Virus genome (UHGV): UHGV-0382128
From: a virus
DNA length: 64,000 nt
Direction: 5' to 3' (one strand)
Part shown: piece by piece, positions 1 through 64,000 of the stretch
Position numbering within the stretch: the first letter of the stretch is position 1
Layout of the letters: the number at the start of each line of letters is the position of its first letter
Notes under the pieces: generated by a model
What the model saw: the letters and a program-made list of their open reading frames with translations, nothing else
Database searches by the model: none
Told to the model about the DNA's origin: nothing
Program-made: the position numbers and the translations under genes

Positions 1-982
1 TGTAGGCACCGTCGACCTGCTCTGTTACCGCCGTATAGTTTTTCACAATGGTGTCACCTACGACATCGGTACCGCCGTAAGTTTCACCTCTGGATAACTT
101 ATAGCTCAGTACACAAGGTAGCGTGTTACCTGAGTTAGAAGCGATATAGAACGTGTCGTGTGAACCTGCGTTACGCAATCCGTTGAATTTCACACGAGCC
201 TGGTCGATAGGTAGACGTTTTGTGCCGTCGCTGTAAACAACATCACACCAAAGCGGTATAGACTCGATTGGCATGTTGATCGGCAGCGTCAGTGTGGTGC
301 CGTCATTGTCTACCAAGAACGGTGATACCAACTTAATACCCAACACCGTACGAGCTGGTGTTTCTTGCGGCATTACCAGGTTCGTTTTGATAATGTGCGC
401 GTGACCAATTTGTACCACGTTGCCGACGTCGGAGTAAACAGCGAACATACATTCTTCGCCGTTCTCGACCACAGCTAAGCAAGCACCAGGTAACGTTTGT
501 TTAACGACACGCTCTGCACCTTCGACAGAAATCGTCTGGACCGGTAAGTAAGTGTATTTCAATTTACCGTCTTTGTAGTAGCCGGAGAGTATTTCCGCAC
601 TGTCGTCGACTTTACTGCCTCGGAAAATGCGCACCCCGTCCACATCCGGTCCTTCAAAGGTGAGTGCGTTATCTAACACCATTGTTGCCGGGAGCTTCGT
701 AGAATCCACGTAGACGCGATATTTATCGCTACGCAGTGGGTAGTGTCCGTTCAGACGACCGTCTTGATTAGCCACTCCTACACCGCCCCACGGTTCGGTT
801 TCCCACGACGGTTTGGCGTAGTTAACGCTTATGACGATATCGAAACCGGAGGTGATATCGTTAACGATCAGATCTTTCGGGTTCGGTACGTATCCGGTTG
901 GGCGTTCCGGCGCATAGAGTTCTTCAGGACGCCATACACGGAACCCGCGATCCTTATTAATAATGTCGGTTGTTAAGGCCAT
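1..982 (-). CDS. Partial CDS (ATG at 982..980, runs off the left edge; C-terminus outside window); hypothetical virion structural protein
   Basis: Hand translation of minus strand from 982 gives MALTTDIINKDRGFRVWRPEELYAPERPTGYVPNPKDLIVNDITSGFD... with no stop over the ~260 nt checked; not in the ORF track because no in-window stop. Starts 2 nt after the stop of the 985..3501 gene. Confidence 0.5.
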   Translation of the reverse strand, partial: MALTTDIINKDRGFRVWRPEELYAPERPTGYVPNPKDLIVNDITSGFDIVISVNYAKPSWETEPWGGVGVANQDGRLNGHYPLRSDKYRVYVDSTKLPATMVLDNALTFEGPDVDGVRIFRGSKVDDSAEILSGYYKDGKLKYTYLPVQTISVEGAERVVKQTLPGACLAVVENGEECMFAVYSDVGNVVQIGHAHIIKTNLVMPQETPARTVLGIKLVSPFLVDNDGTTLTLPINMPIESIPLWCDVVYSDGTKRLPIDQARVKFNGLRNAGSHDTFYIASNSGNTLPCVLSYKLSRGETYGGTDVVGDTIVKNYTAVTEQVDGAY

Positions 983-984
983 GA

Positions 985-3501
985 TTAACCCTTGATTTTC
1001 AGATACTGGTTCAGCTGAACTTCACCATTCAGATACCGCTCGTTAACGCGATCCAAAAACGCGAACCCGAGTTCGTTAACTTCCACGGTTTGGTATTTCA
1101 CATGCGGATGGAGCTTGACAAACGCTTTATCGTAACCGATGTACGCGGGGTCGAACGGAAGCAGGTCTTTATACCGCTCCATAATCTCATCCAACTGTGT
1201 TGTTGAAATACGATAATCTGGATCGTCTTCCACGAGGGTGAGAACACCCTGTAAGTAGTCCCACAGGATTTTATTCAACGTAGGTGAATAAAGGTGATAC
1301 AAGTGCGGCAAAGGCACCGGGTTCTGTGGAGGCGGTGTCGGGAACCAGTTAGTCATGTAATTTTCTACACGACTATCCAGATCACGAGCTACGTCCCTGA
1401 GCGCATACGTGTTCCCCGTTACCAGCGTACGCAACGGTATTGTAGGGTCATCGACAGAATAGGGATAACCGTCATCAACAATATTGACACCCACAGTGTT
1501 GTCTTCGCGGAACACTACCTCATCGCGTAATAGCAGGGAACCGCCAGCAACGACACGAATAACTTTGTCGTCACGACAATCAAATTGGTTGTTATTTGAT
1601 AACAGCCCACTCGAGACGAATCCGTGTTTCGGAATACGAAGTTCGCCGGTGACCCCACGACAACGCACCGCGATGTGGTTCTCATCGGAATCACTCATCC
1701 ACGCTTTACAGACCACAACGATTTCTGGCCAAATGACGTGATAATCGATACCGTGTACCAGAGGGTGTCCGTTTAACCACACTTCAACAGTTTCCATCGG
1801 AATCCACAGCGTGCGTTGATTACCTTCTTGGTTTCGGGCCAGAATAGGAATACGAATCTCCCCTTCTCTGACTGCTACATCGATTTCGAAATACAGATGG
1901 CGATCGTCGTAAATCACCGTAGGGTGACGACGAGTACGGTCCACAGTCCAGGTAATGCTATTACCTTCACGGGTGTAATCCGTCCCTTCTACTGCCTTCA
2001 GATATTCGTCTCGTGGAATGTCATCGATAACCTTACGTAACCACAAGTTAACGTTTTGGCCTTCCTGAATCTCGAAATCGGCGGCGTTATCAACGATAGT
2101 TACTGTCTCGGCTTTATCGCCTTCAATCGCCTCGATAATTCTGGTGTTGGGGTTGCGTGCTTGGTATACGTCGTAACCACGGTTTTGATGTGCCTCTAAC
2201 AGCAAACCATCGCCATCATACTCGTACACAGTCGAGTTGGTTGCCAATAACGCAGGTAAGGTAGCGCGGTACCCTCCTTCCGTTAACGTAAGACGCTGAG
2301 GGGTATCGGCGGCATAACGGCTTACGGCGTTGTAACCGTAGGCATCAGTACACAAATCGCGCGTAATATTCTCAAGCTTAGCTGCTGCCAATCGGTTAAA
2401 AGCAGCTTGTTCCAGATTAGCAGCCTGCCACTCTGTTACGTTCGCATTCGCACCAATCATCGCGTCGATTATCAGGTCATCTGATAATCGGTATAAATCG
2501 TGGATGTGTGATGAGTTAAACAACGGTGTAATATCCAGATAATCGTCGCGGATAATCAGCCTGATGATCAGATCGTCCAGGTCGGTGATTGAGCCACTAA
2601 AAACGTTGCGATATTTTGCAATACGTTCAGTCGGGATTGATAAATCGTTCCATGTTAGCTGACGCAGTGCCTGGTGGCGGTGCCGATGGTAATAACGTCC
2701 CCGGCCTTTCCAGTAAAGCTGGATTTCCGCATCGTTGTTAAAAATCCAGATGCCATCTTTTTTCGGAATATGGAGCAAGTATTTTCGTTTACTATCCAGT
2801 TTGGACATAAACGTTTGTAAGTCGCCGCAGCGAAACTCTACAACACGACGAACGCGACCATCGACGCGGATGTCGATATCGTCCCACGTTTTAATATCCG
2901 CAGGCTTTGGAGAATCAACCAGTTCTCCGTTTAACCAGAACTCAACGTACCCTTTGTTTTGTTGTTTCAGGTAATTAAACCGATCGATGACCTTTTGGAC
3001 CTGTTCACGATTCGGCGGTGAATAAAACTCGACGGTCGTCGGGTTGATGTACGGTGCGTTTTCACCCCCGTTGTAACCAGGATAAATTCGCAGGTAACAA
3101 GGGTCGTTGTCCAACCAGGCATACCGATCGGATTGCGGAATAGCCATGTAAACCATTCCCGCACTGTTACGGTAGAAATAAACGTATTCGGAAGGAATTG
3201 TCGTTCCGTTTTCGTTATAGACCTGAATCCAGGTGCTAAAACCGTTTACGCAAGTGGACAGTTTCTTCCAACGGTTTAGGGGGATAGCAAGATTCCCCCA
3301 GTTTACGTGAAGTTTATCCACCGCGTAGGCGTGCCACCACGAATTCTCTTTCGGTAAAGCGACCGGAATCCGACCGTGTTTGAAAAAGCCGATCGCCCCG
3401 GTCTTGGGTGAAAGACGGAAGGGTGCGATGTTGAGCACCCCGTCAAGATATGGACGCTGCCACGCTTTTTGGATGGCGTGGGCGACCAGCCAGTTCTCCA
3501 T
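985..3501 (-). CDS. Hypothetical large protein (838 aa), probably virion structural (tail/baseplate-like)
   Basis: Long uninterrupted ORF in a minus-strand block divergent from the sheath/tube-like operon; no recognisable catalytic motif. Confidence 0.55.
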   Translation of the reverse strand: MENWLVAHAIQKAWQRPYLDGVLNIAPFRLSPKTGAIGFFKHGRIPVALPKENSWWHAYAVDKLHVNWGNLAIPLNRWKKLSTCVNGFSTWIQVYNENGTTIPSEYVYFYRNSAGMVYMAIPQSDRYAWLDNDPCYLRIYPGYNGGENAPYINPTTVEFYSPPNREQVQKVIDRFNYLKQQNKGYVEFWLNGELVDSPKPADIKTWDDIDIRVDGRVRRVVEFRCGDLQTFMSKLDSKRKYLLHIPKKDGIWIFNNDAEIQLYWKGRGRYYHRHRHQALRQLTWNDLSIPTERIAKYRNVFSGSITDLDDLIIRLIIRDDYLDITPLFNSSHIHDLYRLSDDLIIDAMIGANANVTEWQAANLEQAAFNRLAAAKLENITRDLCTDAYGYNAVSRYAADTPQRLTLTEGGYRATLPALLATNSTVYEYDGDGLLLEAHQNRGYDVYQARNPNTRIIEAIEGDKAETVTIVDNAADFEIQEGQNVNLWLRKVIDDIPRDEYLKAVEGTDYTREGNSITWTVDRTRRHPTVIYDDRHLYFEIDVAVREGEIRIPILARNQEGNQRTLWIPMETVEVWLNGHPLVHGIDYHVIWPEIVVVCKAWMSDSDENHIAVRCRGVTGELRIPKHGFVSSGLLSNNNQFDCRDDKVIRVVAGGSLLLRDEVVFREDNTVGVNIVDDGYPYSVDDPTIPLRTLVTGNTYALRDVARDLDSRVENYMTNWFPTPPPQNPVPLPHLYHLYSPTLNKILWDYLQGVLTLVEDDPDYRISTTQLDEIMERYKDLLPFDPAYIGYDKAFVKLHPHVKYQTVEVNELGFAFLDRVNERYLNGEVQLNQYLKIKG

Positions 3502-3511
3502 AGTGGACCTC

Positions 3512-4420
3512 TTACTGGTTGTTTATCGGTTTGGTGTTTTGGTTAAGTAATGTGTCGTATGCCATGATAAAAGCGTCTTTACGTTTTGCCACGTCACATT
3601 TCTTAATTAGCCCACCTAAACGGGAGCGGTTAAATATCACGTTCTCTAAGCATGTGCGGGTAATAACAAAGAGAGACGGTGGATATTCGATGGCGCTGGT
3701 AACAAGTTGACGATCGTAGCTAATAAAGCTACCCAGGCTCGTTGCCAGCATACCTTGCAAACTTACTACGCTGAGATCTTTTAAGCGTGCGGTAATGTCT
3801 GCAGCTTTTACCATCTCGACAAATTCACCGATATTGCGTGGGAACAGGAACTCTGTGTTTCCGGTAACAGTTTCAAAAATCTGTGGTCCGAGGCGAAGTT
3901 CACGTTCTAACTGTTGCTGCATTCTTAACATTTTAACTTCATCTTCGAAGTTGTTGTAGAACTGTCCTACGGAGAACAGGGCAGCGAGTGCCTTGACTTG
4001 ACCACTTTGATATGGAGCAAGTGCGTAGGTGTGTTCAATTGCATCGCTAATCCACCTGCTGAAGATCTCATGGTGATAAGACATACGTGACATTAATGCA
4101 CCGAGCTTATCATTGTTCCGTTTCCACACTAATTCCCAACGTGCTTCGTCGAGACGTAATTGGTGCTCAATGGGGTTACGGATTTTCAGTACGCCGTTTT
4201 TATCGAGCGTAGTGAAAGTTCGTGCGTCAACGTACACGTCATCACCGATGACGATCGGTAACGGGAACGGTTTTACATCGGCGGTTTCGATAACGTAATG
4301 TACTTCGTCAGACTGTGCAACGGTCTGATTGACTTTACGCGCCAGTTCCAAATCCGCGTGTAAGCGGGTAAGGTCTATGGTATTAAACGGAGTACCGTTG
4401 TAAGCGTTTTTGAGTGCCAT
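3512..4420 (-). CDS. Hypothetical protein (302 aa)
   Basis: ORF with ATG start, 62-bp divergent spacer to the 4483 gene; function unknown. Confidence 0.55.
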   Translation of the reverse strand: MALKNAYNGTPFNTIDLTRLHADLELARKVNQTVAQSDEVHYVIETADVKPFPLPIVIGDDVYVDARTFTTLDKNGVLKIRNPIEHQLRLDEARWELVWKRNNDKLGALMSRMSYHHEIFSRWISDAIEHTYALAPYQSGQVKALAALFSVGQFYNNFEDEVKMLRMQQQLERELRLGPQIFETVTGNTEFLFPRNIGEFVEMVKAADITARLKDLSVVSLQGMLATSLGSFISYDRQLVTSAIEYPPSLFVITRTCLENVIFNRSRLGGLIKKCDVAKRKDAFIMAYDTLLNQNTKPINNQ

Positions 4421-4482
4421 GAGTATGATACCTTAGTATGACCCTTTTTCAAGGTCTTAAAGACTGAATATGGAGACGTTCC

Positions 4483-6540
4483 ATGAGTTTTATTCCACGA
4501 AACGGCGCGCCATTGAATAACAAGCAAGGGTGGCAGGATAACTCTGTCCCTGAGCTTGTCCGGACCCCCACGGGTGATCCGATTCATAAGCCGCTGATCT
4601 TCACCTTTGCATCACGCGGGGTAGACGACGAGGCGTTCCCGTTATCCGGGGATAATGCATTGTCTCTGCTTGGTCGTGATTTGTTCGACCTGCGTGGCGA
4701 TTACGCGACGTTCAACACACCCTTCCAGGCGATGTTTAATGGCAATGGTAACGAGTGTATGTATCAGCGTCTGGTGCCGGACGATGCGAAAGTCGCAGCT
4801 GTCCGTCTGGTGGCTGACGTCCTCGAAACCAAAGTTCCTTCATACGAGCGTGTGAACGGCATTATCCAGTATGAAACTAACGGTAAGCCGAAGAAGAAAG
4901 AAGACGTTGATGGCTTGAAAGTGGTTTTCCGTCTGCAAGTTGTCGAAGATGTAAGCACCCTGAAAAAAGGTGTGGTTACTGAAGGGACAATGACCGACGA
5001 AACCACGAGCGCGAAATCAAAGCTCTATCCGATCTTCGACATTAAAGGCCCGTACGCGGGTGCTGATGTCAACGGTTTCGGTTTTAAACTGGTTCCGCTG
5101 AACGAAAAATCCAGCCCATCTATCGCGTCTGCTTATCAGACCAACGTAGGTGGACGTATGTACGCACTGCAATGGTTTGAAACCTTAGCAGGGGTTACAT
5201 CGCCGGTAATTTGGAAGACCCTTAAAGGTCTTAGCAGCATCAATGTTAGCTTCAAGCCCGATGCATACTATCAGCCGATGGCTACTCAACTGGACTTCGA
5301 AGTCGTTGTTCCAGATGCCTATCGTCAGACGATGCCAGACATCGGTGGTCTGCCGGACTACGGTCCTTTCGAAGAGTTCTACATTTACCGTGAAAACCTG
5401 GAAACTGTTCTGAAACTGGCACAGTCTAAAATTCAGAATGCGAAACCAGCGATCACCGATCCGTATATGGTCGATATCTTCGGCGGCCTGGATTTAACCG
5501 GTCAAATGTACGATGGTCTGCAAGTTAGCCCATCTGATGAAGTGGGTAAAGTTGTCTTTTCTGCTTCTAACATTCACTATCTGCAGGGCGGTAGTGACGG
5601 GACGATGGGTAATGATGCTTACGACAAACTCGTGCGTCGTGAGATGAGTCAGTTCCCGGACGGCGGTAAAGTCCGTTACGATAACGAACTGAAATATTCG
5701 TTAGGCTGCTTCTGGGACTCCGGTTTTAGCATGGATACCAAGAAAGTGCTGACCAATTTCATTGGTCGTTCTCGTAACACGTTCTTGACACTCTGTACTC
5801 ACGTTTATAACGAAGGTCGTAATGACTTACAAACCGAAGAGAACGTGAAGACAGCGCTGATCGAAATGATTACGTCCGTGCCTGAATCGTCCTATTACGG
5901 TACCCCAGCGTGCCGTGGGATGATTACTGGCCAGTCTGCGTTCATCCGTAACTCGAGCTACAAGAAACCGGTTCCGATGTGTTATAGCATTGCGAACTTC
6001 TTCTCGAAGTATCTCGGTTCCGGTGAAGGACGTGCAAAACCGGCGTATCGTTTCAGCCGTGGTGAAGAGACGATCATCGAAGATCTGTACGATCTGAGTA
6101 TGCCGTGGAAAGGTAACGAGATTTACGCGTCCGACTGGGATGTGTCCCTGGTTACCGCACGTTCCCGCGACTACTATCGTTTGTTCATCCCAGCTATCCA
6201 GTCCATCTATAGCGAAGAACGTTCAGTGCTGAACAATGCACTGTTTAACTTTATCCTGACTTACGTTTATCGTGTCAGCGATCAGGTTTGGGCAGATATG
6301 TCCGGTGAAAGCCGTATGACGGACGACGAACGCGCGAAAATGATTGAAAACAAAATCACCGAGCGTTTGGAAGGTCGCCTGGATAATATTGCCGACATTA
6401 CCCCGAGTGCGTATATGACAGCGGACGATAAAGCCAACGGCTACTCTATCACGCTGGACATTAAAGCTGAAGGCGGTGTACTGTTGTCGCAGTTCAACAC
6501 GACGATCAAAGTTTATCGTCGCAACAGTACGGAGGTCTAA
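4483..6540 (+). CDS. Highly expressed structural protein (685 aa); candidate tail sheath
   Basis: Strong bias to E. coli high-expression codons (ctg, cgt, ggt, ccg, aaa, gaa), SD ggagacg upstream, followed 3 nt later by a ~290-aa ORF and a strong terminator. Size and sheath-then-tube order fit a contractile tail; identity not verifiable by eye. Confidence 0.4.
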   Translation: MSFIPRNGAPLNNKQGWQDNSVPELVRTPTGDPIHKPLIFTFASRGVDDEAFPLSGDNALSLLGRDLFDLRGDYATFNTPFQAMFNGNGNECMYQRLVPDDAKVAAVRLVADVLETKVPSYERVNGIIQYETNGKPKKKEDVDGLKVVFRLQVVEDVSTLKKGVVTEGTMTDETTSAKSKLYPIFDIKGPYAGADVNGFGFKLVPLNEKSSPSIASAYQTNVGGRMYALQWFETLAGVTSPVIWKTLKGLSSINVSFKPDAYYQPMATQLDFEVVVPDAYRQTMPDIGGLPDYGPFEEFYIYRENLETVLKLAQSKIQNAKPAITDPYMVDIFGGLDLTGQMYDGLQVSPSDEVGKVVFSASNIHYLQGGSDGTMGNDAYDKLVRREMSQFPDGGKVRYDNELKYSLGCFWDSGFSMDTKKVLTNFIGRSRNTFLTLCTHVYNEGRNDLQTEENVKTALIEMITSVPESSYYGTPACRGMITGQSAFIRNSSYKKPVPMCYSIANFFSKYLGSGEGRAKPAYRFSRGEETIIEDLYDLSMPWKGNEIYASDWDVSLVTARSRDYYRLFIPAIQSIYSEERSVLNNALFNFILTYVYRVSDQVWADMSGESRMTDDERAKMIENKITERLEGRLDNIADITPSAYMTADDKANGYSITLDIKAEGGVLLSQFNTTIKVYRRNSTEV

Positions 6541-6543
6541 TAG

Positions 6544-7419
6544 ATGTCTATCAAAGAACGCATGATTTTACCTGACCAGGGCCTCCACGTCGATGGTGGC
6601 CAGTACGATATGGTTAACCCCTTCTCGTCTGGTCAAAACGGTCCGGTCGGTCAGGTTGGTAAGTTCGTTACCAACGCCCACCGTCTGCGTCGTAACGTAA
6701 TCGCACGTGTGATGGAATTCCCTCGTTGGGTTGATTACATGCCGAACCCACAACTGTGGCGTCAGGCAATCAAATCGTTCATCGAGGTTCACACCACGAT
6801 TACCGGTTTGGACAAATCCCTGAGTGCTGAGTACGTACAGACCCAGCAGGGACGTAACAACCGCGTTCAGTACGAAGCTGGACTGGTAACGGAAGCACTG
6901 TCTTCTGTTACACACACTACCCCGGATAAACTGGGTAAAGTGTATCAGAACATGCTCTGGGCGTGGCTGGTTTACGGTGTTTGTGATCCGCACACAGGCC
7001 ACCCTGGTCTGGCGGCAATCAACCCGAACGTGCCGGATCACCTGCCGGATATGTACAGCATGACCGTACTGTATTTCGAACCGGATGCGTATCAGCGTAA
7101 ACCGCAGAACGCTTGGTGGCTGACGAACATGGCTCCTGAATCTAACGGTCAGGATATCGGTGAACGTGACCCGAACACCGGTCCTCAGACCAACGAACTG
7201 TCCATCACCTTCACCTCCCAGCAATGGACAGGTTGGGGTCCGATGCAGGCAGCTCAGAAAGAACTGGAGCGCATGAAGCTTTACGGTCTGCGTCCTTACG
7301 AACGCAAACTGTGGCTTACTCCGTCTCAACAGACCAACGGTATCAACCCAGACGTCGATGCTACGGCTGGCGGTTATCGTTCTGTGTCCGACGAGCAGAT
7401 GGCAAATCAGCTTCGTTAA
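6544..7419 (+). CDS. Highly expressed structural protein (291 aa); candidate tail tube
   Basis: Same codon bias as the upstream gene, 3-nt spacing, terminated by the hairpin at 7436..7462. Confidence 0.35.
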   Translation: MSIKERMILPDQGLHVDGGQYDMVNPFSSGQNGPVGQVGKFVTNAHRLRRNVIARVMEFPRWVDYMPNPQLWRQAIKSFIEVHTTITGLDKSLSAEYVQTQQGRNNRVQYEAGLVTEALSSVTHTTPDKLGKVYQNMLWAWLVYGVCDPHTGHPGLAAINPNVPDHLPDMYSMTVLYFEPDAYQRKPQNAWWLTNMAPESNGQDIGERDPNTGPQTNELSITFTSQQWTGWGPMQAAQKELERMKLYGLRPYERKLWLTPSQQTNGINPDVDATAGGYRSVSDEQMANQLR

Positions 7420-7476
7420 GCAAAAAAAATAAGTTTACCTACCTCCGTCAAGGAGGTAGGTAGCTTTTATTTTTCT
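7420..7476. terminator. Bidirectional rho-independent terminator
   Basis: A-run 7422-7429, stem tacctacctcc / ggaggtaggta with loop gtcaa (7436-7462), T-run gcttttatttttc; lies between convergent genes. Confidence 0.8.
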
Positions 7477-8024
7477 TCTTGCGCCAGATGTTTACGGGCA
7501 GAAGAACGAATAATTAAGTTTTTCATCTGCATTAACAGCAGGAACGTAGAGAGTAAATCGAACGTGGTGGGTGGTGTGTTGGTGGTGTCGCTAGGATAAG
7601 CAACACGCCACAGTGTTAGTTCTGTGTCGCCATTTCCTTTTTCGTTACGTATAATTTCGTTGTTGTGCAAGCTAACCAATTCAGATTCTAACGCTTCTAA
7701 TACATCTTCACCGAACTCAATCCGTAAGAGTTGTTTGAAACGGATAACGTAACCGGCGACGACATTACCGACAGAACTGCTACGTATTTCGGTTAAGAAA
7801 CGCTGGTAGCCGTTGATAGTGTGTGGGATCGTTTCAGCAGGCCAGCCCGCGATGTGTGGAAACGCATCACCTAAAGTGGCTTGCATAGACAACGTAAAGA
7901 TTTCACCGATCTGGTTAAGATGACTAATGACTTCTGTACGGTTCATGACGTTAGGAAGCGGTACGGGCCGTTCTGTATTCGGCTTTTCTTGAGCCATGGG
8001 ATAACCATCGAATAAGTTTTGCAT
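7467..8024 (-). CDS. Hypothetical protein (~185 aa; start revised to the second Met)
   Basis: Track ORF 7467..8063; the first ATG lies inside the upstream terminator hairpin, while the ATG at 8024..8022 is preceded by SD aggaga (MQNLFDGYPMAQEK...). Confidence 0.5.
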   Translation of the reverse strand: MQNLFDGYPMAQEKPNTERPVPLPNVMNRTEVISHLNQIGEIFTLSMQATLGDAFPHIAGWPAETIPHTINGYQRFLTEIRSSSVGNVVAGYVIRFKQLLRIEFGEDVLEALESELVSLHNNEIIRNEKGNGDTELTLWRVAYPSDTTNTPPTTFDLLSTFLLLMQMKNLIIRSSARKHLAQEEK

Positions 8025-8043
8025 TGTTTTATCTCCTGAAATC

Positions 8044-8088
8044 AAAAAAAATAAGGCGGTCATAAGACCGCCCTAGATTTTATTTTCT
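8044..8088. terminator. Rho-independent terminator (hairpin ggcggtc/gaccgcc flanked by A-run and T-run)
   Basis: A8 run 8044-8051, 7-bp GC stem 8055-8072, then ctagattttattttc. Confidence 0.65.
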
Positions 8089-8190
8089 CCGCCGGTGGCT
8101 CAGGTAAACCAGACCATCAATCGGTCTAGGTGGCCCTGGCTTCCGAGAAAGAGGTTGTTGCCATTTCGTAGGATTGATTTTCTCTTCAGG

Positions 8191-8216
8191 AACAAAAGCC
8201 CGATATAGTCGGGCTC
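8191..8216 (-). terminator. Probable minus-strand terminator hairpin
   Basis: Stem agcccga / tcgggct with A-rich 5' flank on plus (T-run on minus), immediately after the stop of the 8234..8716 gene. Confidence 0.45.
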
Positions 8217-8233
8217 CTGAAATAATACCGATC

Positions 8234-8716
8234 TTATTCGTCTTCTTCGTCATCGCCCGCCATCATCGCATCGGCAAACACTTTGCGCATTTTCCCTTCC
8301 AGCTCTTTTGACTTAGGTACACCGTAACCAAAGCCGATAGAAGCTGCCCATTCAGACGCCCCTACTGTTTCCCCAGTTGGACGTGAGAACACCGTAGAGA
8401 ACGACGCGTTACCAATATTCGTGGTAAGGTCCAGTGCGACCAGTTCGTCGTCTGCTTTCGCTTTCTCAACGATAAGTTCTGACGCAACCTTACCGTAGAC
8501 TTCCAGGAAGTTTGCATCGTGTTGGCGAACCGCATCCGCATCCTGTAGCGTCAGACGATAATCGGTGTCGTTCACTTTGATGACCGGAAGTGATTCTTCG
8601 TAGATTTTGATTAACGGGTCTGCGTTAAGTACCGCGCTTTCGTCCAGAGTCATTGCCGGAGTTTCCAGCGCATCGATCATTGCAGCCAGTTCTTTAGTAG
8701 ACATTACTTGTGCCAT
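8234..8716 (-). CDS. Hypothetical protein with acidic C-terminal tail (160 aa)
   Basis: ORF ending ...MMAGDDEEDE; function unknown. Confidence 0.55.
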   Translation of the reverse strand: MAQVMSTKELAAMIDALETPAMTLDESAVLNADPLIKIYEESLPVIKVNDTDYRLTLQDADAVRQHDANFLEVYGKVASELIVEKAKADDELVALDLTTNIGNASFSTVFSRPTGETVGASEWAASIGFGYGVPKSKELEGKMRKVFADAMMAGDDEEDE

Positions 8717-8735
8717 TTGATTTATTCCTTAAGGT

Positions 8736-9407
8736 TTACTGTTGTTGAAGACGGCTTTCTAAGCCAGTGATGATTTCGTCGGTGAAATACGCTAAGTCGA
8801 GCATTTCAACGTACTCTTGGCGTTCCAAGATTTCTTTCGCAAACAATGCGTTATACCAATCAGGAACACGAGATTTACCATTACGACCGAACTTATTTTG
8901 CACGTGACTGATTGCATGGAATTTTGAATCAGTAACAGATTTTCCATGGTCTCGTGCGTATAAGTAAGAGCGGTGCATGTAATTTTTAACTTCCTCGACG
9001 GTAGGGATGCCGCGATCGGCGGCAGCGACAATTTCAGAAACAATGGAATTATAACCACCTTTGTGGGAACTCCGATGTTCTAATACTGCATACGCTACCT
9101 CGGTCACATCGTCGGAACTAAGTTTAAAACGCCGCTTGAGTATAGGTGCAGAATCAAGCACGTAATTGAATGCCTTGATGTGGTGTGAAGCACGGTCAGC
9201 AGGTGTGGAGAAAATATCGTGCGCAGCCACGGCAACCAGAACATTCTTTAGGTGTTGCGTTTCATTCAACAGGTAAGCGATACGAACAGCGTTCGACTTC
9301 ACAGAAAGAATGTGGTCTAGTCGATGCGCGCTATCGGTATAGCGATAGAAATCGCGGAAGTGGCTAAGTACACGTTCCCAGAATTTATTAATTTCAGTAG
9401 CTTCCAT
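8736..9407 (-). CDS. Putative HD-domain phosphohydrolase (223 aa)
   Basis: His/Asp metal-binding pattern ...LVAVAAHDIFS...SHH...AVLEHR... typical of the HD superfamily; assignment by motif only. Confidence 0.45.
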   Translation of the reverse strand: MEATEINKFWERVLSHFRDFYRYTDSAHRLDHILSVKSNAVRIAYLLNETQHLKNVLVAVAAHDIFSTPADRASHHIKAFNYVLDSAPILKRRFKLSSDDVTEVAYAVLEHRSSHKGGYNSIVSEIVAAADRGIPTVEEVKNYMHRSYLYARDHGKSVTDSKFHAISHVQNKFGRNGKSRVPDWYNALFAKEILERQEYVEMLDLAYFTDEIITGLESRLQQQ

Positions 9408-9428
9408 TGATAATACCTTACAAGTCGA

Positions 9429-9818
9429 TTAAGAGAATGTGAACTGACAGCGTGCCAACAGAATACGATGGTTTTTCCAATCGTCAGGTTCTTGGATAAT
9501 GTTTCGATAAAGGATATGGTCAGCGCTTACTACCCTTGCAAGCTCTTGCACCATATCTGGGAGCGTAGGTGCTTTTAGCCGATGCGCTTCACGCCACTTA
9601 GGAGACGCCATACGGGACAGAAACGCATCTTTAGGTACGATGGTATTGCTTTCCTCTTTTAACGTCTCTAAATGCGCCTCAACGCGTTTTACGTGGAGCT
9701 CAAGTGCTTGTGGGTCTGTTACGAAAGTATAGAATCTGTCATCGCGACGTAAGCTACACAGAATCCATAAGGTAAAGGGGTCACGACAGGCATTGATAAG
9801 TTCTTTTGACCATTCCAT
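9429..9818 (-). CDS. Hypothetical protein (129 aa)
   Basis: ORF tightly packed with neighbours (2-nt spacing to the next gene). Confidence 0.5.
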   Translation of the reverse strand: MEWSKELINACRDPFTLWILCSLRRDDRFYTFVTDPQALELHVKRVEAHLETLKEESNTIVPKDAFLSRMASPKWREAHRLKAPTLPDMVQELARVVSADHILYRNIIQEPDDWKNHRILLARCQFTFS

Positions 9819-9819
9819 C

Positions 9820-10209
9820 TTAGCTACCTACGCTAGAGAGCATCCAATTGCTTTTGATAGCATTAATCTGTTTAACTGATTCCCGAATGCCTTCAAACAT
9901 TTTGATGCGGTCTGGCGTAGTAAGACATTGTTTAAGGTCTTTATCGAGAGAGAACAACATTGCCAGTTTTGCAAGCGAAACACTCAAGATATCAGACAAT
10001 TCGTTGTTTCTACGCCACTCTGGGTTACGGACGATAGTCACTAGAGGACCGATATCTTCATAAGGACATTCTTTGTTCAGTAGTTTGTCACGTTGCTCGC
10101 ACAGATAAGTTTCATCTGTAATTAATCGTTCCAGGTCATCTTGACGCGTGATAGCACGAGTAGAAATCATTAATACAACAAACGGGTCTTTAAATAATTC
10201 GTTTTTCAT
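9820..10209 (-). CDS. Hypothetical protein (129 aa)
   Basis: ORF with SD aaaggag before the ATG. Confidence 0.5.
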   Translation of the reverse strand: MKNELFKDPFVVLMISTRAITRQDDLERLITDETYLCEQRDKLLNKECPYEDIGPLVTIVRNPEWRRNNELSDILSVSLAKLAMLFSLDKDLKQCLTTPDRIKMFEGIRESVKQINAIKSNWMLSSVGS

Positions 10210-10299
10210 TTTTAATACTCCTTTAGGTTAAACAGTCGAATAGCGTGTAATTCTACAACGCTCACCTAAGTAAAATATATCTAAGATAATTTTCAATAG

Positions 10300-10345
10300 G
10301 GTTAAAATATAAGTGGGCTAGTCTATTCGATGAATAGACTAGCCG
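10300..10345 (-). terminator. Long hairpin (12-13-bp stem) followed by an AT-rich tract; probable terminator
   Basis: ggctagtctattc-gat-gaatagactagcc at 10317-10344, directly after the stop of the 10353..10904 gene; adjacent AT-rich 10270-10315. Confidence 0.5.
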
Positions 10346-10352
10346 AAAGGTT

Positions 10353-10904
10353 TTACTGCACGCACAAAATCTGACCTGAGTATTCGAAGGGATTTTCTGC
10401 GAATGTTCTGAGCTGCCGACAAACCGCTTCGACGTCAGGTTCATCCGTCCGCGTATAAATCGCGGTCCCGTTCTTTAACACCCACTCACGGCAATTCCGG
10501 CCATAGTCGTCCACTAACAATCTCCCTTTATCAGCGTAAGTCGCTTTTTCCGCAGAGTTTGTAGTTACGATAACTTTGTGACCAGGCACACCAAAGTGTT
10601 TCTCGAAGAATAATTTTTTACACTCAACAACACGGTCGTGATCGAAATGGTCTTCCGAACCCGACGTTAATATCGCCCAACATTCCCCCAGACTTTCTAC
10701 CGTTTCGAGGATTTTTGCGGCCTCGGGTATAGGGTCCAGTTTATAGAAAAGATCCGGGTCTTTTAAATACATTTCCCGGACTAGTGCACGGCGGTGCAAT
10801 TCCGGCATTCCATGAAATTCTTGTATGGACATTCCTTGAAAGTGGTGAGTCAGCACGTATTTGCGCCAACTTGCGAATACGCCGTCACTATCTAAATTGA
10901 ACAT
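10353..10904 (-). CDS. Putative HAD-superfamily 5'(3')-deoxyribonucleotidase-like hydrolase (183 aa)
   Basis: N-terminal MFNLDSDGVF (HAD motif I DxDG), later LTSGS and LLVDDYG (motif IV-like). Confidence 0.5.
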   Translation of the reverse strand: MFNLDSDGVFASWRKYVLTHHFQGMSIQEFHGMPELHRRALVREMYLKDPDLFYKLDPIPEAAKILETVESLGECWAILTSGSEDHFDHDRVVECKKLFFEKHFGVPGHKVIVTTNSAEKATYADKGRLLVDDYGRNCREWVLKNGTAIYTRTDEPDVEAVCRQLRTFAENPFEYSGQILCVQ

Positions 10905-10971
10905 TTTTGATTATCCTTTTTTGTAGAAATTCCTCCGACACAATAACGGTAGAAATCGTAAAAATAAAAAA

Positions 10972-11271
10972 TTAGGACTGCTTAATCGAAAGAATGAACC
11001 GAAACGGTTCAGTTAACAAGAGGTAAGTACGTGTAAAATCGATTTCGGTACCGGCTTGACGTACATCGCAATAAAATTTCGCGATATCTTGTTGTGAAAT
11101 ACCTGCGACAATGTTGTTGACTTTACGTTTGGTGTCAAAACGTTCAGCGAGTATCGAAGAAAGCACTTCCTTTCCAGCGCGTTCTTGAACGGCATAGATT
11201 GTTAGTGCTTTCAATTCCTCAGTCGTTAAAGTTTGCAAAGTCGGAGGTATGGCAATGTTAACCACTTTCAT
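10972..11271 (-). CDS. Hypothetical protein (99 aa)
   Basis: ORF only. Confidence 0.45.
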   Translation of the reverse strand: MKVVNIAIPPTLQTLTTEELKALTIYAVQERAGKEVLSSILAERFDTKRKVNNIVAGISQQDIAKFYCDVRQAGTEIDFTRTYLLLTEPFRFILSIKQS

Positions 11272-11320
11272 GCTTCCCTCACAATCGACAAATTCGGGTT
11301 GCAGACCATGAACTGGGCGA

Positions 11321-11959
11321 TTATGGAGTTACAGTGTATTCGTTTAACGCAGCGTCAAAAATACCCCGAGAGATTTCTTTTGCATCAGAAATCGTAATCT
11401 GAGGTTCCCGTTCACTACACGTTACAGTAAGTTCGTAGAATGAACCACTTTTTAATAGTTGGTTAGCATTCAAACGAACGTCTTGGTTAAGCGCTACTGC
11501 TAACGTGTGAGTGTATCCGTTATTTGCCAGTCGAACTAAACGCAGTTCACCAATCATACTAGGTTTAATTTCCCAGTTTGATAAGCGGTGAGGAACAATC
11601 CACACTTCATTAGCGCGGTAGGGTTCAGCCGACAGTTCTATCGAGGGTTGGACAACATCACGTTCGTCGAACCCATACAGATAAAAACGTGGCACAGCGG
11701 TTGCGGTTTCCGCAGGTGTAAAGTAACGACGGACACCACGCAGGCAACGTTCTAAATCGACAGAGCAGCAAATACGGGGTACCGTTTTGTCTTCGTCTCT
11801 GTAAACGCTATAAGGAATCCGAGGCGTGAAAACCGAAATCTTTCGATCGCTGATATGTAACGGGGCGCTATCTAACTTTTTCAAAGAAACTTTCTTTGCG
11901 GTGCGTGGCAGTTGTTGCTCTAACCACTTCACCAACGAAGGTTCAATAGTATCAGCCAT
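11321..11959 (-). CDS. Hypothetical protein (212 aa)
   Basis: ORF with SD gagggaag; abuts the next gene. Confidence 0.5.
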   Translation of the reverse strand: MADTIEPSLVKWLEQQLPRTAKKVSLKKLDSAPLHISDRKISVFTPRIPYSVYRDEDKTVPRICCSVDLERCLRGVRRYFTPAETATAVPRFYLYGFDERDVVQPSIELSAEPYRANEVWIVPHRLSNWEIKPSMIGELRLVRLANNGYTHTLAVALNQDVRLNANQLLKSGSFYELTVTCSEREPQITISDAKEISRGIFDAALNEYTVTP

Positions 11960-12763
11960 TTACCACTTCCCGTTACCTAAACCCATAACACGCAGGTTAG
12001 TTTTCTTATTAGCGATGGCCAGGTACTCCTGCGCTAACGCACGAACTTCACCACGACGAGATTCTGTCGCGATGGTAGACGTGGTGTTAGGATTTCGCAG
12101 AATGTCCTCCAGTGCCTGGAGAGAAACACGACGGTCCAGCAGTACACGAGTGGATTCTTGAGCCACTTTACTACCGCGTTGAATTGCAGAGTATTTGTTA
12201 CAAATCTGCAACCCGTCTTCGATAACCCAGTCAAACGTTACCAGGCGATCTAAGCGACGTGTTTTCACACCACCTACATAGCCTTCACGTACGATTGCGC
12301 GCAGAGAGAAACACACATTCTGGTGTGGGTTTTCGAGCGCTTCTGCTAAGTACGGACCACGTTCACGGTTCGGCTTAACCCAGCCCCAGATTTCCATGAC
12401 CGGCAAGCCGTTACAGGTTTGGTCGGTTGGAATCACTTCAACTTCACGAATGTGCATACAGACGTTTTTCGTCTCAATCCATTCGTTGCGATCGATCCAT
12501 TGCGCTTCGGTCATGCCGGGTTCTGGCGCTGGGTGATCTTCTTCCCCGAACAGATTCCCTGCTTTCACTTTACGCATAAAAATGTTCGAGCGTTCGAATA
12601 CGTGTTTGGACTCGTTATAGGCGTAAAAAATCCCTTCCGAGTTAAAGATATTCAAAGCACCCAATAGTACGCGGTAATAACCATCCGCGTCTTTCTCCAG
12701 TGTGGCTGGAGCGTTAACACCGGCTAACGCTACACAGTTGTAACGCAGTGTTAAATTGTCCAT
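11960..12763 (-). CDS. Hypothetical protein (267 aa), possibly virion/morphogenesis
   Basis: ORF in the block upstream of the RNAP fragments; no motif recognised. Confidence 0.5.
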   Translation of the reverse strand: MDNLTLRYNCVALAGVNAPATLEKDADGYYRVLLGALNIFNSEGIFYAYNESKHVFERSNIFMRKVKAGNLFGEEDHPAPEPGMTEAQWIDRNEWIETKNVCMHIREVEVIPTDQTCNGLPVMEIWGWVKPNRERGPYLAEALENPHQNVCFSLRAIVREGYVGGVKTRRLDRLVTFDWVIEDGLQICNKYSAIQRGSKVAQESTRVLLDRRVSLQALEDILRNPNTTSTIATESRRGEVRALAQEYLAIANKKTNLRVMGLGNGKW

Positions 12764-12794
12764 TGTTTTCCCCGAGTAAAAGTAAAAGGTAGGA

Positions 12795-13529
12795 TTACCT
12801 CATAAACAAATCTTCGAGCGGTTCGGCACGCACCGGGTCAACCTGTAACGCAGAACGAATACCACGTTTAAGTTCTACGTCCGCAAGTTTCGCCAGTCTC
12901 GACGTTTTGTTAAGTGAACCACTGCGCAACGGAATAAACTGCACAGGGTTGTTAAGATCGCTATCTTTCTTCAGCGTATAACGGAAGAACGTTCTCGGAT
13001 CACCTACTTTACGCTGCGTGTGTGCTGCGTAAACGTCAGCGGTAATCTGATCGGCAAATACAGTAAAACCGTTCCATTTCTTGACTTTATCAGGTGCCAA
13101 GAGTTCAGCATCATCCGCCGCAGTAAACCAGAAAGGACGATTACCAAAGTCGTAAATATACGACGCAATGTTGTAAATAGGGTGAGACAACACCTGTAAA
13201 TTGCGGTTGGGGAAAACCACTGTACCGGGATCAAAACGAAATTCGTAATAAGGAACACCAAAGACGTCGATCTCTTCAAACGCCGTTGGGGTAATTTCCA
13301 TAAGCGTTGTAACGCTGGACACCCCATATGTTTTACGGTCGGTAGAAATCGCAAAGATACCTACTATTGTTACCGTAGAAGAAATAACCGCCAACTCTTT
13401 CGCCACAAACCCAACGGGGATGTAAATGTAACATCCCCCTTTGGTAGTGGTGACCGTGCCGTTATTTACCAAGTCCGCATGAACCTTAGTAGGGTCACGA
13501 CGGGCTGTTTCAATCGCACTCACGATCAC
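12795..13529 (-). CDS. Hypothetical protein (244 aa)
   Basis: ORF only. Confidence 0.5.
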   Translation of the reverse strand: MIVSAIETARRDPTKVHADLVNNGTVTTTKGGCYIYIPVGFVAKELAVISSTVTIVGIFAISTDRKTYGVSSVTTLMEITPTAFEEIDVFGVPYYEFRFDPGTVVFPNRNLQVLSHPIYNIASYIYDFGNRPFWFTAADDAELLAPDKVKKWNGFTVFADQITADVYAAHTQRKVGDPRTFFRYTLKKDSDLNNPVQFIPLRSGSLNKTSRLAKLADVELKRGIRSALQVDPVRAEPLEDLFMR

Positions 13530-13541
13530 CTCCTAAGCGCG

Positions 13542-15002
13542 TTAAAGTTTGTCGACAAATACTGAACCTGCGATCCAGTTCAGTACATAGTCAATCATCC
13601 AACTGGTTGCGGCTTCTGCCGGGTCGGTGTTCTCAATCATTGCTGTATGAATCGTACGCATCAGCGGATCAATTTCGTAGGCGCAGAATACGGAGTTACA
13701 TGCAGTCCGGATGATAAACAACGTAATGTCTTCGTCTGCGTTGACAAAGAAATCATCACAAATACCCATAACAACCTGCTTGACTTCTTCGCGAGTACGC
13801 GTCAGTTCGCCAACAGTCAGGTAGCCCTGGTCGAGTTGGTCGATTGCAATCGAGAACGCTGTTTTCAACGCCTGGCGGTTACGGCTTACCCAGTCGAGTT
13901 CGTTTCGTTTCTGAACGATAATCGCACGACGATTGTAAGCTTCAACGTAGGCTTTCTGGTTTTCCAGCAGAGATGCGACACGTGCGGAAACGTTATAGTC
14001 GCCTTCGTCCATCAGGTAAATGGCACCCAACAGGGCTTCAACGATGCCGCCTTTTTCCAGGTAGTCGTCCATCGTTTCCTGACAGATATAGACGTTTTTC
14101 TCGTTGGTATCGTAAGAGTAAACGATGTTACCTGTGGCGACACGGTTAGCCACCGCTTTTTCGAAACCGTATACCCAACCGATAGACGTGTAGTACGCAC
14201 GACCCATTTCCGCTTTCCATTTCAGGGCGTCAACACCTGAGTCAGGCCATGGACGTTCAATGAAGAACGAAGACAACAGCAGTACCAGAACACGTTCTTT
14301 TACCATCTCCGGTGCTTTATCTGCAACAGGTACGGTGTAGTTACCTGCCAGCAGCAGTTTTGCTGCATCGTACATGCTGAGATTCAGGTCGTTCAGTAAT
14401 TTACGCACCAGCTCATCGTACGCTTTCACACCTGTTTCCGGAATCTCGATGTCGGTCGGTACATCGAACTTGATCGGGTCGTAAGTCGTACCGTTACCCA
14501 CCGGGTTGGCGATTTCTTGAATCAGCGCCTGGACAACTGGGGAATCCACACACGGATCGATACCTACTGGAATCAGGTTCCAGTCTTCAACCAATGGTTT
14601 GACATCCTCAATCGTGTTATTCTGGATAACCAACTGCACAAACGGTTGAACAACGTTACGGGCAAAGTCTAGCATCCCGTTACAACGCTGAATGGCCATG
14701 TTCTTCAGTTCGAATAGCGTGGTTTCGTGATCGTCAACACGCAGTGCTTCAACTTCAACAGCGCCGTCACGAATAATCGAAGCTTCTGCCGTACCGTCTA
14801 CAGGACGTTTAAGCTGCGTAATCGCAGGCAGTTCCTGGAAGAACTGTTCGTCGGTGATTGTGGTATCGAAAACGCGCGTAGGGTCGACCGCACGGTTGAG
14901 TAAATCAACCGGAGAGTCAACGTCTGTGCCAAGCTGAACATTATGCTGTTTGCACAGTTTCATGGCGTTAGTAACCGCATTCAGCGAGTATAAACTGATC
15001 AT
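13542..15002 (-). CDS. Hypothetical protein (486 aa)
   Basis: ORF; 4-nt overlap with the upstream 97-aa gene suggests coupling. Confidence 0.55.
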   Translation of the reverse strand: MISLYSLNAVTNAMKLCKQHNVQLGTDVDSPVDLLNRAVDPTRVFDTTITDEQFFQELPAITQLKRPVDGTAEASIIRDGAVEVEALRVDDHETTLFELKNMAIQRCNGMLDFARNVVQPFVQLVIQNNTIEDVKPLVEDWNLIPVGIDPCVDSPVVQALIQEIANPVGNGTTYDPIKFDVPTDIEIPETGVKAYDELVRKLLNDLNLSMYDAAKLLLAGNYTVPVADKAPEMVKERVLVLLLSSFFIERPWPDSGVDALKWKAEMGRAYYTSIGWVYGFEKAVANRVATGNIVYSYDTNEKNVYICQETMDDYLEKGGIVEALLGAIYLMDEGDYNVSARVASLLENQKAYVEAYNRRAIIVQKRNELDWVSRNRQALKTAFSIAIDQLDQGYLTVGELTRTREEVKQVVMGICDDFFVNADEDITLFIIRTACNSVFCAYEIDPLMRTIHTAMIENTDPAEAATSWMIDYVLNWIAGSVFVDKL

Positions 15003-15292
15003 TGTTTAACCTCTTTATTCGTGCTGATGTTCGCCTGAAGCATCGCGTACAAACGCGCGCCCACCAGATCTGCGATATCACGTTTCAGCAGTTTCTGATC
15101 ACCGATACGGTCAGACATTCCTGAGTTACCGCGAATCAGTCCATGTACAATCTCCGTTGCTAATTCAACGGTATTACCTAAAGACACGTAGTTGGTACGT
15201 TGAATGGGACTGTATCCCTCCACGTTTTGCTGGGTAATATTTTTCCCAGTCGGAATACCGTGCCGCTGTTTGATTTTATCTAGAATAGACAT
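14999..15292 (-). CDS. Hypothetical protein (97 aa)
   Basis: ORF only. Confidence 0.45.
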   Translation of the reverse strand: MSILDKIKQRHGIPTGKNITQQNVEGYSPIQRTNYVSLGNTVELATEIVHGLIRGNSGMSDRIGDQKLLKRDIADLVGARLYAMLQANISTNKEVKQ

Positions 15293-15339
15293 TCTCTTCT
15301 CCGGAGTTTATCAGGGTGGGAGCGACCCACCCCTCGAGA

Positions 15340-18300
15340 TTATTTAAGTGTCGCGGGTAAATCAGGCACAGCTTCCCCATCGAGTATACGCCCGATGAGA
15401 ATCCCGGCTTGTTCACCTACAGCATTCGCGGTACCGATACGTTGGATTGAACCTACGATACGCGCATCGACAGAATCACGACCGAACAACACGTCCAGGT
15501 CATCACCATCCTCTGTTTTGTTGTCGCCGTACATGACTTCTTGTACGGTGGTTTTTAGCTGGTTAGCAATAACCATCTTATCCGCAGCGGCCATCTCAAC
15601 GTCGTGTGTAATAAAGAATCGAACACAAAGTGAGTTAAAGGCTAATGGTACACCTTCGACACGGTAGTCGCCGTTTACACTGCCTGAAACCGGATCACCT
15701 CGCCCGACTGCCAAAGCGGCTTTACGACGAATTCTGTCGTATTTACGCACCAGTTCAGCAAGGCTTGGTGTCATGTCTTCGGTTTCACCGTGATACACCA
15801 CTTCGATCTTATCCACGATACCACGTACCCCTGCACGAGGTGCGTACGAACTTAAACTTTGCAACGTTGCGGCTGCTTCCTGACTAAAGGCACTCATATC
15901 GCCTGTCAAGTCGTCAGTAAACGTGCATAGGATTGTATCGACGTCTACGTGGTCGCCCTCATTCACGATTTCCAAAAGCATCTGGTTGCTGTTAATCGTC
16001 ACTTCTTTCAGCTTTGTTACCTGCCCCACCATTTTCTTCGCGAACCGTTCAGAAATTGCGTTGGAGTCTTCGATAACTTCTTCAGCTTCTAATAAAGCAA
16101 CGGTAGCCAGCACCCCGTTTTTCCAGGAAACCTGAGTAGGATCGTAAATATCAGGTTCAAAGTGTTGCTCGTTGTACGTAATCACTGCTCCGGCCGGGAG
16201 CTTGTCACCGGCTTTCCAGCGTGTTACCAAGGTGTGCGGATAGAAGGTACCTTCGTGGGGGCCGAACCAGCGCCCTAGAGGAAAAGCTTCTTTACTTCCA
16301 TCTTCGTACGTAATTTCAATGTGGTCTTTCGACAGACCAGTAATCTTACCTGCTTTATCAATAACGCGTGCATGTTTCACCGAAGTACGGTGTGCGACGA
16401 ATTTCTCCTGTTCAGTACGATACGGGGTTGTGGTTGCCCCAATACAACTGGTGGCAGAACCTAACTGAATCCCAACGAAGTTTTGACGCTTTGCGTCGTC
16501 CATTAACGTATCTGGTACTAACCCGTCAATAAACGAAAGGGTGTCGCTTGGTTTCGGGGTTTTCTCTTCACGTTTAAATGTAGTACCGTCAACGGTGTCA
16601 AAACGTGGGTTATTGGTGACGAAAGCAGTAATACCTACGTCGCCGTTATCTACGGTGTTACCCGAGACTATCCCGATATCGCTGGGTTGGAACTCACGTG
16701 TGTGGTAGACCATCGTTTTACGATTACGACCACCTGTACCCCCCATCGTAATAACGTCTTTTTCTTTAATTGACTGGATAGGGTTAGCACCTGGTGCCAA
16801 AAGTACCGACGGGTCGGAGTTAATTGCACCCCAAACCATGTCTTGCGTCAGTTCGAACTTACGGTTACTGCCCGGTGCGTTATTGTAGTTACGCATCGCT
16901 CTGACCATCGCGGTATAGATGTGGTAGGCAATCCTCTGATTTCCTAAGAACATCATTTCATCGCCGTTAATCTCTGGTAAAGAGTGGTCAGTTTGTAACA
17001 GTTCGTTAGAACGTTCCAACAAGCCAATAAAGGTTTCCGGTTCACCCATTTTCCTGAGGATACGTGCGTGCATGTCGTCAACAAACGCGGACCGCATCTG
17101 TTTCAGCTCATTGATGTACCGTGGTGTTAGGCCATCTGCATCACGTAATAAGTTCAGGTAAATGTCTTCGCGGTCTGCTTCTGATTCAGTATAAGCAACC
17201 AGGTGTTTGAGATAGCGATCCAAACCATGCAGAATCATCTTCTGCTGATCGTTATCGCATGTAACTAAAAGTTTACAGTCTTGTAGTCGAATAATACTGT
17301 CGTAGGCATTCTTATCAACACGCTGCCCTGCGGGAACCAACTCGTACTGGATACCGAAATGTTTCAACATTCCCTGGAGTCCAAGGTAGAACGAGAAGAT
17401 AAAACCAAGCGACAAAGATTTACCCATCAAAGACAGCTCGGTCATTTCGCGAGGCACTTTCTGGTTATTAAAGCCCAGTACCTCTGCGATAGTTCCCACC
17501 GGCTCAACTTTGTTTCCGTTCACACCGTAAAGCATGGATTTGTCATCCATTGCCAGTATTGTTTCACTGCGCGGACGTTTCGCCACTGGCAAAAGTTTGG
17601 CAGCATCGGCGTCTCTGAGTTGTTCGTCGTTAAAGAAGTTAACGGCTTCTTTGTAGTCGAAGTTCCACATATAGCCATTCGCATTAAAGCTGGCAATACG
17701 ACGTGCAATCTCCGTATACTGACGAGGCAGATGTTGCGTAGGATCGAACACATTTGCTAAACGTGCATCGGTGACTTCGGTGTTTGTCGGGTCAACAGCG
17801 CGTGTGATAATCGCGTTGGTTAACCAACGACCGTAGTCGTTTGCGACCTTATCACTACGACGGACAAAGTTTTTACCGTATGCGGTAGTCAGTGCGACAG
17901 TATCCGGCGCAACCTTACGAATCGGTAAGTCCACACGTTGCCGACGCATGGTGTATTCGACACCATTAGCTACCCAAGTACCGTCCTCGGTCAAGCCTGG
18001 GATAGAGAAGCGAACGGTTGTTGGCTCACCACCGACTGGTTGAACACGTAAAGTGTGGTGCTCGATAGTCCCTGTAACAGAAACTTCTTTTTCCACCGTG
18101 TGATTGTGAATCGCCAGACCCAAACGTTGTGAGCTGGCGACCGCCGCCAGCACGTCCTTGGTCATCATGGTCTGGTTGTACTGTTTCATCATCTGGTCAG
18201 TGACGTTCTCGGCCCACCCTTCGTCGGTAACAAGTCGCTGAACCTTTTTCGGCTCGGCTTTAACGACGACATCTTTCTCGTGAACAGTAAGTGCTTCCCC

Positions 18301-19506
18301 GTAGGTTTCTTTCGGGTTATACGGGTTAGGCAGCTGAACGAAACGTTTAGACGATTCTGACAGGAACTGATATGCTTTAGAACTTAAGCGGCCCGCTTCA
18401 GCTAAGCGTTGTGCTTCTTGTTTAATAATTTCGTCATGCGGAATGACTTTCTCGACAACAATTGTCGTCGGTTTGACGTCTTCCTTCGGTTCTTCAATAA
18501 CAACGTCTTCTTTTTCATCGAAGGTGTTATCGGATTCGACCACAGCGTCATTAACAACGTCGTCATCATCGACAACATCAACGGTTTCTTCTTCGACGTC
18601 TTTAAGGAAAACACGTTCGTCGCCTTCAGGCGTTAGGAATTCCGCTTCGTACGCATTAGACGGCGCTTGTGTCATTACACGCACTAGCGTACGGTAGAAC
18701 ATCCTGGCCATTTGATCGTCACTTAAACGACCGCCGGAGGACTTACGCATTTTCTCTACAACACCCATGTTCATGGACGTAAAGCCCGTGTTGTGGGTGA
18801 AGATAAAGTTCATTCGTGACAGCTGAGTTAAATCCATTCCCGCGAATAAGGAATCGGATTGTTTTCCATAAGCCCAAGCAAACAACTCCAATAACCACAG
18901 CAAGTTGAAGTCCTGGAACTTCTCAATCTTGCTTTTAACACGGTCGTTATAGGTTGTTTGAAACTTCTGGAACGAGGGTAATGTCGAACCCAGTTCAATA
19001 ACGAAATAGTTCTGACGCATGTATTCTTGCGTGTCGTATTTGAACTGGTTAATCATCAACAGTTGGATGTTACGCAATCTATCGTACCAGGCTAACTGGG
19101 TATCAGGATAGTAGTAGTGCGATAGCATCGGCGTGTAGTTCTCGATCAGGAGAACTTTTAAGTCTTTGCGAACCAGTTCGTCTGAGGTAAGACGACGCAT
19201 CGGGCGGTTTGCACGGTGGTAGGCAAAGATAGCACGTTCTTGCCCCTGAACAGGTTTGTTGCGCGGATGTCCGCTAATACCGTCTTCCGGTAATTTAAAG
19301 TGGTGACGAACCTGTGCAGGTTTTTCTAACGGTTGAATAATCTCGAGTGTTGCAGGCGGCGCTAACACCACCTGGTCGAGATCAATGACATGGAGTACAG
19401 AACCTCGCGGTATCTGTAGCTTCTCGAGCGGGATAATCCTCGGATTACCAAACTCGTCGGTTTTACGCACCGAGAAGCGTTGGTTAAACTGTTTAATGAG
19501 CAGCAT
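15340..19506 (-). CDS. Multisubunit RNA polymerase beta-like subunit, N-terminal fragment (1388 aa)
   Basis: Near residues ~940-1045: GGTGGRNRKTMVYHTREFQPSDIGIVSGNTVDNGDVGI and TTPYR, resembling the bacterial beta region [36 protein letters not shown]...ETPYR. Protein ends before the beta C-terminal GDKxxxRHGNKG region, and lies 10 nt downstream of the beta-prime-like gene. Confidence 0.55.
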   Translation of the reverse strand: MLLIKQFNQRFSVRKTDEFGNPRIIPLEKLQIPRGSVLHVIDLDQVVLAPPATLEIIQPLEKPAQVRHHFKLPEDGISGHPRNKPVQGQERAIFAYHRANRPMRRLTSDELVRKDLKVLLIENYTPMLSHYYYPDTQLAWYDRLRNIQLLMINQFKYDTQEYMRQNYFVIELGSTLPSFQKFQTTYNDRVKSKIEKFQDFNLLWLLELFAWAYGKQSDSLFAGMDLTQLSRMNFIFTHNTGFTSMNMGVVEKMRKSSGGRLSDDQMARMFYRTLVRVMTQAPSNAYEAEFLTPEGDERVFLKDVEEETVDVVDDDDVVNDAVVESDNTFDEKEDVVIEEPKEDVKPTTIVVEKVIPHDEIIKQEAQRLAEAGRLSSKAYQFLSESSKRFVQLPNPYNPKETYGEALTVHEKDVVVKAEPKKVQRLVTDEGWAENVTDQMMKQYNQTMMTKDVLAAVASSQRLGLAIHNHTVEKEVSVTGTIEHHTLRVQPVGGEPTTVRFSIPGLTEDGTWVANGVEYTMRRQRVDLPIRKVAPDTVALTTAYGKNFVRRSDKVANDYGRWLTNAIITRAVDPTNTEVTDARLANVFDPTQHLPRQYTEIARRIASFNANGYMWNFDYKEAVNFFNDEQLRDADAAKLLPVAKRPRSETILAMDDKSMLYGVNGNKVEPVGTIAEVLGFNNQKVPREMTELSLMGKSLSLGFIFSFYLGLQGMLKHFGIQYELVPAGQRVDKNAYDSIIRLQDCKLLVTCDNDQQKMILHGLDRYLKHLVAYTESEADREDIYLNLLRDADGLTPRYINELKQMRSAFVDDMHARILRKMGEPETFIGLLERSNELLQTDHSLPEINGDEMMFLGNQRIAYHIYTAMVRAMRNYNNAPGSNRKFELTQDMVWGAINSDPSVLLAPGANPIQSIKEKDVITMGGTGGRNRKTMVYHTREFQPSDIGIVSGNTVDNGDVGITAFVTNNPRFDTVDGTTFKREEKTPKPSDTLSFIDGLVPDTLMDDAKRQNFVGIQLGSATSCIGATTTPYRTEQEKFVAHRTSVKHARVIDKAGKITGLSKDHIEITYEDGSKEAFPLGRWFGPHEGTFYPHTLVTRWKAGDKLPAGAVITYNEQHFEPDIYDPTQVSWKNGVLATVALLEAEEVIEDSNAISERFAKKMVGQVTKLKEVTINSNQMLLEIVNEGDHVDVDTILCTFTDDLTGDMSAFSQEAAATLQSLSSYAPRAGVRGIVDKIEVVYHGETEDMTPSLAELVRKYDRIRRKAALAVGRGDPVSGSVNGDYRVEGVPLAFNSLCVRFFITHDVEMAAADKMVIANQLKTTVQEVMYGDNKTEDGDDLDVLFGRDSVDARIVGSIQRIGTANAVGEQAGILIGRILDGEAVPDLPATLK

Positions 19507-19515
19507 TGCTTAGCC

Positions 19516-21135
19516 TTATGGGTTCTTTAATAACGCTTGCGTTGCACGTTTAATCACGTTGTTGATAGGATTGATTTTAAAGTTCCCATCAGAATCGAAC
19601 CAGTAGTTTTTCGAGTGTATCCAGTTCCGGTTTTCCTCGAGCGCTTCCTGGGACATAGGCGCGTTAAACGACCCGGTATCGCCATCGTAGTCACCCCCTA
19701 ACCCACCTAGGCGTGAAGGGTGTGGTGCCATAGACTCAACGAAGGTAGGAACCGACCGGTCAGGGTAGCTGATAGCCCCTCGGGGTTTTTCAGTTTCCCA
19801 GTCATCTTCCAGTTCTTTTAAATATAAAGATGACGTGGTGGTCTCCAATCTTATGGTCGATGAATACGTCGAGCCTCGGCCTGTAACGGGATAACGTGTA
19901 ACGAAACCGAAATAATCGTTCCAAAGTTCGTAGCCCGACAAATAAAGCAATTCGACGAGTGTCATACCGTGAACGAATTTTCGGTCAAACGTTTTAGGAA
20001 GTTCTTCAATATCGTAGAACACCTTAAAATGTTTGGTGTCTTGGTAAACCAACGCAACGTAGTGGGTGTCGTCCAACATAATCGGTTGATGGCGAAGCTC
20101 GCGAGCTTCCATTCGGTTGATTAAGGATTCAATCCCATCGTCGGTGGTAAAGGTGTCGTATACACGACCACCTACTTCCAAGAATTCACGTTTAAGGGTT
20201 TTGGTGTTTACGCCGTAAAGGTTGCCATCGCCAGCACGGATGTTACCGAGGTAACGTTCGCGTATCTGGTACTGCGCAACGGGGAGTAATGCTTTTAAAC
20301 CCTGGTATAAACCAATTTTGGTGTCGGTGGGACGAATAGCGTCTTCACGACCCATGCATTTAGACCCCGTCGAGAACGAGGACAGTACGTTACGTGTCCC
20401 GTTCATTAACTTACGAGACGTCACTTTACGACGTTGGAAACCCCCTTTACCGTCCTGGATGTTAAAGAAATACATCCAGATATCATTGAAGGTTTGTTGA
20501 AGTTTCCAGCGTACGGGGTTAGTTAACTCGACACGGGTTGCCCGGTCAGGGATCGCCCTGGCGAGAGATACCAACCGACGATACATCCCGCCGATTTCTT
20601 CTTCTTGCTCTCTACCATCTTGTCGAATTACTAAATCGCGTAAACCCGCGGGTAACACGAGAACGTATCGACTAAGACTAACGGGACGGAATTTCAAAAA
20701 GAAATCCACGGTTTCGTCACGTTGTAGAGACTCGTTACGCTTAGGTTTTAAATCGTTATAGTGACTGAGGAAGAAGTTAAAACCGGTATCTGCGCCTGGG
20801 TCTCCCGGCAAGGCCGGTTCGAAATCTTTTTCTTTTTCGCTCCAGGTTGCGTAGCGTTTTCCAGAACAAATTTCTTCGTAGAGTTGTTTGAGTTGGAATA
20901 ACGCCAAACACACTGTCGGCGAAATGATATCGAGCTTAATATCGATATAAGAGAATGTAGAGTCTCGCGCTTCACTACCCGTGAGTCCAAAAATCTCTGT
21001 AGAGTAAAGACCTTCGGGGTGAAAGTTTTTTGTTAACCCCTGGAAAGTATCCGTGGTCGTGACGGGTCGTAATCGCGACACAAGAGACTTGTTTACATTG
21101 AGCAGATAAAAGTCAACCCAATTAAGTTTATTCAC
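19516..21135 (-). CDS. Multisubunit RNA polymerase beta-prime-like subunit, N-terminal fragment (539 aa)
   Basis: GKGGFQRRKVTSRKLMNGTRNV resembles beta-prime [22 protein letters not shown]; C-terminal GGDYDGDTGS matches the NADFDGD Mg-binding motif; ORF ends ~50 aa after it. Confidence 0.65.
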   Translation of the reverse strand: MNKLNWVDFYLLNVNKSLVSRLRPVTTTDTFQGLTKNFHPEGLYSTEIFGLTGSEARDSTFSYIDIKLDIISPTVCLALFQLKQLYEEICSGKRYATWSEKEKDFEPALPGDPGADTGFNFFLSHYNDLKPKRNESLQRDETVDFFLKFRPVSLSRYVLVLPAGLRDLVIRQDGREQEEEIGGMYRRLVSLARAIPDRATRVELTNPVRWKLQQTFNDIWMYFFNIQDGKGGFQRRKVTSRKLMNGTRNVLSSFSTGSKCMGREDAIRPTDTKIGLYQGLKALLPVAQYQIRERYLGNIRAGDGNLYGVNTKTLKREFLEVGGRVYDTFTTDDGIESLINRMEARELRHQPIMLDDTHYVALVYQDTKHFKVFYDIEELPKTFDRKFVHGMTLVELLYLSGYELWNDYFGFVTRYPVTGRGSTYSSTIRLETTTSSLYLKELEDDWETEKPRGAISYPDRSVPTFVESMAPHPSRLGGLGGDYDGDTGSFNAPMSQEALEENRNWIHSKNYWFDSDGNFKINPINNVIKRATQALLKNP

Positions 21136-21164
21136 GCTAAATCTCCTGATACGGATTAAACGTT

Positions 21165-24100
21165 ATGGCTAAAAAAGGTAAAGATGATTTCGATGAAATC
21201 GATCTTGATAACATGGACGACTGGGACGATTTTGATGAGCCCCCTCGTCAACAAGACCAATCGCGTAACCCGGTCATGGACACATTTCGTGCTGCCCGTA
21301 AGTCGGCGTTGTCGACTATCTGGCCCGAAAACAAACGTGATCAGGTTATTTTAAAAGGGATGCCCAAACCTGCGGCAGAAGCCTACGAAGGCTATCAAAA
21401 CGTTAAAGCTGCAGGTCAAGACATTCTGGCCCATACGAAAGACGAGATTGAAAAGACGTCTCGCGTCGTTAAGATGCAAGCGAGACAGTTAGGCCCAACA
21501 CTGAAACGGTATTTACCAGAATCCGTAACACGGAAAATCGACAAGTGGGCACGTAACGATCAAATCGACTATGGGAATTACGATCCTAAACAAGCGTTGA
21601 TGGATCGTGAGCTGGACAGCGTGTTCTCAGGTGCACCGCAAACGGCGGACCAGCAACGCGAAACGCAAGAAGGGATGGTTGAAGACCGCTTGCGTGACAC
21701 GATTAAGGACATGAAGTCCGACGCACTGTTCCAGACAGTAATCGGTATTGCAAAAGACGTCAACTTAACGACTAGCTTAAGTCGTGGCGTGTTGTTGAAT
21801 GTTCAGCGTAAGCAGTTAGAGCTACAATATCGGACATTGTTTGCTTTGCAGGATATTGCGAAACTCAAACAAGATGAGTTTGCACGCAATACACCGGCAT
21901 TAGAAGCTATCGTTAAGAACACAGCACTGCCAGACTACGCGAAGGAAGAGTTTTCTGAAGTTCGTTGGGCTAATGTAAAACGTAAAGCTGCGGAGTGGAT
22001 GAACCCCTTACGCTACGCAGACAATTTCGTTGATCAAATTCGTGAAAATGCGAAGAAGAAAATATCGAACATCTTTAGTGACGGCCGTGGAATTCTAGAA
22101 CAAGTTCTAGGGATGGCTCAGGAAGATGACTTTGGCATGTCGGACAGCTCATCGTTGTCCCCTGACCGTCGTAACACAAACTCGCGTAATAAAGCGGCAG
22201 GTTTTGCAGGTGGTTGGTTAGCAAAACGGTTCTTACAACCCCAGATCGAGCGTCTCCAAAACTGGACTCGTGGCGAGTTAGAGAAAAATCCAGAAGTAAT
22301 GAAGCGGTTGGAAAAGCTGAATTACATCGTTAGTAATAAATCGTCACTTTCTAACTCAGCTATTGCGGGGGAGTCGAGCGGATGGTTAGCCGACTTTTTC
22401 CGCCTGTTGAACGACGTGGGATTGGTTAACCCGCTACGTCGCGAAACGTTAGCATTAGACGATCGCTCTGCGGAATCTCTTTCTGCGGCGGCGAAATTCG
22501 ATCGTAAAGCTTACCTCAGCATCACCGAAGTTATTCCGACATTACTGTCCGAGATTAACAAATCTATTCGTCGGGGATATGGTGAACACCACGATCAGGT
22601 TTATGACCTGACCACGCGCGGTATGGTGGATCGTAAAGTTATTGGTAATCGTGTTCGTAAAGCGGTCGCTAATGACGATCAGCGTAAACGTTTACAGACT
22701 TACATCAACGACACTGTTGACTTTATCGATAAAGATAAAACGCTCGATAATAAAACACGTCAAGCATTAGCGGACTACATCGAATCTCGTGCCTCAGAAG
22801 GGAAAGCGTTCGACGTAGGGTCTTTATTGAAAGACCCGATGCACATGTATCGGTACATGAACGCAAACGCTGTGGAAGCGATTCAGGGTGTTTTAGAAGC
22901 CCGTTCTGCGGAACTGGTTGGTGGGCACCATGAACTGAGCAACGCGATTTCAAACAAAATCGCCGCTATCCAGTCAACGATTCGCGCACGTCAGGACACT
23001 GTTGATGCTGCGTCTGTGATTTACGGCGAGAATGCACTTCGTGATTCCGGTATTTTTAAATACGATGCGAAGAATGACATTTTCGAGGTCGATAAGGACA
23101 TTAACGATCCCTATACGTTATTTAATGACCTGTCGATGGGTAAGACCCGCTCTGGACGTTCGTTAACCCGTGAGCAAGAGATTCAGCGTAAGTTGCAAAA
23201 CGGTTCTGCGTTGGGTGATTACTTGCGTCGGATGGGTGCAGGCGCGGAGACGAGCTTTGAAGACAAAGAACTGTCCAATGTACGTGGCGGTGGAAAAGGA
23301 GGTCGTGGTCGCGGTTTAAGCGCACGCCAACTCGCTGCGGTACTTTATGGAGAGAAATCCACTAACTTTGTTGAACTATTAAGCAGTCGTCCAGACACGA
23401 ACGCCGGGTTGGAGCATCAATTCGACCGTTTGATTGATGCTGTACGTAAACAGCCCGAATCTAGCACAGTGCAAGATATCCTCAAACACGTTAAGAACAT
23501 GGATGAGGAAGGTATTCTCCTAGCCAGTTTAGGCGGTAGTCGTGATGACGGTGACGAATCTGAAAGTTCGAGTGACTCGGGTCGTAAACGTCGTCGTAAA
23601 CGCAAACGTATTGTGCTAGGCGAGACAGGATTGTTACGCCGTTGGGCTGGGGTGCTTTGGGATACCGGTTCAGGTGTAGGGCGGTTTGGTAAGAATCTGT
23701 TCCTACGTGGGAAAGATCGTCTGCAGGCTTTAGGTGGTTTTATCCGTGGGAAATTCTCAGGCGGATCCTCCGAAGGACCCGGTGTATTTAGCCGACTGAA
23801 AGGGCTAGTAACAGGTACTCTATCGACAGGTTGGAATTCTGCTGTAGCTTTCGGTAAAGGCGTTTTAGGCGTTCGTGATATTTACGATGAGCGTGGCAAC
23901 GTCGTATTACAAGGAAGTCGTTTAGAAGCTGGGGAATATTACCAGGCTGACCCGAAAACTGAGAAGCTGATTCAACTTAAAACCCTCGACGATATTAAAC
24001 TGGGACGTGATATTGTCGATGAAGCGGGTAATTTAATCTTAGCTGCTGCTGATTTGGCTGCCGCAGGTAAACTGCGCTTCTACAAAGGTGGTAAAGTTCA

Positions 24101-27100
24101 AGCGCTTTTCCAGTACATTTCTGGGAAAGCAGGAACGGCGGTAAACAAAGCTGTGACTTTACCGAAGAAACTTCTGGGCTTCATTTCACCTAAAGCGGCT
24201 TCGTTGTTCGAGAAAGCACGTGAGTGGTTAAATGAGGTTCCAGAGGGCGCAGAGAAAACCCGTTTACAAAGTATGATTTCCCGTGTAACGGGAATGCCAG
24301 CACGTTTGTGGAACAATGCAAAACGCGGGTTTGAGAAGCTCAAAGAGTTGGCTTCTGATAACCCTCTGACACGTTGGTGGCAGAACCGTAAGGAAGGTGG
24401 TTCTGGTGGTGGGTTTAGTGTGTTCTCATGGTCGAACGGCCGTAAAACTAACCACATCTTAATCCGTATCTACAAACTCCTTAACCGGAGATTGCCAGGT
24501 GAACCAGAAGATGATACCTGGACAGAACAGATGGAACGGAATACGGGAGCCAGCTCAGTTAAAGGATTATTCCAACGTGCTAAAGACATACGTGATGGGT
24601 TCCGTGAACATTTTCAGGGGTTCCGGGATTGGCGTGGTCGGATGCGTGACAGAATGTCCCGTTATCGCAGTGCGGTAGGTGGTCGTCTTTCTCGTTGGGG
24701 CGGTGCCGCACGTGGTTGGTTTGATCGTTTCCGTGGCCATGCAAGCGATATGGTCGATACTTTCCGAGACCCACGTTACGATATCGGCACACGTTATCGA
24801 ATGGAGAGTCGTTTAGCAGGACGCGATGACGATGTTGCTGAGTTTTATCGTCAGCACATCTACGCAAGAGGCAAGGTGTCTAAAACACGTATCATCGATG
24901 CGGCAAAAGAAGACTTAGACACCGTAACGGATAGCGCTGGACGTGTGATTAATAAAGGGAAACAGAAAGCCCGTAGCGTTGGGTCAGCTTTACTGGAACG
25001 CCTGAACCGAATGGTTAATCTTCAGGAAATGTCATGGTTTAACACCATGCGTGATTCTGCGGAAAAAGCAGGTGCTTCGGAAGGTTTGTTAAGAACTATG
25101 TTCAGTAAGTTCGGCCAACGCAATAAGCCGCCTGCCAGTGATGAAAAACGCGATTACTTCCAGTTCTTCCGACGCCGTCGGCGTTCTAAGGAAGAGGAAA
25201 AGGCTAAGAAAGAGGCTGGGAAGAAAGGTGGTAAACGTGGGGTAATGGATTTCCTTAAAGGATTGCCGTTGGTAGGACCAATCGTGAGTATTTTAGGCAC
25301 AGTGGGTTCAATCTTAGGTAAACTTGCAAAATGGGGAATCTTCAAGCCGGTTGGATTTGCAGGCAAAGCGTTGTGGAACGTTGGTAAGTTTGCCGTGACC
25401 CGTTTGGCTGTCCCTGCGGTTAGTGCTGTCGCGACAGCTGCATCTGCAGTGGTAACTGCGGTTGGCTGGCCGATTATCGGTTTGGTAGCCGCTGGCGCAG
25501 GGTTAACGTGGTTTTATTATAAAACTAAAGATCGTGTAAATGCCCAGTATCTGGATAACATGCGATTGGCACAGTACGGTTTTAGAGACCACGATGAATG
25601 GTCTTCCGACGACGGTGCAAAAGCACGTTATTTAGAAGACAACTTGAAACCGTATATCTCTTATACAGAGAACGGTCAAGCGCAGCTGCGTGGTTTGTCC
25701 GGTGACGATGTGAAGAAACTGGCCGAAGGGTTTGGTACTAACGTAGAAGACAAAGGCGAAATGCTGGCGTTTAGTGCGTTTATGCTACAACGTTTTGTGC
25801 CTATTTACTTACGTTGGATTACGGCACTGAAATCGATGGATAATGATATCGCGTTAGCTGACGTCGGTAATCCAGCAAAAGTGTCGAAAGCAGACATGTT
25901 GAACATCTTTAACAAAATGAAGATGTCGAAAGACGCACCTGCATTCCGTGCATTAGAAGACCCCCGCAAGGTTAATCAAGGTTGGTTCTCTAAAGCGTGG
26001 GATTTCGTAACGTTTACCCCGGCCGAGTTTTTGTCAGGTGAAGAAGTCGTTGAAGCACAAGAACGCGTGCTTCGTTCGATTAACATGCGTCGTGATGAAA
26101 AACGTAAGGATGTAAATGCTACGGGCAGCGTGGCCGAAGGACACAAAGTTGCTTCTGTGGCGGAATCGTCCCAAGCGTTGGCTCAAGCGGATGCGGAACG
26201 CAACAAAGAGGTTGCAAAGGTTGAAGGTTGGGAAGACGGCACCGAACAAGTTCAGGTTCAAGTTGACTGGAGAAGCTTACCTAAAGAAACCGATCTCCGT
26301 GATTTGGAATCTGTAAGGTTGAAAGCTTATGGTGCTGTGAGCATTACTCAAACAACCCGTAACCTCTATACGCTCCTAGAACGTCAAGTGTTGCAAGACA
26401 CTGATGTGAAAAGTTGTACGTATAAAGGAGACTGGAAACGTGCGATTGCAGTGATTGCACCTGACGCTATTGGTGGACCAAAAGAAGATCGGTACAAGAA
26501 CTGGTTCTACAACCGCTTCTTACCTGTCTTCATGACGTACGTGGTTGGGGTGAAACGTTATGTCCCTGCTGCCGATCCGATGGACCTACGCGTTACAGGC
26601 GGGTTCTTGTATGAAATCGCACTGATGATGCGTGGTGCGTACAACCTGAAAGGGGGTATTCGCCAATCGGTGTGGGAGGTACCGTTTAACCCGTTAGGGG
26701 GTGATGCTAACACTGACGCTGGTTCAGTTGCGACGGAGTTAGAGAATCTGAAAGAACTGTCTAAGGAAGCTGATTTGGCAGTACGTAAAACGCTGCGTGC
26801 TACGCCTTCTGCTGGTTTCCGTGTGAACTGGCAGCGAAAAGATCGTGCGACTCAGATGTTCTTGACCGATGACGAGAAGGACCAACCACCTCGGCAACAG
26901 ATGAATACTTCCTCCTCTTATCGCGATCTGCTTCAACCGGCAGCGAATGACGGTGGGAATTACGGCACGCCAAACGATTTGGCTGGTGCTTATGGTCAGA
27001 TGGGGGCTAAGAATTACGCCGCGTTTAGTACCGGTAACTTCGGTGTGAAGCTTGGCGAGATGCAAGACGGTGATTATAAAACGTTAGCGGCTAAGTATCC

Positions 27101-28289
27101 AATTTCAACGTTGGGTGACGGATTGAAGCCTAACCTGAATGCGGTCGCAGCACTGATTATAGACGTAGCGAAGATGATGGGTGTTCCTCCAGCGTTAGCG
27201 CTGGGAATGGCACAAGCAGAATCAGGACTTAGATACGGCATCAAAGCTAAAGGAAGTTCTGCAGCTGGCTTGTTCCAGTTCATCAACGGTACCTGGAGTG
27301 AGCAGATGAAAGCTTACGCTAGACGTTACGGTATCCCGCAAACCGACCAGTATGACCCGTGGGCGAATGCCCTGCTTGGTGTCCGCCATATTCGTGACAA
27401 TATCGAGAAAGCCAGAAAGGATTTAGGTGGCATCGATCCTCCCGGTGCAGCAGTTTACCTCTACCACTTCTTAGGACAAGGTGGCGGTAAGAAATTCCTG
27501 CAAGAATGGAAGCGTGATCCGAACGGTCCGTCATCGCGTGGTGCATCGGCCGATCAAATCGCGGCAAACAGCACAATTTTCTACAAGAATGGAAAATTGC
27601 GTAGTTTGGATGAAGTGCTCAGCATCATGGGTGGTAAGATTGGTGCAGTAGGAACAAACGCAATTGCGGGCAATCAGGCATCGGTGAAAGACTTGACGAC
27701 TGGCGTAACGCCAATGCCGTCATCCCCAGCCATCGCTGCGGGCGCTGCTAACGATCCGTCCATCACAGGCCCGGCAGATAACCTGCCAGCTGCGAACGAG
27801 GCGAATCGTGACACAGCCTTAGCAGATAAAGGTGCAATGGGGGCCGATGACATTAAAGCTGCGACGGGCGGTGGTCCGGCGGTGCCGAGCCCCGGCGGCG
27901 ACGTTACACCGAGTGATGCGTCAGTTGTTGTAGATACGGTGGGTCAAAATGCTCGTGCTGACGGCCTGGCCGAAGAGGATGTTGCTAAAGTAAAAGAAGG
28001 TGCTAGACAGCAGATGGAGAAATCAGTCCGCCCTGCACCAACAGTAACTTCCGATGCACAGACTGGTTCTACAGTGAACAGCGGTGATCCGATCAGTGTA
28101 CAACAGCTGGCGGTTGCAAAAGAGTCTGCGGGCTACCTGAAAGAGATTGTAACAATTCTTCGTCAGCGGCCACAGGCTATGCAAAACGGACCGGCTAACC
28201 CTGCGTCAACCGCTCCGGGTTCGGCGTCACGTAACGTGTCAATAACCCAACCCACGCCACAACTCGACGTTAGTCGTAAATCGGCGTAA
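21165..28289 (+). CDS. Giant virion-associated protein (2374 aa) with C-terminal lytic transglycosylase (SLT) domain
   Basis: SLT signature GMAQAESGLRYG...SSAAGLFQFINGTW at about nt 27180-27300; polybasic GRKRRRKRKR; long hydrophobic segment (about 25250-25520); acidic N-terminus. Confidence 0.8.
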   Translation: MAKKGKDDFDEIDLDNMDDWDDFDEPPRQQDQSRNPVMDTFRAARKSALSTIWPENKRDQVILKGMPKPAAEAYEGYQNVKAAGQDILAHTKDEIEKTSRVVKMQARQLGPTLKRYLPESVTRKIDKWARNDQIDYGNYDPKQALMDRELDSVFSGAPQTADQQRETQEGMVEDRLRDTIKDMKSDALFQTVIGIAKDVNLTTSLSRGVLLNVQRKQLELQYRTLFALQDIAKLKQDEFARNTPALEAIVKNTALPDYAKEEFSEVRWANVKRKAAEWMNPLRYADNFVDQIRENAKKKISNIFSDGRGILEQVLGMAQEDDFGMSDSSSLSPDRRNTNSRNKAAGFAGGWLAKRFLQPQIERLQNWTRGELEKNPEVMKRLEKLNYIVSNKSSLSNSAIAGESSGWLADFFRLLNDVGLVNPLRRETLALDDRSAESLSAAAKFDRKAYLSITEVIPTLLSEINKSIRRGYGEHHDQVYDLTTRGMVDRKVIGNRVRKAVANDDQRKRLQTYINDTVDFIDKDKTLDNKTRQALADYIESRASEGKAFDVGSLLKDPMHMYRYMNANAVEAIQGVLEARSAELVGGHHELSNAISNKIAAIQSTIRARQDTVDAASVIYGENALRDSGIFKYDAKNDIFEVDKDINDPYTLFNDLSMGKTRSGRSLTREQEIQRKLQNGSALGDYLRRMGAGAETSFEDKELSNVRGGGKGGRGRGLSARQLAAVLYGEKSTNFVELLSSRPDTNAGLEHQFDRLIDAVRKQPESSTVQDILKHVKNMDEEGILLASLGGSRDDGDESESSSDSGRKRRRKRKRIVLGETGLLRRWAGVLWDTGSGVGRFGKNLFLRGKDRLQALGGFIRGKFSGGSSEGPGVFSRLKGLVTGTLSTGWNSAVAFGKGVLGVRDIYDERGNVVLQGSRLEAGEYYQADPKTEKLIQLKTLDDIKLGRDIVDEAGNLILAAADLAAAGKLRFYKGGKVQALFQYISGKAGTAVNKAVTLPKKLLGFISPKAASLFEKAREWLNEVPEGAEKTRLQSMISRVTGMPARLWNNAKRGFEKLKELASDNPLTRWWQNRKEGGSGGGFSVFSWSNGRKTNHILIRIYKLLNRRLPGEPEDDTWTEQMERNTGASSVKGLFQRAKDIRDGFREHFQGFRDWRGRMRDRMSRYRSAVGGRLSRWGGAARGWFDRFRGHASDMVDTFRDPRYDIGTRYRMESRLAGRDDDVAEFYRQHIYARGKVSKTRIIDAAKEDLDTVTDSAGRVINKGKQKARSVGSALLERLNRMVNLQEMSWFNTMRDSAEKAGASEGLLRTMFSKFGQRNKPPASDEKRDYFQFFRRRRRSKEEEKAKKEAGKKGGKRGVMDFLKGLPLVGPIVSILGTVGSILGKLAKWGIFKPVGFAGKALWNVGKFAVTRLAVPAVSAVATAASAVVTAVGWPIIGLVAAGAGLTWFYYKTKDRVNAQYLDNMRLAQYGFRDHDEWSSDDGAKARYLEDNLKPYISYTENGQAQLRGLSGDDVKKLAEGFGTNVEDKGEMLAFSAFMLQRFVPIYLRWITALKSMDNDIALADVGNPAKVSKADMLNIFNKMKMSKDAPAFRALEDPRKVNQGWFSKAWDFVTFTPAEFLSGEEVVEAQERVLRSINMRRDEKRKDVNATGSVAEGHKVASVAESSQALAQADAERNKEVAKVEGWEDGTEQVQVQVDWRSLPKETDLRDLESVRLKAYGAVSITQTTRNLYTLLERQVLQDTDVKSCTYKGDWKRAIAVIAPDAIGGPKEDRYKNWFYNRFLPVFMTYVVGVKRYVPAADPMDLRVTGGFLYEIALMMRGAYNLKGGIRQSVWEVPFNPLGGDANTDAGSVATELENLKELSKEADLAVRKTLRATPSAGFRVNWQRKDRATQMFLTDDEKDQPPRQQMNTSSSYRDLLQPAANDGGNYGTPNDLAGAYGQMGAKNYAAFSTGNFGVKLGEMQDGDYKTLAAKYPISTLGDGLKPNLNAVAALIIDVAKMMGVPPALALGMAQAESGLRYGIKAKGSSAAGLFQFINGTWSEQMKAYARRYGIPQTDQYDPWANALLGVRHIRDNIEKARKDLGGIDPPGAAVYLYHFLGQGGGKKFLQEWKRDPNGPSSRGASADQIAANSTIFYKNGKLRSLDEVLSIMGGKIGAVGTNAIAGNQASVKDLTTGVTPMPSSPAIAAGAANDPSITGPADNLPAANEANRDTALADKGAMGADDIKAATGGGPAVPSPGGDVTPSDASVVVDTVGQNARADGLAEEDVAKVKEGARQQMEKSVRPAPTVTSDAQTGSTVNSGDPISVQQLAVAKESAGYLKEIVTILRQRPQAMQNGPANPASTAPGSASRNVSITQPTPQLDVSRKSA

Positions 28290-28335
28290 TAACAACAGGG
28301 GGTAGTTTCCTACCCCCGTTTTTTAGAGGTAAAAC

Positions 28336-30507
28336 GTGGACGCTAGATCAGCTAACGACTCAAGCTGGGTCAGAAATCTATTTAAGGGAGAGTTGGAAGG
28401 CCGAGATGAACGTTTTCTGGCCTTGCGACGCTACTCTAACGGTATGATGTCTTTTGAAGATACGACCATGGGCGGTAGTAAAGCGATTAATAGCCCTCCG
28501 CAGTTTACCTGGTTTGCAGACCCCCCATCAACTGGGGCATTTGCACGACCCGGTAATCGTGAGGCGGAGAAAAAGGCGTTGGCTAACGGTATGCCAACCG
28601 CTTCTTATCGCTTAGGGACGTATTATTACGAAAGTATTAACCAAAATTCGTTTTACGTACATTGCCGTTTCGGCAAGCCTAAATATCTGGGCATGGCCGC
28701 GTTCTTTGCGAATATGTACGATTCCAACTTAGCATATTTAGCGCGTACGGGTGACTATCCGGGAATGATCCGTACGATAGCAAGTTATATCGGCGCAGCA
28801 GCGATATGGGCAACTGTGGGTACTGTCGCTTTTGCGGTAATTTTAATTACTCCTCGCATTCTCGCGGCAGCGTTGAATAAGCAAACGTCGCGTTATTATT
28901 ACGTTAAACCGACGATGCATCTGTATTTGCGTGCTGTACAGAACATCTTGAATACGCAACTTGTTTATCGTCGTTTGGTTCCTACGGGTATCTTAGGTAC
29001 CTTCCAGGTCAGTCAAGACGGAGATGGAAAAGGGAACAAAAAAGCACGCGATGAAGCTTTTGAAGCGTTACCGGAGGTTTGGAAAAAGGGCGGTGAATTC
29101 GATGTCTTTAAGATGATCAACCGTTATCAAACTTTGGCGAACTATCAGAATCAACGTTTAAAAGAGCTTCGTAAGCAGTCCTCAAGTGACGACGAACTCG
29201 CCGAGCGGATACGAAATTTCTATTTGGATAGCACGTATGGTGCAGCTTCGTATTCTGACGATGTGAGAAATTACGAAGTTTCTTTGCAAGACATGGAACG
29301 GTTAGCCGCTTCCGAGCGCGGTGGTTATGCGGCGAAAGACGCGTCGGGTAAAGATATTAACAGCGTTGATGAACTGGAGAAAGGGGTTCTCGATGCGTTT
29401 AGTTCCGGGTTACAAACTGGGGGAACGGCAAGCGACCTAGAGGCGCAGGCGGCAGAAATCCAAAACAAAATGAATGAGGATTTGGAAAATGCCGATGCGA
29501 GTAACCTCACCGAGGGACAACAGAATACGATACAGTCCTGGGCGGATAAAGGTAAAGAATCAACCATGGAGACGTTCTTCGGCGACTTTGTTAAAGTGGT
29601 TGGCGAACAGATTGAAGGGATTAAAGCACAGGCTCTGTCCGAAATCTACAACGGTTCTCAGTGGGTGACCTGGAGAATCGATGGGAAGGACACCGTCTCT
29701 CGTTCGTTCTCTAACTCCACAAAAGAGCCGGAGATTTCTAGTACAGTTAACTCAATGACGGCGAAAGCTCGTCAACTTGAAGTAAACTTGTCTGGCGGGC
29801 AAACCGGCTTCAACGCGGTCGATTCATTAATTACAGGCTTTAAGTCCGTAATGCGTGGGTTAGCAGATACGCTGCATTTAACGGGGATTATGTCGTTATA
29901 TAACTCATCCGTCATCGACTTCCCAGAGGTGTGGGACAGTTCAGATGCCTCGGGTGACGATATTAACTTGACAATACCTTTACGTGCGTGGTCGGGAAGT
30001 GACCTGGATATCTTCCAGGAGATTCTAGTGCCGCTGTCCTTTTGGATCGCCGCAGTATGTCCAATTGCGACGGGTAAACAATCATTCACACATCCGTTTT
30101 ATTTGGAATGTTACTCACAAGGCCGATTCTCGTTCCGTAATGCTATCGTGACTTCTTTGTCTTTACAATTCGGTGTTGGTGGTTTAGGTTGGCGGCCAGG
30201 CGATTCTGTTCCATTGTCTTGTGATATCAATGTTACCATCCGCGATTTGTCCCGTGTGATGTATATGCCCATCGTTACAGACACTGGTGTTTGGGACGAC
30301 GATAATAAATTCAGTGAGTTTATGGCGTGTTTGGGTGCAGCGACGTTGTACGAGCGTACGAACGGTATAGAGCGTGCCAAGATCCAGGGAAGCATTTGGG
30401 CGCAGAACTGGGCATCTGCATGGTCACAAGGCAGCTTTATCAACTCTGCGTTTGATGTGCTTCCAGCACGCCAGATCGCGAACATCTTCTTGCCGCAAGC
30501 ACGTTAA
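28336..30507 (+). CDS. Hypothetical protein (723 aa) with one hydrophobic segment; probably virion-associated
   Basis: ORF directly downstream of the giant gene; hydrophobic stretch IGAAAIWATVGTVAFAVILITP. Confidence 0.5.
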   Translation: MDARSANDSSWVRNLFKGELEGRDERFLALRRYSNGMMSFEDTTMGGSKAINSPPQFTWFADPPSTGAFARPGNREAEKKALANGMPTASYRLGTYYYESINQNSFYVHCRFGKPKYLGMAAFFANMYDSNLAYLARTGDYPGMIRTIASYIGAAAIWATVGTVAFAVILITPRILAAALNKQTSRYYYVKPTMHLYLRAVQNILNTQLVYRRLVPTGILGTFQVSQDGDGKGNKKARDEAFEALPEVWKKGGEFDVFKMINRYQTLANYQNQRLKELRKQSSSDDELAERIRNFYLDSTYGAASYSDDVRNYEVSLQDMERLAASERGGYAAKDASGKDINSVDELEKGVLDAFSSGLQTGGTASDLEAQAAEIQNKMNEDLENADASNLTEGQQNTIQSWADKGKESTMETFFGDFVKVVGEQIEGIKAQALSEIYNGSQWVTWRIDGKDTVSRSFSNSTKEPEISSTVNSMTAKARQLEVNLSGGQTGFNAVDSLITGFKSVMRGLADTLHLTGIMSLYNSSVIDFPEVWDSSDASGDDINLTIPLRAWSGSDLDIFQEILVPLSFWIAAVCPIATGKQSFTHPFYLECYSQGRFSFRNAIVTSLSLQFGVGGLGWRPGDSVPLSCDINVTIRDLSRVMYMPIVTDTGVWDDDNKFSEFMACLGAATLYERTNGIERAKIQGSIWAQNWASAWSQGSFINSAFDVLPARQIANIFLPQAR

Positions 30508-30523
30508 TGTTTGAGAGGAAATA

Positions 30524-31087
30524 ATGGCTAATACGCTATTAGGTAAATCAGGAAAACAGCTGGTTTATGAGTTATTAGTAAAAAAGAATCCAGGTTTGGT
30601 AGAGAAAGGTATTACAATCGATAAGTTGAATTTTGGCACACCGGCACTTATCCCTGCGGTAGAAACACCAGAAACTCAATTTACGCGATTAAATACCCAA
30701 CTTAGCGTCCAGGGAATTATTGAACAGAAAACGTTTGGTAAAATTGACGTTATTTATCGTCGATTGGATTTAGAGCACCTCTTAGGTGACTTTGTAGTTT
30801 CTGTTGCGGGTATCAATGCGGCTACGGTATCTGAGGTACTACAGCTTTTTCGCACTAAGTACAATTTGCAGATTACCGACGATGAAGTTGAGAACCCAAC
30901 AGCTGCACCAGACAGCAAAGATAAAACCATCATTATCATGAATGGGAGATCTTTGGCGTGGACGGGGCGGTTGGAGGTGTACTTGACAGAGCTACCGTCC
31001 GACGGTAAGGATATTTCGAAGTTGATTAAAGTCACCGAACTTGACGGTTTAACGTATATCTCTTCTGGGATTGTTCCTGGCGCTTAA
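30524..31087 (+). CDS. Hypothetical protein (187 aa)
   Basis: ORF followed immediately by a strong terminator. Confidence 0.5.
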   Translation: MANTLLGKSGKQLVYELLVKKNPGLVEKGITIDKLNFGTPALIPAVETPETQFTRLNTQLSVQGIIEQKTFGKIDVIYRRLDLEHLLGDFVVSVAGINAATVSEVLQLFRTKYNLQITDDEVENPTAAPDSKDKTIIIMNGRSLAWTGRLEVYLTELPSDGKDISKLIKVTELDGLTYISSGIVPGA

Positions 31088-31152
31088 AAAAAGAAAAAAA
31101 ATAAGAAAGTTAACCTACCTCCGAAGGGAGGTAGGTGCTTTTATTTATTTCG
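31088..31152. terminator. Bidirectional rho-independent terminator
   Basis: A-run, stem cctacctcc / ggaggtagg with loop gaag (31114-31135), then tgcttttatttatttc; between convergent genes. Confidence 0.8.
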
Positions 31153-32002
31153 CCAAGTCTGCTTCTTTTACAAAGATGCCGTCGGCGTTCAGGTAACCTT
31201 TACGGTCTTTGATTTCATGCCAGGCTAAAGAGAAGCAATGGCGAATATCCAATTTATAATACAAGGCGATACGAGCAAGATGGGCTAAACCCAGGCTAAC
31301 GAAATCGAAACCATGATCTTTACCTTCCATAAAGGTTGTGGCAAAACTTTCAATAGCGTGAAGGTATTGTTGATGTGGGTATCCAGCGTTGTTTAAATTT
31401 TCTTCAACTTCAGCTACATCTTCCACGTCTAAGCGTAGACCAGACTCGATGCAGTCTTCTGCCACTGTAAGGTAACCAGAATTTGCATCCCCTAATTCGA
31501 TGATGTTTACCAGAACCACCAACGCGTCGCCGATACCATCCATGATCATTTCAGGTTTGTTTTTACTGATGCCCGCCGCAATTTCACCTAACTCTTCAAA
31601 GAACTTCGTGATTTGGGTTTCCAGTTTGCCGTTATCGAGAATCCCACGTTCTTTAGACCAACCTTTAACGAGTTTTACACATTTTGCGATCGTGCAAACT
31701 AGAACAGATTCTGTATGCATTACCGTACCGTTATAAACGGCATCGGTAAGCTTAATAGGCGCTACAATCGTTTCAATATCCAGTTCTTGATTACCGGTGT
31801 GGCGTTTACCTTCTACACGAATACGGTTGGTACCAGGGTTTACACCAATTGTGTAAATAGCATCGAACTGTACTGCATTCTCATTCAGAGCGCGCAGTTG
31901 CGCGTTAACTTCTTCCAGGTGTTGACCAGGATTAACCACGATGTTGTAAATAGTGTTGATGTCAAAACGTTCGCCCATTTTAAACTCCATTAGATTAAAC
32001 AA
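31145..32002 (-). CDS. Putative MazG-like nucleotide pyrophosphohydrolase domain protein (285 aa)
   Basis: ITKFFEELGEIAAGISKNKPEMIMDGIGDALVVLVNIIELGD resembles the MazG/HisE-type EExxE...D helix pair; N-terminal part unknown. Confidence 0.4.
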   Translation of the reverse strand: MFNLMEFKMGERFDINTIYNIVVNPGQHLEEVNAQLRALNENAVQFDAIYTIGVNPGTNRIRVEGKRHTGNQELDIETIVAPIKLTDAVYNGTVMHTESVLVCTIAKCVKLVKGWSKERGILDNGKLETQITKFFEELGEIAAGISKNKPEMIMDGIGDALVVLVNIIELGDANSGYLTVAEDCIESGLRLDVEDVAEVEENLNNAGYPHQQYLHAIESFATTFMEGKDHGFDFVSLGLAHLARIALYYKLDIRHCFSLAWHEIKDRKGYLNADGIFVKEADLAK

Positions 32003-32040
32003 AAAAGAATAAGGATTAGGGGTGCTACATAAGCACCCCG
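31997..32040 (-). terminator. Probable minus-strand terminator
   Basis: Hairpin ggggtgct-acat-aagcacccc (32019-32039) with A-rich plus-strand 5' flank; follows a small ORF. Confidence 0.5.
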
Positions 32041-32047
32041 TGAACTG

Positions 32048-32191
32048 TTAAATTTTGCAAGCCCCGCCTGAGCAGTTATCGTCTTCCGTAGTTGGGTCAG
32101 CACCCTTCTCTACGGTTTCTTCTGGGTCTAAGCCAGGGATTGCAAATTCGTCAGTTTCTTTAACGGTTTCTACTTTAACTTCTTCAGTCAT
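32048..32191 (-). CDS. Small acidic ORF (~47 aa), not in the supplied ORF track
   Basis: Hand translation MTEEVKVETVKETDEFAIPGLDPEETVEKGADPTTEDDNCSGGACKI; ends just before a terminator. Coordinates approximate (+/-2 nt). Confidence 0.3.
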   Translation of the reverse strand: MTEEVKVETVKETDEFAIPGLDPEETVEKGADPTTEDDNCSGGACKI

Positions 32192-32233
32192 TTTAGTTCC
32201 CAAATTTCTTACAAAGGTGTTAGCAGTTTTGAT

Positions 32234-32416
32234 TTAACGATGGCGAATGTGAGACAGAAGCAGGCCCATCCGTAGTGGAACTGACGCTGTCATTGCCTTT
32301 TTATACTGCACAGTGCGTACTTTCGATTTACCAGGTCCCTTACGTACGCGGTTGTAGCCAATAAAATATAGAGTACCTGTAAAGAATCTGAGGTTATGAA
32401 AATATGGCTTCTTCAT
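32234..32416 (-). CDS. Small basic protein (60 aa)
   Basis: ATG overlaps the stop of the upstream small ORF (ATGA), preceded by aagggggaa SD-like sequence; Lys/Arg-rich. Confidence 0.35.
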   Translation of the reverse strand: MKKPYFHNLRFFTGTLYFIGYNRVRKGPGKSKVRTVQYKKAMTASVPLRMGLLLSHIRHR

Positions 32417-32586
32417 TGTTCCCCCTTCTCGAATGGGTTAGATTCAAGGAACTTGGAATAAGAAAATTGAATTACTTGGAAACGTTTACGTCCTTTACGT
32501 GGCCCTTTGCACCAACGTGTAGTAACGGTACGGAATTTCTTCGGTTCGAAATACATTATCGTGAAACTAAGAACATCATCCAACAT
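32413..32586 (-). CDS. Small basic ORF (~57 aa), not in the supplied ORF track
   Basis: Hand translation MLDDVLSFTIMYFEPKKFRTVTTRWCKGPRKGRKRFQVIQFSYSKFLESNPFEKGEQ; SD aagga before the ATG. Coordinates approximate. Confidence 0.3.
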   Translation of the reverse strand: MLDDVLSFTIMYFEPKKFRTVTTRWCKGPRKGRKRFQVIQFSYSKFLESNPFEKGEQ

Positions 32587-32605
32587 AAATTTTCCTTATC
32601 GCCAA

Positions 32606-33052
32606 CTAACCCATTAAATGTATTACGACGTCTTTAGTTACTGAGTTTGCCAGTAAGCGAAAGAACTTCATGTAACGGAAAATGCTAAAGAAAACCCCAG
32701 CGTCGTCTACAATAACAAGGCTGTATTTTTCTTTTTCTGTACCCATCTGATAACCAATGATTTGCGTGATATTCTCCGGTAAGTCTTCGAGACCCAAACG
32801 GAATAGCACATCGTCCTCTAAGAACCCTTTTGGGTTAACGAATAATACCTTCCCTTTATGGTTCTTAGCTAACTCGACACCGAAGTCTGTAAGTCCTGTC
32901 TGCCTGCCTGTACCGTAGCGGATAGTACGAAATTCAGATAAGGCATTGGGACCATAACGATCGGTAAACGGATTATCTTTAGAATCCAGATCGGTTAAAC
33001 CTTTTGATAATTCTTCTACTACGATGTTATAGTTAACATGAGTTTTAGACAT
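32606..33052 (-). CDS. Hypothetical protein (148 aa)
   Basis: ORF only; sits beside thyA and the MazG-like gene, so a nucleotide-metabolism role is possible but unsupported. Confidence 0.45.
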   Translation of the reverse strand: MSKTHVNYNIVVEELSKGLTDLDSKDNPFTDRYGPNALSEFRTIRYGTGRQTGLTDFGVELAKNHKGKVLFVNPKGFLEDDVLFRLGLEDLPENITQIIGYQMGTEKEKYSLVIVDDAGVFFSIFRYMKFFRLLANSVTKDVVIHLMG

Positions 33053-33109
33053 TTCAATGTTCCTTTTAGTTTCGAGGTGGTTCAGATATAGATTGCATGT
33101 GAAACAACT

Positions 33110-33406
33110 TTACTTAAAATCACGTTTGGCCTTGCTAATGATTTGAGATATTCTGCTTGGCGTCACTCCGTGTATTTCGGCCAATTTCTTGTTACTTAGG
33201 CCACCCAATTTACCAACAAGAATATTCAATACACGTAAGTCTTTTAACGTTGCCGAAATCTTCTCTAAGATTTCGATATCAGCTTGATCAAACTTACCTT
33301 TAGTCTGTAATGCTATCCCAGCACGCTCAGTAACAGTTTTTAGCTCAGCTAATCGACTAATGCCGAAAGAAGTTAACTCCACGTACGATTTCTCATTAAT
33401 CATCAT
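33110..33406 (-). CDS. Small helix-turn-helix protein resembling sigma-70 region 4 (98 aa); candidate transcription factor
   Basis: C-terminal LSNKKLAEIHGVTPSRISQIISKAKRDF resembles the region-4 HTH consensus (cf. ...LEEVG..FGVTRERIRQIE.KAL). Confidence 0.4.
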   Translation of the reverse strand: MMINEKSYVELTSFGISRLAELKTVTERAGIALQTKGKFDQADIEILEKISATLKDLRVLNILVGKLGGLSNKKLAEIHGVTPSRISQIISKAKRDFK

Positions 33407-33413
33407 GTACCCC

Positions 33414-34448
33414 TTAGACAGCTATGGGAGCTTTAATTGTGTCGTGTGATTGATACCCAACCAATTCGAAGTCTTCGTATTTGTAATCGAAGATGGAATC
33501 AGGTTTACGTTTGATAACCAGTTTAGGTAGCGGGTAAGGTTCGCGAGTAAGTTGTAGTTTTGCCTGCTCCAGATGGTTAGAATACAGATGAACGTCTACA
33601 CCACTATAAACCAACTCGTCTGGAACCATGTTCAACTGCTGTGCAATCATGTGAGTTAACAACGCGTACGAAGCGACGTTAAATGGCGCGCCGAGTAGGT
33701 AATCGTTGCTCCGCATCATGTAAAAACATGAAAGCTTCCGACGTGGAATGTCCTCACGATCTAAAATTTCATGAAGTCGCTCTTCATCATCAATATCTTC
33801 GTGATTAATAAGCGGTGCGCTCGCAAATTTTTCCGGTTCGTTTACTTCGTACCAATCCAGTCGTTCAAGCAACGTCATTTCCGTTGTGTAGAATTGGAAA
33901 TAGTTGTGGCATGGGTTAAGTGCCATATCGTCCAGGTCACCTACATTCCAGGCACTAACAATAATACGACGGGAGTCAGGGTCTTCACGAAGTTGCTGGA
34001 TAACTTTACTGATCTGGTCATGTGCTTTTTCATAGACCAAATACGTCGTACCGTCTTCCTTCATATTCCCAATATACTTGTAACCCCGCTGCATTAGTTG
34101 TTGTGTACGTCTTACGTCATGACACTCCACAACTTTACAGTCGCGCCATTCACGCCATTGTTTACCATAAACTGGTCCTAAGTTCCCCTCTTCATCACTC
34201 CATTCGTTCCAAATTTTTACCCCGTTCTCTTGCAGGTACTTCACGTTAGTGTCACCATTTAAGAACCACAGCAGTTCATGAATGATACTTTTCAGGTGAA
34301 CCTTTTTCGTAGTAACTAATGGGAAACCTTCTTTTAGGTCGAAACGTAGTTGGCGACCAAATACAGAAAGTGTCCCTACGCCTGTACGGTCTTTCTTGAC
34401 AACACCGTTATCTAGAATGTCTTGCATTAACGCTAAATACTGTTTCAT
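33414..34448 (-). CDS. thyA: Thymidylate synthase (344 aa) with two insertions
   Basis: Near-identical blocks to E. coli ThyA (MKQYL.LMQ..L..G....[53 protein letters not shown]). Two in-frame insertions of roughly 33 and 46 aa. Confidence 0.9.
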
Positions 34449-34762
34449 TTGTTATTCTCCATACGTTTCGTTAAAATGTCTAAATTACGTTGCGCTTGCT
34501 CAGGACTAAAAATAATGTTTTCCTGGCTATACGTTACATGGAAATGTTTTTTGTTAACAATCTCAACCTTAAGGCCACGAACTTCGAATTGCCGTTTAGC
34601 CTCTTCAACCTTTTTTGGTGAGATTCTAAGAAGACCTGGAAATAGTTCGTCTGCAGGAACGTAGTATTTGATTTCCTTAGTTTCGGGAATTAATTCGATC
34701 CTATCTAAACTGACGCTTATGATTTCGTCAATCTTTTTCTTTATATTGTCGTTCACAGTCAT
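34445..34762 (-). CDS. Hypothetical protein (105 aa)
   Basis: ORF overlapping thyA by 4 nt. Confidence 0.45.
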
Positions 34763-35070
34763 CAGATTTTGTCCTTTTCGAGTTCAGTTAAAATTTCAAA
34801 CAGGTCTGCGTTGGACTGCAGTACGATTTCACTGCCTTCTGCTACAACAGTAATTAAAGGCTTCTTACCACGTAGCAAGAACTCCCAACGCATTGTTCTT
34901 ACGTGGCTGTCGAGTAACTGTTTTAATTTGTGGTTAACTTCAACTTCCAATTTGCCCAGTAACTGTGGTGTAATGCTTTCACCTGAGTTTTTGTTATAAA
35001 GTGTACGCACTAAAGAACGTAAAGAATAGCCAATGCACTGCGAAATTGCCCAACCCGAATAGTTTTCCAT
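34762..35070 (-). CDS. Hypothetical protein (102 aa)
   Basis: ORF only. Confidence 0.45.
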   Translation of the reverse strand: MENYSGWAISQCIGYSLRSLVRTLYNKNSGESITPQLLGKLEVEVNHKLKQLLDSHVRTMRWEFLLRGKKPLITVVAEGSEIVLQSNADLFEILTELEKDKI

Positions 35071-35071
35071 G

Positions 35072-35617
35072 TTAATCCTTCAAAATGTCTTTAAGTTTTA
35101 GTTTTGTATAGAACGGAGAACTACTTAGTTCTTCTGTCCAACTTATACGTCCGTTCTGTAGAACCCGGTCGAAGATTAGGCCGTTCATCTTTACAATTCT
35201 GGCCAATTGATAAAAGAGTGTCGCGAGATGTAGACGACGCTCCATTTGTGCGCGAGCGGTACAACTTCGTACCGCTTTGATAGCAAGTACCGCTTCTGGC
35301 ATCAACGTAACCGCGATTGACTCAGGATGTTCGTTTTTCCATTTCTTAATGGCTAGTAGTCGGTGTAGTGATTTTTCAAGGGGACGTAAATCCCCGTTAT
35401 TCATCACGTAAACTAGAGCAGCAATATCCCACAAGGCGTTACCCACCGCTTTAGCAACAAACAACCCGTCGTGTGATGTCGTGGATTCACAGACTTTGCC
35501 AATACTTCCATAAACACGTGCAGTCCATGCGTCTGTCTGTTCGCCGGGTTTTATACCCGCGTTATCCAGAAAGTGTTTAAACGCATTAACGTGATCAGTT
35601 AACTGTATTTGTTTCAT
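35072..35617 (-). CDS. Hypothetical protein (181 aa)
   Basis: ORF only. Confidence 0.45.
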   Translation of the reverse strand: MKQIQLTDHVNAFKHFLDNAGIKPGEQTDAWTARVYGSIGKVCESTTSHDGLFVAKAVGNALWDIAALVYVMNNGDLRPLEKSLHRLLAIKKWKNEHPESIAVTLMPEAVLAIKAVRSCTARAQMERRLHLATLFYQLARIVKMNGLIFDRVLQNGRISWTEELSSSPFYTKLKLKDILKD

Positions 35618-35631
35618 TTCCGATACCCGAT

Positions 35632-36147
35632 TTAGTCACGAGACTTTATTTTAAGGTACGCAACCGCAGCTCCCACGATTGCAATACCGGCGCCCCAACC
35701 TATCTTTTCTATTACACTCATATCGTCCCATCTTTTCTCTTCGTTACGTCGTTTGGCCTCGTCTGCCCGTTCTCTCCACATCGCTTCGCGTTCCAGACAG
35801 CTGGGATTTATTTCCTCTTCACAACGACGTTTCCGCTCTTCTTCCCTAACCAGTTCTTCTAAATAGAGCCTCGTTTCTTCCACAGCTTGTTCATAGACGT
35901 CTATGCGTTCGGGAAGAATTCTCCTGTGAGCGGCTTTGTTGCGAACGGAAGCAATCATGTGGAGTTTCCGTTCGTATTTTGGTTCGAGAAGATGAGCTAT
36001 GCTTTTGGTCTTCCCATGAAGCCCATGACCGGTACCGCCGAGTTTTTCCACAAGTTCTTCTACAGAAATTGCAAGATCGAGAATATATCCACGCATAATT
36101 GTTTCTCCGCTTAAACGCAGTCTTGGGAGACATAAGTCTGTTCCCAA
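35632..36147 (-). CDS. Small protein with HEPN-like Rx4H motif and C-terminal transmembrane helix (171 aa; may start at the internal Met near 36096)
   Basis: ...LHMIASVRNKAAHRRILPER... matches R-N-x-x-x-H; then a highly charged Glu/Arg/Lys-rich segment and hydrophobic IGWGAGIAIVGAAVAYL. Confidence 0.3.
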   Translation of the reverse strand: MGTDLCLPRLRLSGETIMRGYILDLAISVEELVEKLGGTGHGLHGKTKSIAHLLEPKYERKLHMIASVRNKAAHRRILPERIDVYEQAVEETRLYLEELVREEERKRRCEEEINPSCLEREAMWRERADEAKRRNEEKRWDDMSVIEKIGWGAGIAIVGAAVAYLKIKSRD

Positions 36148-36156
36148 CTGTAAAAA

Positions 36157-36525
36157 TCATTTCAACAAAACAAGATGAATTTGGTATTCGTCATCAGCAG
36201 GAGAAGAATAATCGCCAGCTTCAGGTAACGTTATATCTCCCAGTAGAGCGTGGAAGGGTAATCCACGAGCAGCCTCAACTATTCGTACAAGCGGAAAACC
36301 TGTTCTTTTAATCCAATTGTAATCAACAAACATAACACCACCAGGACTTCCCGAACCTTCCCACACACGAATTTCCACAGTCTTTCCCGAAAAGTTGGCA
36401 AGTACGGTGCGTAGTCCTAATCGCACATAACTGGGAAAGGGTACTTCAATAACTTGTTTTGGTAAAACAAATTCAGGGAATTTAAAACCGAAACCTTTGG
36501 GTGTACTAAAAAACTGAGCTTGCAT
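36157..36525 (-). CDS. Hypothetical protein (122 aa)
   Basis: ORF with SD aaggagaa, first gene after a terminator. Confidence 0.45.
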   Translation of the reverse strand: MQAQFFSTPKGFGFKFPEFVLPKQVIEVPFPSYVRLGLRTVLANFSGKTVEIRVWEGSGSPGGVMFVDYNWIKRTGFPLVRIVEAARGLPFHALLGDITLPEAGDYSSPADDEYQIHLVLLK

Positions 36526-36544
36526 GATAATTCTCCTTTAGGGT

Positions 36545-36585
36545 AAAAAATGAAAATACCCTACTCCTGTCTAGGAGTAGGGTAG
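36545..36585 (-). terminator. Rho-independent terminator (CCCTACTCC family)
   Basis: Stem accctactcc / ggagtagggt, loop tgtcta; T-run on minus strand, then SD and the next start. Confidence 0.7.
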
Positions 36586-36588
36586 GTA

Positions 36589-37248
36589 TTACATACGGGT
36601 AACTGAATCCCAGTAATCGCGAAGATATTCTTGATCTTCAGGATCTTTCGGTGTAGCCGGAATGTGGCCGTCAAACTCAAACGGAATTACAGACAGAACA
36701 TCCGCAATCTCGTAACGCTCGACTTCCAGTTCAACTTTCACCCAGTCACCGACGCTGGTACTACTACGCATCTCGGTGAGGAGATCGTTAAAGTCAGCCG
36801 AAACTTCAATTGCAGGGTGTCCGGTGGTGATAGTGAAAATATCAATATCCCAATGCTTAGCGCCTTTATCGGCTAATTCACCCGGTTCTAAGTGGATACG
36901 TTTCACCAGGTGAGCCAAATAACCGTCCTTGTAAAAAGAGAGTGCAGAACTAATACCGATATCCGAATTCTCTTCAACCTTTCCGTCCAGGAATTTACGC
37001 TTAAGCGTTAGCTGTGCTGTACCGTCTTCTTTAATACGGATACGACGACGCCCACCTTCTATCGGCATGAGAATGTCCATGAACATCTTAGTGGACTGTG
37101 CGTGTAGCCAATCCCATCCCGCTTGCGTGGGTTTTACCCAAACGCAATATTCCTTTTCCACTTCACGTTTAATGGATTCGCCTGCAACGCGAATAACTTC
37201 TTCTTCCTGCGCTTTTTCCAATTGCGCAAGGGTATCGAATAATCCCAT
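36589..37248 (-). CDS. Hypothetical protein (219 aa)
   Basis: ORF only. Confidence 0.5.
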   Translation of the reverse strand: MGLFDTLAQLEKAQEEEVIRVAGESIKREVEKEYCVWVKPTQAGWDWLHAQSTKMFMDILMPIEGGRRRIRIKEDGTAQLTLKRKFLDGKVEENSDIGISSALSFYKDGYLAHLVKRIHLEPGELADKGAKHWDIDIFTITTGHPAIEVSADFNDLLTEMRSSTSVGDWVKVELEVERYEIADVLSVIPFEFDGHIPATPKDPEDQEYLRDYWDSVTRM

Positions 37249-38090
37249 TAGATTAATCCCATACTTTCACTGACGCTCGTAATGTCGAACGTTGTGTCGT
37301 TAAAGTCGATGTTTTCTACAATAGAAACCACCAGATTAGGAAGCCATTCTGAATGGGGTGGTGTAATAACCCGGCCGTTCATAACGTAGTAATGCAAGAA
37401 CGGTAGTCCCATCGAATGGCAGTACGATAACACATTACCTAAGCAACTTCCGTCAAACTTCAAGAGTCGGAGCTTACGCAGTAATGCGTTTTGAAATGCA
37501 CCGCTTGCGTAATTGCTAAACTCGCCAGGTCGATAATCCGTGCCCCCGTAGATACTCGCCTTTAATCGCCGACCGCGTTGTATACATTCAGCCCCAGTCA
37601 GGGTTCGTAATAAACGAATGTCTGGATATTCAGTTTCCAAACGACCCAAAGCGTTTATTCCGTAGCCCTTGTAGAACAGATAGTCTACGATCCTTAAATA
37701 ATGATAGTAACCTTCCAACGTTAAAAACTGACCGTGAATTGTGTCGAATTTAGCACCGTTAGGTTGCGCGTAGAAGTTACTGATCATTTTCCCTACGGTA
37801 GTACGACCGTTAGAGTAAAGGTTAAGGTGGTTGATACCGTCGGTAAAAGGGAGTTTTTCGGGTAACGCACAAACGTAGCCTAAACGACGAAGGTATAGGA
37901 CATAAACAAAGCGCTCATCAGGAGTAAGCACAATGTTTGACGCGTTAACGTATGTATTAGGATTATTTCGGCCAGGTTGATAACCCAGCGTTAAAGCCAA
38001 TGCTTGATTGTCTTCGCTCTGACTTTTGATCTTCTTTAATACGGAACGCAGTAATTGTGGTTCGGTCATAACCGGCCTCTTAAATTGCAA
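37248..38090 (-). CDS. Hypothetical protein (280 aa)
   Basis: ORF only. Confidence 0.5.
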   Translation of the reverse strand: MQFKRPVMTEPQLLRSVLKKIKSQSEDNQALALTLGYQPGRNNPNTYVNASNIVLTPDERFVYVLYLRRLGYVCALPEKLPFTDGINHLNLYSNGRTTVGKMISNFYAQPNGAKFDTIHGQFLTLEGYYHYLRIVDYLFYKGYGINALGRLETEYPDIRLLRTLTGAECIQRGRRLKASIYGGTDYRPGEFSNYASGAFQNALLRKLRLLKFDGSCLGNVLSYCHSMGLPFLHYYVMNGRVITPPHSEWLPNLVVSIVENIDFNDTTFDITSVSESMGLI

Positions 38091-39381
38091 AATAGTCTTC
38101 CACGATTTTATCGGTAGACTGGTAACTTACACTGCCTGCAGCAATCACGTAATTACGTTTCTCAGTGGTCAGTAGTGCCTGAATCGCATTTACGCCCGCG
38201 TAGGTGTAAAGTTTAAGTTCAGTCATCTCCGGCGTGATGTTCTTCGCTTTGTCCCACTTTGCATCTAATCCTTTAAATAGTGTTAATAGGCGAGTACCAT
38301 ACGTTTTGAATCTGACACCAGGTTCAACCCGAAGGTTAGCCATGAGGTTTTGGATAACGGTGGCTGCGATCTGAGTCCCTTGTCCCGGTTGCAGTTTATC
38401 CAGATAGTATTCCGTTGAATCCAGATTACCTGTCGCTGCCGCCTGAATCATCAGCTCGCCGTACAGTACCTCTTTTGCTTGTGTGTCGGTAATCGCTTGA
38501 AGCATCGGCTCAATTTTAGCCGGTAAACCATAACTGTTCAGTTTGGTAGAGAGGCCATAAATCAGCGCCGAAGAGGTATTAATGTCTAACGCGGAGAAAC
38601 TGTTGCTGCCTTTAAAGCTATTAATCAGGTTATCGATGGCTAAGAAGTCATCTAAGTCTTTGTAGCTGTCGAAAGTATGTTGTACGTCATCAACGATCGA
38701 AGTGATTTGATAACGCATACTGTTGACTTCAGACATAAACCCGTTGACTTCTTGACTAACTTCCGAGGGGAGTTTAGCCAGTTGTCCAGCAATGTTCATC
38801 GTCCCTTCGAGACGTTTTTTCACCGAGTTAAAGTCAGTACCGATACCGGATAAAACGGAGTCGGTTAAGCTGCCGATGCTGTCCCACCCTTTACCTAACA
38901 GCTTCCCCATCCCACCTGGACTTAGGTAGTCTAGTGCTTTTAGGCCATCTTCATCCTTTTTCTTAAAGGGTTCAGAAACGTCACGCTTTTGTGGGTCGAG
39001 GACAGGAAGCGTTTCTTTGGTATTAGATGCAAAACCGGGAACCTTTTGTCCTGGCGACACCCCGGAGGCTGAACTCCCCGCAGTCTTAGTTCCCCCAACA
39101 CTGGCGGTATCGCTACCGCCAAAAAGGTTACCAATTTTGCTGGTCAGCTCGTTGCCGCCGCTAATGAGTTTGTTGAAAGTTTCACCAGCGCGGTCTGATA
39201 GTCGGCTGACGCTATCGACCGTGTTCTTAATACCACGCTCCGCATTTTCCACTGTTGTTTGTACGCGGTTTGTGGCGCTCTTTGCCGTATTAACGGAATT
39301 ATCGATTGCCGACTGACCTTTATTTATCTGACTGGTTATTTGGTCGATTTTCATTCTGGTCTCCAATTTGGTATTCGTCAA
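38080..39381 (-). CDS. Hypothetical protein (433 aa), Ser/Gly/Thr-rich with coiled-coil-like N-terminus; possibly virion internal protein
   Basis: Composition only; start may be the downstream Met (~39354). Confidence 0.45.
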   Translation of the reverse strand: MTNTKLETRMKIDQITSQINKGQSAIDNSVNTAKSATNRVQTTVENAERGIKNTVDSVSRLSDRAGETFNKLISGGNELTSKIGNLFGGSDTASVGGTKTAGSSASGVSPGQKVPGFASNTKETLPVLDPQKRDVSEPFKKKDEDGLKALDYLSPGGMGKLLGKGWDSIGSLTDSVLSGIGTDFNSVKKRLEGTMNIAGQLAKLPSEVSQEVNGFMSEVNSMRYQITSIVDDVQHTFDSYKDLDDFLAIDNLINSFKGSNSFSALDINTSSALIYGLSTKLNSYGLPAKIEPMLQAITDTQAKEVLYGELMIQAAATGNLDSTEYYLDKLQPGQGTQIAATVIQNLMANLRVEPGVRFKTYGTRLLTLFKGLDAKWDKAKNITPEMTELKLYTYAGVNAIQALLTTEKRNYVIAAGSVSYQSTDKIVEDYFAI

Positions 39382-40165
39382 GGTTTACCGTGACCTGAAC
39401 TTCGTAGATCTTATTGTCTTTCTGACGCCTTAAGGTCAAAAGGATTTCGAAACTACGAACATCAATTGCCTTGAGTACCCTCATAAACCATTTCCAGGAA
39501 AACTTCTTTTTTAACCTTAGATTGTGCTGCATATTGTGCCGCAAATCATTTCGTTTCGACGGCGTCTGCTCACAGTTAGCGGGATCGTTAACGAAGTTTG
39601 TGGAAAGACGGTACCACCAATCCGCATTCATTTTCATGTTTGCGAAGATAGTCCAAGTTAACCGAGATAACGGATGTACCATCATCTTTGCGGTCTCACC
39701 ACAGTTCTGGAAATAACGGTTCAGTTGCGCCGTTGCAGACTCCTTAGGTCGTTCGTCGTTATCTTCGAACAAATCCCGAGCGAGATCTTCACGCACGCGT
39801 GTGGTAACTTCAGATACGGTTTTTGTTTTGAAGTGTCCTCGGTAAGTGGTTACACAAATCCGCAGTGTTTCCACTCCGGTAATCACCAACCCTTCTGTAA
39901 AACCTCGCCAGGTAAGATCGACAGGTAGTGCAGGGATGTTACCTGAACTCAGCTTCGTGGAGATACGTTGTATTCGATCGTCCATCGTTGCTTTTGAACG
40001 TGTTTTAAATTCTGGAGACAGAATATGTTTGGCGACGGCGAGTTTGTAATCCGAAGGCTTCCATCCGATCAATTCTTTATAATTCCAATAAAGCGTTTGA
40101 AGTGGTCCGCCAGCACGTTCGTCTTCAGCGTCCACGACCACACTTACTTTTTTGCTATCCATCAC
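39320..40165 (-). CDS. Hypothetical protein (281 aa)
   Basis: ORF only. Confidence 0.45.
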   Translation of the reverse strand: MMDSKKVSVVVDAEDERAGGPLQTLYWNYKELIGWKPSDYKLAVAKHILSPEFKTRSKATMDDRIQRISTKLSSGNIPALPVDLTWRGFTEGLVITGVETLRICVTTYRGHFKTKTVSEVTTRVREDLARDLFEDNDERPKESATAQLNRYFQNCGETAKMMVHPLSRLTWTIFANMKMNADWWYRLSTNFVNDPANCEQTPSKRNDLRHNMQHNLRLKKKFSWKWFMRVLKAIDVRSFEILLTLRRQKDNKIYEVQVTVNLDEYQIGDQNENRPNNQSDK

Positions 40166-40195
40166 ATCACCTTGTTACAAGGGGTTACTGGTTTG

Positions 40196-40744
40196 TTAAA
40201 TAGGGCGTTCTAAAAGGTAGTGTTCGATCAGTGTTTCCAACTCCCGGAATAAATGCGCTGTTTGGTTTACCAACGCTTTGTCTTCGTCGGACTCCGGTTT
40301 AAGGAACGTCGATTCATAAGGTTGAATTAGCGCGAGTAATTTACCCAATTTATAAGCGGCAACCTCAGGACTGGACGTCCCAAAATAAGTGTCTAGCCAT
40401 CGGTATTCTGCCAAGTCGTTTCGTTTATTTAAAGCATCGGGCAATGGTAGCCATTCAATTGAACTCCTGTTAATTGCTCGTTGGTATTCGTTAATGAGAA
40501 ATGCTAAACGTTGATAAAGAATGTCAATGTTATTAACGCGCAATTCGAGGAAACCGCGAAGGCTGGGGCGAAAGGGTTCTTCATTTATGTTTAAAGGCAA
40601 TGTAAGCAATTGTAAGCCGGTAAAGACTCTGACATAGGGGTTGTGGGTGTTCTTATGGAACTCCTGCTTCAAAGACTCTCTGAGGGCTTTTAAACGGTTA
40701 TTCTCTAACCGTTGTTTAAAACGAGTTATTATTCCTGTTAACAT
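40196..40744 (-). CDS. Hypothetical protein (182 aa)
   Basis: ORF only. Confidence 0.45.
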   Translation of the reverse strand: MLTGIITRFKQRLENNRLKALRESLKQEFHKNTHNPYVRVFTGLQLLTLPLNINEEPFRPSLRGFLELRVNNIDILYQRLAFLINEYQRAINRSSIEWLPLPDALNKRNDLAEYRWLDTYFGTSSPEVAAYKLGKLLALIQPYESTFLKPESDEDKALVNQTAHLFRELETLIEHYLLERPI

Positions 40745-40815
40745 AATTCACTCCTAAAGAATGTCTCACGTAGATAATATCTGTCTGACTTCTTTTTGAA
40801 ATTGAGGTAGTAAGA

Positions 40816-41280
40816 ATGGCTGACGAAGAAGTGAAATATCAGGCGTTTGATGGAGATGTGGACGACGAAGAATCGCTTCTCCGCCAAACGCAACAAGCCC
40901 GTGTACGGATTGTGAACCTCATCTTAGACGATCCACAAGCACACAAAGACTTGAAAACGGTAGACCGTTTAGGGTCTTTGCTTAACGACGTTGATAAACA
41001 AATCATTTCCAAACGTCGTGTCGCCGCTGCACAGAAAAACAGCGAAGCTAACCAAGATTTGGCGAATGCACTTAATAGCATCCTCATGCAACGTGGTAAT
41101 ATCAAAATACGACGTCATGATGAGGAAATCGAAGAAACCCAGGGCTACCAGCCCCCCGTTCCTGCTATTCCGGATGTTGAGGTAACAGAAGGGGAGCTGG
41201 CACCAGTAGGTGAACAAATCGATGTTAAGTCCATTATGATGGCGGCGTTTGCACGTCCTGAACAGGACGAGCAAGACTAA
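40816..41280 (+). CDS. Hypothetical acidic protein (154 aa), lone plus-strand gene in a minus-strand block
   Basis: ORF with SD gaggtag; 3' end overlaps convergently with the 41234..41956 ORF. Confidence 0.45.
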   Translation: MADEEVKYQAFDGDVDDEESLLRQTQQARVRIVNLILDDPQAHKDLKTVDRLGSLLNDVDKQIISKRRVAAAQKNSEANQDLANALNSILMQRGNIKIRRHDEEIEETQGYQPPVPAIPDVEVTEGELAPVGEQIDVKSIMMAAFARPEQDEQD

Positions 41281-41956
41281 ATAAAGCAGCATCCCGTGGG
41301 TCGACACCGACCCACTCTGCCATAAACCGGATATGTTCCTTAAACGGGTTAACGCCGTCTTGTTTGATTTGTTCAACCAACACGCCGGTCAATTCTGGTG
41401 TGAGCATGGCAGGGTGTGTGATGGTAAAGCTTGGAATCGGTTTTTTCAAGTGCGAAGCGTTAAGCTTAATCCACTCGAACCAATCGTACATTATCCAGCA
41501 ATCCCACGCCAATGATAATCTCCCCGGTGTGAGGTCTTCTAACGACCAAGACACCAATTCGACTTGTACGTTATTGTAATACATCCGAAACAGATTCAAA
41601 AAGGCTTGAAGTTCTTCGCCTGTTAAATCCGTATAAGGCCATGTATTGATGGTCAGAGTAGGTTTTTCAATTGGCGAATGCATTTCGATTTCAAGCATCA
41701 TACACTCGAATTCGTTTTTCATCGTTGCCAATAATTCAGTAGGCTGCGCATTAATCAAAGCGCGCTTATCCCGCTTCCGCCACTCTTCATCCCATTTTTC
41801 AAACCCGAGTACACCCGCCCATGCTTCTGTATAGCGACGCCGATAAACATCGTAGTCTAGTAAGGCTAAGCTTTCAGGCTTAATGGCTTTTACCCAACCT
41901 AAACGCGTATCAAATAACGTATCAATATCGATTAAGAAACGTCGAGATAATCTCAT
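41234..41956 (-). CDS. Hypothetical protein (240 aa)
   Basis: ORF; 4-nt overlap with upstream gene. Confidence 0.45.
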   Translation of the reverse strand: MRLSRRFLIDIDTLFDTRLGWVKAIKPESLALLDYDVYRRRYTEAWAGVLGFEKWDEEWRKRDKRALINAQPTELLATMKNEFECMMLEIEMHSPIEKPTLTINTWPYTDLTGEELQAFLNLFRMYYNNVQVELVSWSLEDLTPGRLSLAWDCWIMYDWFEWIKLNASHLKKPIPSFTITHPAMLTPELTGVLVEQIKQDGVNPFKEHIRFMAEWVGVDPRDAALFSLARPVQDVQTPPS

Positions 41957-42621
41957 GACGGATGGCCTATGTTGTTACCGATATGCATCGCTTTCAGGTA
42001 CGCTGACCACGTACGCGTTGCTTTAGAACTCGTTCGCTCCGCTCCAGGCAAATCAATACGCCCTTTACCGGTTTGGCGCAGTGATTGATAGAAAGCACGT
42101 TGTAGTGCGTCGTTACCACCACGCGCCCACAAGAACTCTTTCAGTGTCCAGTCGTGACCATCGGAATACATGATGTATGCCTCTGGGAAGGACACCCCGG
42201 ATGCTTTGGAAGGCCCGACGACTTGACCGGAGAGCTTATCGCGGACTTTGTCGTTTTTCGCAACCGCCATTTTCTTTTCTTGCATCTGTGTCTGACGACG
42301 GACAGGCAAGCGTAAGACTAAGTGAGGGTAACGAGTACGATGATAAACACCCGTTTTTGGTTCTGTTAGCCACAGTCGTTGCTCCAGGTTTACCCCGAGA
42401 ATTTTACACACCTCGATATTGCGCAGGTGATCAATTTCGACTTTACTTCCCACCGGGTTGTAAATAGGCAAACCGTTACGAAGTCGGTTAAACTGTTCGT
42501 CGGTCATTCGTGCGAAGGCTTTCTTCGCGGCTTCAGCATTAATGCCAGAAGGGTCTACCAACTTTAAGATTTGTAAGGCGTAGGCTTCCGCCTTTTTACG
42601 CCGCGCTGGTTCGAGTTTCAT
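41953..42621 (-). CDS. Hypothetical protein (222 aa)
   Basis: ORF only. Confidence 0.45.
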   Translation of the reverse strand: MKLEPARRKKAEAYALQILKLVDPSGINAEAAKKAFARMTDEQFNRLRNGLPIYNPVGSKVEIDHLRNIEVCKILGVNLEQRLWLTEPKTGVYHRTRYPHLVLRLPVRRQTQMQEKKMAVAKNDKVRDKLSGQVVGPSKASGVSFPEAYIMYSDGHDWTLKEFLWARGGNDALQRAFYQSLRQTGKGRIDLPGAERTSSKATRTWSAYLKAMHIGNNIGHPS

Positions 42622-42895
42622 TGTCTACCGCCTTACGTAAATTGGATAACGTTTCTGCTTCAAGCAGGTCAATCCAGTAGCTGATAGCTTCCGTGTTTTC
42701 AGGAAGTTCGGAACGTACTGGTGCATACCCGTAACGTACTAATAGATTCGAGTAATACTCAGCGACCTTTAAACAAAAGGATTCCAGATCGGGAAACGGA
42801 AGAGTGAAGGCTTCACGAAATTCGGCCGCTGTTTCTAAATTAACACTTGCCAATCCTTCACTTAAGCGTTCCACAATCTCCGTTTGATAACGCAT
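42596..42895 (-). CDS. Hypothetical protein (99 aa)
   Basis: ORF with SD aaggag. Confidence 0.45.
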   Translation of the reverse strand: MRYQTEIVERLSEGLASVNLETAAEFREAFTLPFPDLESFCLKVAEYYSNLLVRYGYAPVRSELPENTEAISYWIDLLEAETLSNLRKAVDNETRTSAA

Positions 42896-42909
42896 GATGA
42901 CTCCTTAGG

Positions 42910-42952
42910 TCGGGTAGGGTTTACCCTACCCGATCCTATTTATTTCTTTTTC
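42910..42952. other. Perfect hairpin (cgggtagggt/accctacccg) overlapping the 3' end of the recombinase-like gene; T-run on the plus side only
   Basis: Stem 42910-42920 / 42923-42933, then tcctatttatttctttttcg on plus; on the coding (minus) side it is followed by an SD, not a T-run. Confidence 0.5.
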
Positions 42953-44436
42953 GTCAGGAACTTCGGTTCTAGTCCATCGACAGCCATACCCAGAATAGTA
43001 CGTGCAGTCAGTGTACGTTTACCACCTTTGGTTTCCTGGTCTTTAAACATCCAGTATTCTACCGTGTTATCCAGAATTTCATTCCAGTCCCACTTCTCGT
43101 CAATCAGTTTGTAAATCTCACCCATGCTGAGATGATACTTCATTTCAAGACGGTGGTAGTTGTTTTGCATATACGCGATTGCCGCCGTGATTTCTAAAGC
43201 GCGACGTAAGCGTGCGTTATCAGAAATCATATCACGGATTGTCGTACGTTGGAATTTCACACCAGGTAAAATGTCCAGTTCTTTGATAGAACCGCCACTA
43301 CCGCTTGACGTAAAACCAAAGTCTGACTTCTTCAGCGTGTCACTTAAATAGTGCCACAGGCTCAGGTGATATAACAGACCCATTTCCTGAGAGAAGATCA
43401 TCTGGAATTTCACACCGGTGTGACCACCCTTCGCACGATACTGAGTAAAGGTGATAATCTTCAAGTCGTTTACCGAAGCATTCATCGCTTTAGAACGTGA
43501 CGTCGGATAAAGTTCTTCGTTAACACCGGTCTGTGCGTTATAGCTCTGGTCTTTCTTCAACTCCCCTGATTTCGTCGCGACGATAAAAGAGTTTGTTAAA
43601 AAGCTAAGCTGACGGCGAGGAATACCTGCGAATTTTAAATCGTCGTTGGCATCGTCAAGAATTTTCGCATTTGCTTTTTGTGCCTGACGACCACCTGCCA
43701 TCGCTTTCCCAGAGTCATCGGCCATCTGTGCCACGAAACCCATATAGAAACCACCGCGTGCAAACGCAGACGGCCAGCGGCTCATCATGTTCGATTTTTG
43801 CAGTGCATCGTGGGCGTTCAGGATGTTCTGATCAGAATCACCGATATCTGTTTTTGCGTGTTTGTCTTCCAGCGAACTGGAATGCCACTCTGACAAAGAG
43901 TCGATAGAATAAAGCCAGGGGTCCAGGATTTCTTTTAACTTCCGACGAACCGGATCGGGGAACGGCGTTACACGGGTTTTACCAGACATATACTGCTTGA
44001 AGCGTTTTTCAACTTCGTCACGAATATAATCACTGTAATACTGTTCCCCAGGCATTACATCAGAACCGACCAGGTTATAACGACCTTCGTGGATGAGTTC
44101 CAATACGGACGTTCCGTCGTCGATACCGTTGGCGTTCATGGCAGAGATGTACCCAGTTTCTAAACGATCGAGGGCGGCGGACACTTCTGTATCGTACTTA
44201 GAACCCCACTCTGCTTTATAACGTTGCAGGATTTGGAAGATACAGAAATCTAACAAAGTGGATTTAAAGGTGTTACCGCGACCTGCGAAACCCATGATGT
44301 GGGCAAAACCACCGTTAAGGTAGTACAAACCATCTTCACCTTTTTCGTAGTTACCTAAGGCATGATCCATGATGGTGTAAACGTTAAAACGTGGACGAAT
44401 TACTTCACCGATAACTTGCTTAGTTGGGCCTGCCAT
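42940..44436 (-). CDS. Putative UvsX/RecA-like recombinase (498 aa)
   Basis: MGFAGRGNTFKSTLL resembles the T4 UvsX P-loop LAGPSKSFKSNFGL; preceding TIMDHALG resembles the RecA/UvsX N-terminal segment. Confidence 0.45.
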   Translation of the reverse strand: MAGPTKQVIGEVIRPRFNVYTIMDHALGNYEKGEDGLYYLNGGFAHIMGFAGRGNTFKSTLLDFCIFQILQRYKAEWGSKYDTEVSAALDRLETGYISAMNANGIDDGTSVLELIHEGRYNLVGSDVMPGEQYYSDYIRDEVEKRFKQYMSGKTRVTPFPDPVRRKLKEILDPWLYSIDSLSEWHSSSLEDKHAKTDIGDSDQNILNAHDALQKSNMMSRWPSAFARGGFYMGFVAQMADDSGKAMAGGRQAQKANAKILDDANDDLKFAGIPRRQLSFLTNSFIVATKSGELKKDQSYNAQTGVNEELYPTSRSKAMNASVNDLKIITFTQYRAKGGHTGVKFQMIFSQEMGLLYHLSLWHYLSDTLKKSDFGFTSSGSGGSIKELDILPGVKFQRTTIRDMISDNARLRRALEITAAIAYMQNNYHRLEMKYHLSMGEIYKLIDEKWDWNEILDNTVEYWMFKDQETKGGKRTLTARTILGMAVDGLEPKFLTKKK

Positions 44437-44451
44437 TTAGCGCTCCGATAA

Positions 44452-44751
44452 TTAACGATTCTTGGTCGGAAGAAGAAGACGGCGGTTGTGCCAGAATTCA
44501 AAGTAGGTCTCTACCCACTCAGTAACTTCTTCCGCATTTTCAGGATAAGGGTTTTCAATAGACTCGAAACGGCGTTTGTTACGCTCGTCAATTTCCAGTT
44601 CCATAACACGTTTACCGCTCGGGCACGACGTTACGCTCAAGACTTTTCCAACTTGAATAGGCTTACCGTTCTGACCTTTTTTAACAGGGCTCAGATAAAT
44701 TTCCGGTTCTAAACGCGGTGTGGTGTTTCGAGTCAGTAATTTGATTTTCAT
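44452..44751 (-). CDS. Hypothetical protein (99 aa)
   Basis: ORF only. Confidence 0.45.
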   Translation of the reverse strand: MKIKLLTRNTTPRLEPEIYLSPVKKGQNGKPIQVGKVLSVTSCPSGKRVMELEIDERNKRRFESIENPYPENAEEVTEWVETYFEFWHNRRLLLPTKNR

Positions 44752-44849
44752 CGAGCTTTACCTTTATGGAATTGTCTCGGTCATAAGGTTTGGGTGAACT
44801 GTAAAAAGACTTTACTATGTAACCCTGACTTATAATCCGAGGTTTTAGA

Positions 44850-45605
44850 ATGAATGTAAATCCACTTGCAGCGTTATCTAGCTTCGCCGCTAAAGCGTCT
44901 GCAATCTTACCGAAAGGCTTTAGTGGCCCTCAACAAGAGATTGCATTAACCACTTATGACGAGATGTCGGACGTTTCCAAGTGGATGCAACAAGAAAAAT
45001 TCCTTCACTTTGCGGGAATGTTGGTTATCGTTCCACCTGGGTTTAATACCTACGTGATGGATCATTTGAACCGCTTAGAATCCGTATGGAGTTCACTGCA
45101 AAACATTTATACGGGTATTCTGTTCCCGGTCGATAAACAACTTTCGGCCCTTACACATGATGTGGGTGTACTGTCATTACCGATTGGTTTCCGTTACAAA
45201 AATGTTAATATACCTTTACGTAACGTTAACCCGAAAGATCTGGTTAACTTGTTAGCGAAATCGTACACTAACAACGTTATTGACCAGCGACCAATCGAGA
45301 AGACGTATCACAGCGCGTCCGAAATTGATGTTGCGTTCAATCGTGCTAAGGCACTGAACGTTGAAATCACAAAACGTCTACGGACAAACATCGACAAGTC
45401 AATCGAGTCTATTCGCACTACGTCAGAAATCTTGTCAGAACAAAACATTCATCCGAATGTAGCAAAAGAACTGACGATGATGTTAGATTTTGCTTCCGAT
45501 TGGGTGGAGCTGTTTGGTTTGTTCATGAAACAGGTTAACGAATTAATCGAATGCCTGAACGTTACTGCCGAACGCTTAAAAGCGCTTAAGGCAAACAAAA
45601 AATAA
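44850..45605 (+). CDS. Hypothetical protein (251 aa), lone plus-strand gene
   Basis: ORF with SD gagg and a TATAAT-like hexamer ~15 nt upstream; ends at a bidirectional terminator. Confidence 0.5.
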   Translation: MNVNPLAALSSFAAKASAILPKGFSGPQQEIALTTYDEMSDVSKWMQQEKFLHFAGMLVIVPPGFNTYVMDHLNRLESVWSSLQNIYTGILFPVDKQLSALTHDVGVLSLPIGFRYKNVNIPLRNVNPKDLVNLLAKSYTNNVIDQRPIEKTYHSASEIDVAFNRAKALNVEITKRLRTNIDKSIESIRTTSEILSEQNIHPNVAKELTMMLDFASDWVELFGLFMKQVNELIECLNVTAERLKALKANKK

Positions 45606-45655
45606 AAAAGTAAAGCTACCCCTAGACCACACGGTCTAGGGGTAAACTATTTATT
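45606..45655. terminator. Bidirectional rho-independent terminator
   Basis: Stem cccctagacc / ggtctagggg (45619-45642) flanked by A-run and T-rich tract; between convergent genes. Confidence 0.75.
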
Positions 45656-46550
45656 TCCCACGATAAAATCCAGAGATGTAGCTTGGCGCTATCCATCGCC
45701 ATTCGCGCCAACGCATTTCTGACATTTTACCACACCATACACGCTTCCAATGAGCACGACGGATATGTGCTGCGCAATAAATCGCCAAACAAACCTCGTG
45801 TCCCTCCTTGCGTTGTTGTTCTATATCTTCCCATTGTACCGGACTTACGTCTAAAACGACCGCTTCACTACGTGGGCGAATCTCTGTATCAGGAACATAA
45901 CGAATGGTCCTCCCGCGAAATTCTTTCTTCTCACGTTCAGTTCGTTTAATTCGCGATGAAAGATATAGTCCGATATAGACGGCGTCGAGTAGTCGTTGAT
46001 TCTCCTTAACCGAAGTAAGGAGCGGCTTTAACTCCACGAAATCATCATTACTTTTATCGATCGTGTAAATCTCAAACTCCATGTATACCGACTCGTCATG
46101 TTCTTCGCATGACATCACAAAGAGAACTTCTTCACCTTCGTAAAGACGTCTTCCGATAAATAACGTGATTGGACATTCGTCGAGATTTACGGTAACCGAG
46201 AAAGTAAATGAAGGGATGGTTTCTATCCAGAAGTACGGGATATTTTTTAGTCTCTCAGTTTTTGCTAAGAGCGCCATCAGTTCTTCATCCGAGATGATTT
46301 CAACAGCAGCGTATTGCCATCCTAGTCCCAGGGACTGCTTAATCAGTCTGGGAATCTGTTCGGTAACGCCATATTCACGATAGGTCGGATCTTTAACTGG
46401 CATAAACGTTACGGGTATTTGTCGTTTATGCTCGTTAATGAACCGAATAAAACGGCACTGATCTAATCCGTGAATTGTTTGGTGTGCTTTTTCTATCTGT
46501 TCGCTCATGCGTCTTAGCGCTTTCCCGTAAAGTCTATTATTCGTTGTCAT
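45651..46550 (-). CDS. Paralog family A, member 1 (~299 aa; start revised to ATG at 46550)
   Basis: Track ORF 45651..46646 overlaps the upstream gene; the internal ATG (MTTNNRLYG...) is preceded by SD ggagca. C-terminal AAHIRRAHWKRVWCG...W.EWRWIAPSYISGF is shared with the neighbouring gene. Confidence 0.5.
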   Translation of the reverse strand: MTTNNRLYGKALRRMSEQIEKAHQTIHGLDQCRFIRFINEHKRQIPVTFMPVKDPTYREYGVTEQIPRLIKQSLGLGWQYAAVEIISDEELMALLAKTERLKNIPYFWIETIPSFTFSVTVNLDECPITLFIGRRLYEGEEVLFVMSCEEHDESVYMEFEIYTIDKSNDDFVELKPLLTSVKENQRLLDAVYIGLYLSSRIKRTEREKKEFRGRTIRYVPDTEIRPRSEAVVLDVSPVQWEDIEQQRKEGHEVCLAIYCAAHIRRAHWKRVWCGKMSEMRWREWRWIAPSYISGFYRGK

Positions 46551-46575
46551 TTTAATGCTCCTAAACACTTTTAGC

Positions 46576-47502
46576 TTAATTGTGGGGTACGTAGCCACGG
46601 ACAAATGTAGGTGGAATCCAACAAAGTTTTCTTTTTCTTTCCCCATCTCTTGGACCGACCCAATATCTGCGCCAGTGCGCGCGACGAATATGTGCGGCCT
46701 TGGCGTGTTTGATACCTTCCATGGTTTTCAAGTCGGTGTTAAATCCCTTTAGATATTTCACTTGTTCTGGTGTGATGTCTATTTTAACGTCACGTTCACG
46801 AGGTTTGATTTCGTGACTTATGCTACCATTCTTTTTGATTTCTTTGAACTTAATGTCATTGAAAGACCCTCTGAGATTGGGCGGGATTAGCGTACAGAGA
46901 AATATCAACGATATGGCGGTTTTGGCCAGTGATAACCATAACGTCTTCTCTTGTTCGGTCTGTACGCCAGTTGTATAATCGATTTCAACAAGCCCGTTTC
47001 CAACACTACATATCTCTAACGAGCAGGTGGCGATTGTGGTAACGCCTTCTGTTAACCCGTAATCAGTATTTGTAGCAATTATAATAAACCTTCTATTCCC
47101 ATTTTTTCGATAACCGAGAAAGAAAGTCTCATCTTCTTTACCTACATCGATTGCCACAGTCCAAGTAGGTATAAAGTCCAACCATTCTTCAGGGAATTTA
47201 CTGGGCATCTCAGTCTCGAAAACAAGTTCTCTAAGTGCTCGATCGGATATTAAGGAAGCACCACCGTATAGCCATCCGATCGCCAATGTTTGAGCGTGAA
47301 GGGAACGGGGATCTTTGAGACCTAACTCAGCATCGTAGGGTATAAAGGCATTAGTTAAATGCTTACGATTCTTTTTTATCCATTTCGAGACGGGATTTTC
47401 TTTTGTTTGGTTTTCTTCCATGACATTTTCTAGATGCTGACTCCCCATTTGTCTAAGGCAGTCTTTAATACCTTTTACTTTTTTACTTTTGTACAAATAC
47501 AT
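46576..47502 (-). CDS. Paralog family A, member 2 (308 aa)
   Basis: C-terminal AAHIRRAHWRRYWVG...LCWIPPTFVRGY and an internal block similar to the gene downstream; own SD aggaga after a terminator. Confidence 0.55.
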   Translation of the reverse strand: MYLYKSKKVKGIKDCLRQMGSQHLENVMEENQTKENPVSKWIKKNRKHLTNAFIPYDAELGLKDPRSLHAQTLAIGWLYGGASLISDRALRELVFETEMPSKFPEEWLDFIPTWTVAIDVGKEDETFFLGYRKNGNRRFIIIATNTDYGLTEGVTTIATCSLEICSVGNGLVEIDYTTGVQTEQEKTLWLSLAKTAISLIFLCTLIPPNLRGSFNDIKFKEIKKNGSISHEIKPRERDVKIDITPEQVKYLKGFNTDLKTMEGIKHAKAAHIRRAHWRRYWVGPRDGERKRKLCWIPPTFVRGYVPHN

Positions 47503-47520
47503 GGTATATTCTCCTAAAAT

Positions 47521-47560
47521 GGTTAAAAAAGATAGAGGGACGCTTTAGCGTCCCTCTAAG
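47521..47560 (-). terminator. Rho-independent terminator
   Basis: Stem agagggacgc / gcgtccctct, loop ttta, T-run on minus strand, then SD aggaga + ATG. Confidence 0.7.
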
Positions 47561-48046
47561 TCAATCATCTTCGGTAAGTTCAGGATGGTGGGTTTTTAAG
47601 TATCCCCATATCTGAATGGCGAGTGGCTCTTGATTTTCTAGAATCATCTGCTTTATTTTAGACTTCGACCCCCCATTCCAAATTTCCTTATAAAGTTTTC
47701 TCCATTCCTCACAAGCATAAAGAACGGTTGTTGTCGGATTTATAGGTAATGAACGATCGTTGTCTAAGAGTTTGACTGTACTATCTAGGATAATGTTAAG
47801 ACATGTTATTATATCTGCTTTTGACACGACAGACTTATCGGAGGGAAAGAAATTAGGCAGATGGCCCATTATAACGCTTTTATAGGTTATCGTAATAAAT
47901 TTACCCACGGCGGTTACCATCCATGGTTCAGCTTTTCTAGATACGTACAAATAAGATGGTAACTGTTTCTCTATTAAATCTATATGGTTTAAAAACAAGT
48001 GAGTAATAGCGCTATTACTCGGCTTAATGATGTTATTTATGTACAT
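47561..48046 (-). CDS. Paralog family B, member 1 (161 aa)
   Basis: Same length as the upstream gene and shared C-terminal block (...W.KLYKEIW...IQIWGYLKTHHPE vs ...WEKFYTRIW...LQLWEWLKANYP). Confidence 0.5.
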   Translation of the reverse strand: MYINNIIKPSNSAITHLFLNHIDLIEKQLPSYLYVSRKAEPWMVTAVGKFITITYKSVIMGHLPNFFPSDKSVVSKADIITCLNIILDSTVKLLDNDRSLPINPTTTVLYACEEWRKLYKEIWNGGSKSKIKQMILENQEPLAIQIWGYLKTHHPELTEDD

Positions 48047-48075
48047 AAAGTACTCTCTTATTTTCAGTCTATATT

Positions 48076-48561
48076 CTATAGTGACACGTAAATAGGATAA
48101 TTAGCTTTCAGCCACTCCCATAGCTGTAAGGAAAGTAGGTTTTCATTACGTTCGATGATTTCCATGATTTCGTCCAAGTTAGAATCTTCAACCCAAATCC
48201 GGGTATAAAATTTTTCCCATTCCGGTTCTGTATAAGGGACTAGAGGAGTAGGGAATCGCTCCATGTGGTACGCATCAGAAACTTTCTTTAAGAACTCGTC
48301 GCGACCATGGCGTAGGCGTTGCCGAACGTCTGTTTCTGTTATGCGCTTGCTTGATAGATCGGAGAAGTCAAATAGGCTAAATATGTATTGCGTTAGACAC
48401 CGAGAAGAAAAGTAGGACGCGGCATAAGCCGCCATCCAAGGAGTGTCTGCAACCAACGGAGTCAACTTTTCTTCAATTTCTTTTCTTACACGTGTTTCGT
48501 TATTGAGAAATTCATGTACGATATCGCAGTTACGAATATCGAAGATATGATTTAAGTTCAT
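48076..48561 (-). CDS. Paralog family B, member 2 (161 aa)
   Basis: See family B member 1. Confidence 0.5.
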   Translation of the reverse strand: MNLNHIFDIRNCDIVHEFLNNETRVRKEIEEKLTPLVADTPWMAAYAASYFSSRCLTQYIFSLFDFSDLSSKRITETDVRQRLRHGRDEFLKKVSDAYHMERFPTPLVPYTEPEWEKFYTRIWVEDSNLDEIMEIIERNENLLSLQLWEWLKANYPIYVSL

Positions 48562-48562
48562 T

Positions 48563-49087
48563 TTACTGTCCTAAAATTGGGGTGAGTCTGTCTGCGGTGT
48601 TTAACAATGCTTTTGTAATTTCGTGGTTGGTCTCTTTTAGGATGGCGCAGCAGAGAGTGGTATAAACCTCGATTGCTAAACCGATTTCTTGTTCAGTCAG
48701 ACACGGTTCGGTGCCGCCAATCCCGTAACGCTGCGCTGCATACTCAATTTCAAGTTTCAAACGTTTTCGTAGTGCCTCGTCATCAGTTAAACGCGCGCAC
48801 GCCCGATCGAAACGTCTATTGTAAGCCTCGATCTTGTGGACAATTTCGCGTCGCAGTTGGTCGACCTTTACGTTATCATCAAGAGTGATGGTGACGTTGT
48901 CAACTAAACAGTAATGCACCGCGTGTCGTAAGTTGTGTAATGTGGCGGCAGTAACGACCCGCTCCTGATGGTCGCTAAAGCCGTGGGCACCACAGAGCTT
49001 GCGTGCAACCGCGCCAGAGATTTTCTCCTCTAACGCTATCGGCGTGGCAATGGTTGTTTTCTTACGAAGCTGAATTAAAATATCCAC
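48563..49087 (-). CDS. Hypothetical protein (174 aa)
   Basis: ORF abutting neighbours (operon-like spacing). Confidence 0.45.
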   Translation of the reverse strand: MDILIQLRKKTTIATPIALEEKISGAVARKLCGAHGFSDHQERVVTAATLHNLRHAVHYCLVDNVTITLDDNVKVDQLRREIVHKIEAYNRRFDRACARLTDDEALRKRLKLEIEYAAQRYGIGGTEPCLTEQEIGLAIEVYTTLCCAILKETNHEITKALLNTADRLTPILGQ

Positions 49088-49089
49088 GG

Positions 49090-49632
49090 TTATACTCCTT
49101 TAGGTTGTCCGTATTTTGACGATAGGTAGATGAGTTCAGCATGGCAGATTTTCTCAACTAACCCGAGTGTCTCAAGGAAAATATCCCGGATACGGGACAT
49201 CGTTTCGTTGGTAAGAATATCGCTCCAACATGTTGTGTCTATTATATCCGTCGTTGAAGATTGGCGCTGCAATATTGCGACATACACTTCGTCGAGGCTA
49301 TCTGGTGCATTATTCTGTAAGTAATGGGCGGCATGTAGAAAGGCTTTCTCAAGAATCAGCTGAATATCCGTATCGGGATCAGTTACCCGTACTAAATGCG
49401 GGTATGTCATAGCCGAACTGATTTTTATCACTAACTGCTCAACGAGGTTATTCACCATCGCTTCTGAATCCAGGATAGTAATATCAGCTCCATCGTGTTC
49501 TTCAGAAATCTTATTCTCATGCACTGCTATCGCATCGTGTAATTCAAACGCAACGCGACTTCGCATCTCACTTAACACTTTGTTTAATTTGTCCCGTGAC
49601 TCGCTGAGTGAGAAATCGATAAGTATTTTCAT
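49090..49632 (-). CDS. Hypothetical protein (180 aa)
   Basis: ORF; 1-nt overlap with the upstream gene. Confidence 0.45.
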   Translation of the reverse strand: MKILIDFSLSESRDKLNKVLSEMRSRVAFELHDAIAVHENKISEEHDGADITILDSEAMVNNLVEQLVIKISSAMTYPHLVRVTDPDTDIQLILEKAFLHAAHYLQNNAPDSLDEVYVAILQRQSSTTDIIDTTCWSDILTNETMSRIRDIFLETLGLVEKICHAELIYLSSKYGQPKGV

Positions 49633-50375
49633 TATACGTACTCCTGATAAATTGGCCGACCCCGATCTTCTCGAATCTGGCAGTATGTTACAACAATACC
49701 GTTAGGGATTTGTGCGCCGCTGTCTTCAAGGTAAATAACGCCCGTAGCTTCACAGAGATAAAACGACCACAATCGTGAGATACCAAGCCGTGCGTTCTCG
49801 TAGTGACTGAATGGCCAGAAACCACAGTGAATCTCATCATAGTCTCCCCGTTCTATCCCGTAAGCAATCATTTCTTTTTCCCACAACGTACATTCAGCGT
49901 CGTAAGTCGAAAACCAGAAACCAACGAGATTCTTTGTCCGCTTAACGTTCATTAAGTCGTTATAAATGGGAAAGAGTGCTTTATTGAAATTTTCTAACAT
50001 CTCTGGAGAGAATAGAAAATTCATGTAGTATTCTAGCCATTGATAAACGGCTTCCCAGACATCTTCAGAAGAGAAATGTTCGAATACGGCGTCATCGCAA
50101 TCGTAGTTATCGAAGATCCCTGAGAGATCTATTTCGACGACGCCGCGAAGGTCAAAGTTTCTGTTGGTATTGACAGCGTCAATAACCTCAGCGATGAGAC
50201 GAGTAAAGACGATTGTGCAGGCGGTTTGTGCGGTATAAAAGAATTCTCCTTGTACGGTTGACCACTTCGGGTCCTTCAAATGTTCATTGAAGTATTGTGG
50301 CCAAATTTTATAAAAGATTCCCTCGAACAACGAGGGATTGATACGTTGTAATTGAGGGACATAAACTTTTAGCAT
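49632..50375 (-). CDS. Hypothetical protein (247 aa)
   Basis: ORF only. Confidence 0.45.
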   Translation of the reverse strand: MLKVYVPQLQRINPSLFEGIFYKIWPQYFNEHLKDPKWSTVQGEFFYTAQTACTIVFTRLIAEVIDAVNTNRNFDLRGVVEIDLSGIFDNYDCDDAVFEHFSSEDVWEAVYQWLEYYMNFLFSPEMLENFNKALFPIYNDLMNVKRTKNLVGFWFSTYDAECTLWEKEMIAYGIERGDYDEIHCGFWPFSHYENARLGISRLWSFYLCEATGVIYLEDSGAQIPNGIVVTYCQIREDRGRPIYQEYV

Positions 50376-50411
50376 TCTAATAACTCCAATGGTGTTACAC
50401 CTGGATAATAT

Positions 50412-51080
50412 CTATCTAAGAATATTTTTAATGAAAAAAGGATCGGCTGTAAACTCCTTCACTTGTGAGTCATAACCCGAATGTATTTGATCGCTACTGA
50501 GCAAATACTGGTCTAGGTCGTGCGGAAGAATCCAAGAATCACCTTGCTTAAAAATACCATAATCTGCTGTTCCTGCGGAAAAAATGATTTCCTCTGGAAA
50601 CGAATAGACACGGCGTAAGGCAAGATCGGATGGCTTTAACACGATTAATCGAACGGGATGTTGACTGACTGCCTCTTTAATAAACTGTTCACGATTAAAC
50701 CAAATTATTTTTTCGGGGTAAGTTTCGAATTCAGCCCATGCCCGCGTGATAACTAATTTGGAAATCTTTCTCAATTCTTCAGAACGCTCTGCGTAGCCGA
50801 TGCACTCCTTGCGTACTTCATGATTTTCTATCGATGTTGTGAATTTTTGGAATAGGTGTTGTTGGAAAAAGCCGTTCTCCGGGATATCACAACCCGCGTT
50901 GTATAGTGCTATGATCTCCCACAACAACGAAAGAGAAAACACAAATGCTAACTTTTCCACAACTTCCCAATCTTCGGAGTAAGGGGCTTTAAAGCCCCAA
51001 TACTGCCGTGCGTTATACATAAAGTGAGTTTGTAAAAACCGAGGGGCTTTTGACAAGACCTCACTATAAACGATCAGCAT
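50412..51080 (-). CDS. Hypothetical protein (222 aa)
   Basis: ORF; 7-nt overlap with the RNase H gene. Confidence 0.45.
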   Translation of the reverse strand: MLIVYSEVLSKAPRFLQTHFMYNARQYWGFKAPYSEDWEVVEKLAFVFSLSLLWEIIALYNAGCDIPENGFFQQHLFQKFTTSIENHEVRKECIGYAERSEELRKISKLVITRAWAEFETYPEKIIWFNREQFIKEAVSQHPVRLIVLKPSDLALRRVYSFPEEIIFSAGTADYGIFKQGDSWILPHDLDQYLLSSDQIHSGYDSQVKEFTADPFFIKNILR

Positions 51081-52594
51081 TCAAGCTCCTTATCCGTCAA
51101 TATTCGTTTGTTTGAATAATAGCCGCACCACAAACCATGATATTTTTCCCCGATATAAACCAACGCGTATTCGATATACTGCCGTTCTGGACGACGTACA
51201 GCCACGTAAAACCGCCCTTCCGGTTCTTTGATACGGTTGATTTCCGTACGCGTCGGTATGTCGATACCTCGAGTAAGGATAGCTTTAACCTTGTTTTTAC
51301 TACCAGGGATCTTGATGGTTACGTCAAAACCTTTATCTACGTTACGATAAATGTCTTTCTTCGGCTTACCTTTCTCATCGTAAAGTACGTCAGTAATGTC
51401 ATTCAACACTACTGAGTTTTTCCCTTCCATGGCATCGCGTAACCAACCTGCAAGCTCATCACGAATCGCAATACAACGATAAGATAATAGCGCAGGACGA
51501 AGAATTCGTGTAATCGAAAGATCTTCAAACATCCACAGGTTTTTGTCTTCACTAAAATGCATCCGATCGATAGGAATGCCGTTAGCAGCGGCTTCTGCGA
51601 ACTTCTTGCGCTTTACGAATAAGTTAAAAACAACGGCGATTGGATCAAATTGACGTAAACGGGGCACCCCTTCCCACGCTTTCGCAGAATGGGTATTTAC
51701 CAACTCGTATACGTTATCCCACGGTTCTTTGGTAAACATTACGCAGAATTGTGCATCTGGAATGTACTTACCAACGAAGACGATATCATCCTTCTGTTTT
51801 GCGTGGTTTCCACCGAACATGTAATAAAGTTTATTACCGTTAACTGTAACAGTGGGGTGAGGCTCGTTCACCATCGGGTAACAGAACTTCGTAACACAGA
51901 TATCGGGAAAAGTGGACAAATTGACACCCTCACCAACAACTTCCGGTTGCTGTTCTTCCTCAGGCAGTTCGTCTTTTGACCAATACGGTGTATAGTCTAA
52001 CCCCTCCCCTCGGGCAGAGATAATTGAGCCTTTCCGCGCTAACTCGTCTGCGCGTTCGTTTCCATAACGTCCAGAGTGGCCTTTAATTTTAAGGACACGA
52101 ACACCTTTCCCTTCTTTCTTTAAGCGCTGTTTAACCACCCACATCCGTTGGATTAATTCCAGATTCGCAATAGGTGTACCGTCCGCACGACGCCAACCAC
52201 GTGCTGCCCAACCATCAATCCAGTCGTTATACGTGTTGACAACGTAAGATGCGTCGATATAGATAACGTAGTTTTTGGCAACGAAGGGGGCGTGTTCGAA
52301 GACGGTCAGGAAAGCCACGAGTTCTGCAACGTCGGAGTGTGACATTTTTGGTACAGGAACAACTCCGTCAATAAACTCCACGGTTTCTGGTAAAGGCGGA
52401 AGTTTTTCATCTTTGTTTATCTGGCGGTATCCTGACGTCGTAATCCCCTCGGGAATAGTGGGATGGCGGTAAACCCGACCATCCTCAATCGCTTCACGAT
52501 TAAATAAGTATCCATGAATCCCCGCCCCTGTACCGAGCGGGGAGGTCAAATGGCTACCGTCCGTGTAAATTACTGCAACATCAACGTTCTTCAT
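51074..52594 (-). CDS. RNase H (RNase HI-like) domain fused to a ~310-aa C-terminal domain of unknown function (506 aa)
   Basis: N-terminus carries the full RNase HI pattern: IYTDGS, AELVAF, IYIDASYVVN...W..GW, IKGHSGRYGNERADELARKG (cf. E. coli RnhA FTDGS...E...STDSQYV...VKGHAGHPENERCDELAR). Confidence 0.8.
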   Translation of the reverse strand: MKNVDVAVIYTDGSHLTSPLGTGAGIHGYLFNREAIEDGRVYRHPTIPEGITTSGYRQINKDEKLPPLPETVEFIDGVVPVPKMSHSDVAELVAFLTVFEHAPFVAKNYVIYIDASYVVNTYNDWIDGWAARGWRRADGTPIANLELIQRMWVVKQRLKKEGKGVRVLKIKGHSGRYGNERADELARKGSIISARGEGLDYTPYWSKDELPEEEQQPEVVGEGVNLSTFPDICVTKFCYPMVNEPHPTVTVNGNKLYYMFGGNHAKQKDDIVFVGKYIPDAQFCVMFTKEPWDNVYELVNTHSAKAWEGVPRLRQFDPIAVVFNLFVKRKKFAEAAANGIPIDRMHFSEDKNLWMFEDLSITRILRPALLSYRCIAIRDELAGWLRDAMEGKNSVVLNDITDVLYDEKGKPKKDIYRNVDKGFDVTIKIPGSKNKVKAILTRGIDIPTRTEINRIKEPEGRFYVAVRRPERQYIEYALVYIGEKYHGLWCGYYSNKRILTDKELEC

Positions 52595-52596
52595 TC

Positions 52597-53331
52597 TTAA
52601 TCCCTGGTTAATTGATCACGAATCTGCGGCGCAACATACTCGCCAGTTTTCAGTTCTTCGTGACAGGCTTTGGCGCGTTCAAACCCGTATTGGTGTGTGA
52701 CCAAAGCGAGGTGGTAAATACGTGCCGTGGTGTAGGCTTCTTTTGCTGCATCCCACATTGCGTGGTGCTCAAAAGCGGGCTTACCGCGTGTCCAATAAAC
52801 TTGCTCTACCGTTAAGTCGGGTTCGAAACCAAACGCAAAGGCTAAACGTTCTGCGGTGCGATCGCTATCCAGCGCACTAAATTTACGGAACTTCCCGGGC
52901 GGAATATCGCATTGTGCGAAAGCGTTCATGAAAATCGGCGCATCGAAGTCGGGACCGCGCATGGTAATAACAAACTCATGTTTTGCGGTGATCTCCCCGA
53001 GCCATTTTTGCATCGCCCACAGAGCATCAGGCAATGCTGTTGTTCCACCCCATGCTTCCGCATAGGCTTCACGAGACGGCGCGTATTCAGGTTCGCCTTT
53101 ACCTTCCCACCATCCCACCGTTTGTGGGTCTTCGTGGAAAATAGCTTTTGCTTTAGGGTCATTAGGATCGATACGGATGTATGAGGAACCAACCATTTTC
53201 AAGGTAGGGACGTCAAACGCCACTAAACCTGCACTCAACAGATAAGCGTCGGGACGTAACGATTTGGTTTCTGCATCGGCACCAATAACCAACGTCGGTG
53301 TGTACGGGGTGATAATTTTTGGGTAGGTCAT
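52597..53331 (-). CDS. Putative DEDDh-type 3'-5' exonuclease (244 aa)
   Basis: LVIGADAETKSL (Exo I-like DxE) and C-terminal EHHAMWDA (H-x4-D, Exo III-like); spacing and middle motif not verified. Confidence 0.4.
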   Translation of the reverse strand: MTYPKIITPYTPTLVIGADAETKSLRPDAYLLSAGLVAFDVPTLKMVGSSYIRIDPNDPKAKAIFHEDPQTVGWWEGKGEPEYAPSREAYAEAWGGTTALPDALWAMQKWLGEITAKHEFVITMRGPDFDAPIFMNAFAQCDIPPGKFRKFSALDSDRTAERLAFAFGFEPDLTVEQVYWTRGKPAFEHHAMWDAAKEAYTTARIYHLALVTHQYGFERAKACHEELKTGEYVAPQIRDQLTRD

Positions 53332-53371
53332 GTTGAATTCTCCTGTTAGTCTACATTAAAATAGTCGTAAA

Positions 53372-53418
53372 CGTTAAAAAGAAAGGCCCTCCTGTACCTC
53401 GAAGGGTACAGGAGGGAG
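53372..53418 (-). terminator. Rho-independent terminator
   Basis: Stem ccctcctgtaccc / gggtacaggaggg, loop tcgaa, T-run on minus, then SD aggaga + ATG. Confidence 0.7.
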
Positions 53419-53420
53419 TG

Positions 53421-53879
53421 TCAGTACAAACACGATGTCAAGTATTGGTTATACGAATCGAGCAGTGCCTGACGGTCGGAACGGTAATTCCACAACAAAT
53501 TATTGAGTTTACGCGATAAATCACGGCTAATCTCCTGGGCCGTTAAAGAGCTCTCATCAAGAAACATGCGCTCAGGTACAACGTGTAATTTCGGTAACTC
53601 ATAGCGTTCACAAAGTGGAGCCAACATTGGTGGACTCCAGCCACGTTTAGCGGCTTGCTGGTTTAAATTTCGTGTGTAGACATAAACGTAATAAGCATAG
53701 GTGTTGACATCTGCAACATACTCACGCATTGCATTCTTGTCAATTTTCCAATTCACCATTATTGGCGGTTCAGGAGGAAGTTCCAGTGGTCTATAAGCTG
53801 GACGTTTAACTTCGTCACCGTAGCTATTACTCACCAACCCCACGAACACTACCATGATGAATAATAGCATTTTCATCAA
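53421..53879 (-). CDS. Secreted/periplasmic protein with N-terminal signal peptide (152 aa)
   Basis: MMKMLLFIMVVFVGLVSNSYG|DEV: hydrophobic core and small residues at -3/-1; no lipobox Cys. Confidence 0.5.
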   Translation of the reverse strand: MMKMLLFIMVVFVGLVSNSYGDEVKRPAYRPLELPPEPPIMVNWKIDKNAMREYVADVNTYAYYVYVYTRNLNQQAAKRGWSPPMLAPLCERYELPKLHVVPERMFLDESSLTAQEISRDLSRKLNNLLWNYRSDRQALLDSYNQYLTSCLY

Positions 53880-54383
53880 TCACTCCTTAGAAGACGATAG
53901 CGTCTTTATGATCTCCTGTCGAAAACTGTTCGCGTTTAAATTACCAACAGGTCTCGCCGAAGCCTCTTTACGTTGTTCTGGTGTTGAAGCCGGATTAACA
54001 GGAGTTTCTGGTTTTGCCGAGGACAGATCCTTCGTCGTACCGCTCGCTTTCGATGAATTAAACGTGCTTTCATATGGCGGTTTCTGGCCGAGGCAAACGA
54101 AGAGTCTGTCGTATAACTTATCATTATCTTCTTTTAGTTTATCTCGATCTTGTTTCATCTCTTGGTAAGACTGTGACATATAAGTGTCATGAGACTGCAC
54201 TGCAACGAGCGCGTGAAACTGTTGTACATAGGCGTAGGAGACGAAGCCAGAATACGACAACAAGATCGTGATGATTAAAGTCATTATCTTGCTTGCTCTT
54301 GATACGTTTTCTCCTTCTCCTGGTTTAAATGCTTCCATTAACATCTGAAGGAAGAACGGAAGCACTTTAAAAAATGAACCCAT
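53880..54383 (-). CDS. Membrane protein with one N-terminal TM helix and charged periplasmic/coiled-coil-like domain (167 aa); i-spanin-like
   Basis: TM segment IMTLIITILLSYSGFVSYAYV, then KQDRDKLKEDNDKLYDRL; abuts the signal-peptide gene. Confidence 0.4.
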   Translation of the reverse strand: MGSFFKVLPFFLQMLMEAFKPGEGENVSRASKIMTLIITILLSYSGFVSYAYVQQFHALVAVQSHDTYMSQSYQEMKQDRDKLKEDNDKLYDRLFVCLGQKPPYESTFNSSKASGTTKDLSSAKPETPVNPASTPEQRKEASARPVGNLNANSFRQEIIKTLSSSKE

Positions 54384-54408
54384 TGCTCACCTCGGAGTAT
54401 TTTTAATT

Positions 54409-55782
54409 ATGTTAGACTTACAAGGTTTTATTCAGATACCGGCACTGTTTGACAATCAGGACGGCGTCACCGCTCCGGTGGGCGAGCTGTCGGATTTGAC
54501 ACTCTCGTACGCGAAGAGTAAACAGACGTTTACCAAAACCAATTTGCAAGTTCAATTGGTGACTTTTACGTCTAAACGAGAAAAACAGACGGTTGTTGTA
54601 CCAGCCGAATTTTCTGATCATATTCTAACCGTTTCTCAATGGATATACCAGCAAGCCATCTTGGGGAATCTGAGAAATGACGAACTTGAATTCCAGCGCC
54701 TGTTACTAGGACAATTCCAATCAACCATTTCTGGCGTTCAGTCCGGTGCGATGATTCAGACGAACAGTAATTGGTTCCCACGCTGGGTGAGCTGGAAATA
54801 TGAAGCAACAGCAGATCAAGTACAAGATGACACTGATGTAGATAATCAGATCATTGTTTGGTTCTCGGATGAAGACTTCGATCAAGATTACACAGGGTTC
54901 GAAATCGAAGTGCAGATGCCGATTTCACCAATCGACACATTTTTGTCGACCAAGTCAGTCGTTGAAAAGGCGATGGAAGGGTTTAACCTTACCGAACACC
55001 ATAAGAAAATCAATGAGTTAATGGCAGGATTTCCTTACACCGCTATCCAAACCAACTACTATACTTGGCACGATAAAGAAAACTACGAGTCCACCCTAGT
55101 TGTCCCAATGTCGGTTATTATTTACGGCCGCGCGGGAAAAAACCCAACGAAAATAAAGCAAGCATTGCGAGAACATATTCTTGCCAATTCTAGCTTTACT
55201 GTCCCCGTCGGGGTAAAGGTATTTCCTGAAATTTTCACTACCACGAAATTTACAATTGTTCCTGGATGGAAAATTCGTGGAATACCTAATGAGGAAGACG
55301 TAGCGGCGCTTTATTCCCCTATCCTTCCATATGATTTCTGGGTCAAAGCTATCAGTCGGTTTGGAGAATGGGCAGACCTGACGGTAGCGGAAAGAAATAC
55401 TAAAACGATCAGTAAGCCTACGACAGATGTAACTGACTTACCAACCGTTTATAAATCATTAAACTGTGTTGTAATCAGTGGGCCGGAAAATGATACGCGG
55501 AAAGCGACCTTACACGAAACTATCCCGGATTATGCGTTAATTGCGACGACTAACCCTGATATTGCGCGTATGTCGAAAACAACGACCGAATGGTTGGCGT
55601 TATTCTTCCAGGCACTTATTGCTGCGGAAGAATACCACCCGTATCAAACCAGCTTAGATGTTGTAAAACTGGTCGATGAGGCTGACCCTGATAACTACTT
55701 CTGGGTGTTTGAATACGACAACGTAGAATATCGTATCCTGTCTCGGAAAGCGAAATGGTACACCGAGTTAGACGAGGAGTAA
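54409..55782 (+). CDS. Hypothetical protein (457 aa)
   Basis: ORF; only 25 bp from the divergent 54383 start. Confidence 0.5.
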   Translation: MLDLQGFIQIPALFDNQDGVTAPVGELSDLTLSYAKSKQTFTKTNLQVQLVTFTSKREKQTVVVPAEFSDHILTVSQWIYQQAILGNLRNDELEFQRLLLGQFQSTISGVQSGAMIQTNSNWFPRWVSWKYEATADQVQDDTDVDNQIIVWFSDEDFDQDYTGFEIEVQMPISPIDTFLSTKSVVEKAMEGFNLTEHHKKINELMAGFPYTAIQTNYYTWHDKENYESTLVVPMSVIIYGRAGKNPTKIKQALREHILANSSFTVPVGVKVFPEIFTTTKFTIVPGWKIRGIPNEEDVAALYSPILPYDFWVKAISRFGEWADLTVAERNTKTISKPTTDVTDLPTVYKSLNCVVISGPENDTRKATLHETIPDYALIATTNPDIARMSKTTTEWLALFFQALIAAEEYHPYQTSLDVVKLVDEADPDNYFWVFEYDNVEYRILSRKAKWYTELDEE

Positions 55783-55785
55783 TGA

Positions 55786-56409
55786 ATGGCTACGCGTTTA
55801 CCACTCCAGGTACCAGTCAACACCACGGGACTGTTTAAAGTAAAAACACCATTTACTTTGGCCGAGACCGTCATTTATACGGTAGAAGCGTCACGTACCT
55901 TCCCAGATTTAGTACGTCAGAATATTGACGTTTATAACTCGTATTACCAGCCAGTAGGGCTAGGACGTGAAGAATATTTAGCAGATGCGAATGTTAGCGC
56001 GTCGATTCTGACATTTAAATCTCGTGATGGTCAAGTTGTATACATACCTGACACCTACCTGGAATCATACCCAGGTTTATCCGGGATCACGTATCAACGA
56101 AATGTGTTAGTGGTAGATTTGGCACTGGTACCGGATTACGTGAAAGTGTCGTCTATAACAAAAGACGTTTCAGATATTCTCACGCATACACTAGGGATTG
56201 AGCCGAAAGTTGAAATTACAACGCTCGAGTATGAGGGGAAGGTAACGGAGGAACAACACTTGCAGATGGAAGCGGCACGAAAAAATAAAATTCGTGAATC
56301 TATTCCATTAGGTGAGAAAGTTGCTGCGTTGACAGAAGAGAACAAAAAATTAAAAGAGTTAAACAACCAAATGTTAGAGATTCTTAAAGCTAACGGGTTA
56401 GTTAACTAA
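55786..56409 (+). CDS. Hypothetical protein (207 aa) with C-terminal coiled-coil-like segment
   Basis: ORF 3 nt after the upstream gene; ends at a terminator. Confidence 0.5.
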   Translation: MATRLPLQVPVNTTGLFKVKTPFTLAETVIYTVEASRTFPDLVRQNIDVYNSYYQPVGLGREEYLADANVSASILTFKSRDGQVVYIPDTYLESYPGLSGITYQRNVLVVDLALVPDYVKVSSITKDVSDILTHTLGIEPKVEITTLEYEGKVTEEQHLQMEAARKNKIRESIPLGEKVAALTEENKKLKELNNQMLEILKANGLVN

Positions 56410-56455
56410 AAAAGATTACCCTACTCCTTCGGGAGTAGGGTAGCTTTTATTTTAA
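56410..56455. terminator. Bidirectional rho-independent terminator (CCCTACTCC family)
   Basis: Stem taccctactcc / ggagtagggta, loop ttcg, then gcttttatttt; between convergent genes. Confidence 0.8.
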
Positions 56456-57000
56456 ATGTCAACTTCTAGTTTACGGTAATCGATGACACCTTGAGCAATC
56501 ATAGCAGCAACATCGTTCCAAGTACGAAAAATGAAGTAAACTGTGTCTCCGTTTAAAAAGATGTTAGATTCTTTATCCGGGAAATCGTCTTCACTGAGGT
56601 AGTAGTAGGGTTTGTCGAATGGGAAGTCGCGCTCATCAGAGGAACCAAGTACCGCATAACGATTGCCACAATCAAACAGAATCTTCCAACCAGACATTTC
56701 ACTATTAGCGTCAATACGATCGACGATTTCAACGGTAATAGGAGAATGATCAAGAAAACTGATTGTAATATCTCCGTTATAACGCTTGAATCGCCAAATA
56801 TCTGTAGGTACGATTTCAGATGCCGCTATAAGGGAATAAAGTTGTGTTGATGTGATCTTTTTGTAAACGTTAGTTCCATCTCCAAAATGGTTATATAAGA
56901 AATTAGCCAGGAAATTTATATCCTTTAAACGTGTGCGGAAAACAGAACCACGACGAATACCGTAAGCCAGATGAGTTAAATATTCAGATGATGGAAACAT
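56452..57000 (-). CDS. Paralog family C, member 1 (182 aa)
   Basis: N-terminus MFPSSEYLTHLAYGIRRGSVF...FLANFLYNHFGDGT resembles that of the upstream gene (MTFPSEVIYTLANIFRRSHNF...VTADFLFNYLIGTD). Confidence 0.5.
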   Translation of the reverse strand: MFPSSEYLTHLAYGIRRGSVFRTRLKDINFLANFLYNHFGDGTNVYKKITSTQLYSLIAASEIVPTDIWRFKRYNGDITISFLDHSPITVEIVDRIDANSEMSGWKILFDCGNRYAVLGSSDERDFPFDKPYYYLSEDDFPDKESNIFLNGDTVYFIFRTWNDVAAMIAQGVIDYRKLEVDI

Positions 57001-57015
57001 TTTAATACTCCTAAG

Positions 57016-57054
57016 ATGGAAAAAGAATTAACCCTACTCCCGGAGGAGTAGGGG
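57016..57054 (-). terminator. Rho-independent terminator (CCCTACTCC family)
   Basis: Stem ccctactcc / ggagtaggg, loop cgga, T-run on minus, then SD aggag. Confidence 0.7.
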
Positions 57055-57061
57055 ACTTAAA

Positions 57062-58006
57062 TTATTTTTTGGTTTGGCCCAGCTTTTCAAGAACCAGTTC
57101 ACGAATGTACTTTTGAGTACGTTTCTTCGGCGGTAAAGCCATAAGGGTGTCAACGATTTCCTGGCCGCTGATAACCTTGCTGACGAGTTGCTGAACTTGG
57201 AAGAGTTCTGCTTCTTCGTCGCTAATTTCGTTAGCTTGGTCTTTCTGACACAACGCTTCTACCAGATCAGCTACGGATATTTCATTTTCGTCACCGGGGA
57301 AATCCAGGTTTAACGATTCGAAAACATCACGTTTAACGAGTACAGATTTCAGATCATCGTAGTTTTCACAAACGGCGACTTCTGTACCAGGTACCGTCGG
57401 TTCATTGTACTCAGCAAACAAATCTTCCATTACTTTCTGATCGTGCTCTACTTTCAAAGCGTGGAAGGTGTTGGAAGCCTTGGTTAAGACGTAACCAATT
57501 TGCTGCCAGCTACTCAGAATGAAGCAAAGCGTTTTTCCAGTTAGACCGATATTGCCCTGACGTGCGTCAAAAAAGATTTCTTCGGTGCGAGAAATCTGAC
57601 CCAGTTCGAAAAAGGTTTCTTTTTTGGCCGCGACGACTTCATACCGATTCTTACCCTGTTCTACAACAATTAACCAGTTACCAAGAATTTCGTGTTGGTA
57701 GTTTGATAGGGAGAGAGACTCGTTACCCACGAGTGGTTTAATGTCAATGGACGCCCGGCGCATACCCATTGAGAAGTTGAACTTAACCCCATTGTTATAC
57801 GCTGAGGCGTACTCGATCGGGATAATTTCTGAGACACGTTCAATATCCATAATTGTTTCCTGCGTAACACATGCAGGATCGGTACCAATTAGGTAATTAA
57901 ACAGAAAGTCGGCTGTAACGTCTGCCGATTTCCGAAAGATTGGGAAATTATGGCTGCGGCGGAAAATATTAGCCAGTGTATAGATTACTTCAGATGGAAA
58001 AGTCAT
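57062..58006 (-). CDS. Paralog family C, member 2 (314 aa) with acidic C-terminal extension
   Basis: See family C member 1; extra ~130 aa C-terminal region. Confidence 0.5.
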   Translation of the reverse strand: MTFPSEVIYTLANIFRRSHNFPIFRKSADVTADFLFNYLIGTDPACVTQETIMDIERVSEIIPIEYASAYNNGVKFNFSMGMRRASIDIKPLVGNESLSLSNYQHEILGNWLIVVEQGKNRYEVVAAKKETFFELGQISRTEEIFFDARQGNIGLTGKTLCFILSSWQQIGYVLTKASNTFHALKVEHDQKVMEDLFAEYNEPTVPGTEVAVCENYDDLKSVLVKRDVFESLNLDFPGDENEISVADLVEALCQKDQANEISDEEAELFQVQQLVSKVISGQEIVDTLMALPPKKRTQKYIRELVLEKLGQTKK

Positions 58007-58059
58007 TTTAATAGTCCTCTTTTAGGTTTGTTCAAATCAACTAAGGGTTATGTAAAAAG

Positions 58060-58539
58060 TTAAAATAAAGGCAAGTTACGCCATTGTCCTACCGAGTAAA
58101 AAGCTTTTGGATGTTTACGGATATACGCTTTCGCTTCTTCTGGCAACCAACGGTCACCTACCAGTTTTTGTTGTGCAACAATTACTGCCATCAACAAATA
58201 CGGGTTTTTCGCACCGGGAAACTTTGCATTGGTTTCTAGCGCAATATCCAACATTGACGACCAGCCCAGTAATTTATGTTGCGCCGGTAAACGTTCTTCA
58301 ATATACATCAGCCACTTCATGATTTGTTTAGGCTTATACGGACAGGTATAATTCGCCCAACAGACCATGACGAACTTAATAGCCTTCGCAATCACCCATA
58401 CAGGGACAGTCACGAAAAGGCAGAAAATAGCCAACTGCGAGGCGGGCGCTTCGACAAAAGTAACCGCTACAAGAACCATACACAGTTCAAGTACCACAAA
58501 CCAAAAACGTGTCGGATAACGCCAAATGAATTTTATCAT
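58060..58539 (-). CDS. Membrane protein with two or three N-terminal TM helices (159 aa); holin-like candidate
   Basis: Hydrophobic FWFVVLELCMVLVAVTFV and LAIFCLFVTVPVWVIAKAIKFVMV; two genes upstream of the endolysin-like SLT gene. Confidence 0.4.
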   Translation of the reverse strand: MIKFIWRYPTRFWFVVLELCMVLVAVTFVEAPASQLAIFCLFVTVPVWVIAKAIKFVMVCWANYTCPYKPKQIMKWLMYIEERLPAQHKLLGWSSMLDIALETNAKFPGAKNPYLLMAVIVAQQKLVGDRWLPEEAKAYIRKHPKAFYSVGQWRNLPLF

Positions 58540-58547
58540 AACTCTGC

Positions 58548-58590
58548 TCCTTTAGGGAATGAAAATAAAAGTACCCCTTACTCCGTATAG
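58548..58590 (-). terminator. Rho-independent terminator
   Basis: Stem accccttac / gtaaggggt (~11 bp), T-run on minus, then SD aaggag. Confidence 0.7.
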
Positions 58591-58605
58591 GGTAAGGGGT
58601 AGAGG

Positions 58606-59115
58606 TTAGAAGAACGGCTGGTTTGGAATGACAGCGTACTCTAAAATGAACATGTGTTCTGGGGCGTCTTCTTTACGCCAGACTTTGTGTGTCGACACAA
58701 GTTTTTCCAGAATCGTTAAGAAACTGCGCTGGCAGTATGTGTTTTCACCAAGCAGTAGATTTTGAAGTTCTACAGTAGCGTCCATATACGCCTGTTTAAA
58801 GACTAAATTACGGTTATACTGCCCGGTAAAATTCCAAAGCAAGACTTTCCCTTCTTCGGTTTCTTTTACCGTTGGTCGTAAACCACAAATCCACAGTAAG
58901 GCAAGGTTGACGTTCCAGTCAAACTCTAAACCTTCTTCTTCGTCATCACCGAATGCTGTGGGTAAAGCATCGTAAAATTCGTGTTTCTCTGCGAATTCTT
59001 CATCCGACTTAATCTCGTCTTCGATACTGCTTCGGACGATACTGTAAACGTCTTTCGCGGTCAATTGTGCGGCTTTTGTAATGCCTTTATACCAATCGGT
59101 TACTACGATGCTCAA
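58606..59115 (-). CDS. Hypothetical protein (169 aa)
   Basis: ORF overlapping the SLT gene by 4 nt. Confidence 0.45.
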   Translation of the reverse strand: MSIVVTDWYKGITKAAQLTAKDVYSIVRSSIEDEIKSDEEFAEKHEFYDALPTAFGDDEEEGLEFDWNVNLALLWICGLRPTVKETEEGKVLLWNFTGQYNRNLVFKQAYMDATVELQNLLLGENTYCQRSFLTILEKLVSTHKVWRKEDAPEHMFILEYAVIPNQPFF

Positions 59116-59837
59116 AGGGTAACTCCTCTATTGATTGGAAAACTCGTGTTTATCGTATCCCAAATTCTACTAACTTCCGCCAGTTGAATCTGACGTGGTG
59201 TTTTCTTCGCAAACGCAAGCTGACGTGGGGCCGAGCCCACAACAACAGGCACATCGATTTTCGCGCTATAGAACGCGGCGTCTTTCATAAAGCCTGCCAT
59301 TTCTCGTTGTGCTGCTCGAGATTTGCTTTTGATTCGCGTGTGAGCGCCACTTTCACCCCAGTGGTAAGCTAACGCAATTTCAGCCATGGTGGGCTTGCGT
59401 TTGAGTCGTTTGGTTAACCCCCTCTCAAGATGTTTAACATACGCGGCAGCCAGCAAAACAGCATTACGCGGATTATATAAATCGGCGTTCTGACTAAGAC
59501 CTAATTCTTTTCCATAAAGCCTTAGCAGATTACGCTTGGTACTTGGAAGCATCTGTACCAGGCTGTGTGCTCGTGAGCTTTTGTTGTAAGCCTTGGGATC
59601 AAAACGTGATTCGCGATAAATCAGCGTAATCATCAGCTTAGGATCAACGCCTTGCTTTCGTGAGATTTCCACAATTAACGGGCTGACTTTTTCGAACCGA
59701 TGTTGGATTTGTGCAAACTCACGCTGATGCTTAGAATGTGGCGTTGACGTTGACGCCTGTGCGTTAAACGCGAAAAGTGTTACCAGTAAAAGAAAGAAGA
59801 TACGAAACATTTTGTTTCTCCAGTTGGATTTATACAT
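59112..59837 (-). CDS. Signal-peptide-bearing lytic transglycosylase (SLT domain), endolysin candidate (241 aa)
   Basis: N-terminal MFRIFFLLLVTLFAFNAQAS; SLT core LIYRESRFDPKAYNKSSRAHSLVQMLPST...LLAAAYVKHL (catalytic Glu-Ser and the SxxGxxQ block). Confidence 0.7.
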   Translation of the reverse strand: MYKSNWRNKMFRIFFLLLVTLFAFNAQASTSTPHSKHQREFAQIQHRFEKVSPLIVEISRKQGVDPKLMITLIYRESRFDPKAYNKSSRAHSLVQMLPSTKRNLLRLYGKELGLSQNADLYNPRNAVLLAAAYVKHLERGLTKRLKRKPTMAEIALAYHWGESGAHTRIKSKSRAAQREMAGFMKDAAFYSAKIDVPVVVGSAPRQLAFAKKTPRQIQLAEVSRIWDTINTSFPINRGVTL

Positions 59838-59910
59838 TTCCGTATTCCGTAAGACGAAATGACGGCGCGGACAGCTAATACTCCTTTGTTGTGTGCCCTA
59901 ATGATAATAT

Positions 59911-60471
59911 CTATTTAAAAGAGTTTGGAATTAATGACTCTGCTTCTTGGTACAACTTATCAGGTAAGTATAACGTGTAGCACTGCCTCCTCGGTTCAAG
60001 TTTTTTGTAAAGCCACAAAAAGATTTCTTGTCTTTCCCAGGAATCTAACCACCCATTTGCCATTCCCAGTGGAGGGATAGCAACGCTGGTATTCAGATCC
60101 TCAGCACAGTCTGCTAGTGCGCTAATGCCCGCAGTAACATAAGAAACCTGTGACTTTAAACGCCAATGGGTTTTCGTGGGGAGCAAGATACACTTTTCAT
60201 CAGAGTAAACGTAAACGCTTCCAATCTTAATTTCGTCTTCACGACACCGCTTACGATAATCCTGATAAAGGTTGGGGTAGCGTTCACGGCACGCCAGTGC
60301 AATACCGCGACCCATCGCTCCTACGCAGTTAATGGTAACGACTTTATAGTCTTCGGGTGCATTAAAAAGATCGTTACCAATTTCAGATTCTTTACGTACC
60401 GTTAACATAACGAAACGTCCGGAGTTGGTGTGTAGTATTAAAACGTGTACCGCCGATTGATAGCTCGACAA
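59911..60471 (-). CDS. Putative macro-domain (ADP-ribose binding/processing) protein (186 aa)
   Basis: VVTINCVGAMGRGIALACRERYP (glycine-rich loop as in macro domains) and later VAIPPLGMANGWL; by eye only. Confidence 0.45.
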   Translation of the reverse strand: MSSYQSAVHVLILHTNSGRFVMLTVRKESEIGNDLFNAPEDYKVVTINCVGAMGRGIALACRERYPNLYQDYRKRCREDEIKIGSVYVYSDEKCILLPTKTHWRLKSQVSYVTAGISALADCAEDLNTSVAIPPLGMANGWLDSWERQEIFLWLYKKLEPRRQCYTLYLPDKLYQEAESLIPNSFK

Positions 60472-60495
60472 GTATAGCGATATATGTTTTACCCA

Positions 60496-60864
60496 TTATC
60501 GATTTTTCGTAATCCATTGCTTGACCGCCGCTTCTAAACCTTCGTGTTGTAAGCCCAGGCGTTGCATAGTCAGTGCCAGGTTGAGCGTGTGTACAACCTG
60601 TTCACGGAACTGATGATCGTTCATACGGTCCCAGACCTTCTCTACTGAAATGTTGTGTTTCCAGAGCAAATAAGCTTCGCGACACGATGCGCGACGAACC
60701 AAGCTGGGTTTAACAAAAGGCAACTCGATTTCAGGCAAGTAACCTAAAAGCTTAACTAGCGGCGTTACTTGCGTCTTACCGAAGTCACCGCACTGATAAC
60801 AAATTTGCAGAATATCAATTTCATTCAACGGTATACCGTAAATTGATGGGTTCTCTGTGAACAT
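60496..60864 (-). CDS. Hypothetical protein (122 aa)
   Basis: ORF only. Confidence 0.45.
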   Translation of the reverse strand: MFTENPSIYGIPLNEIDILQICYQCGDFGKTQVTPLVKLLGYLPEIELPFVKPSLVRRASCREAYLLWKHNISVEKVWDRMNDHQFREQVVHTLNLALTMQRLGLQHEGLEAAVKQWITKNR

Positions 60865-61132
60865 TCATATTCTCCTCAGGCTCGAAATGTGATTCGGGTG
60901 GCAATGTCCCTAAAGCCCCTTGGATACAAGCCGTCAGCGTAGGTTTGCCAAAACAGACCTTACCTATTGTCCCCACATTGGGATGTTGTAAGAACGCTTT
61001 TGCACGTTCGTATTCCTTCCAACAAATACTCGTATCCAAACCACCCACTCCGTACGATTTTAACATAATTAGCTCTCCTGACGTAAATTTCTCACACTCA
61101 TAGTGAGGTACGTCAGGAGAGCTTGATTGTTT

Positions 61133-61582
61133 TTAGAATGTTTTGCTAAAATCGACCCACTCACGATCGTGCGAGTAAACCGCCTGATAGCCGCGTCGGA
61201 TGAAATACTCTTTTGCTTCTTTACATTTCGCATACATGCCAGTAACAATCTCACCGAAAACTTCATCAGCTGCAATTGCTTTGAAAATCTCTTTCATTAC
61301 ACCCCGTTGACGATAGTCTGGGAGCACGTATACCGAACGTATCTTAAGTGAACCGTTACGATTCCGATAACTACAGTATCCTACCGCGACATCATCCTGA
61401 TACACCAGAACTATGCAGTTACCTTCGATCAGCTGTCGCGCATTTAACTTCGGCACCGACGTTTTGATTTTCAGTAACGTGGCCTGGTGGTCTAAGTAAC
61501 GGTAGTGTAGTTTGAGTAAATCGGCAGCTTGTCGCTCACCGACTTTAGAAGATGCGTTCAACAAATAAATTTCCATTTGCAA
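61133..61582 (-). CDS. GNAT-family N-acetyltransferase (149 aa)
   Basis: Motif A-like IRSVYVLPDYRQRGVMKEIFKAI. Confidence 0.55.
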   Translation of the reverse strand: MQMEIYLLNASSKVGERQAADLLKLHYRYLDHQATLLKIKTSVPKLNARQLIEGNCIVLVYQDDVAVGYCSYRNRNGSLKIRSVYVLPDYRQRGVMKEIFKAIAADEVFGEIVTGMYAKCKEAKEYFIRRGYQAVYSHDREWVDFSKTF

Positions 61583-61608
61583 ACCTTAGAGACGCAAAAA
61601 AAGTAAAA

Positions 61609-61737
61609 TTAAAACCAACGCGCGATGACGAATGCCGCAGCGGCTAATATGGCCGTGGTGATTATTAATCCACCCCATGAAAGTTCCGCATCGTATAATG
61701 CGGATATCGCTACATTCGTAGTGTTTATCGAGGTCAT
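61609..61737 (-). CDS. Small hydrophobic peptide (~41 aa), not in the ORF track
   Basis: Hand translation MTSINTTNVAISALYDAELSWGGLIITTAILAAAAFVIARWF with SD aggagc; coordinates approximate. Confidence 0.3.
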   Translation of the reverse strand: MTSINTTNVAISALYDAELSWGGLIITTAILAAAAFVIARWF

Positions 61738-61794
61738 TTTCTGCTCCTAGTAATACCCTCACGCCGGAGGGTATCTTCTGGATTATTTGGGTGG

Positions 61795-61893
61795 TTAATC
61801 TTCGAACGCCCAACGGTGTCGTTTAATCAGCCAGTTTAAACCTTTACCAATTAACCACAACGAGCCAAGTGTTAACAGAACCCCTACAACCAT
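61795..61893 (-). CDS. Small hydrophobic peptide (~32 aa), not in the ORF track
   Basis: Hand translation MVVGVLLTLGSLWLIGKGLNWLIKRHRWAFED with SD aggagaggg; coordinates approximate. Confidence 0.3.
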   Translation of the reverse strand: MVVGVLLTLGSLWLIGKGLNWLIKRHRWAFED

Positions 61894-61903
61894 ATTCCCT
61901 CTC

Positions 61904-62083
61904 CTAATTCCGCCATTCGCATTCGCGTTGACGCCAAATTGAACCCCACGATAGTTTAATCAGATAAGATGAAACTACCCATAAAATCATCACCACACAA
62001 AACATGACATAAAGAACCGCTAGAATGGACATGAAGCCAAACCCTGCCGCATCCACAATACGACGGAACCAATCAGTTTGCAT
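61904..62083 (-). CDS. Small membrane protein (~59 aa)
   Basis: Track ORF 61904..62089 begins at a TTG; ATG at 62083 (MQTDWFRRIVD...) has SD aggag. TM FGFMSILAVLYVMFCVVMILWVV. Confidence 0.35.
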   Translation of the reverse strand: MQTDWFRRIVDAAGFGFMSILAVLYVMFCVVMILWVVSSYLIKLSWGSIWRQRECEWRN

Positions 62084-64000
62084 AAACAATTTTTACTCCT
62101 TCGTTATACACCGCAGGCAATGTCACTCCTTCCGGTTCGATGACACAGTACGATGCTTCATTAAGTTTAGAATGGACCTCAGCTTCGTGGGAAACTACCA
62201 AGAGTTGTGAAAATTCTCCCGAGTTTGCTAACGTTTTAATAAAGCCGACCAGGTTATTACGGTGTTCCTCGTCCATGCCTTCCGAAGGCTCATCCAAAAG
62301 CAACGGAAACTGATGCAACTTCAGCGCTTTGTACGCAGTCAGTCTGAACATCAGATTAAATATAGCACGCTGTGCCTTAGACCCTTTACGCACGTCAGGA
62401 ACAGGCTCAGGGTGCGTTTTTAGCTGGACAGGAAAAGTATAATCCAAATCGCCGTCAGTGAGATCACAGGGCATAACACGCATGGGGTACGTCCAGACCT
62501 GTTCGATATAACGCGTCATTAACTCTGTGATTCTAACGATAGCGTTGTAAAAATACTTTCTAAGTACACCCTTTTCTGGCGAGAAGGCTTGAATCATCAG
62601 TTTGTTATTGAACTGCTGGGCTTGTAAGTCAGCAAGTTCACGTTCCAAACTGTTGAGTTGGTTCAATTCATTTTCCATCTGACGATAACGCTCGCGTGCG
62701 GTTGTAAAAGCATCCAGCTTCCCTTCCCGCACTCGTAAGAGTTCCTCGACGACCGTATTTGTCAACGTAACCTTAACATCACTCTCTAACCGTTCGAATA
62801 ACGCACTGAAATCATCTACAGCACGTTTAACATTCACTAGATAGGTAAGTGTCGTGTTAGCCAGTTCGTGCTCTCTACGACGCATTGAGAGCATCTCTGT
62901 GGCTTTACCTAATCGCGACTGTTGGAAGGCGATTTTCTGTTGTAAAGCACCATCGACGTTACCAACGGCCGCTACGGCATCCTGCCATTCTTTTTCCGCT
63001 TTCACTAACCGTTGTCGGGTTTCATGGTACTCAATAGCAGAGTACAATTCACCGTCAAACGCTGCACATAGACTCCCGAACTGCTCGCGAGATTCTGTGA
63101 AAACGTTACGTTCTTGCAAACGCTTAAAGAACATGCTCAATATCGGGTCCTTTGAATACGTCAGCACAATCTCACGAACCTGCCGCATATAAGTTACATC
63201 AGATTCTAATTCAACACGATCGCGTAATAAGGTCTCTAGCTGTGTTTGAAGTTCCGTCCGTTGCTGCTGTTGACCACGAATCGATGACTCGAGTTCAGGT
63301 AAAGAACGCGTAACACCTGGCCGAAACTTAAACCGACACTGCGGACAATCCACTTCTGCCGTTTCTAAGTAGTGGTTACGTTCGTGATTTAAATTCTGTA
63401 AAACGTTCTCCACTCGCTGGAGTCTATCCCGTAATCCTGCGGTTTTTTGATCCATCACCAGAAGACGTTCTTCCAAAACATTGAGTTTCTCGGTTGAATG
63501 AATAGCGTCCAGTGTTGTTCCCAACCGTTGTCCCCAAACACGCGCATCGGTAGCCGCACGAAGTTGGTCTAAATTAACGTTATCGTTAAATAAACCTGGA
63601 AAGAGATGTTCGGTGTCCCACTTGGTAAGTAACTCACGTAAACGTGCCAGTGTGTTCTTGAGACCTTCGTGGTTCCGCATCAGGTAGTCTTGTCGTGTTG
63701 ACTCATCCATCAATAGCGATAAATCTTTATTCAACATCGATACCTCTGTTTCGGTAGAAACGACGGCTTCGCGGGCTGTCGCTTCATTTTGTCGGGCGGC
63801 CAGTATCTGTTCATCAGTAGGCAACCCACCACGATGTTGTAATATTGCGTCGATGGTTGGACCCAAACCGTTTAATAACGCTTGGATTGTTTCGATCGTG
63901 ACAGCACGATTTAATCCTGGCAACTGTTCGATTTCTCGGTTCAGTTCACGTAAATCCGATTCCAAACCTTTTAATCTCGTTGCTAATTGTTGTCGTTCTT
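62073..64000 (-). CDS. SbcC/Rad50-like recombination-repair ATPase, partial (N-terminus outside right edge)
   Basis: Long coiled-coil with zinc-hook-like CPQC (DCPQCRFKF), C-terminal FPLLLDEPSEGMD (Walker B/D-loop). Reading frame is open from 64000; the track start at 63965 is a TTG. Confidence 0.6.
   Translation of the reverse strand, partial: ERQQLATRLKGLESDLRELNREIEQLPGLNRAVTIETIQALLNGLGPTIDAILQHRGGLPTDEQILAARQNEATAREAVVSTETEVSMLNKDLSLLMDESTRQDYLMRNHEGLKNTLARLRELLTKWDTEHLFPGLFNDNVNLDQLRAATDARVWGQRLGTTLDAIHSTEKLNVLEERLLVMDQKTAGLRDRLQRVENVLQNLNHERNHYLETAEVDCPQCRFKFRPGVTRSLPELESSIRGQQQQRTELQTQLETLLRDRVELESDVTYMRQVREIVLTYSKDPILSMFFKRLQERNVFTESREQFGSLCAAFDGELYSAIEYHETRQRLVKAEKEWQDAVAAVGNVDGALQQKIAFQQSRLGKATEMLSMRRREHELANTTLTYLVNVKRAVDDFSALFERLESDVKVTLTNTVVEELLRVREGKLDAFTTARERYRQMENELNQLNSLERELADLQAQQFNNKLMIQAFSPEKGVLRKYFYNAIVRITELMTRYIEQVWTYPMRVMPCDLTDGDLDYTFPVQLKTHPEPVPDVRKGSKAQRAIFNLMFRLTAYKALKLHQFPLLLDEPSEGMDEEHRNNLVGFIKTLANSGEFSQLLVVSHEAEVHSKLNEASYCVIEPEGVTLPAVYNEGVKIVYAN

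What the first reader, a model, noticed from the sequence alone, without database searches (positions are those of the whole stretch)
53421..59837. Dispersed lysis candidates: signal-peptide transglycosylase, multi-TM protein and a membrane/secreted pair
The 241-aa SLT protein with a cleavable-looking signal sequence is the best endolysin candidate; a Sec-exported or signal-anchor endolysin implies holin-independent export. A 159-aa protein with 2-3 TM helices lies two genes upstream. About 5 kb away, a type-II-membrane-like protein with a charged periplasmic domain directly precedes a signal-peptide protein, an arrangement reminiscent of i-spanin/o-spanin, although the second protein lacks a lipobox cysteine.
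Basis: partly seen in the sequence, partly recalled or inferred. Interest (0 to 1): 0.45.

Follow-up and report, generated by a model that had tools for sequence, protein, structure and literature searches.

The report
Jumbo-phage lysis genes; anchorless spanin-like protein
This stretch of a giant Salmonella/E. coli phage carries a secreted cell-wall-cutting enzyme, a candidate membrane "timer" protein and a spanin-like protein pair for bursting the host, and the unusual point is that the outer partner of the pair has lost the lipid anchor that nearly all its relatives carry.

Summary
All four ORFs are real, conserved and under purifying selection. The window comes from an SPN3US-like nucleus-forming jumbo phage and is gene-for-gene syntenic with SPN3US gp198-gp207.

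The SLT protein most likely starts at 59810 (232 aa). Its catalytic domain is phiKZ-gp144-type, but a classical cleavable-type Sec signal peptide replaces the peptidoglycan-binding domain. It is not a SAR domain, and every homolog examined has the same signal.

The 159-aa protein has two TMDs and sits in the SLT transcription unit. It is a holin candidate by position only.

The 167/152-aa pair belongs to the family catalogued as the separated i-/o-spanin of Cronobacter phage CR5 (SPN3US gp204/gp205). About 40 of 43 usable family representatives have a lipobox. The window clade and one unrelated lineage instead have a Cys-less signal peptide.

Two caveats:
- phiKZ carries orthologs of the pair (gp156.1/gp156) in addition to its proven spanins gp141/141.1, so the spanin role is not established.
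- This phage group also encodes a cytoplasmic GH108 endolysin-type enzyme outside the window, so the SLT is not the only endolysin candidate.

None of the SPN3US orthologs is in the virion proteome. Verdict: the lysis reading is partly supported, and the anchorless variant of the outer subunit is new.

The parts
59112..59810 (-). Secreted lytic transglycosylase, 232 aa from the ATG at 59810 (the longest ORF reaches 59837, 241 aa). It has a gp144-type SLT catalytic domain with catalytic Glu at residue 67 (E76 in 241-aa numbering). Ortholog of SPN3US gp198.
   Evidence: Pfam SLT E=5e-14. PHROG 4067 transglycosylase E=5e-47. The best solved relative is phiKZ endolysin gp144 (3BKH), E=3e-7, with Glu aligned to gp144 E115. 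It is 44-56% identical to the 'putative endolysin/transglycosylase' of SPN3US, phiEaH2, ChrisDB and Huxley. dN/dS is 0.08.
59754..59810 (-). Signal peptide of the SLT protein: MFRIFFLLLVTLFAFNAQA, with predicted cleavage after AQA.
   Evidence: Read directly from the sequence. The same n-h-c layout with an AXA-like site occurs in SPN3US (FNSNA|S), ChrisDB (FNAHA|S), Huxley (FNAAA|I), CR5 (LHAMS|S), L013 (FNAYA|S) and L017 (PVEA|K). The h-region is F/L/V-rich and only about 13 residues long, unlike Gly/Ala-rich SAR domains.
58606..59115 (-). 169-aa conserved cytoplasmic protein. Its start overlaps the SLT stop by 4 nt, so the two are probably translationally coupled. Ortholog of SPN3US gp199. 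Function unknown; it could be a lysis-associated factor.
   Evidence: PHROG 8114 E=8e-76. 28 homologs, all in this phage group. AF2 model pLDDT 85.9, pTM 0.83, alpha/beta fold. The only Foldseek BFVD match is R4II41, a 157-aa protein that by length is probably the CR5 counterpart (157-aa gene downstream of the CR5 SLT); there is no match to phiKZ gp143. No TMD.
58060..58539 (-). 159-aa membrane protein with two N-terminal TMDs (about 10-33 and 34-54) and a cytoplasmic tail of about 100 aa. Predicted N-in/C-in topology. Holin/pinholin candidate by position.
   Evidence: Hydropathy scan. PHROG 20030 (unknown function) E=9e-8. Weak similarity to Huxley gp210, E=4e-4. SPN3US has an unrelated 86-aa 2-TMD protein (gp200) at the same position. 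No hit in Pfam, NCBIfam or PADLOC.
57062..58006 (-). 314-aa cytoplasmic protein, the last gene of the SLT transcription unit. Ortholog of SPN3US gp201. Function unknown.
   Evidence: PHROG 11818 E=3e-27. Synteny.
57032..57053 (-). Intrinsic-terminator-like hairpin (9-bp stem followed by a T-rich tail) that ends the SLT-169-159-314 unit.
54409..56409 (+). Two tail-associated virion genes on the opposite strand, encoding 457 aa (SPN3US gp203, essential) and 207 aa (DUF7194, SPN3US gp202). They split the two lysis-candidate units and are not lysis genes.
   Evidence: PHROG 3293 virion structural protein E=3e-172 and Pfam DUF7194 E=7e-72. SPN3US gp202/gp203 are detected in virions and lost from tail-less particles.
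53880..54383 (-). 167-aa i-spanin-like inner-membrane protein. Layout: N-terminal amphipathic segment, TMD 33-53, charged helix of about 45 residues with Cys97, P/S/T-rich linker, conserved C-terminal RPVG...FRQEI motif. Ortholog of SPN3US gp204 and CR5_183.
   Evidence: PHROG 8719 E=7e-59. Hydropathy. CR5_183, listed as a 'separated i-spanin' in Kongari 2018 with a predicted coiled coil at 66-99, shares ...FSAYVSYAYVQQFHALV.... dN/dS is 0.16.
53421..53876 (-). 151-aa o-spanin-like periplasmic protein with an SPase-I-type signal peptide and no lipobox Cys. The mature part is a Pro-rich start (RPLELPPEPP), then helix - loop (Cys89) - helix, ending in Cys149. Ortholog of the lipoproteins SPN3US gp205, CR5_184 and phiKZ gp156.
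   Evidence: PHROG 8165 E=2e-41. Alignments A1/A2. Family profile search and lipobox census. The family HMM hits phiKZ gp156 as the top of 281 ORFs, E=1.6e-7. AF2 model pLDDT 71.5. The Foldseek top hit is 'Lipoprotein [Erwinia phage Kwan]'.
53817..53876 (-). Signal peptide of the 151-aa protein: MKMLLFIMVVFVGLVSNSYG. Leu14 occupies the alignment column of the lipobox Cys of the homologs (VFVGL versus LLVGC).
   Evidence: Alignment A1. The same Cys-less c-region, VGLVSN(S/G)YG, is kept through synonymous changes in L013 and in E. coli p98232.
53387..53416 (-). Strong intrinsic-terminator-like hairpin (12-bp stem, 8 GC pairs, T-rich tail) 5 nt after the stop of the 151-aa gene. It makes the 167/151 pair its own two-gene unit.

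Best explanation
The region holds the two halves of the host-lysis apparatus of an SPN3US-like nucleus-forming jumbo phage of Enterobacteriaceae. Two tail genes on the opposite strand split the halves.

Unit 1 (59810 to 57032, minus strand) encodes four proteins.
- A lytic transglycosylase. Its catalytic domain is the phiKZ-endolysin (gp144) type, but a classical Sec signal peptide replaces the N-terminal peptidoglycan-binding domain.
- A translationally coupled, conserved 169-aa cytoplasmic protein.
- A two-TMD membrane protein.
- A 314-aa protein of unknown function.

Inferred mechanism for unit 1:
- The enzyme is exported by Sec during late infection, independently of any holin.
- It accumulates in the periplasm without killing the cell.
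- It is unleashed when the membrane is de-energised, most plausibly by the two-TMD protein acting like a pinholin.

Unit 2 (54383 to 53387) encodes a spanin-like pair.
- The first gene encodes a type II inner-membrane protein with a periplasmic coiled coil and a conserved C-terminal motif.
- The gene immediately downstream encodes a helical-hairpin periplasmic protein. Its homologs are outer-membrane lipoproteins.
- The inferred role is disruption of the outer membrane after the wall is degraded.

In this phage clade the outer subunit has exchanged its lipobox for an ordinary signal peptide and has lost the roughly 20-residue tether. It must therefore act without a lipid anchor, held by the inner subunit and/or by its aromatic-rich helix.

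Shown by tool results: the homologies, the signal and lipobox states, the operon boundaries, selection, and the non-virion status of the orthologs. Inferred: export, timing, the holin role and the outer-membrane disruption role.
For: Identity and synteny:
- The gene order is the same as SPN3US gp198-gp207, CR5, ChrisDB, Huxley, L013 and L017.

SLT:
- Pfam SLT domain.
- The closest solved structure is the phiKZ endolysin gp144, with the catalytic Glu aligned.
- Thomas 2016 Table S1 pairs gp198 with the phiKZ endolysin.
- The signal peptide is conserved in seven lineages.
- Cronobacter phage CR5 is not among the 204 phage records with a GH108 homolog at E<=1e-30. The secreted SLT may therefore be its only soluble muralytic enzyme.

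Operon structure:
- Terminator-like hairpins lie directly after the 314-aa gene and after the 151-aa gene.

Spanin-like pair:
- CR5_183/184 are catalogued as a separated i-/o-spanin.
- SPN3US gp205 has the lipobox LLTGC.
- It is the only lipoprotein with an adjacent type II partner in the whole SPN3US genome.
- Periplasmic Cys residues are conserved in both subunits.

Non-virion status:
- SPN3US gp198-201 and gp204-205 are absent from the virion proteome, while gp202/203 are present.

Loss of the anchor is real and selected:
- The same Cys-less signal occurs in the window, P0001, P0002/L013 and E. coli p98232.
- It also occurs independently in L017/P0061.
- dN is 0.13 with saturated dS.
Against: - phiKZ has orthologs of the pair (gp156.1/gp156, lipobox LISGC) at the syntenic site. 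Yet its functional spanins are gp141/141.1, which complement lambda Rz/Rz1 mutants. In phiKZ TnSeq neither gp156 nor gp156.1 has filtered insertions. This hints at a non-redundant role, although a polar effect on the essential RNase H gene is possible.
- By definition an o-spanin is an outer-membrane lipoprotein, and that defining feature is absent here.
- A second, cytoplasmic muralytic enzyme (GH108+PG_binding_3) is conserved in SPN3US, the Machinavirus phages and a complete genome of the window's own clade. It is the canonical endolysin type in many phages.
- The two-TMD protein has no detectable relation to known holins, is larger than typical holins, and has no counterpart next to the SLT in CR5 or L017.
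- The 169-aa protein shows no sequence or fold similarity to the phiKZ lysis regulator gp143.
- There is no experimental lysis data for any member of this phage group.
Confidence: 0.5

Rival explanations
1. The 167/151 pair is not a spanin. It is the local version of an ancient chimallivirus envelope complex (phiKZ gp156.1/gp156 family), made of an inner-membrane protein and a periplasmic or outer-membrane partner. Its function is something other than outer-membrane disruption at lysis, for example envelope remodelling, superinfection control or sensing. Lipid anchoring would then be optional, which would explain why it was lost twice.
For: - phiKZ keeps this pair in addition to proven spanins in its lysis cassette.
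- phiKZ TnSeq Table S2 shows 0 filtered insertions in PHIKZ156 and 156.1, while the neighbouring gp158 has 19 sites.
- The lipobox was lost independently in two lineages under purifying selection.
- The mature protein is a structured helical hairpin rather than the short Pro-rich unstructured peptide typical of Rz1-type o-spanins.
- The pair is a separate transcription unit next to RNase H/exonuclease genes, not inside a lysis cassette.
Against: - The architecture matches the spanin definition in every respect but the lipobox: a type II protein with a coiled coil, an immediately downstream secreted partner, and conserved periplasmic cysteines.
- In SPN3US it is the only candidate two-component spanin in the genome, and most Gram-negative tailed phages need one.
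- The missing TnSeq insertions may be polar effects on the essential gp155.
- No alternative function has any direct support.
Confidence: 0.33
2. The enzyme that actually lyses the cell is the cytoplasmic GH108+PG_binding_3 muramidase encoded outside the window and released by a canonical holin. The secreted SLT is an accessory periplasmic wall-remodelling enzyme, for example one that loosens the sacculus of the swelling infected cell or primes it for lysis.
For: - The GH108 gene is conserved at 60-66% identity across SPN3US, phiEaH2, the Machinavirus phages and the window clade's complete relative p98232.
- It is not a virion protein in SPN3US.
- Its nearest non-jumbo relatives are annotated as the endolysins of the CR3/CR9-type phages.
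- Host cells tolerate periplasmic SLT-family enzymes. This rests on established knowledge of Slt70/EmtA, and NCBIfam's best hits for the window SLT are EmtA and MltC.
- In the phage literature read here, Sec-exported endolysins of Gram-negative phages are SAR-type rather than cleaved.
Against: - The secreted SLT is the more widely conserved enzyme. It is present with its signal peptide and at the same locus in CR5 and L017 as well.
- CR5 is not among the GH108 hits.
- Its catalytic domain is the one used by the proven phiKZ endolysin.
- It shares a transcription unit with a membrane protein.
Confidence: 0.3
3. The proteins are virion components used at infection for wall penetration and have no role in lysis.
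For: - SLT domains are common in virion lysins.
- The window also encodes a 2374-aa virion-type SLT protein.
- The flanking 457/207-aa genes encode tail proteins.
Against: - SPN3US virion proteomics lists 83 proteins, including gp202, gp203 and gp239, but not gp198, gp199, gp200, gp201, gp204 or gp205.
- Sec signal peptides direct these proteins out of the cytoplasm, where virions assemble.
Confidence: 0.03
4. The missing lipobox is an artefact (sequencing error or wrong start) or marks a decaying pseudogene.
For: A single Cys-to-Leu change at the lipobox position (TGY to TTG) would be enough.
Against: - The ORF cannot be extended upstream, because a stop codon immediately precedes it.
- The Cys-less signal with its SN(S/G)YG cleavage region is identical in four independently assembled relatives that differ at synonymous sites.
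- dN/dS is far below 1.
- The post-Cys tether is also deleted, so this is a coordinated change.
- A second lineage shows the same state.
Confidence: 0.02

Closest known systems
Cronobacter phage CR5 separated two-component spanin (CR5_183 i-spanin / CR5_184 o-spanin; Kongari et al. 2018, PMC6139136) and its orthologs SPN3US gp204/gp205
   Same: - Homologous proteins: PHROG 8719/8165, and 36-48% identity for the outer subunit.
- Same gene order and locus, between the gp203-type tail gene and the exonuclease/RNase H genes.
- Same TMD, coiled coil and conserved cysteines.
   Different: - The CR5 and SPN3US outer subunits have a lipobox (LTGC) and a tether of about 20 residues. The window protein has neither.
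- The CR5 assignment is itself purely bioinformatic and listed as a singleton family.
phiKZ gp156.1 / gp156 (uncharacterised membrane protein + lipoprotein between RNase H gp155 and gp157)
   Same: - Positional orthologs.
- gp156 matches the family HMM over the Cys-to-Cys C-terminal domain, E=1.6e-7 in a 281-ORF search, and by PSI-BLAST in Thomas 2016.
- gp156.1 has the same layout of an N-terminal amphipathic segment followed by a TMD.
   Different: - gp156 is a lipoprotein (LISGC).
- gp156.1 is shorter (96 aa) and is not detectable by sequence profile.
- phiKZ additionally has a separate, proven spanin pair.
phiKZ lysis cassette gp141/141.1 (spanins), gp142 (class III holin), gp143 (regulator), gp144 (endolysin) (Manohar et al. 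2026, PMC12894885)
   Same: - The SLT catalytic domain of gp144 is the closest characterised relative of the window SLT.
- Both have an overall multi-gene lysis logic.
   Different: - gp144 is cytoplasmic, has an N-terminal peptidoglycan-binding domain and depends on a holin. The window enzyme has a signal peptide instead.
- There are no homologs of gp141, 141.1, 142 or 143 in the window.
- The genes are split into two units rather than one cassette.
Secreted endolysin Lys44 of Oenococcus phage fOg44 (cleavable signal peptide; activity triggered by membrane de-energisation) and SAR endolysins (P1 Lyz, phage 21 R)
   Same: - Holin-independent Sec export of the muralytic enzyme.
- A membrane-depolarising protein is needed only as a trigger.
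   Different: - Lys44 is from a Gram-positive system.
- SAR endolysins keep an uncleaved, weakly hydrophobic Gly/Ala-rich N-terminal TMD. Here the h-region is short and strongly hydrophobic, and an AXA site follows it.
- Comparison based on literature and on general knowledge of these systems.
Lambda Rz/Rz1
   Same: - An inner-membrane type II coiled-coil protein paired with a secreted Pro-rich partner.
- Conserved periplasmic cysteines.
   Different: - No sequence similarity.
- Separated rather than embedded genes.
- The outer subunit is large and helical and, here, not lipidated. In the Rz1 paradigm the lipid anchor is a defining feature (my knowledge; not tested here).

Membership tests
Two-component spanin (i-spanin/o-spanin as defined in Kongari et al. 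2018) | The i-spanin is a type II inner-membrane protein with an N-terminal TMD and a periplasmic alpha-helical/coiled-coil domain. | tested here: met
   TMD at 33-53. A charged helical stretch at about 55-100. The CR5 ortholog is listed with a predicted coiled coil at 66-99.
Two-component spanin (i-spanin/o-spanin as defined in Kongari et al. 2018) | The o-spanin gene is embedded in, overlaps, or lies immediately downstream of the i-spanin gene. | tested here: met
   The genes abut: stop at 53880-53882, next start at 53876-53879. A terminator follows the pair.
Two-component spanin (i-spanin/o-spanin as defined in Kongari et al. 2018) | The o-spanin is an outer-membrane lipoprotein with a signal peptide ending in a lipobox and an invariant Cys. 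| tested here: not met
   There is no Cys in residues 1-88, and Leu14 sits in the lipobox-Cys column. No credible lipobox ORF exists anywhere in the 64-kb window. About 40 of 43 usable family representatives do have a lipobox.
Two-component spanin (i-spanin/o-spanin as defined in Kongari et al. 2018) | Both subunits have periplasmic cysteines available for intermolecular disulfides. | tested here: met
   Cys97 in the 167-aa protein. Cys89 and Cys149 in the 151-aa protein, invariant in A2 and nearly invariant in A1.
Two-component spanin (i-spanin/o-spanin as defined in Kongari et al. 2018) | Function: required for outer-membrane disruption, shown by complementing lambda RzamRz1am. | not testable with these tools
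   No experimental data exist for this family. phiKZ's proven spanins are a different pair.
SAR (signal-arrest-release) endolysin | An N-terminal, uncleaved, weakly hydrophobic TMD of about 20 residues, rich in Gly/Ala/Ser/Thr. | tested here: not met
   The h-region IFFLLLVTLFAF is about 13 residues and F/L/V-rich, with one Ala and one Thr, and is followed by NAQA|S. The criterion comes from established knowledge of P1 Lyz and R21. No SignalP run was possible.
Sec-exported endolysin with cleavable signal peptide (Lys44 type) | An n-h-c signal peptide with a -3/-1 small-residue site, in front of a catalytically competent muralytic domain. | tested here: met
   The n-region contains R, the h-region is 13 aa, and the c-region is N-A-Q-A. 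The layout is conserved in seven lineages. SLT domain with the catalytic Glu aligned to gp144 E115. Actual cleavage and export were not testable.
phiKZ gp144-type modular endolysin | An N-terminal peptidoglycan-binding domain plus a C-terminal SLT catalytic domain, with no signal sequence. | tested here: not met
   Only the SLT domain is found. The alignment to gp144 covers residues 90-210 of gp144 only. For contrast, the PCH45 enzyme is of the gp144 type.
Holin (class II / pinholin-like) | A small membrane protein with at least one TMD, encoded next to the endolysin, with a charged cytoplasmic C-terminus and lethal, energy-poison-triggerable hole formation. | tested here: inconclusive
   It has two TMDs and lies in the same transcription unit as the SLT. 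However, it is 159 aa with a tail of about 100 aa, has no homology to any holin family, and the slot is empty in CR5 and L017. Triggering is not testable here.

The most novel reading that the evidence does not exclude
The gp156/gp205 family pair is a periplasm-spanning complex of nucleus-forming jumbo phages whose outer subunit can work without any lipid anchor. There are two possible forms of this reading. In the first, it is a spanin that reaches or perturbs the outer membrane through its aromatic-rich helical hairpin, which would overturn the rule that o-spanins must be lipoproteins. In the second, it is a previously unrecognised, fitness-conferring envelope system distinct from spanins that has been mis-catalogued as one.
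Probability: 0.3. Interest if true: 0.7.

Novelty: new variant of a known kind. Interest (0 to 1): 0.5.

Why it matters
How giant nucleus-forming phages burst their hosts has only just been worked out for phiKZ, and nothing has been tested in the SPN3US group, which includes therapeutic and biocontrol candidates against Salmonella, E. coli and Erwinia. This locus suggests that the group uses a different logic:
- a Sec-exported, probably cleaved transglycosylase, which in the phage literature read here is described for Gram-positive phages, whereas Sec-exported endolysins of Gram-negative phages are SAR-type;
- a spanin-like pair that is separate from the enzyme.

The natural lipobox-plus and lipobox-minus versions of the same outer subunit form a ready-made experiment on whether lipid anchoring is essential for this class of proteins. 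The fact that phiKZ carries the pair alongside proven spanins questions an existing catalogue assignment. Close relatives of this phage also sit as 222-kb "plasmids" in complete clinical E. coli and Enterobacter assemblies, so correct annotation of these genes has practical value.

Tried and rejected
- **Is the 169-aa protein the counterpart of the phiKZ lysis regulator gp143?** BLASTP found nothing. A confident AF2 model (pLDDT 86) matched only R4II41 in BFVD, a 157-aa protein that by length is probably the CR5 counterpart. No support.
- **Homologs of phiKZ gp141, 141.1 and 142 in the window:** none.
- **Another lipoprotein or u-spanin that might replace the lost anchor:**
  - No credible lipobox ORF in the window.
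  - In the complete relative p98232, the only candidates are a lone 159-aa lipoprotein next to the GH108 gene, which has no C-terminal TMD and no type II partner, and a 47-aa protein with a VLGC motif.
  - Neither fits a spanin.
- **Rescue of the lipobox by an alternative start or frame:** impossible, because a stop codon lies immediately upstream. The embedded 62-aa ORF inside the 167-aa gene has no lipobox.
- **Stop-codon read-through fusing the 167- and 151-aa proteins.** They are in frame here and in SPN3US and CR5. They are not in frame in ChrisDB, Huxley, L017 or phiKZ, from the coordinates. This was treated as coincidence.
- **Tn-seq essentiality of the Serratia phage PCH45 'lytic transglycosylase' as support for the secreted SLT:** by gene order, that enzyme appears to be a gp144-type protein with a peptidoglycan-binding domain and no signal. 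It does not bear on this family.
- **Other library scans:** PADLOC found nothing for the proteins scanned, and NCBIfam gave only weak, below-cut-off SLT-family matches (EmtA, MltC) for the SLT protein.
- **Foldseek of the 151-aa model:** only family members and other jumbo-phage 'lipoproteins' at weak scores.
- **AcrVA2-like Pfam labels** on two genes of the relative L013 were not reproduced for the two adjacent window ORFs scanned (45651-46646 and 46576-47502) at E<=0.001.

Full report
**What the window is**

Megablast of the region finds only short 70-75% matches to Erwinia/Salmonella jumbo phages. At the protein level every gene matches the SPN3US / phiEaH2 / Machinavirus group at about 40-56% identity. 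The gene order is identical to SPN3US gp198-gp207, with these equivalences:

| Window protein | SPN3US ortholog | Note |
|---|---|---|
| SLT | gp198 | 'putative endolysin' |
| 169 aa | gp199 | |
| 159 aa, two TMDs | at the position of gp200 | gp200 is an unrelated 86-aa two-TMD protein |
| 314 aa | gp201 | |
| 207 aa and 457 aa (opposite strand) | gp202 and gp203 | tail proteins |
| 167 aa | gp204 | |
| 152 aa | gp205 | |
| next genes | gp206, gp207 | exoribonuclease and RNase H |

Close relatives of the window phage exist in several assemblies:
- a Logan contig at 79-95% protein identity, with the same gene order;
- a 224-kb contig in a Salmonella Braenderup assembly, 99% identical for one protein;
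- complete circular ~222-kb 'plasmids' of E. coli 98232 and Enterobacter ludwigii, 82% nt identity and colinear over 54 kb of the window.

The host is therefore an enterobacterium.

**Checking the observation**

All four ORFs are present. Each hits a PHROG family. All are under purifying selection against the 79-84% relative: dN/dS is 0.08 for the SLT, 0.05 for the 169-aa gene and 0.16 for the 167-aa gene. dS is saturated for the 159- and 152-aa genes, with dN about 0.13.

Small corrections:
- The SLT most likely starts at the second ATG (59810, 232 aa). That codon has a GGAG 8 nt upstream and all homologs begin there.
- The 152-aa ORF probably starts at the ATG at 53876 (151 aa), behind an AAGGAG.
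- The 159-aa protein has two hydrophobic segments, not three.
- It lies downstream, not upstream, of the SLT gene in the direction of transcription.

A hydropathy scan of a non-overlapping ORF set for the whole window finds these four and a 61-aa ORF as the only small proteins with N-terminal TM or signal segments. It also picked up a few proteins with internal or C-terminal segments, including a 171-aa tail-anchored ORF.

**Transcription units**

Terminator-like hairpins with long GC-rich stems lie at three places:
- directly after the 314-aa gene (57053-57032);
- between the convergent 182-aa and 207-aa genes (56416-56443, bidirectional);
- 5 nt after the 151-aa gene (53416-53387; 12-bp stem).

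So SLT-169-159-314 forms one unit, and the SLT and 169-aa genes overlap by 4 nt. The 167/151 pair is a separate two-gene unit, distinct from the exonuclease/RNase H genes behind it.

**The transglycosylase**

- Pfam finds only an SLT domain (E=5e-14).
- The closest solved structure is the phiKZ endolysin gp144 (3BKH/3BKV; E=3e-7). The alignment covers gp144 residues 90-210, which is the catalytic domain. The window's Glu67 (232-aa numbering) falls on gp144 Glu115.
- Thomas et al. also pair SPN3US gp198 with the phiKZ endolysin.
- Where gp144 has a peptidoglycan-binding domain, this protein has MFRIFFLLLVTLFAFNAQA|STS. That is a basic n-region, a 13-residue F/L/V-rich core and an AXA motif.
- The same design occurs in SPN3US, ChrisDB, Huxley, CR5, L013 and the distant L017.
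- This is the anatomy of a cleavable Sec signal, not of a SAR domain, which is longer, Gly/Ala-rich and uncleaved. That criterion comes from established knowledge; I could not run SignalP.
- In the literature read here, cleavable-signal endolysins are described for Gram-positive phages such as fOg44, and Sec-exported endolysins of Gram-negative phages are SAR-type.
- I found no lysis experiments in any paper on the SPN3US group.

**Caveat on 'the' endolysin**

SPN3US encodes a second, non-virion muralytic enzyme far from this locus. It is SPN3US_0156 (ACQ60_gp110), has Glyco_hydro_108 + PG_binding_3 domains and has no signal. It is conserved at 60-66% identity across SPN3US, phiEaH2, Huxley, ChrisDB and others. 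It is also present in the complete relative of the window phage, p98232 at 35123-35713. RefSeq calls it 'endolysin'.

CR5 is not among the 204 records with a GH108 match at E<=1e-30. CR5 and L017 both keep the secreted SLT at the syntenic site. The SLT is therefore the more universal enzyme, but the data cannot decide which one executes lysis.

The window also contains a 2374-aa protein with an SLT domain (21165-28289). It is the counterpart of the SPN3US virion protein gp239.

**The membrane protein and the 169-aa protein**

The 159-aa protein has a basic N-terminus, two TMDs separated by a 6-residue loop, and a tail of about 100 residues. This predicts N-in/C-in topology.
- It is weakly similar to Huxley gp210 (E=4e-4).
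- Huxley and ChrisDB have further two-TMD proteins at this position.
- SPN3US has an unrelated 86-aa two-TMD protein there.
- CR5 and L017 have none.

A fast-evolving membrane-protein slot downstream of a muralytic gene is what holins look like. However, nothing links this protein to any known holin.

The 169-aa protein folds confidently (pLDDT 86, pTM 0.83). In BFVD it matches only R4II41, a 157-aa protein that by length is probably the CR5 counterpart, not phiKZ gp143. I found no homolog of the phiKZ holin, regulator or spanins in the window.

**The spanin-like pair**

SPN3US gp205 begins MKLFLAAILVLLLTGC|PG, a textbook lipobox. ChrisDB (LVAC), Huxley (LTAC) and CR5 (LTGC) also have one.

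The supplement of Kongari et al. 2018 lists CR5_183 as a separated i-spanin. That 171-aa protein shares ...FSAYVSYAYVQQFHALV... with the window's 167-aa protein. The next gene is listed as the o-spanin, and the pair is a singleton family.

A lipobox scan of the whole SPN3US genome finds only two credible lipoproteins: gp205 and a lone 163-aa protein near the GH108 gene with no type II partner. gp204/gp205 is therefore the only two-component-spanin-like pair there.

Conserved features:
- 167-aa protein: N-terminal amphipathic segment, TMD 33-53, a charged helix with Cys97, a P/S/T-rich linker, and a C-terminal RPVG...FRQEI motif.
- 151-aa protein: a Pro-rich segment (RPLELPPEPP), an aromatic-rich helix (ADVNTYAYYVYVY), a loop with Cys89, a second long helix, and a C-terminal Cys149.
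- The AF2 model has moderate confidence (pLDDT 71.5) and shows a two-helix hairpin.

**The missing anchor**

- In the window protein the column of the lipobox Cys holds Leu14 (VFVGL versus LLVGC).
- The next residues form an SPase-I-type c-region (SNSYG|D).
- The roughly 20-residue tether that follows the Cys in the homologs is gone.
- The same state is found in P0001 (95% identical), P0002/L013 (79%) and p98232, with synonymous differences in the signal-peptide codons.

A profile search of 1.84 billion representative proteins returned 45 family members. Fragments, permuted artefacts and one spurious hit were excluded. About 40 of the 43 remaining sequences have a lipobox. The three exceptions are the two window-clade sequences in the set (P0001, P0002) and P0061 (MRYLIFLLAFSASA|VD).

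P0061 lies in a divergent phage contig (L017) at the same locus. Its neighbours are an i-spanin-like 133-aa protein upstream and a signal-peptide SLT across the two tail genes. The anchor was therefore lost at least twice, in genes that stayed under selection.

No other credible lipoprotein gene exists in the window. The complete relative offers only the lone 159-aa lipoprotein and a 47-aa protein with a VLGC motif. Neither looks like a replacement spanin.

**Why the spanin label is uncertain**

phiKZ has two genes at the syntenic spot, between RNase H gp155 and the gp203-homolog gp157:
- gp156.1 (96 aa; amphipathic N-terminal segment, TMD, charged helix);
- gp156 (lipobox LISGC, with two later Cys).

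An HMM of the gp205 family picks gp156 as the best of 281 ORFs in a 38-kb phiKZ region. The E-value is 1.6e-7, and the alignment covers the whole Cys-to-Cys C-terminal domain. Thomas et al. found the same link by PSI-BLAST. Foldseek places other phiKZ-like 'lipoproteins' (Psa21, Phabio, RP12) among the weak matches.

Yet the spanins of phiKZ are gp141/141.1. They lie in a cassette with the holin gp142, the regulator gp143 and the endolysin gp144, and they complement lambda Rz/Rz1 mutants.

In the phiKZ TnSeq data, the filtered table shows:
- no insertions in PHIKZ156 or 156.1;
- one low-read site each in 141 and 141.1;
- 19 sites in the neighbouring gp158.

This could mean the pair is needed for something the true spanins do not provide. 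It could equally be a polar effect on the essential gp155, a limitation the authors themselves describe. I found no paper on gp156.

**Virion question**

The complete SPN3US virion mass-spectrometry table lists gp202 and gp203, which are lost from tail-less particles. It does not list gp198, 199, 200, 201, 204 or 205, nor the GH108 protein gp156.

**Conclusion**

The most likely reading (about 0.5) is a split lysis apparatus made of:
- a Sec-exported gp144-type transglycosylase, restrained until the membrane is de-energised;
- a two-TMD protein as the probable trigger;
- a CR5-type spanin-like pair, whose outer subunit has become anchorless in this clade.

The main rivals:
- The pair is an unrecognised chimallivirus envelope system rather than a spanin (about 0.33).
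- The GH108 enzyme outside the window is the real endolysin (about 0.3, and not exclusive of the first).

The families are known, but only from annotation and catalogues. The recurrent, selected loss of the lipobox appears to be new, and so does the observation that the pair coexists with proven spanins in phiKZ. Both are directly testable.

Noticed in passing
Whole window; relatives NZ_CP173450.1 (L021-L025) and NZ_CP134650.1: Phages 82% identical to and colinear with the window are deposited as complete circular ~222-kb 'plasmids' of a clinical E. coli (urine, Egypt) and of an Enterobacter ludwigii from a gull. A 99%-identical protein sits on a 224-kb contig of a Salmonella Braenderup assembly. 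This lytic-type jumbo phage evidently travels with bacterial isolates, either in a carrier state or as contamination.
   Followed up: partly
window 21165-28289 (+): A 2374-aa protein with an SLT domain at residues 1998-2085, the counterpart of the SPN3US virion protein gp239. It is a second transglycosylase in the window that the finding did not mention. The next gene (28336-30507, 723 aa) has a TMD at 152-173, as reported for SPN3US gp238.
   Followed up: partly
window 61904-62089 (-): A 61-aa hydrophobic protein (one or two TMDs) immediately downstream of the SbcC/SMC-like gene (62073-63965). It matches the remark in Thomas et al. 2016 about SPN3US gp187.
   Followed up: no
window 35632-36147 (-): A 171-aa protein with a soluble N-terminal domain, a highly charged helix and a Gly/Ala-rich C-terminal TMD (IGWGAGIAIVGAAVAYL). 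This tail-anchored layout is loosely like the phiKZ class III holin gp142, but there is no sequence similarity and no family hit.
   Followed up: partly
window 56452-57000 and 57062-58006 (-): The 182-aa and 314-aa proteins share a similar N-terminus (MFPSSEYLTHLAYGIRR... versus MTFPSEVIYTLANIFRR...), which suggests paralogs. SPN3US has only one (gp201).
   Followed up: no
SPN3US 137623-138114 (L010/L011); p98232 33248-33727 (L021): A lone conserved lipoprotein of about 160 aa (lipobox LAGC/LASC). It lies on its own strand next to the GH108 enzyme, an M15-like protein and a DUF1353 protein. It has no type II membrane partner and no C-terminal TMD. Function unknown; a superinfection-exclusion role is a guess.
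   Followed up: partly
p98232 90722-90865 (L022) versus SPN3US 65485-65628 (L009): A 47-aa membrane protein has a VLGC lipobox-like motif in the window clade's relative, while its SPN3US homolog has no Cys there. This is the reverse of what happened to the gp205 homolog. It could be coincidence.
   Followed up: no
Proteins P0008, P0040, P0069 (Salmonella phage SPFM records): These database entries are permuted or scrambled versions of the gp205 sequence, with the same segments in a different order. They look like assembly or annotation artefacts and were excluded from the census.
   Followed up: no
window 53880-54383 / 53421-53879: The 167- and 152-aa ORFs are in the same reading frame, separated by a single TGA. 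The same holds in SPN3US and CR5 but not in ChrisDB, Huxley, L017 or phiKZ, so read-through is probably not a conserved feature.
   Followed up: partly

What the first reader, a model, noticed from the sequence alone, without database searches (positions are those of the whole stretch)
56452..58006. Tandem paralogs (family C) with shared N-terminal domain and divergent C-termini
The 182-aa and 314-aa products share an N-terminal domain (MFPSSEYLTHLAYGIRRGSVF...FLANFLYNHFGDGT vs MTFPSEVIYTLANIFRRSHNF...VTADFLFNYLIGTD). The longer one adds an acidic ~130-aa tail. Each gene has its own CCCTACTCC-type terminator and SD, i.e. they are independently expressed modules.
Basis: seen in the sequence. 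Interest (0 to 1): 0.45.

Follow-up and report, generated by a model that had tools for sequence, protein, structure and literature searches.

The report
Swappable-domain jumbo-phage gene and its truncated copy
Two neighbouring genes of a giant enterobacterial phage are real duplicates: one has a fast-evolving front domain, exchanged between near-identical phages, joined to a conserved tail, and the other is that front domain alone. This pattern suggests an arms-race protein, but its function is unknown.

Summary
ORFs 56452-57000 (182 aa) and 57062-58006 (314 aa), both on the minus strand, are true paralogs (BLASTP E=7e-10; independent profile E=3e-6; 0 of 2000 shuffles matched). The similarity covers the whole short protein, not only its N-terminus. 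The 182-aa gene is the N-domain alone; it has no "divergent C-terminus".

The main new result concerns codons ~10-205 of the long gene. They form an allelic cassette that is exchanged between otherwise 97-100% identical phages (52% aa identity inside the cassette). The C-terminal tail stays 87-100% identical. N-domain dN/dS is generally several times that of the flanking genes.

The short paralog is confined to this lineage and is always present there; exactly two copies exist per genome.

"Independently expressed" is not supported. The hairpins belong to a genome-wide intercistronic type, and there is little room for a promoter.

Most likely function (inferred, not shown): a non-virion adaptor with a variable target-recognition domain and a conserved docking tail, plus a free recognition domain. 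Interest is moderate.

The parts
57062..58006 (-). Gene for the 314-aa two-module protein, ortholog of SPN3US gp201 / PHROG 11818
   Evidence: ORF. PHROG 11818 at 3e-27. Positional and sequence ortholog of SPN3US_0201, phiEaH2 gp122, Asesino gp220 and ChrisDB gp222.
57437..58006 (-). N-terminal domain (aa 1-190): helical N-terminus plus a beta-rich core. This is the domain shared with the 182-aa paralog.
   Evidence: Alignment. AF2 models. Nearly invariant positions P4, A12, R16, P63, F78, W111, E130, F133, V160, W167.
57390..57980 (-). Exchangeable allelic cassette (codons ~10-205, covering most of the N-domain plus the linker)
   Evidence: About 60% nt identity to L005 and L018, while both flanks are mostly 90-100% identical in 40-nt bins. 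dS is 1.5 inside the cassette and 0.03-0.15 in the flanks.
57065..57394 (-). Conserved C-terminal tail (aa ~205-314): an acidic helical region ending in the basic motif ALPPKKRTQKYIRELV
   Evidence: 87-100% aa identity across all lineage members. The motif is conserved in Erwinia and Salmonella phage orthologs. Charge.
56452..57000 (-). Gene for the 182-aa stand-alone N-domain paralog
   Evidence: ORF. Homology. Present in all 15 related loci examined in which that position is included, and absent from the Erwinia and SPN3US phages examined.
57032..57053 (-). Intercistronic hairpin between the two genes, followed by the interrupted T-run TTAATTCTTTTT
   Evidence: Folding energy -18.3 kcal/mol, z=-4.2.
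56417..56442 (.). Hairpin between the 182-aa gene and the convergent DUF7194 gene, with T-runs on both strands (bidirectional terminator-like)
   Evidence: Folding energy -20.7 and -24.4 kcal/mol on the two strands.
58015..58019 (-). Shine-Dalgarno GAGGA of the 314-aa gene
   Evidence: Read from the sequence.
57008..57012 (-). Shine-Dalgarno AGGAG of the 182-aa gene
   Evidence: Read from the sequence.

Best explanation
Shown. The 314-aa gene is this phage's version of a small, clade-restricted chimallivirus family (SPN3US gp201 / PHROG 11818). It has two modules: a ~190-aa N-terminal alpha/beta domain with no detectable known fold, and a conserved acidic helical tail ending in a basic ALPxKKRT motif. 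The 182-aa gene is a lineage-specific tandem copy of the N-domain alone. Among closely related phages, the N-domain of the long gene is replaced as a cassette by homologous recombination, anchored in the conserved first ~9 codons plus RBS on one side and the conserved tail on the other. The whole two-gene module also moves between divergent backbones.

Inferred. The long protein is a soluble, non-virion adaptor. Its conserved tail docks on an invariant partner, probably phage-encoded. Its variable N-domain binds a strain-variable target, such as a host defence or surface-independent host factor, or a component of a competing phage, and is under diversifying pressure. The 182-aa protein is a free copy of the recognition domain. 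It either covers a second target or modulates the long protein by competing for the same ligand. It is probably made from the same leftward transcript by read-through of the weak inter-gene hairpin.
For: Paralogy.

Orthology and synteny: the order SLT, 169 aa, membrane protein, gp201-like, then convergent DUF7194 and tail protein is seen.

Family size: 19 clusters among 1.84e9 representatives, of which the 16 that look genuine (excluding three long repeat proteins) resemble jumbo-phage gp201-like proteins.

Cassette exchange: WIN against L005 and L018 shows 52% and 50% aa identity in the N-domain. In the same comparisons the tail is 97-98% identical and the flanking genes (SLT, 169 aa, 159 aa, DUF7194, VSP) are 93-100% identical. 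The breakpoints lie at ~57390 and ~57980. Five allele clusters occur among 19 sequences. Alleles are shuffled relative to the backbone clades.

dS incongruence and elevated dN/dS: excluding one near-identical pair, N-domain dN/dS is 0.14-0.52, mostly 0.23-0.35. The tail is 0.04-0.16 and the flanks are 0.00-0.19.

Where the variation lies: in discrete segments (aa 18-30, 40-47, 84-108, 170-200) around an invariant core. No polar catalytic-looking set is conserved.

Solubility: both proteins are soluble and acidic, with no TM segment.

Virion status: SPN3US gp201 is missing from the 83-protein virion list, which does include gp202 and gp203 (PMC5105663 Table S4).

Host range of alleles: eight of the ten 90%-identity clusters examined carry Salmonella-named members, and several also carry E. 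coli, Shigella or Enterobacter members. Any host target is therefore strain-level, not genus-level.

Against: Gene-wide dN/dS stays below 1, so positive selection is not demonstrated. Relaxed constraint combined with recombination would give similar numbers.

The docking role of the tail is pure inference, and its AF2 confidence is low (pLDDT 40-68).

The 182-aa alleles do not co-vary with the N-domain alleles of the long gene. This argues against a tight specific pairing between the two proteins.

Non-virion status is known only for the distant SPN3US ortholog.
Confidence: 0.4

Rival explanations
1. The pair is an envelope or lysis-timing accessory. The two proteins act with the upstream secreted SLT transglycosylase and the 159-aa two-TM membrane protein, for example as cytoplasmic regulators of a holin-like protein. 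That might influence delayed lysis or persistence.
For: Same-strand gene array: SLT with a signal-peptide-like N-terminus, then 169 aa, then a 159-aa protein with at least 2 TM segments, then 314 aa, then 182 aa. SPN3US gp198 is annotated as a putative endolysin. The lineage belongs to the jumbo phages reported to persist in isolates (bioRxiv 10.1101/2024.12.31.630880).
Against: Adjacency is the only link. A GH108 muramidase, a more typical endolysin, lies elsewhere in the related complete genome. The membrane protein does not co-vary with the N-domain alleles (99% against 52%). It is also not conserved across genera: no significant match in the Erwinia or SPN3US loci, and genes of different length (86 aa in SPN3US, 194 aa in ChrisDB) occupy its position.
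Confidence: 0.12
2. The pair is a determinant of phage-versus-phage competition or incompatibility (superinfection exclusion, or discrimination between co-infecting relatives). Allelic types would mark compatibility groups.
For: Discrete allele classes are reshuffled among co-circulating near-identical phages. Alleles are not tied to host genus. Persistent infection makes superinfection by relatives likely.
Against: There is no direct evidence, no nuclease or toxin-like domain, and no membrane anchor typical of exclusion proteins.
Confidence: 0.15
3. The pair is a virion or assembly component linked to the adjacent tail genes, with the variable N-domain acting as a receptor-binding or fibre-adaptor module.
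For: It lies next to the tail-associated gp202 and gp203 homologs. The layout of a conserved anchor plus an exchangeable domain resembles tail-fibre modularity.
Against: SPN3US gp201 was not detected in virions, whereas gp202 and gp203 were. It is on the opposite strand from the tail genes. There are no fibre-like repeats or trimeric beta-helix features. Dedicated tail-fibre and receptor-recognising genes lie elsewhere in the related genome.
Confidence: 0.07
4. The pair is dispensable, drifting ORFan genes with no specific role. The variability would reflect weak constraint in a recombination-prone intergenic-like region.
For: Function is unknown, the family is tiny, and dN/dS is higher than in the neighbours.
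Against: Both ORFs are intact in all 15 related loci examined that include the position. dN/dS of 0.05-0.5 indicates purifying selection. The tail is more conserved than the flanking genes, and the core residues are invariant across genera.
Confidence: 0.1

Closest known systems
SPN3US gp201 (SPN3US_0201, YP_009153495.1) and PHROG 11818, with Erwinia phage orthologs (ChrisDB gp222, phiEaH2 gp122, Asesino gp220)
   Same: Same genomic slot, between the SLT/169-aa genes and the convergent DUF7194 and tail protein genes. Same two-module plan, same N-terminal helix motif (FP..V..LA..LR), the same invariant Trp residues, and the same C-terminal ALPxKKRT motif.
   Different: Identity is only 19-25%. 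The linker is 10 to ~120 aa longer in the Erwinia and Salmonella phage versions. Those phages have a single copy and no stand-alone N-domain paralog. No function is known for any member.
Modular phage proteins with a conserved anchor and an exchangeable specificity domain, such as tail fibres and receptor-binding proteins (own knowledge)
   Same: A conserved module provides a recombination anchor and a presumed docking function. The other module occurs as discrete alleles swapped between close relatives.
   Different: The orientation is reversed (variable N-terminus, conserved C-terminus). The protein is apparently non-virion, lacks fibre-like sequence features, and has a small globular alpha/beta domain.
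Fast-evolving phage counter-defence or host-takeover accessory genes in variable loci (own knowledge; a general class)
   Same: Clade-restricted ORFan, soluble and acidic. It shows elevated dN/dS, allelic replacement and tandem duplication, and has neighbours with possible counter-defence flavour (macro domain, GNAT).
   Different: No tested activity, no match to any described anti-defence protein, and the target is unknown.
Rho-independent terminators and intercistronic hairpins of large lytic phages
   Same: GC-rich 9-12 bp stem, tetraloop and T-run.
   Different: The inter-gene copy has an interrupted T-run and lies inside an apparent operon. The same stem sequence recurs at three sites, and related stems occur genome-wide. 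Termination was not tested.

Membership tests
PHROG 11818 / SPN3US gp201 family | Significant match to the family profile | tested here: met
   The 314-aa protein matches at E=3e-27 over 2-293 of 295 profile positions. The 182-aa protein matches at E=0.018 over profile positions 6-176, backed by an independent HMM at E=2.9e-6.
PHROG 11818 / SPN3US gp201 family | Conserved genomic position next to the DUF7194 (phiKZ gp161-like) and gp203-like tail genes, downstream of SLT and the PHROG 8114 gene | tested here: met
   Synteny is seen in phiEaH2, ChrisDB, SPN3US and Asesino.
PHROG 11818 / SPN3US gp201 family | Two-module architecture with a C-terminal ALPxKKRT tail | tested here: met
   Met by the 314-aa protein. 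The 182-aa paralog lacks the tail entirely, so it is a truncated derivative rather than a full-architecture member.
Intrinsic (Rho-independent) terminator | Stable GC-rich hairpin immediately followed by a U-tract | tested here: met
   The copy at 57032-57053 has an interrupted tract (UUAAUUCUUUUU).
Intrinsic (Rho-independent) terminator | Actually terminates transcription by the RNA polymerase that reads this region | not testable with these tools
   Chimalliviruses use their own multisubunit RNAPs. No transcript data are available for this lineage.
Virion structural or tail-fibre protein | Present in purified virions | tested here: not met
   By literature, for the ortholog only. SPN3US Table S4 lists gp193, gp202, gp203 and gp214 but not gp201 (PMC5105663 supplement).
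Holin, spanin or membrane lysis protein | Transmembrane segment(s) or a lipoprotein signal | tested here: not met
   The maximum 19-residue Kyte-Doolittle hydropathy is 0.95 for the 314-aa protein and 0.87 for the 182-aa protein. The neighbouring 159-aa protein reaches 2.33.
Known defence-system proteins (PADLOC) and curated Pfam/NCBIfam families | Profile match | tested here: not met
   No hit for either protein.
Anti-defence protein | Demonstrated inhibition of a host defence system, or homology to a protein with that activity | not testable with these tools
   No anti-defence library was available. There is only indirect evolutionary evidence.

The most novel reading that the evidence does not exclude
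The N-domain is a previously unseen fold that serves as a plug-in specificity module for a chimallivirus counter-defence or host-takeover adaptor. The conserved acidic tail with its basic C-terminal peptide would deliver it to a fixed phage structure, for example the nuclear shell or import machinery, or a phage polymerase. The free 182-aa copy would widen or tune the target range. Allele type would then determine which strains these persistent jumbo phages can inhabit.
Probability: 0.15. Interest if true: 0.7.

Novelty: new member of a known kind. Interest (0 to 1): 0.4.

Why it matters
Most genes of nucleus-forming jumbo phages have no known function. Their host-interaction genes are especially hard to find because the nuclear shell already blocks DNA-targeting defences.

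A non-virion locus showing textbook signs of an arms race is a good candidate for a specificity determinant. The signs here are discrete alleles swapped between otherwise near-identical genomes, a conserved docking module, and a duplicated recognition domain.

The lineage occurs as ~222-kb episome-like contigs in hundreds of Salmonella, E. coli, Shigella and Enterobacter isolate assemblies. Each phage copy therefore comes with its host genome, so allele-to-host association can be tested directly by computation. If nothing emerges, this remains an ordinary fast-evolving ORFan pair.

Tried and rejected
- Megablast of the locus against cultured phages found no match at 85% identity or more.
- Pfam, NCBIfam and PADLOC scans of both proteins and of 27 family members gave nothing credible.
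- A PDB sequence profile search gave a best E of 0.17, which is noise.
- BFVD returned only family members. The afdb50 library was unavailable.
- The exhaustive profile search added three long Ig-repeat proteins and one scrambled-looking 138-aa entry. I set these aside as probably spurious.
- A search for a third paralog found none, either in the 64-kb window or in a complete 221,873-bp relative.
- I considered that the similar SD context of the two genes shows the RBS was duplicated with the gene. I rejected this because CTAAAGGAG..ATTAAAATG is the phage-wide RBS context.
- I considered that the identical hairpin stems prove the terminator was duplicated with the gene. This stays open, because the same stem also occurs at 36559 and related stems are common.
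- I tested whether N-domain alleles are host-genus specific. This is rejected.
- Literature searches for SPN3US gp201 and for transcriptomes found nothing.
- The search for related loci failed with the alignment query, and the genome-contig scan with the 169-aa protein found nothing.
- The sigma-70 promoter scan is uninformative for this kind of phage.

Full report
**1. What is there**

The two ORFs are exactly as described. A 182-aa ORF lies at 56452-57000 and a 314-aa ORF at 57062-58006, both on the minus strand, with the quoted N-termini. Each ATG is preceded by a Shine-Dalgarno sequence: GAGGA at 58015-58019 and AGGAG at 57008-57012. Hairpins with the stem CCCTACTCC/GGAGTAGGG lie at 57032-57053, between the genes, and at 56419-56440, after the short gene. 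A third copy is at 36559-36582, and none are expected by chance. They fold at -18 to -24 kcal/mol, with z-scores of -4.2 to -5.8.

**2. Is the similarity real?**

Yes.
- BLASTP between the two proteins gives E=7e-10 (27% identity).
- An HMM built only from long-family members, excluding every short-family sequence, hits the window's 182-aa protein at E=2.9e-6 and all seven short-family sequences at 3e-7 to 2e-3. None of 2000 shuffled copies was reported.
- PHROG 11818 matches both proteins.
- A confident AF2 model of the short protein (pLDDT 82.7, pTM 0.81) superposes on BFVD models of long orthologs from Erwinia phages, with TM 0.68 and E 4e-9 to 2e-7.

The alignment spans residues 2-181 of the short protein and 3-187 of the long one. 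The short protein is therefore the shared domain and nothing else. It has no "divergent C-terminus"; it simply lacks the 127-aa tail. That tail is acidic overall, but its last 25 residues are basic (+6).

**3. Genomic context**

The window comes from a chimallivirus-type jumbo phage. The adjacent 457-aa virion protein is 84% identical to Erwinia phage phiEaH2 gp124 and 78% identical to Salmonella phage SPN3US gp203. The 207-aa neighbour is DUF7194, the homolog of phiKZ gp161.

The leftward gene array is: macro-domain protein, secreted SLT transglycosylase, a 169-aa protein (PHROG 8114), a 159-aa membrane protein, then the 314-aa and 182-aa genes. It is convergent with the two tail-associated genes.

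The same slot holds one long gene in phiEaH2 (gp122, 408 aa), Asesino (gp220, 397 aa), ChrisDB (gp222, 315 aa) and SPN3US (SPN3US_0201, 377 aa). All of these align with the 314-aa protein at 19-25% identity. Their neighbours are 50-84% identical. The 314-aa gene is therefore the fast-evolving ortholog of SPN3US gp201.

SPN3US gp201 is absent from the 83-protein virion proteome, which does contain gp202 and gp203 (PMC5105663 Table S4).

**4. How big is the family?**

It is tiny. An exhaustive HMMER scan of 1.84 billion representative proteins found 19 clusters. The 16 that look genuine (excluding three long repeat proteins) resemble jumbo-phage gp201-like proteins. Only one full-length cluster corresponds to the stand-alone short form.

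The model shows three or four N-terminal helices, an eight-stranded beta core and a closing helix. Positions conserved across genera are mostly hydrophobic or structural (P4, A12, P63, F78, W111, F133, V160, W167), plus R16 and E130. This looks like a binding scaffold, not an enzyme.

**5. Copy number**

Every related locus I examined that includes the position has both genes in tandem with both hairpins. There are 15 such loci: Logan, ENA, NCBI and IMG/VR contigs plus one RefSeq record. One further locus (L011) begins at the short gene and so is uninformative for the long gene.

Profile searches found no third copy in the 64-kb window or in the complete 221,873-bp relative NZ_CP173450.1. The Erwinia and SPN3US-type phages have the long gene only. 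The most parsimonious history is a partial tandem duplication in the ancestor of this lineage. The short protein is closer to its own lineage's N-domains (24-29% identity) than to those of other genera (14-19% in alignment A3; 22-25% in local BLASTP segments).

**6. The main new observation: domain-level allelic exchange**

- Exchange within one backbone. L005 and L018 share the window's backbone. Their SLT, 169-aa, 159-aa, DUF7194 and VSP proteins are 93-100% identical to the window's. Their long-gene N-domain is only 52% and 50% identical, while the tail of the same gene is 97-98% identical.
- Breakpoints. At the DNA level, identity falls to ~60% between about 57390 and 57980 and is mostly 90-100% on both sides. 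The replaced block is therefore codons ~10-205. It is bounded by the conserved first nine codons plus RBS on one side and by the tail on the other.
- Synonymous divergence. dS is 1.5 inside the block and 0.03-0.15 in the flanks. This is recombination, not fast drift.
- Alleles shared across backbones. L005 and L012 share an N-domain allele (89% identical), although their flanking proteins are 78-87% identical.
- The whole module also moves. Between the window and L003, dS for the two-gene module is 0.29-0.40, while the flanks are saturated at 1.0-3.1.
- Allele diversity. Nineteen long-gene sequences fall into five N-domain clusters (at least 80% identity within a cluster, down to 49% between clusters). 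Their tails are 87-100% identical.
- Location of the variation. It is concentrated in aa 18-30, 40-47, 84-108 (a low-confidence loop) and 170-200, around an invariant core.
- Selection. Excluding one near-identical pair, N-domain dN/dS is 0.14-0.52, mostly 0.23-0.35. It is 0.05-0.28 for the short gene, 0.04-0.16 for the tail and 0.00-0.19 for the flanks. This is elevated but still below 1.
- The short gene. It has one divergent allele (55-59% identical, in L009), and otherwise its variation clusters in aa ~33-100. Its alleles do not track the long gene's alleles.
- Host range. Allele clusters are not tied to host genus. Eight of the ten 90%-identity clusters examined carry Salmonella-named members, and several also carry E. 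coli, Shigella or Enterobacter members.

**7. Expression**

The claim of independent expression is not supported. Only 31 nt separate the inter-gene hairpin from the short gene's ATG, and that stretch includes the SD.

Hairpin, T-run and then a CCTAAAGGAG-type SD recurs across the window, for example at 36526-36588, 53332-53420 and 58540-58605, with related CCTAC-rich stems. It is therefore a house style of intercistronic elements. The similar RBS context of the two genes is not evidence of co-duplication.

The inter-gene hairpin has an interrupted U-tract. The downstream hairpin has T-runs on both strands and serves the convergent DUF7194 gene as well. Read-through expression of the short gene seems at least as likely as separate transcription. 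Promoters for phage-encoded RNAPs cannot be scanned here.

**8. Mechanism**

Shown: a two-module protein, a truncated tandem paralog, cassette exchange of the N-domain, a conserved tail, solubility, and non-virion status of the SPN3US ortholog.

Inferred: the tail docks on an invariant partner, probably phage-encoded. The N-domain recognises a strain-variable target. The free domain adds or modulates specificity. I put this at about 0.4.

Rivals:
- A phage-versus-phage compatibility determinant (0.15).
- A lysis or envelope accessory working with the SLT and the membrane protein (0.12). This is weakened by a GH108 muramidase elsewhere in the related genome and by the lack of co-variation with the membrane protein.
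- A drifting dispensable ORFan pair (0.10). This is contradicted by universal intactness and purifying selection.
- A virion or fibre adaptor (0.07). This is contradicted by the SPN3US proteome.

**9. Novelty and verdict**

Both genes are already annotated as hypothetical proteins in public records, for example WP_404998836.1 and WP_404998835.1 on NZ_CP173450.1. The long one belongs to an existing PHROG.

New here are the demonstration of full-length paralogy, the two-module dissection, the lineage-specific stand-alone copy, and the cassette exchange. This makes it a new member of a familiar kind of thing: a fast-evolving, recombining phage accessory locus. Its fold and function remain unknown. 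Interest is moderate at 0.4. It would rise considerably if allele type turned out to determine which strains these persistent jumbo phages can occupy.

Noticed in passing
whole window; tested with 54400-59900: The phage lineage has no cultured representative at 85% nt identity or more in INPHARED. It is deposited as a circular ~222-kb "plasmid" in complete genomes: E. coli 98232 NZ_CP173450.1 and Enterobacter ludwigii NZ_CP134650.1. It also appears as 220-227-kb contigs in many Salmonella, E. coli and Shigella isolate assemblies. This fits the "Seoul-like persistent jumbo phages" described in bioRxiv 10.1101/2024.12.31.630880, so the phenomenon is already reported.
   Followed up: partly
window 7420-7466, 31088-31144, 36526-36588, 42896-42939, 45606-45650, 53332-53420, 58540-58605: There is a genome-wide family of intergenic hairpins with related CCTAC-rich stems (ACCTACCTCC, CCCTACTCC, CCCCTTAC, GGGTAGGG). 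They are often followed by a T-run and a CCTAAAGGAG-type SD. Whether they are terminators, RNA-stability elements or processing sites is unknown.
   Followed up: partly
window 58060-58539 (-): A 159-aa basic protein has at least two N-terminal TM segments and a ~90-aa soluble C-terminal domain (PHROG 20030, function unknown). It has no significant match in the Erwinia or SPN3US loci, where genes of different length (86 aa in SPN3US, 194 aa in ChrisDB) occupy its position. It is a possible holin-like or envelope protein, sitting two genes downstream of a secreted SLT.
   Followed up: partly
window 59112-59837 (-) and 59911-60471 (-): The SLT transglycosylase has a signal-peptide-like N-terminus. 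Immediately upstream is a macro-domain (ADP-ribose-binding/processing) protein. In related loci a GNAT acetyltransferase and an 834-aa SMC_N/AAA_15 ATPase lie further upstream. The macro domain and GNAT could be counter-defence genes.
   Followed up: no
window 57062-57394 compared with L006: L006 has an N-domain that is 100% aa-identical to the window's (dS 0.016), but its C-tail has dS 0.22 and its 182-aa gene dS 0.16. This indicates a further recombination breakpoint inside the long gene, at the domain boundary.
   Followed up: partly
window 46647-47560 and 32003-32605: Two gaps of 914 and 603 nt lie between the ORFs retained by a crude non-overlapping gene call (at least 60 aa). In 32003-32605, three 60-77-aa ORFs were left out of the gene list. 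The first gap starts with a hairpin and an SD-ATG, so small genes or RNAs may be present.
   Followed up: no
proteins P0067 and BFVD A0A142IIR4/A0A142IIR5 (SEGD1): P0067, a 138-aa entry in the representative library, looks like scrambled segments of SPN3US gp201. In Salmonella phage SEGD1 the gp201 ortholog appears split into 142-aa and 123-aa ORFs. These are probably assembly or annotation artefacts, or frameshifts.
   Followed up: no
L012 6001-7035 (protein P0006, 344 aa): One relative carries a ~30-aa acidic insertion in the linker between the N-domain and the tail. Erwinia and SPN3US orthologs have linkers up to ~120 aa longer. Linker length is therefore free to vary, which fits two independently folding modules.
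   Followed up: no

What the first reader, a model, noticed from the sequence alone, without database searches (positions are those of the whole stretch)
59911..60471. Phage-encoded macro-domain protein
The product has the glycine-rich loop typical of macro domains (NCVGAMGRGIA) and a second conserved block (VAIPPLGMANGWL). Macro domains bind or hydrolyse ADP-ribose, so a phage copy could reverse ADP-ribosylation-based host defence or toxin activity, or process ADP-ribosylated nucleic acids or proteins made during infection.
Basis: partly seen in the sequence, partly recalled or inferred. Interest (0 to 1): 0.6.

Follow-up and report, generated by a model that had tools for sequence, protein, structure and literature searches.

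The report
Jumbo-phage DarG-like macrodomain (AdfM ortholog)
This gene is a real macro-domain enzyme of a nucleus-forming jumbo phage, and it belongs to a family (AdfM) shown in 2026 to strip ADP-ribose off phage DNA and so defeat the bacterial DarTG2 defence; the call is correct but ordinary.

Summary
The minus-strand ORF 59911..60471 encodes a macro-domain protein with both quoted motifs. The real gene is probably shorter: 59911..60408, 165 aa, from the ATG at M22. The 21-codon TTG extension is not conserved in relatives.

The protein is specifically a DarG2-type macrodomain. The only NCBIfam and PADLOC hits are DarG (E about 1e-35), covering the macro half only. The best solved-structure matches are the DarG macrodomains of M. 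tuberculosis and T. aquaticus. An AlphaFold model (pLDDT 93.9) superposes on them at TM 0.80-0.86. The mutation-sensitive Asn and catalytic Lys (TaqDarG N22/K80), the proposed thymine-stacking Trp and the ADP-ribose loops are kept.

The window is a SPN3US-like chimallivirus. The gene is the positional ortholog of SPN3US gp070 and of Erwinia phage Asesino gp217 (61% identity). It is 40% identical to PhiKZ gp104.

Morgan et al. (Cell Rep 2026, PMC13309987) named this family AdfM. It is imported into the phage nucleus, removes DarT2-made ADP-ribose from thymidine in ssDNA, and is needed for growth on DarTG2 hosts.

No activity was tested for this copy. Interest is low.

The parts
59911..60408 (-). 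AdfM-like gene: a stand-alone DarG2-type macrodomain of 165 aa plus stop, predicted pI 6.6 and 19.1 kDa.
60409..60471 (-). In-frame TTG extension of the maximal ORF (21 codons). It is probably untranslated leader, part of the 87-nt spacer after the upstream 122-aa gene.
   Evidence: The extension is not conserved: SPN3US has a stop there, and Asesino and all database homologues start at the ATG.
60298..60330 (-). Loop 1, NCVGAMGRGIA (residues 27-37). N27 corresponds to TaqDarG N22 and PhiKZ AdfM N23. The loop also carries the glycine-rich phosphate-binding motif.
   Evidence: N27, G30, M32, G33 and G35 are invariant in 30 sequences.
60163..60180 (-). PTKTHW (residues 77-82). T78 and K79 correspond to TaqDarG T79 and catalytic K80 (PhiKZ K78). 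W82 corresponds to TaqDarG W83, proposed to stack on the modified thymine.
   Evidence: T78 and K79 are invariant. Roles are taken from PMC5179494 and PMC13309987.
60046..60084 (-). Loop 2, VAIPPLGMANGWL (residues 109-121), which clasps the ADP-ribose diphosphate. G115, N118 and G119 correspond to TaqDarG G117, N120 and G121. W120 replaces the Gly found in DarG and PhiKZ AdfM and is typical of the SPN3US/Erwinia-phage clade.

Best explanation
The gene encodes an AdfM-type counter-defence enzyme: an orphan, antitoxin-like DarG2 macrodomain of a SPN3US-like nucleus-forming jumbo phage.

The proposed mechanism is inferred by orthology. Host DarT2 ADP-ribosylates thymidines in TNTC motifs of single-stranded phage DNA, which blocks replication and packaging. 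The phage enzyme is made during infection and concentrated in the phage nucleus. It binds the ADP-ribose in the macro-domain cleft formed by loops 27-37 and 112-121. K79, helped by N27, cleaves the thymine-ribose bond and restores unmodified DNA.

It lacks the DarT-binding C-terminal half of DarG. It should therefore act only by erasing the mark, not by sequestering the toxin.

Shown here: family, fold, active-site residues, architecture, and orthology and synteny with characterised members. Inferred: the enzymatic activity of this copy, its nuclear import, and the presence of DarTG2 in its hosts.
For: (1) Family. The only NCBIfam hit is antitoxin_DarG (1.7e-35, profile positions 7-155 of 338). 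The only PADLOC hit is DarG (2.2e-36, positions 7-151 of 329).

(2) Solved relatives. The best are the DarG macrodomains 5m3i and 5m31 (E 1e-25 and 2e-20), far ahead of Appr-1''-p phosphatases at E 0.02.

(3) Fold. The AF2 model has pLDDT 93.9 and pTM 0.90. The Foldseek top hits are 5m3e, 5m3i and 5m31 (E 4e-13 to 3e-12, TM 0.78-0.86, rmsd 1.7-2.2), followed by the DarTG complex 7omu and TARG1.

(4) Active site. N27 and K79 are invariant in 30 homologues including PhiKZ gp104. They align with TaqDarG N22 and K80, whose mutation impairs or abolishes activity, and with PhiKZ N23 and K78. T25, T78, H81, W82, G115, N118 and G119 are identical to the TaqDarG residues at those positions. Five of them are ADP-ribose contacts, and H81/W82 match H82/W83. 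R34 is a conservative match to K29.

(5) Orthology. BLASTP against PhiKZ gp104 (AdfM) gives 40% identity, E 2e-29. The reverse tblastn finds only this ORF in the window. Identity to Asesino gp217 (YP_009290835.1) is 61%, with the same SMC - GNAT - ... - macro - SLT transglycosylase gene order.

(6) Published function of the family. Asesino, PhiKZ and PhiPA3 AdfM localise to the phage nucleus. PhiKZ AdfM removes DarT2-made ADPr from DNA in vitro and rescues DarT2 toxicity. PhiKZ and PhiPA3 mutants lacking it lose 15-80-fold in progeny per cycle, and PhiKZ mutants lose 3-6 logs of titre, on DarTG2 hosts (PMC13309987).

(7) Phage type. The window carries phiKZ-type split RNAP beta subunits and is 86% identical in one of them to Seoulvirus phages. 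SPN3US encodes a chimallin homologue (PMC9365700).

(8) Targets. TNTC sites are abundant and not depleted: 2279 in 64 kb, z +1.25.
Against: No biochemistry or genetics exists for this copy or for any SPN3US-clade member other than localisation of the Asesino protein. Identity to the enzymatically tested PhiKZ protein is only 40%.

The clade carries Trp where DarG and PhiKZ AdfM have Gly in the diphosphate loop (GMANGW versus GxxNGG). It also has Ala at the TaqDarG Q34 contact, so substrate preference could differ.

Nuclear import signals are species-specific surface patches and cannot be read from sequence (PMC11087766). Whether the natural hosts carry DarTG2 is unknown. DarG/TARG1-type macrodomains can have more than one substrate.
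Confidence: 0.85

Rival explanations
1. The macrodomain erases a different ADP-ribose mark. Candidates are ADP-ribosylated RNA (CmdT-like or other RNA-targeting transferases), phosphate-linked ADPr on nucleic-acid ends, or ADP-ribosylated proteins made by the host or by a phage-encoded transferase. The same cleft and lysine would be used, as in TARG1.
For: TARG1, a protein and nucleic-acid de-ADP-ribosylase, is the next structural neighbour after DarG (PMC5179494). The clade-specific G-to-W change in loop 2 and the Q34-to-A change leave room for altered specificity. The survey by Iyer et al. notes that substrate ranges of phage macro domains are poorly defined (PMC9503650).
Against: DarG matches are many orders of magnitude better than any other macro family. 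The Trp proposed to stack on thymine is kept. No ADP-ribosyltransferase was detected among the 10 neighbouring proteins (Pfam and PADLOC scans), and none is annotated in the syntenic 50 kb of SPN3US. Family members were shown to act on DarT2-modified DNA.
Confidence: 0.08
2. It processes small ADP-ribose metabolites or signals. Candidates are Appr-1''-phosphate (the 'phosphatase' or 'Appr-1-p processing' annotation), O-acetyl-ADP-ribose (YmdB-like), or cyclic-ADPR-type immune signals such as those of Thoeris. It would thereby damp signalling or clean up RNA-repair by-products.
For: Database labels on homologues read 'phosphatase', 'Appr-1-p processing protein' and 'O-acetyl-ADP-ribose deacetylase (regulator of RNase III)'. 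[quoted passage not shown]
Against: These labels are inherited generic macro-domain names. Appr-1''-p phosphatase structures match only at E 0.02-0.05, against 1e-25 for DarG. The catalytic Lys of the TARG1/DarG mechanism is invariant. Direct experiments on family members show DNA de-ADP-ribosylation and a DarTG2-specific phenotype.
Confidence: 0.05
3. It is a non-catalytic ADP-ribose reader or decoy, or a decaying remnant, with no enzymatic role.
For: None specific. Some macro domains are binding modules only.
Against: The frame is intact and all catalytic and binding residues are invariant across homologues down to 33% identity. The fold is predicted with high confidence. The syntenic position is conserved across genera.
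Confidence: 0.02

Closest known systems
AdfM (anti-DarT factor macro) of chimalliviruses: PhiKZ gp104, PhiPA3 gp108, Goslar gp83, Asesino gp217 (Morgan et al., Cell Rep 2026, PMC13309987)
   Same: It is a stand-alone DarG2-like macrodomain of about 160-166 aa encoded by a phiKZ-like or SPN3US-like jumbo phage. The Asn and Lys active-site residues are kept. Identity is 61% to Asesino gp217, at the same genomic position, and 40% to PhiKZ gp104.
   Different: It comes from an uncultivated SPN3US-like phage (Logan assembly of SRR5831601). It is only 57-61% identical to the nearest GenBank phage proteins. It shares the SPN3US/Erwinia-clade GMANGW loop and the C-terminal YLPxxLxxEA tail, both absent from PhiKZ gp104. 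Activity and localisation are untested.
DarG2 antitoxin of the DarTG2 toxin-antitoxin / phage-defence system (TaqDarG 5M31/5M3E, MtbDarG 5M3I)
   Same: The macrodomain fold matches (TM 0.8-0.86, 32-35% identity). So do the ADP-ribose-binding loops, catalytic K80, N22 and W83. The macrodomain alone is sufficient as antitoxin (PMC5179494).
   Different: There is no C-terminal DarT-binding domain: only profile positions 7-155 of 338 are matched, and the score of 123 bits is below the NCBIfam cut-off of 250. No adjacent darT was found among the ten neighbouring proteins scanned. The gene is encoded by a virus, not by a defence island.
Other phage anti-DarT factors: AdfA (T-even phages), AdfB (ICP1 gp145, PMC11481870) and orphan NADAR antitoxin-like enzymes against DarTG1 (PMC11825919)
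   Same: All share the strategic role of a phage-encoded neutraliser of DarT. The NADAR case follows the same 'orphan antitoxin enzyme' logic.
   Different: AdfB is a 77-aa protein that binds DarT directly and is not an eraser. NADAR is an unrelated fold that acts on guanine-ADPr made by DarT1. No sequence relationship to either was looked for here.
TARG1 (C6orf130) terminal ADP-ribose glycohydrolase
   Same: It belongs to the same macro subfamily fold, with the catalytic lysine at the equivalent position.
   Different: Identity is only 19-21%. TARG1 uses D125, where this protein has Gly. W82 replaces TARG1 A90. TARG1 is known as a de-ADP-ribosylase of protein glutamate; the DarG2-type macrodomains that AdfM most resembles act on ADP-ribosylated DNA.

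Membership tests
Macro domain superfamily (Pfam PF01661) | Profile match above the curated threshold | tested here: met
   E 3.1e-6, 27.6 bits against a cut-off of 22, covering residues 46-137 of the 186-aa ORF.
Macro domain superfamily (Pfam PF01661) | Three-layer alpha/beta/alpha macro fold with a mixed beta-sheet | tested here: met
   The AF2 model has pLDDT 93.9. 160 PDB macro-domain chains match at E <= 1e-3, and the top TM scores are 0.78-0.86.
AdfM (chimallivirus anti-DarT factor macro) | DarG2-type macrodomain, closer to DarG than to other macro families | tested here: met
   DarG is the only NCBIfam and PADLOC hit. DarG macrodomains are the top sequence and fold matches in the PDB.
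AdfM (chimallivirus anti-DarT factor macro) | Homology and orthology to the characterised members (PhiKZ gp104, Asesino gp217) | tested here: met
   40% identity and E 2e-29 to gp104, and this ORF is the sole match in the window in the reverse search. 61% identity to Asesino gp217 with conserved gene order.
AdfM (chimallivirus anti-DarT factor macro) | Active-site Asn (PhiKZ N23) and Lys (PhiKZ K78) conserved | tested here: met
   N27 and K79 are invariant in the 30-sequence alignment that includes gp104.
AdfM (chimallivirus anti-DarT factor macro) | Stand-alone protein without the DarT-binding domain | tested here: met
   The protein is 165 aa. The DarG profiles are matched only over their N-terminal halves.
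AdfM (chimallivirus anti-DarT factor macro) | Encoded by a nucleus-forming (chimallin-encoding) jumbo phage | tested here: inconclusive
   The window has phiKZ-type split RNAP beta genes and is syntenic with SPN3US and Asesino, with 86% aa identity in RNAP beta. SPN3US encodes a chimallin homologue and Asesino is described as nucleus-forming. The chimallin gene itself was not looked for, in the window or elsewhere on the phage.
AdfM (chimallivirus anti-DarT factor macro) | Import into the phage nucleus (PicA/PIC pathway) | not testable with these tools
   The import determinant is a species-specific folded surface patch with no sequence signature (PMC11087766).
AdfM (chimallivirus anti-DarT factor macro) | Removes DarT2-made ADP-ribose from thymidine in ssDNA and protects the phage from DarTG2 | not testable with these tools
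   Shown for PhiKZ and PhiPA3 proteins only. Inferred here from conserved residues.
DarG antitoxin (type II TA, NCBIfam NF048014) | Full-length architecture: macrodomain plus C-terminal DarT-binding domain, scoring above the equivalog cut-off | tested here: not met
   122.9 bits against a cut-off of 250, with only profile positions 7-155 of 338 aligned.
DarG antitoxin (type II TA, NCBIfam NF048014) | Adjacent darT toxin gene | tested here: not met
   PADLOC and Pfam scans of the ten neighbouring proteins found no DarT or other ADP-ribosyltransferase. None is annotated in the syntenic SPN3US regions.

The most novel reading that the evidence does not exclude
The SPN3US/Erwinia-phage branch of AdfM may have shifted its substrate range. 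The branch is marked by Trp in place of the second Gly of the diphosphate-clasping loop (GMANGW), Ala at the Q34 contact, and a conserved C-terminal YLPxxLxxEA helix. It could act on another ADP-ribose-nucleic-acid linkage or another DarT-like family found in enterobacteria, rather than simply copying PhiKZ AdfM.
Probability: 0.08. Interest if true: 0.45.

Novelty: already known. Interest (0 to 1): 0.15.

Why it matters
The gene marks this uncultivated Salmonella/Escherichia-type jumbo phage as carrying the published AdfM counter-defence. It therefore predicts resistance to DarTG2-bearing hosts, which is useful for annotation and for judging phage host range. It adds one more sequence to a family whose mechanism and biology were already described (PMC13309987). 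It opens no new question by itself.

Tried and rejected
- **Nucleotide match to GenBank phages:** a megablast of 3 kb around the gene found nothing. The phage is related to known ones only at protein level.
- **The TTG-initiated 186-aa reading:** rejected. The extension is not conserved, and SPN3US has a stop there.
- **A split DarG, or a phage darT or other ADP-ribosyltransferase next door:** PADLOC and Pfam scans of ten neighbours found none. The only PADLOC hit was the SMC-like ATPase to LmuB. None is annotated in syntenic SPN3US.
- **Host-type promoters or terminators around the gene:** counts were about as expected by chance, and none flanks the gene convincingly.
- **Avoidance of the DarT2 target motif TNTC in the window:** not seen overall, z +1.25. 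Individual variants go both ways: TATC is enriched, TGTC and TCTC are mildly depleted. Nothing can be concluded from this.
- **tRNA and Rfam scans of the window:** both empty.
- **'Phosphatase', 'Appr-1-p processing' and 'RNase III inhibitor' labels on homologues:** treated as inherited generic names, not evidence.

Full report
**Observation.** The minus strand of 59911..60471 is an open frame of 186 codons that starts at a TTG. NCVGAMGRGIA lies at 60298..60330 and VAIPPLGMANGWL at 60046..60084. The macro-domain call is statistically sound:
- Pfam Macro (PF01661): E 3.1e-6, 27.6 bits, above the gathering score of 22.
- PHROG 335: E 1.3e-35.
- Macro-domain chains in the PDB: as low as E 1.1e-25.

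**Gene limits.** The TTG start is very probably not used, for four reasons:
- The full-length homologues recovered from public data are 158-174 aa, nearly all 161-166 aa.
- The gene caller on the contig that holds this exact sequence called 165 aa.
- In SPN3US an in-frame stop codon sits immediately before the ATG.
- In Asesino the annotated gp217 starts at the equivalent ATG, with an unrelated upstream sequence.

The gene is therefore 59911..60408 (ATG at 60406-60408). The product is 165 aa, 19.1 kDa. It sits 87 nt downstream of the 122-aa gene that is the counterpart of SPN3US gp072.

**Which kind of macro domain.** The protein is specifically of the DarG2 type.
- *Curated libraries.* Each gives one hit. 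NCBIfam gives 'antitoxin DNA ADP-ribosyl glycohydrolase DarG' (E 1.7e-35). PADLOC gives DarG (E 2.2e-36). In both, only the N-terminal macro half of the roughly 330-residue profile is aligned. The NCBIfam score (123 bits) is well below the equivalog cut-off of 250.
- *Solved structures by sequence.* The best matches are the DarG macrodomains of M. tuberculosis (5m3i) and T. aquaticus (5m31/5m3e), then the Thermosipho DarTG complex 7omu. Appr-1''-p phosphatases appear only at E 0.02-0.05.
- *Fold.* An AlphaFold2 model built on 29 homologues is confident (mean pLDDT 93.9, pTM 0.90). Foldseek ranks 5m3e, 5m3i and 5m31 first (E 4e-13 to 3e-12, TM 0.78-0.86, rmsd 1.7-2.2 A), then 7omu. TARG1 and viral nsP3 macro domains follow.
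- *Wider family.* A profile search of 1.8 billion representative proteins finds 14,725 relatives. Most of the best are about 340 aa with the match at their N-terminus, which is the DarG architecture.

**Active site.** Residue roles below come from TaqDarG (PMC5179494). The HMMER alignment was used for the mapping. Its chain numbering is offset by 10 from the published numbering, and this offset is consistent for every residue checked.
- N22 maps to N27.
- K80 (catalytic) maps to K79.
- T79 maps to T78, T20 to T25, and K29 to R34.
- H82/W83 map to H81/W82. W83 is the proposed thymine-stacking residue.
- G117, N120 and G121 map to G115, N118 and G119.

N27, G30, M32, G33, G35, T78, K79, PPLG112-115 and G119 are invariant in an alignment of 30 sequences that includes PhiKZ gp104.

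The differences are as follows. A117 replaces Taq G119, but the active PhiKZ enzyme also has Ala there. A39 replaces Q34. W120 replaces Taq G122, and this Trp is typical of the SPN3US/Erwinia-phage clade.

**Genomic setting.**
- *Phage type.* The window is part of a jumbo phage of the phiKZ/SPN3US kind. It encodes split multisubunit RNA polymerase beta subunits, a tail sheath, a 2374-aa virion protein with a transglycosylase domain, a UvsX-like recombinase and an RNase H-like nuclease.
- *Nearest relatives.* One RNAP beta subunit is 86% identical to Seoulvirus (SPN3US-like) Salmonella phages. There is no nucleotide-level match to GenBank phages.
- *Source.* The exact protein is on a 68-kb contig assembled from SRR5831601.
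- *Synteny.* The gene order SMC-like ATPase - GNAT acetyltransferase - small genes - macro - SLT transglycosylase is the same in SPN3US and Asesino.
- *Distribution.* tblastn finds the protein in 264 phage records, mainly Pseudomonas, Erwinia, Escherichia, Salmonella and Serratia phages. The best identities are 57-61%.
- *Nucleus formation.* SPN3US encodes a chimallin homologue (PMC9365700), and Asesino is described as nucleus-forming (reference list of PMC13309987).

**What is known.** Morgan et al. (Cell Rep 2026, PMC13309987) studied exactly this protein family and named it AdfM, anti-DarT factor macro.
- PhiKZ gp104, PhiPA3 gp108 and Asesino gp217 localise to the phage nucleus.
- PhiKZ AdfM removes ADP-ribose placed by DarT2 on the second T of TNTC in DNA. 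The N23A mutation weakens this activity.
- It fully rescues DarT2 toxicity in E. coli.
- PhiKZ mutants lacking it lose 3-6 logs of titre on DarTG2-expressing P. aeruginosa, and PhiKZ and PhiPA3 mutants lose 15-80-fold in progeny per cycle.
- Phage DNA becomes ADP-ribosylated, and replication and packaging fail.

The window protein is 40% identical to gp104 (E 2e-29), and gp104 finds only this ORF in the window. It is 61% identical to Asesino gp217 (YP_009290835.1) and is its positional ortholog. gp104 was earlier used as the model cargo of the PicA import pathway. Its import signal is a species-specific surface region, so import cannot be predicted here (PMC11087766).

**Mechanism proposed.** This is inferred by orthology. 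The enzyme is an orphan, antitoxin-like eraser. DarT2 that reaches replicating phage DNA ADP-ribosylates thymidines in ssDNA. AdfM binds the ADP-ribose between loops 27-37 and 112-121. K79 attacks the ribose C1'', with N27 positioning the substrate and W82 probably stacking on thymine. Unmodified DNA is restored.

The protein lacks the DarT-binding half of DarG, and no darT lies among the ten neighbouring proteins scanned. It is therefore not a toxin-antitoxin module, and it cannot sequester DarT as full-length DarG or ICP1 AdfB do. TNTC sites are plentiful in the window and not depleted overall. This is compatible with reliance on an eraser but proves nothing.

**Rivals.** I judge three alternatives unlikely:
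- a different macromolecular substrate (RNA, DNA ends or protein);
- small-molecule ADPr derivatives, as the old 'Appr-1-p processing' or 'phosphatase' labels suggest and as argued generally for phage macro domains in PMC9503650;
- a non-catalytic reader.

The reasons are the strength of the DarG-specific matches, the invariant catalytic residues and the direct experiments on orthologues. A secondary substrate is not excluded. The clade-specific Trp in loop 2 and the C-terminal YLPxxLxxEA helix are the only features that might hint at a functional shift.

**Verdict.** This is a routine ortholog of a published family, so novelty is 'already known' and interest is low.

Noticed in passing
window 62073..63965 (-), running off the window end; full length 834 aa on L003 3946..6450: A phage-encoded SMC/Rad50-like ATPase, the counterpart of the SPN3US 'putative SMC domain-containing protein'. 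It matches the Lamassu defence component LmuB in PADLOC (E 9e-17) but only weakly matches Pfam SMC_N. A Lamassu-like SMC in a jumbo phage could be a repair factor or a decoy.
   Followed up: partly
window 45651..46646 / 46576..47502; 47561..48046 / 48076..48561; 56452..57000 / 57062..58006 (all -): Three pairs of adjacent diverged paralogues (23-27% identity, E 4e-8 to 3e-18). None has a known function. The third pair lies 3 kb from the macro gene and has no Pfam or PADLOC hit.
   Followed up: partly
window 60409..60495 compared with L001 5856..6104 (SPN3US gp071): SPN3US has an 82-aa gene (gp071) between the gp072 counterpart and the macro gene, overlapping the start of the macro gene. The window has only an 87-nt spacer there, so this small gene is missing or replaced.
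   Followed up: partly
window 59112..59837 (-): Directly downstream is an SLT-domain lytic transglycosylase (Pfam SLT, E 5e-14). It has an N-terminal hydrophobic, signal-like segment (by eye, no predictor was run) and is conserved next to the macro gene in SPN3US and Asesino.
   Followed up: partly
window 61133..61582 (-): A GNAT-family acetyltransferase (Pfam E 8e-8) is conserved at the same position in SPN3US and Asesino. Its substrate is unknown.
   Followed up: no
window 58060..58539 (-): A 159-aa protein with a hydrophobic N-terminal half that looks like a membrane protein. It has no family hit.
   Followed up: no
whole window: The tetranucleotide TATC/GATA is strongly over-represented relative to a first-order Markov expectation (601 against 439, z +7.3), while TGTC/GACA is under-represented (z -4.5). 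This is unexplained and could reflect codon or promoter usage.
   Followed up: no
whole window: The 64 kb holds no tRNA genes and no Rfam family above threshold.
   Followed up: yes
L003 455..916 (outside the window, same contig): A 153-aa protein with a Pfam YfjT (PF27224) hit lies beyond the window end, upstream of the SMC gene.
   Followed up: no
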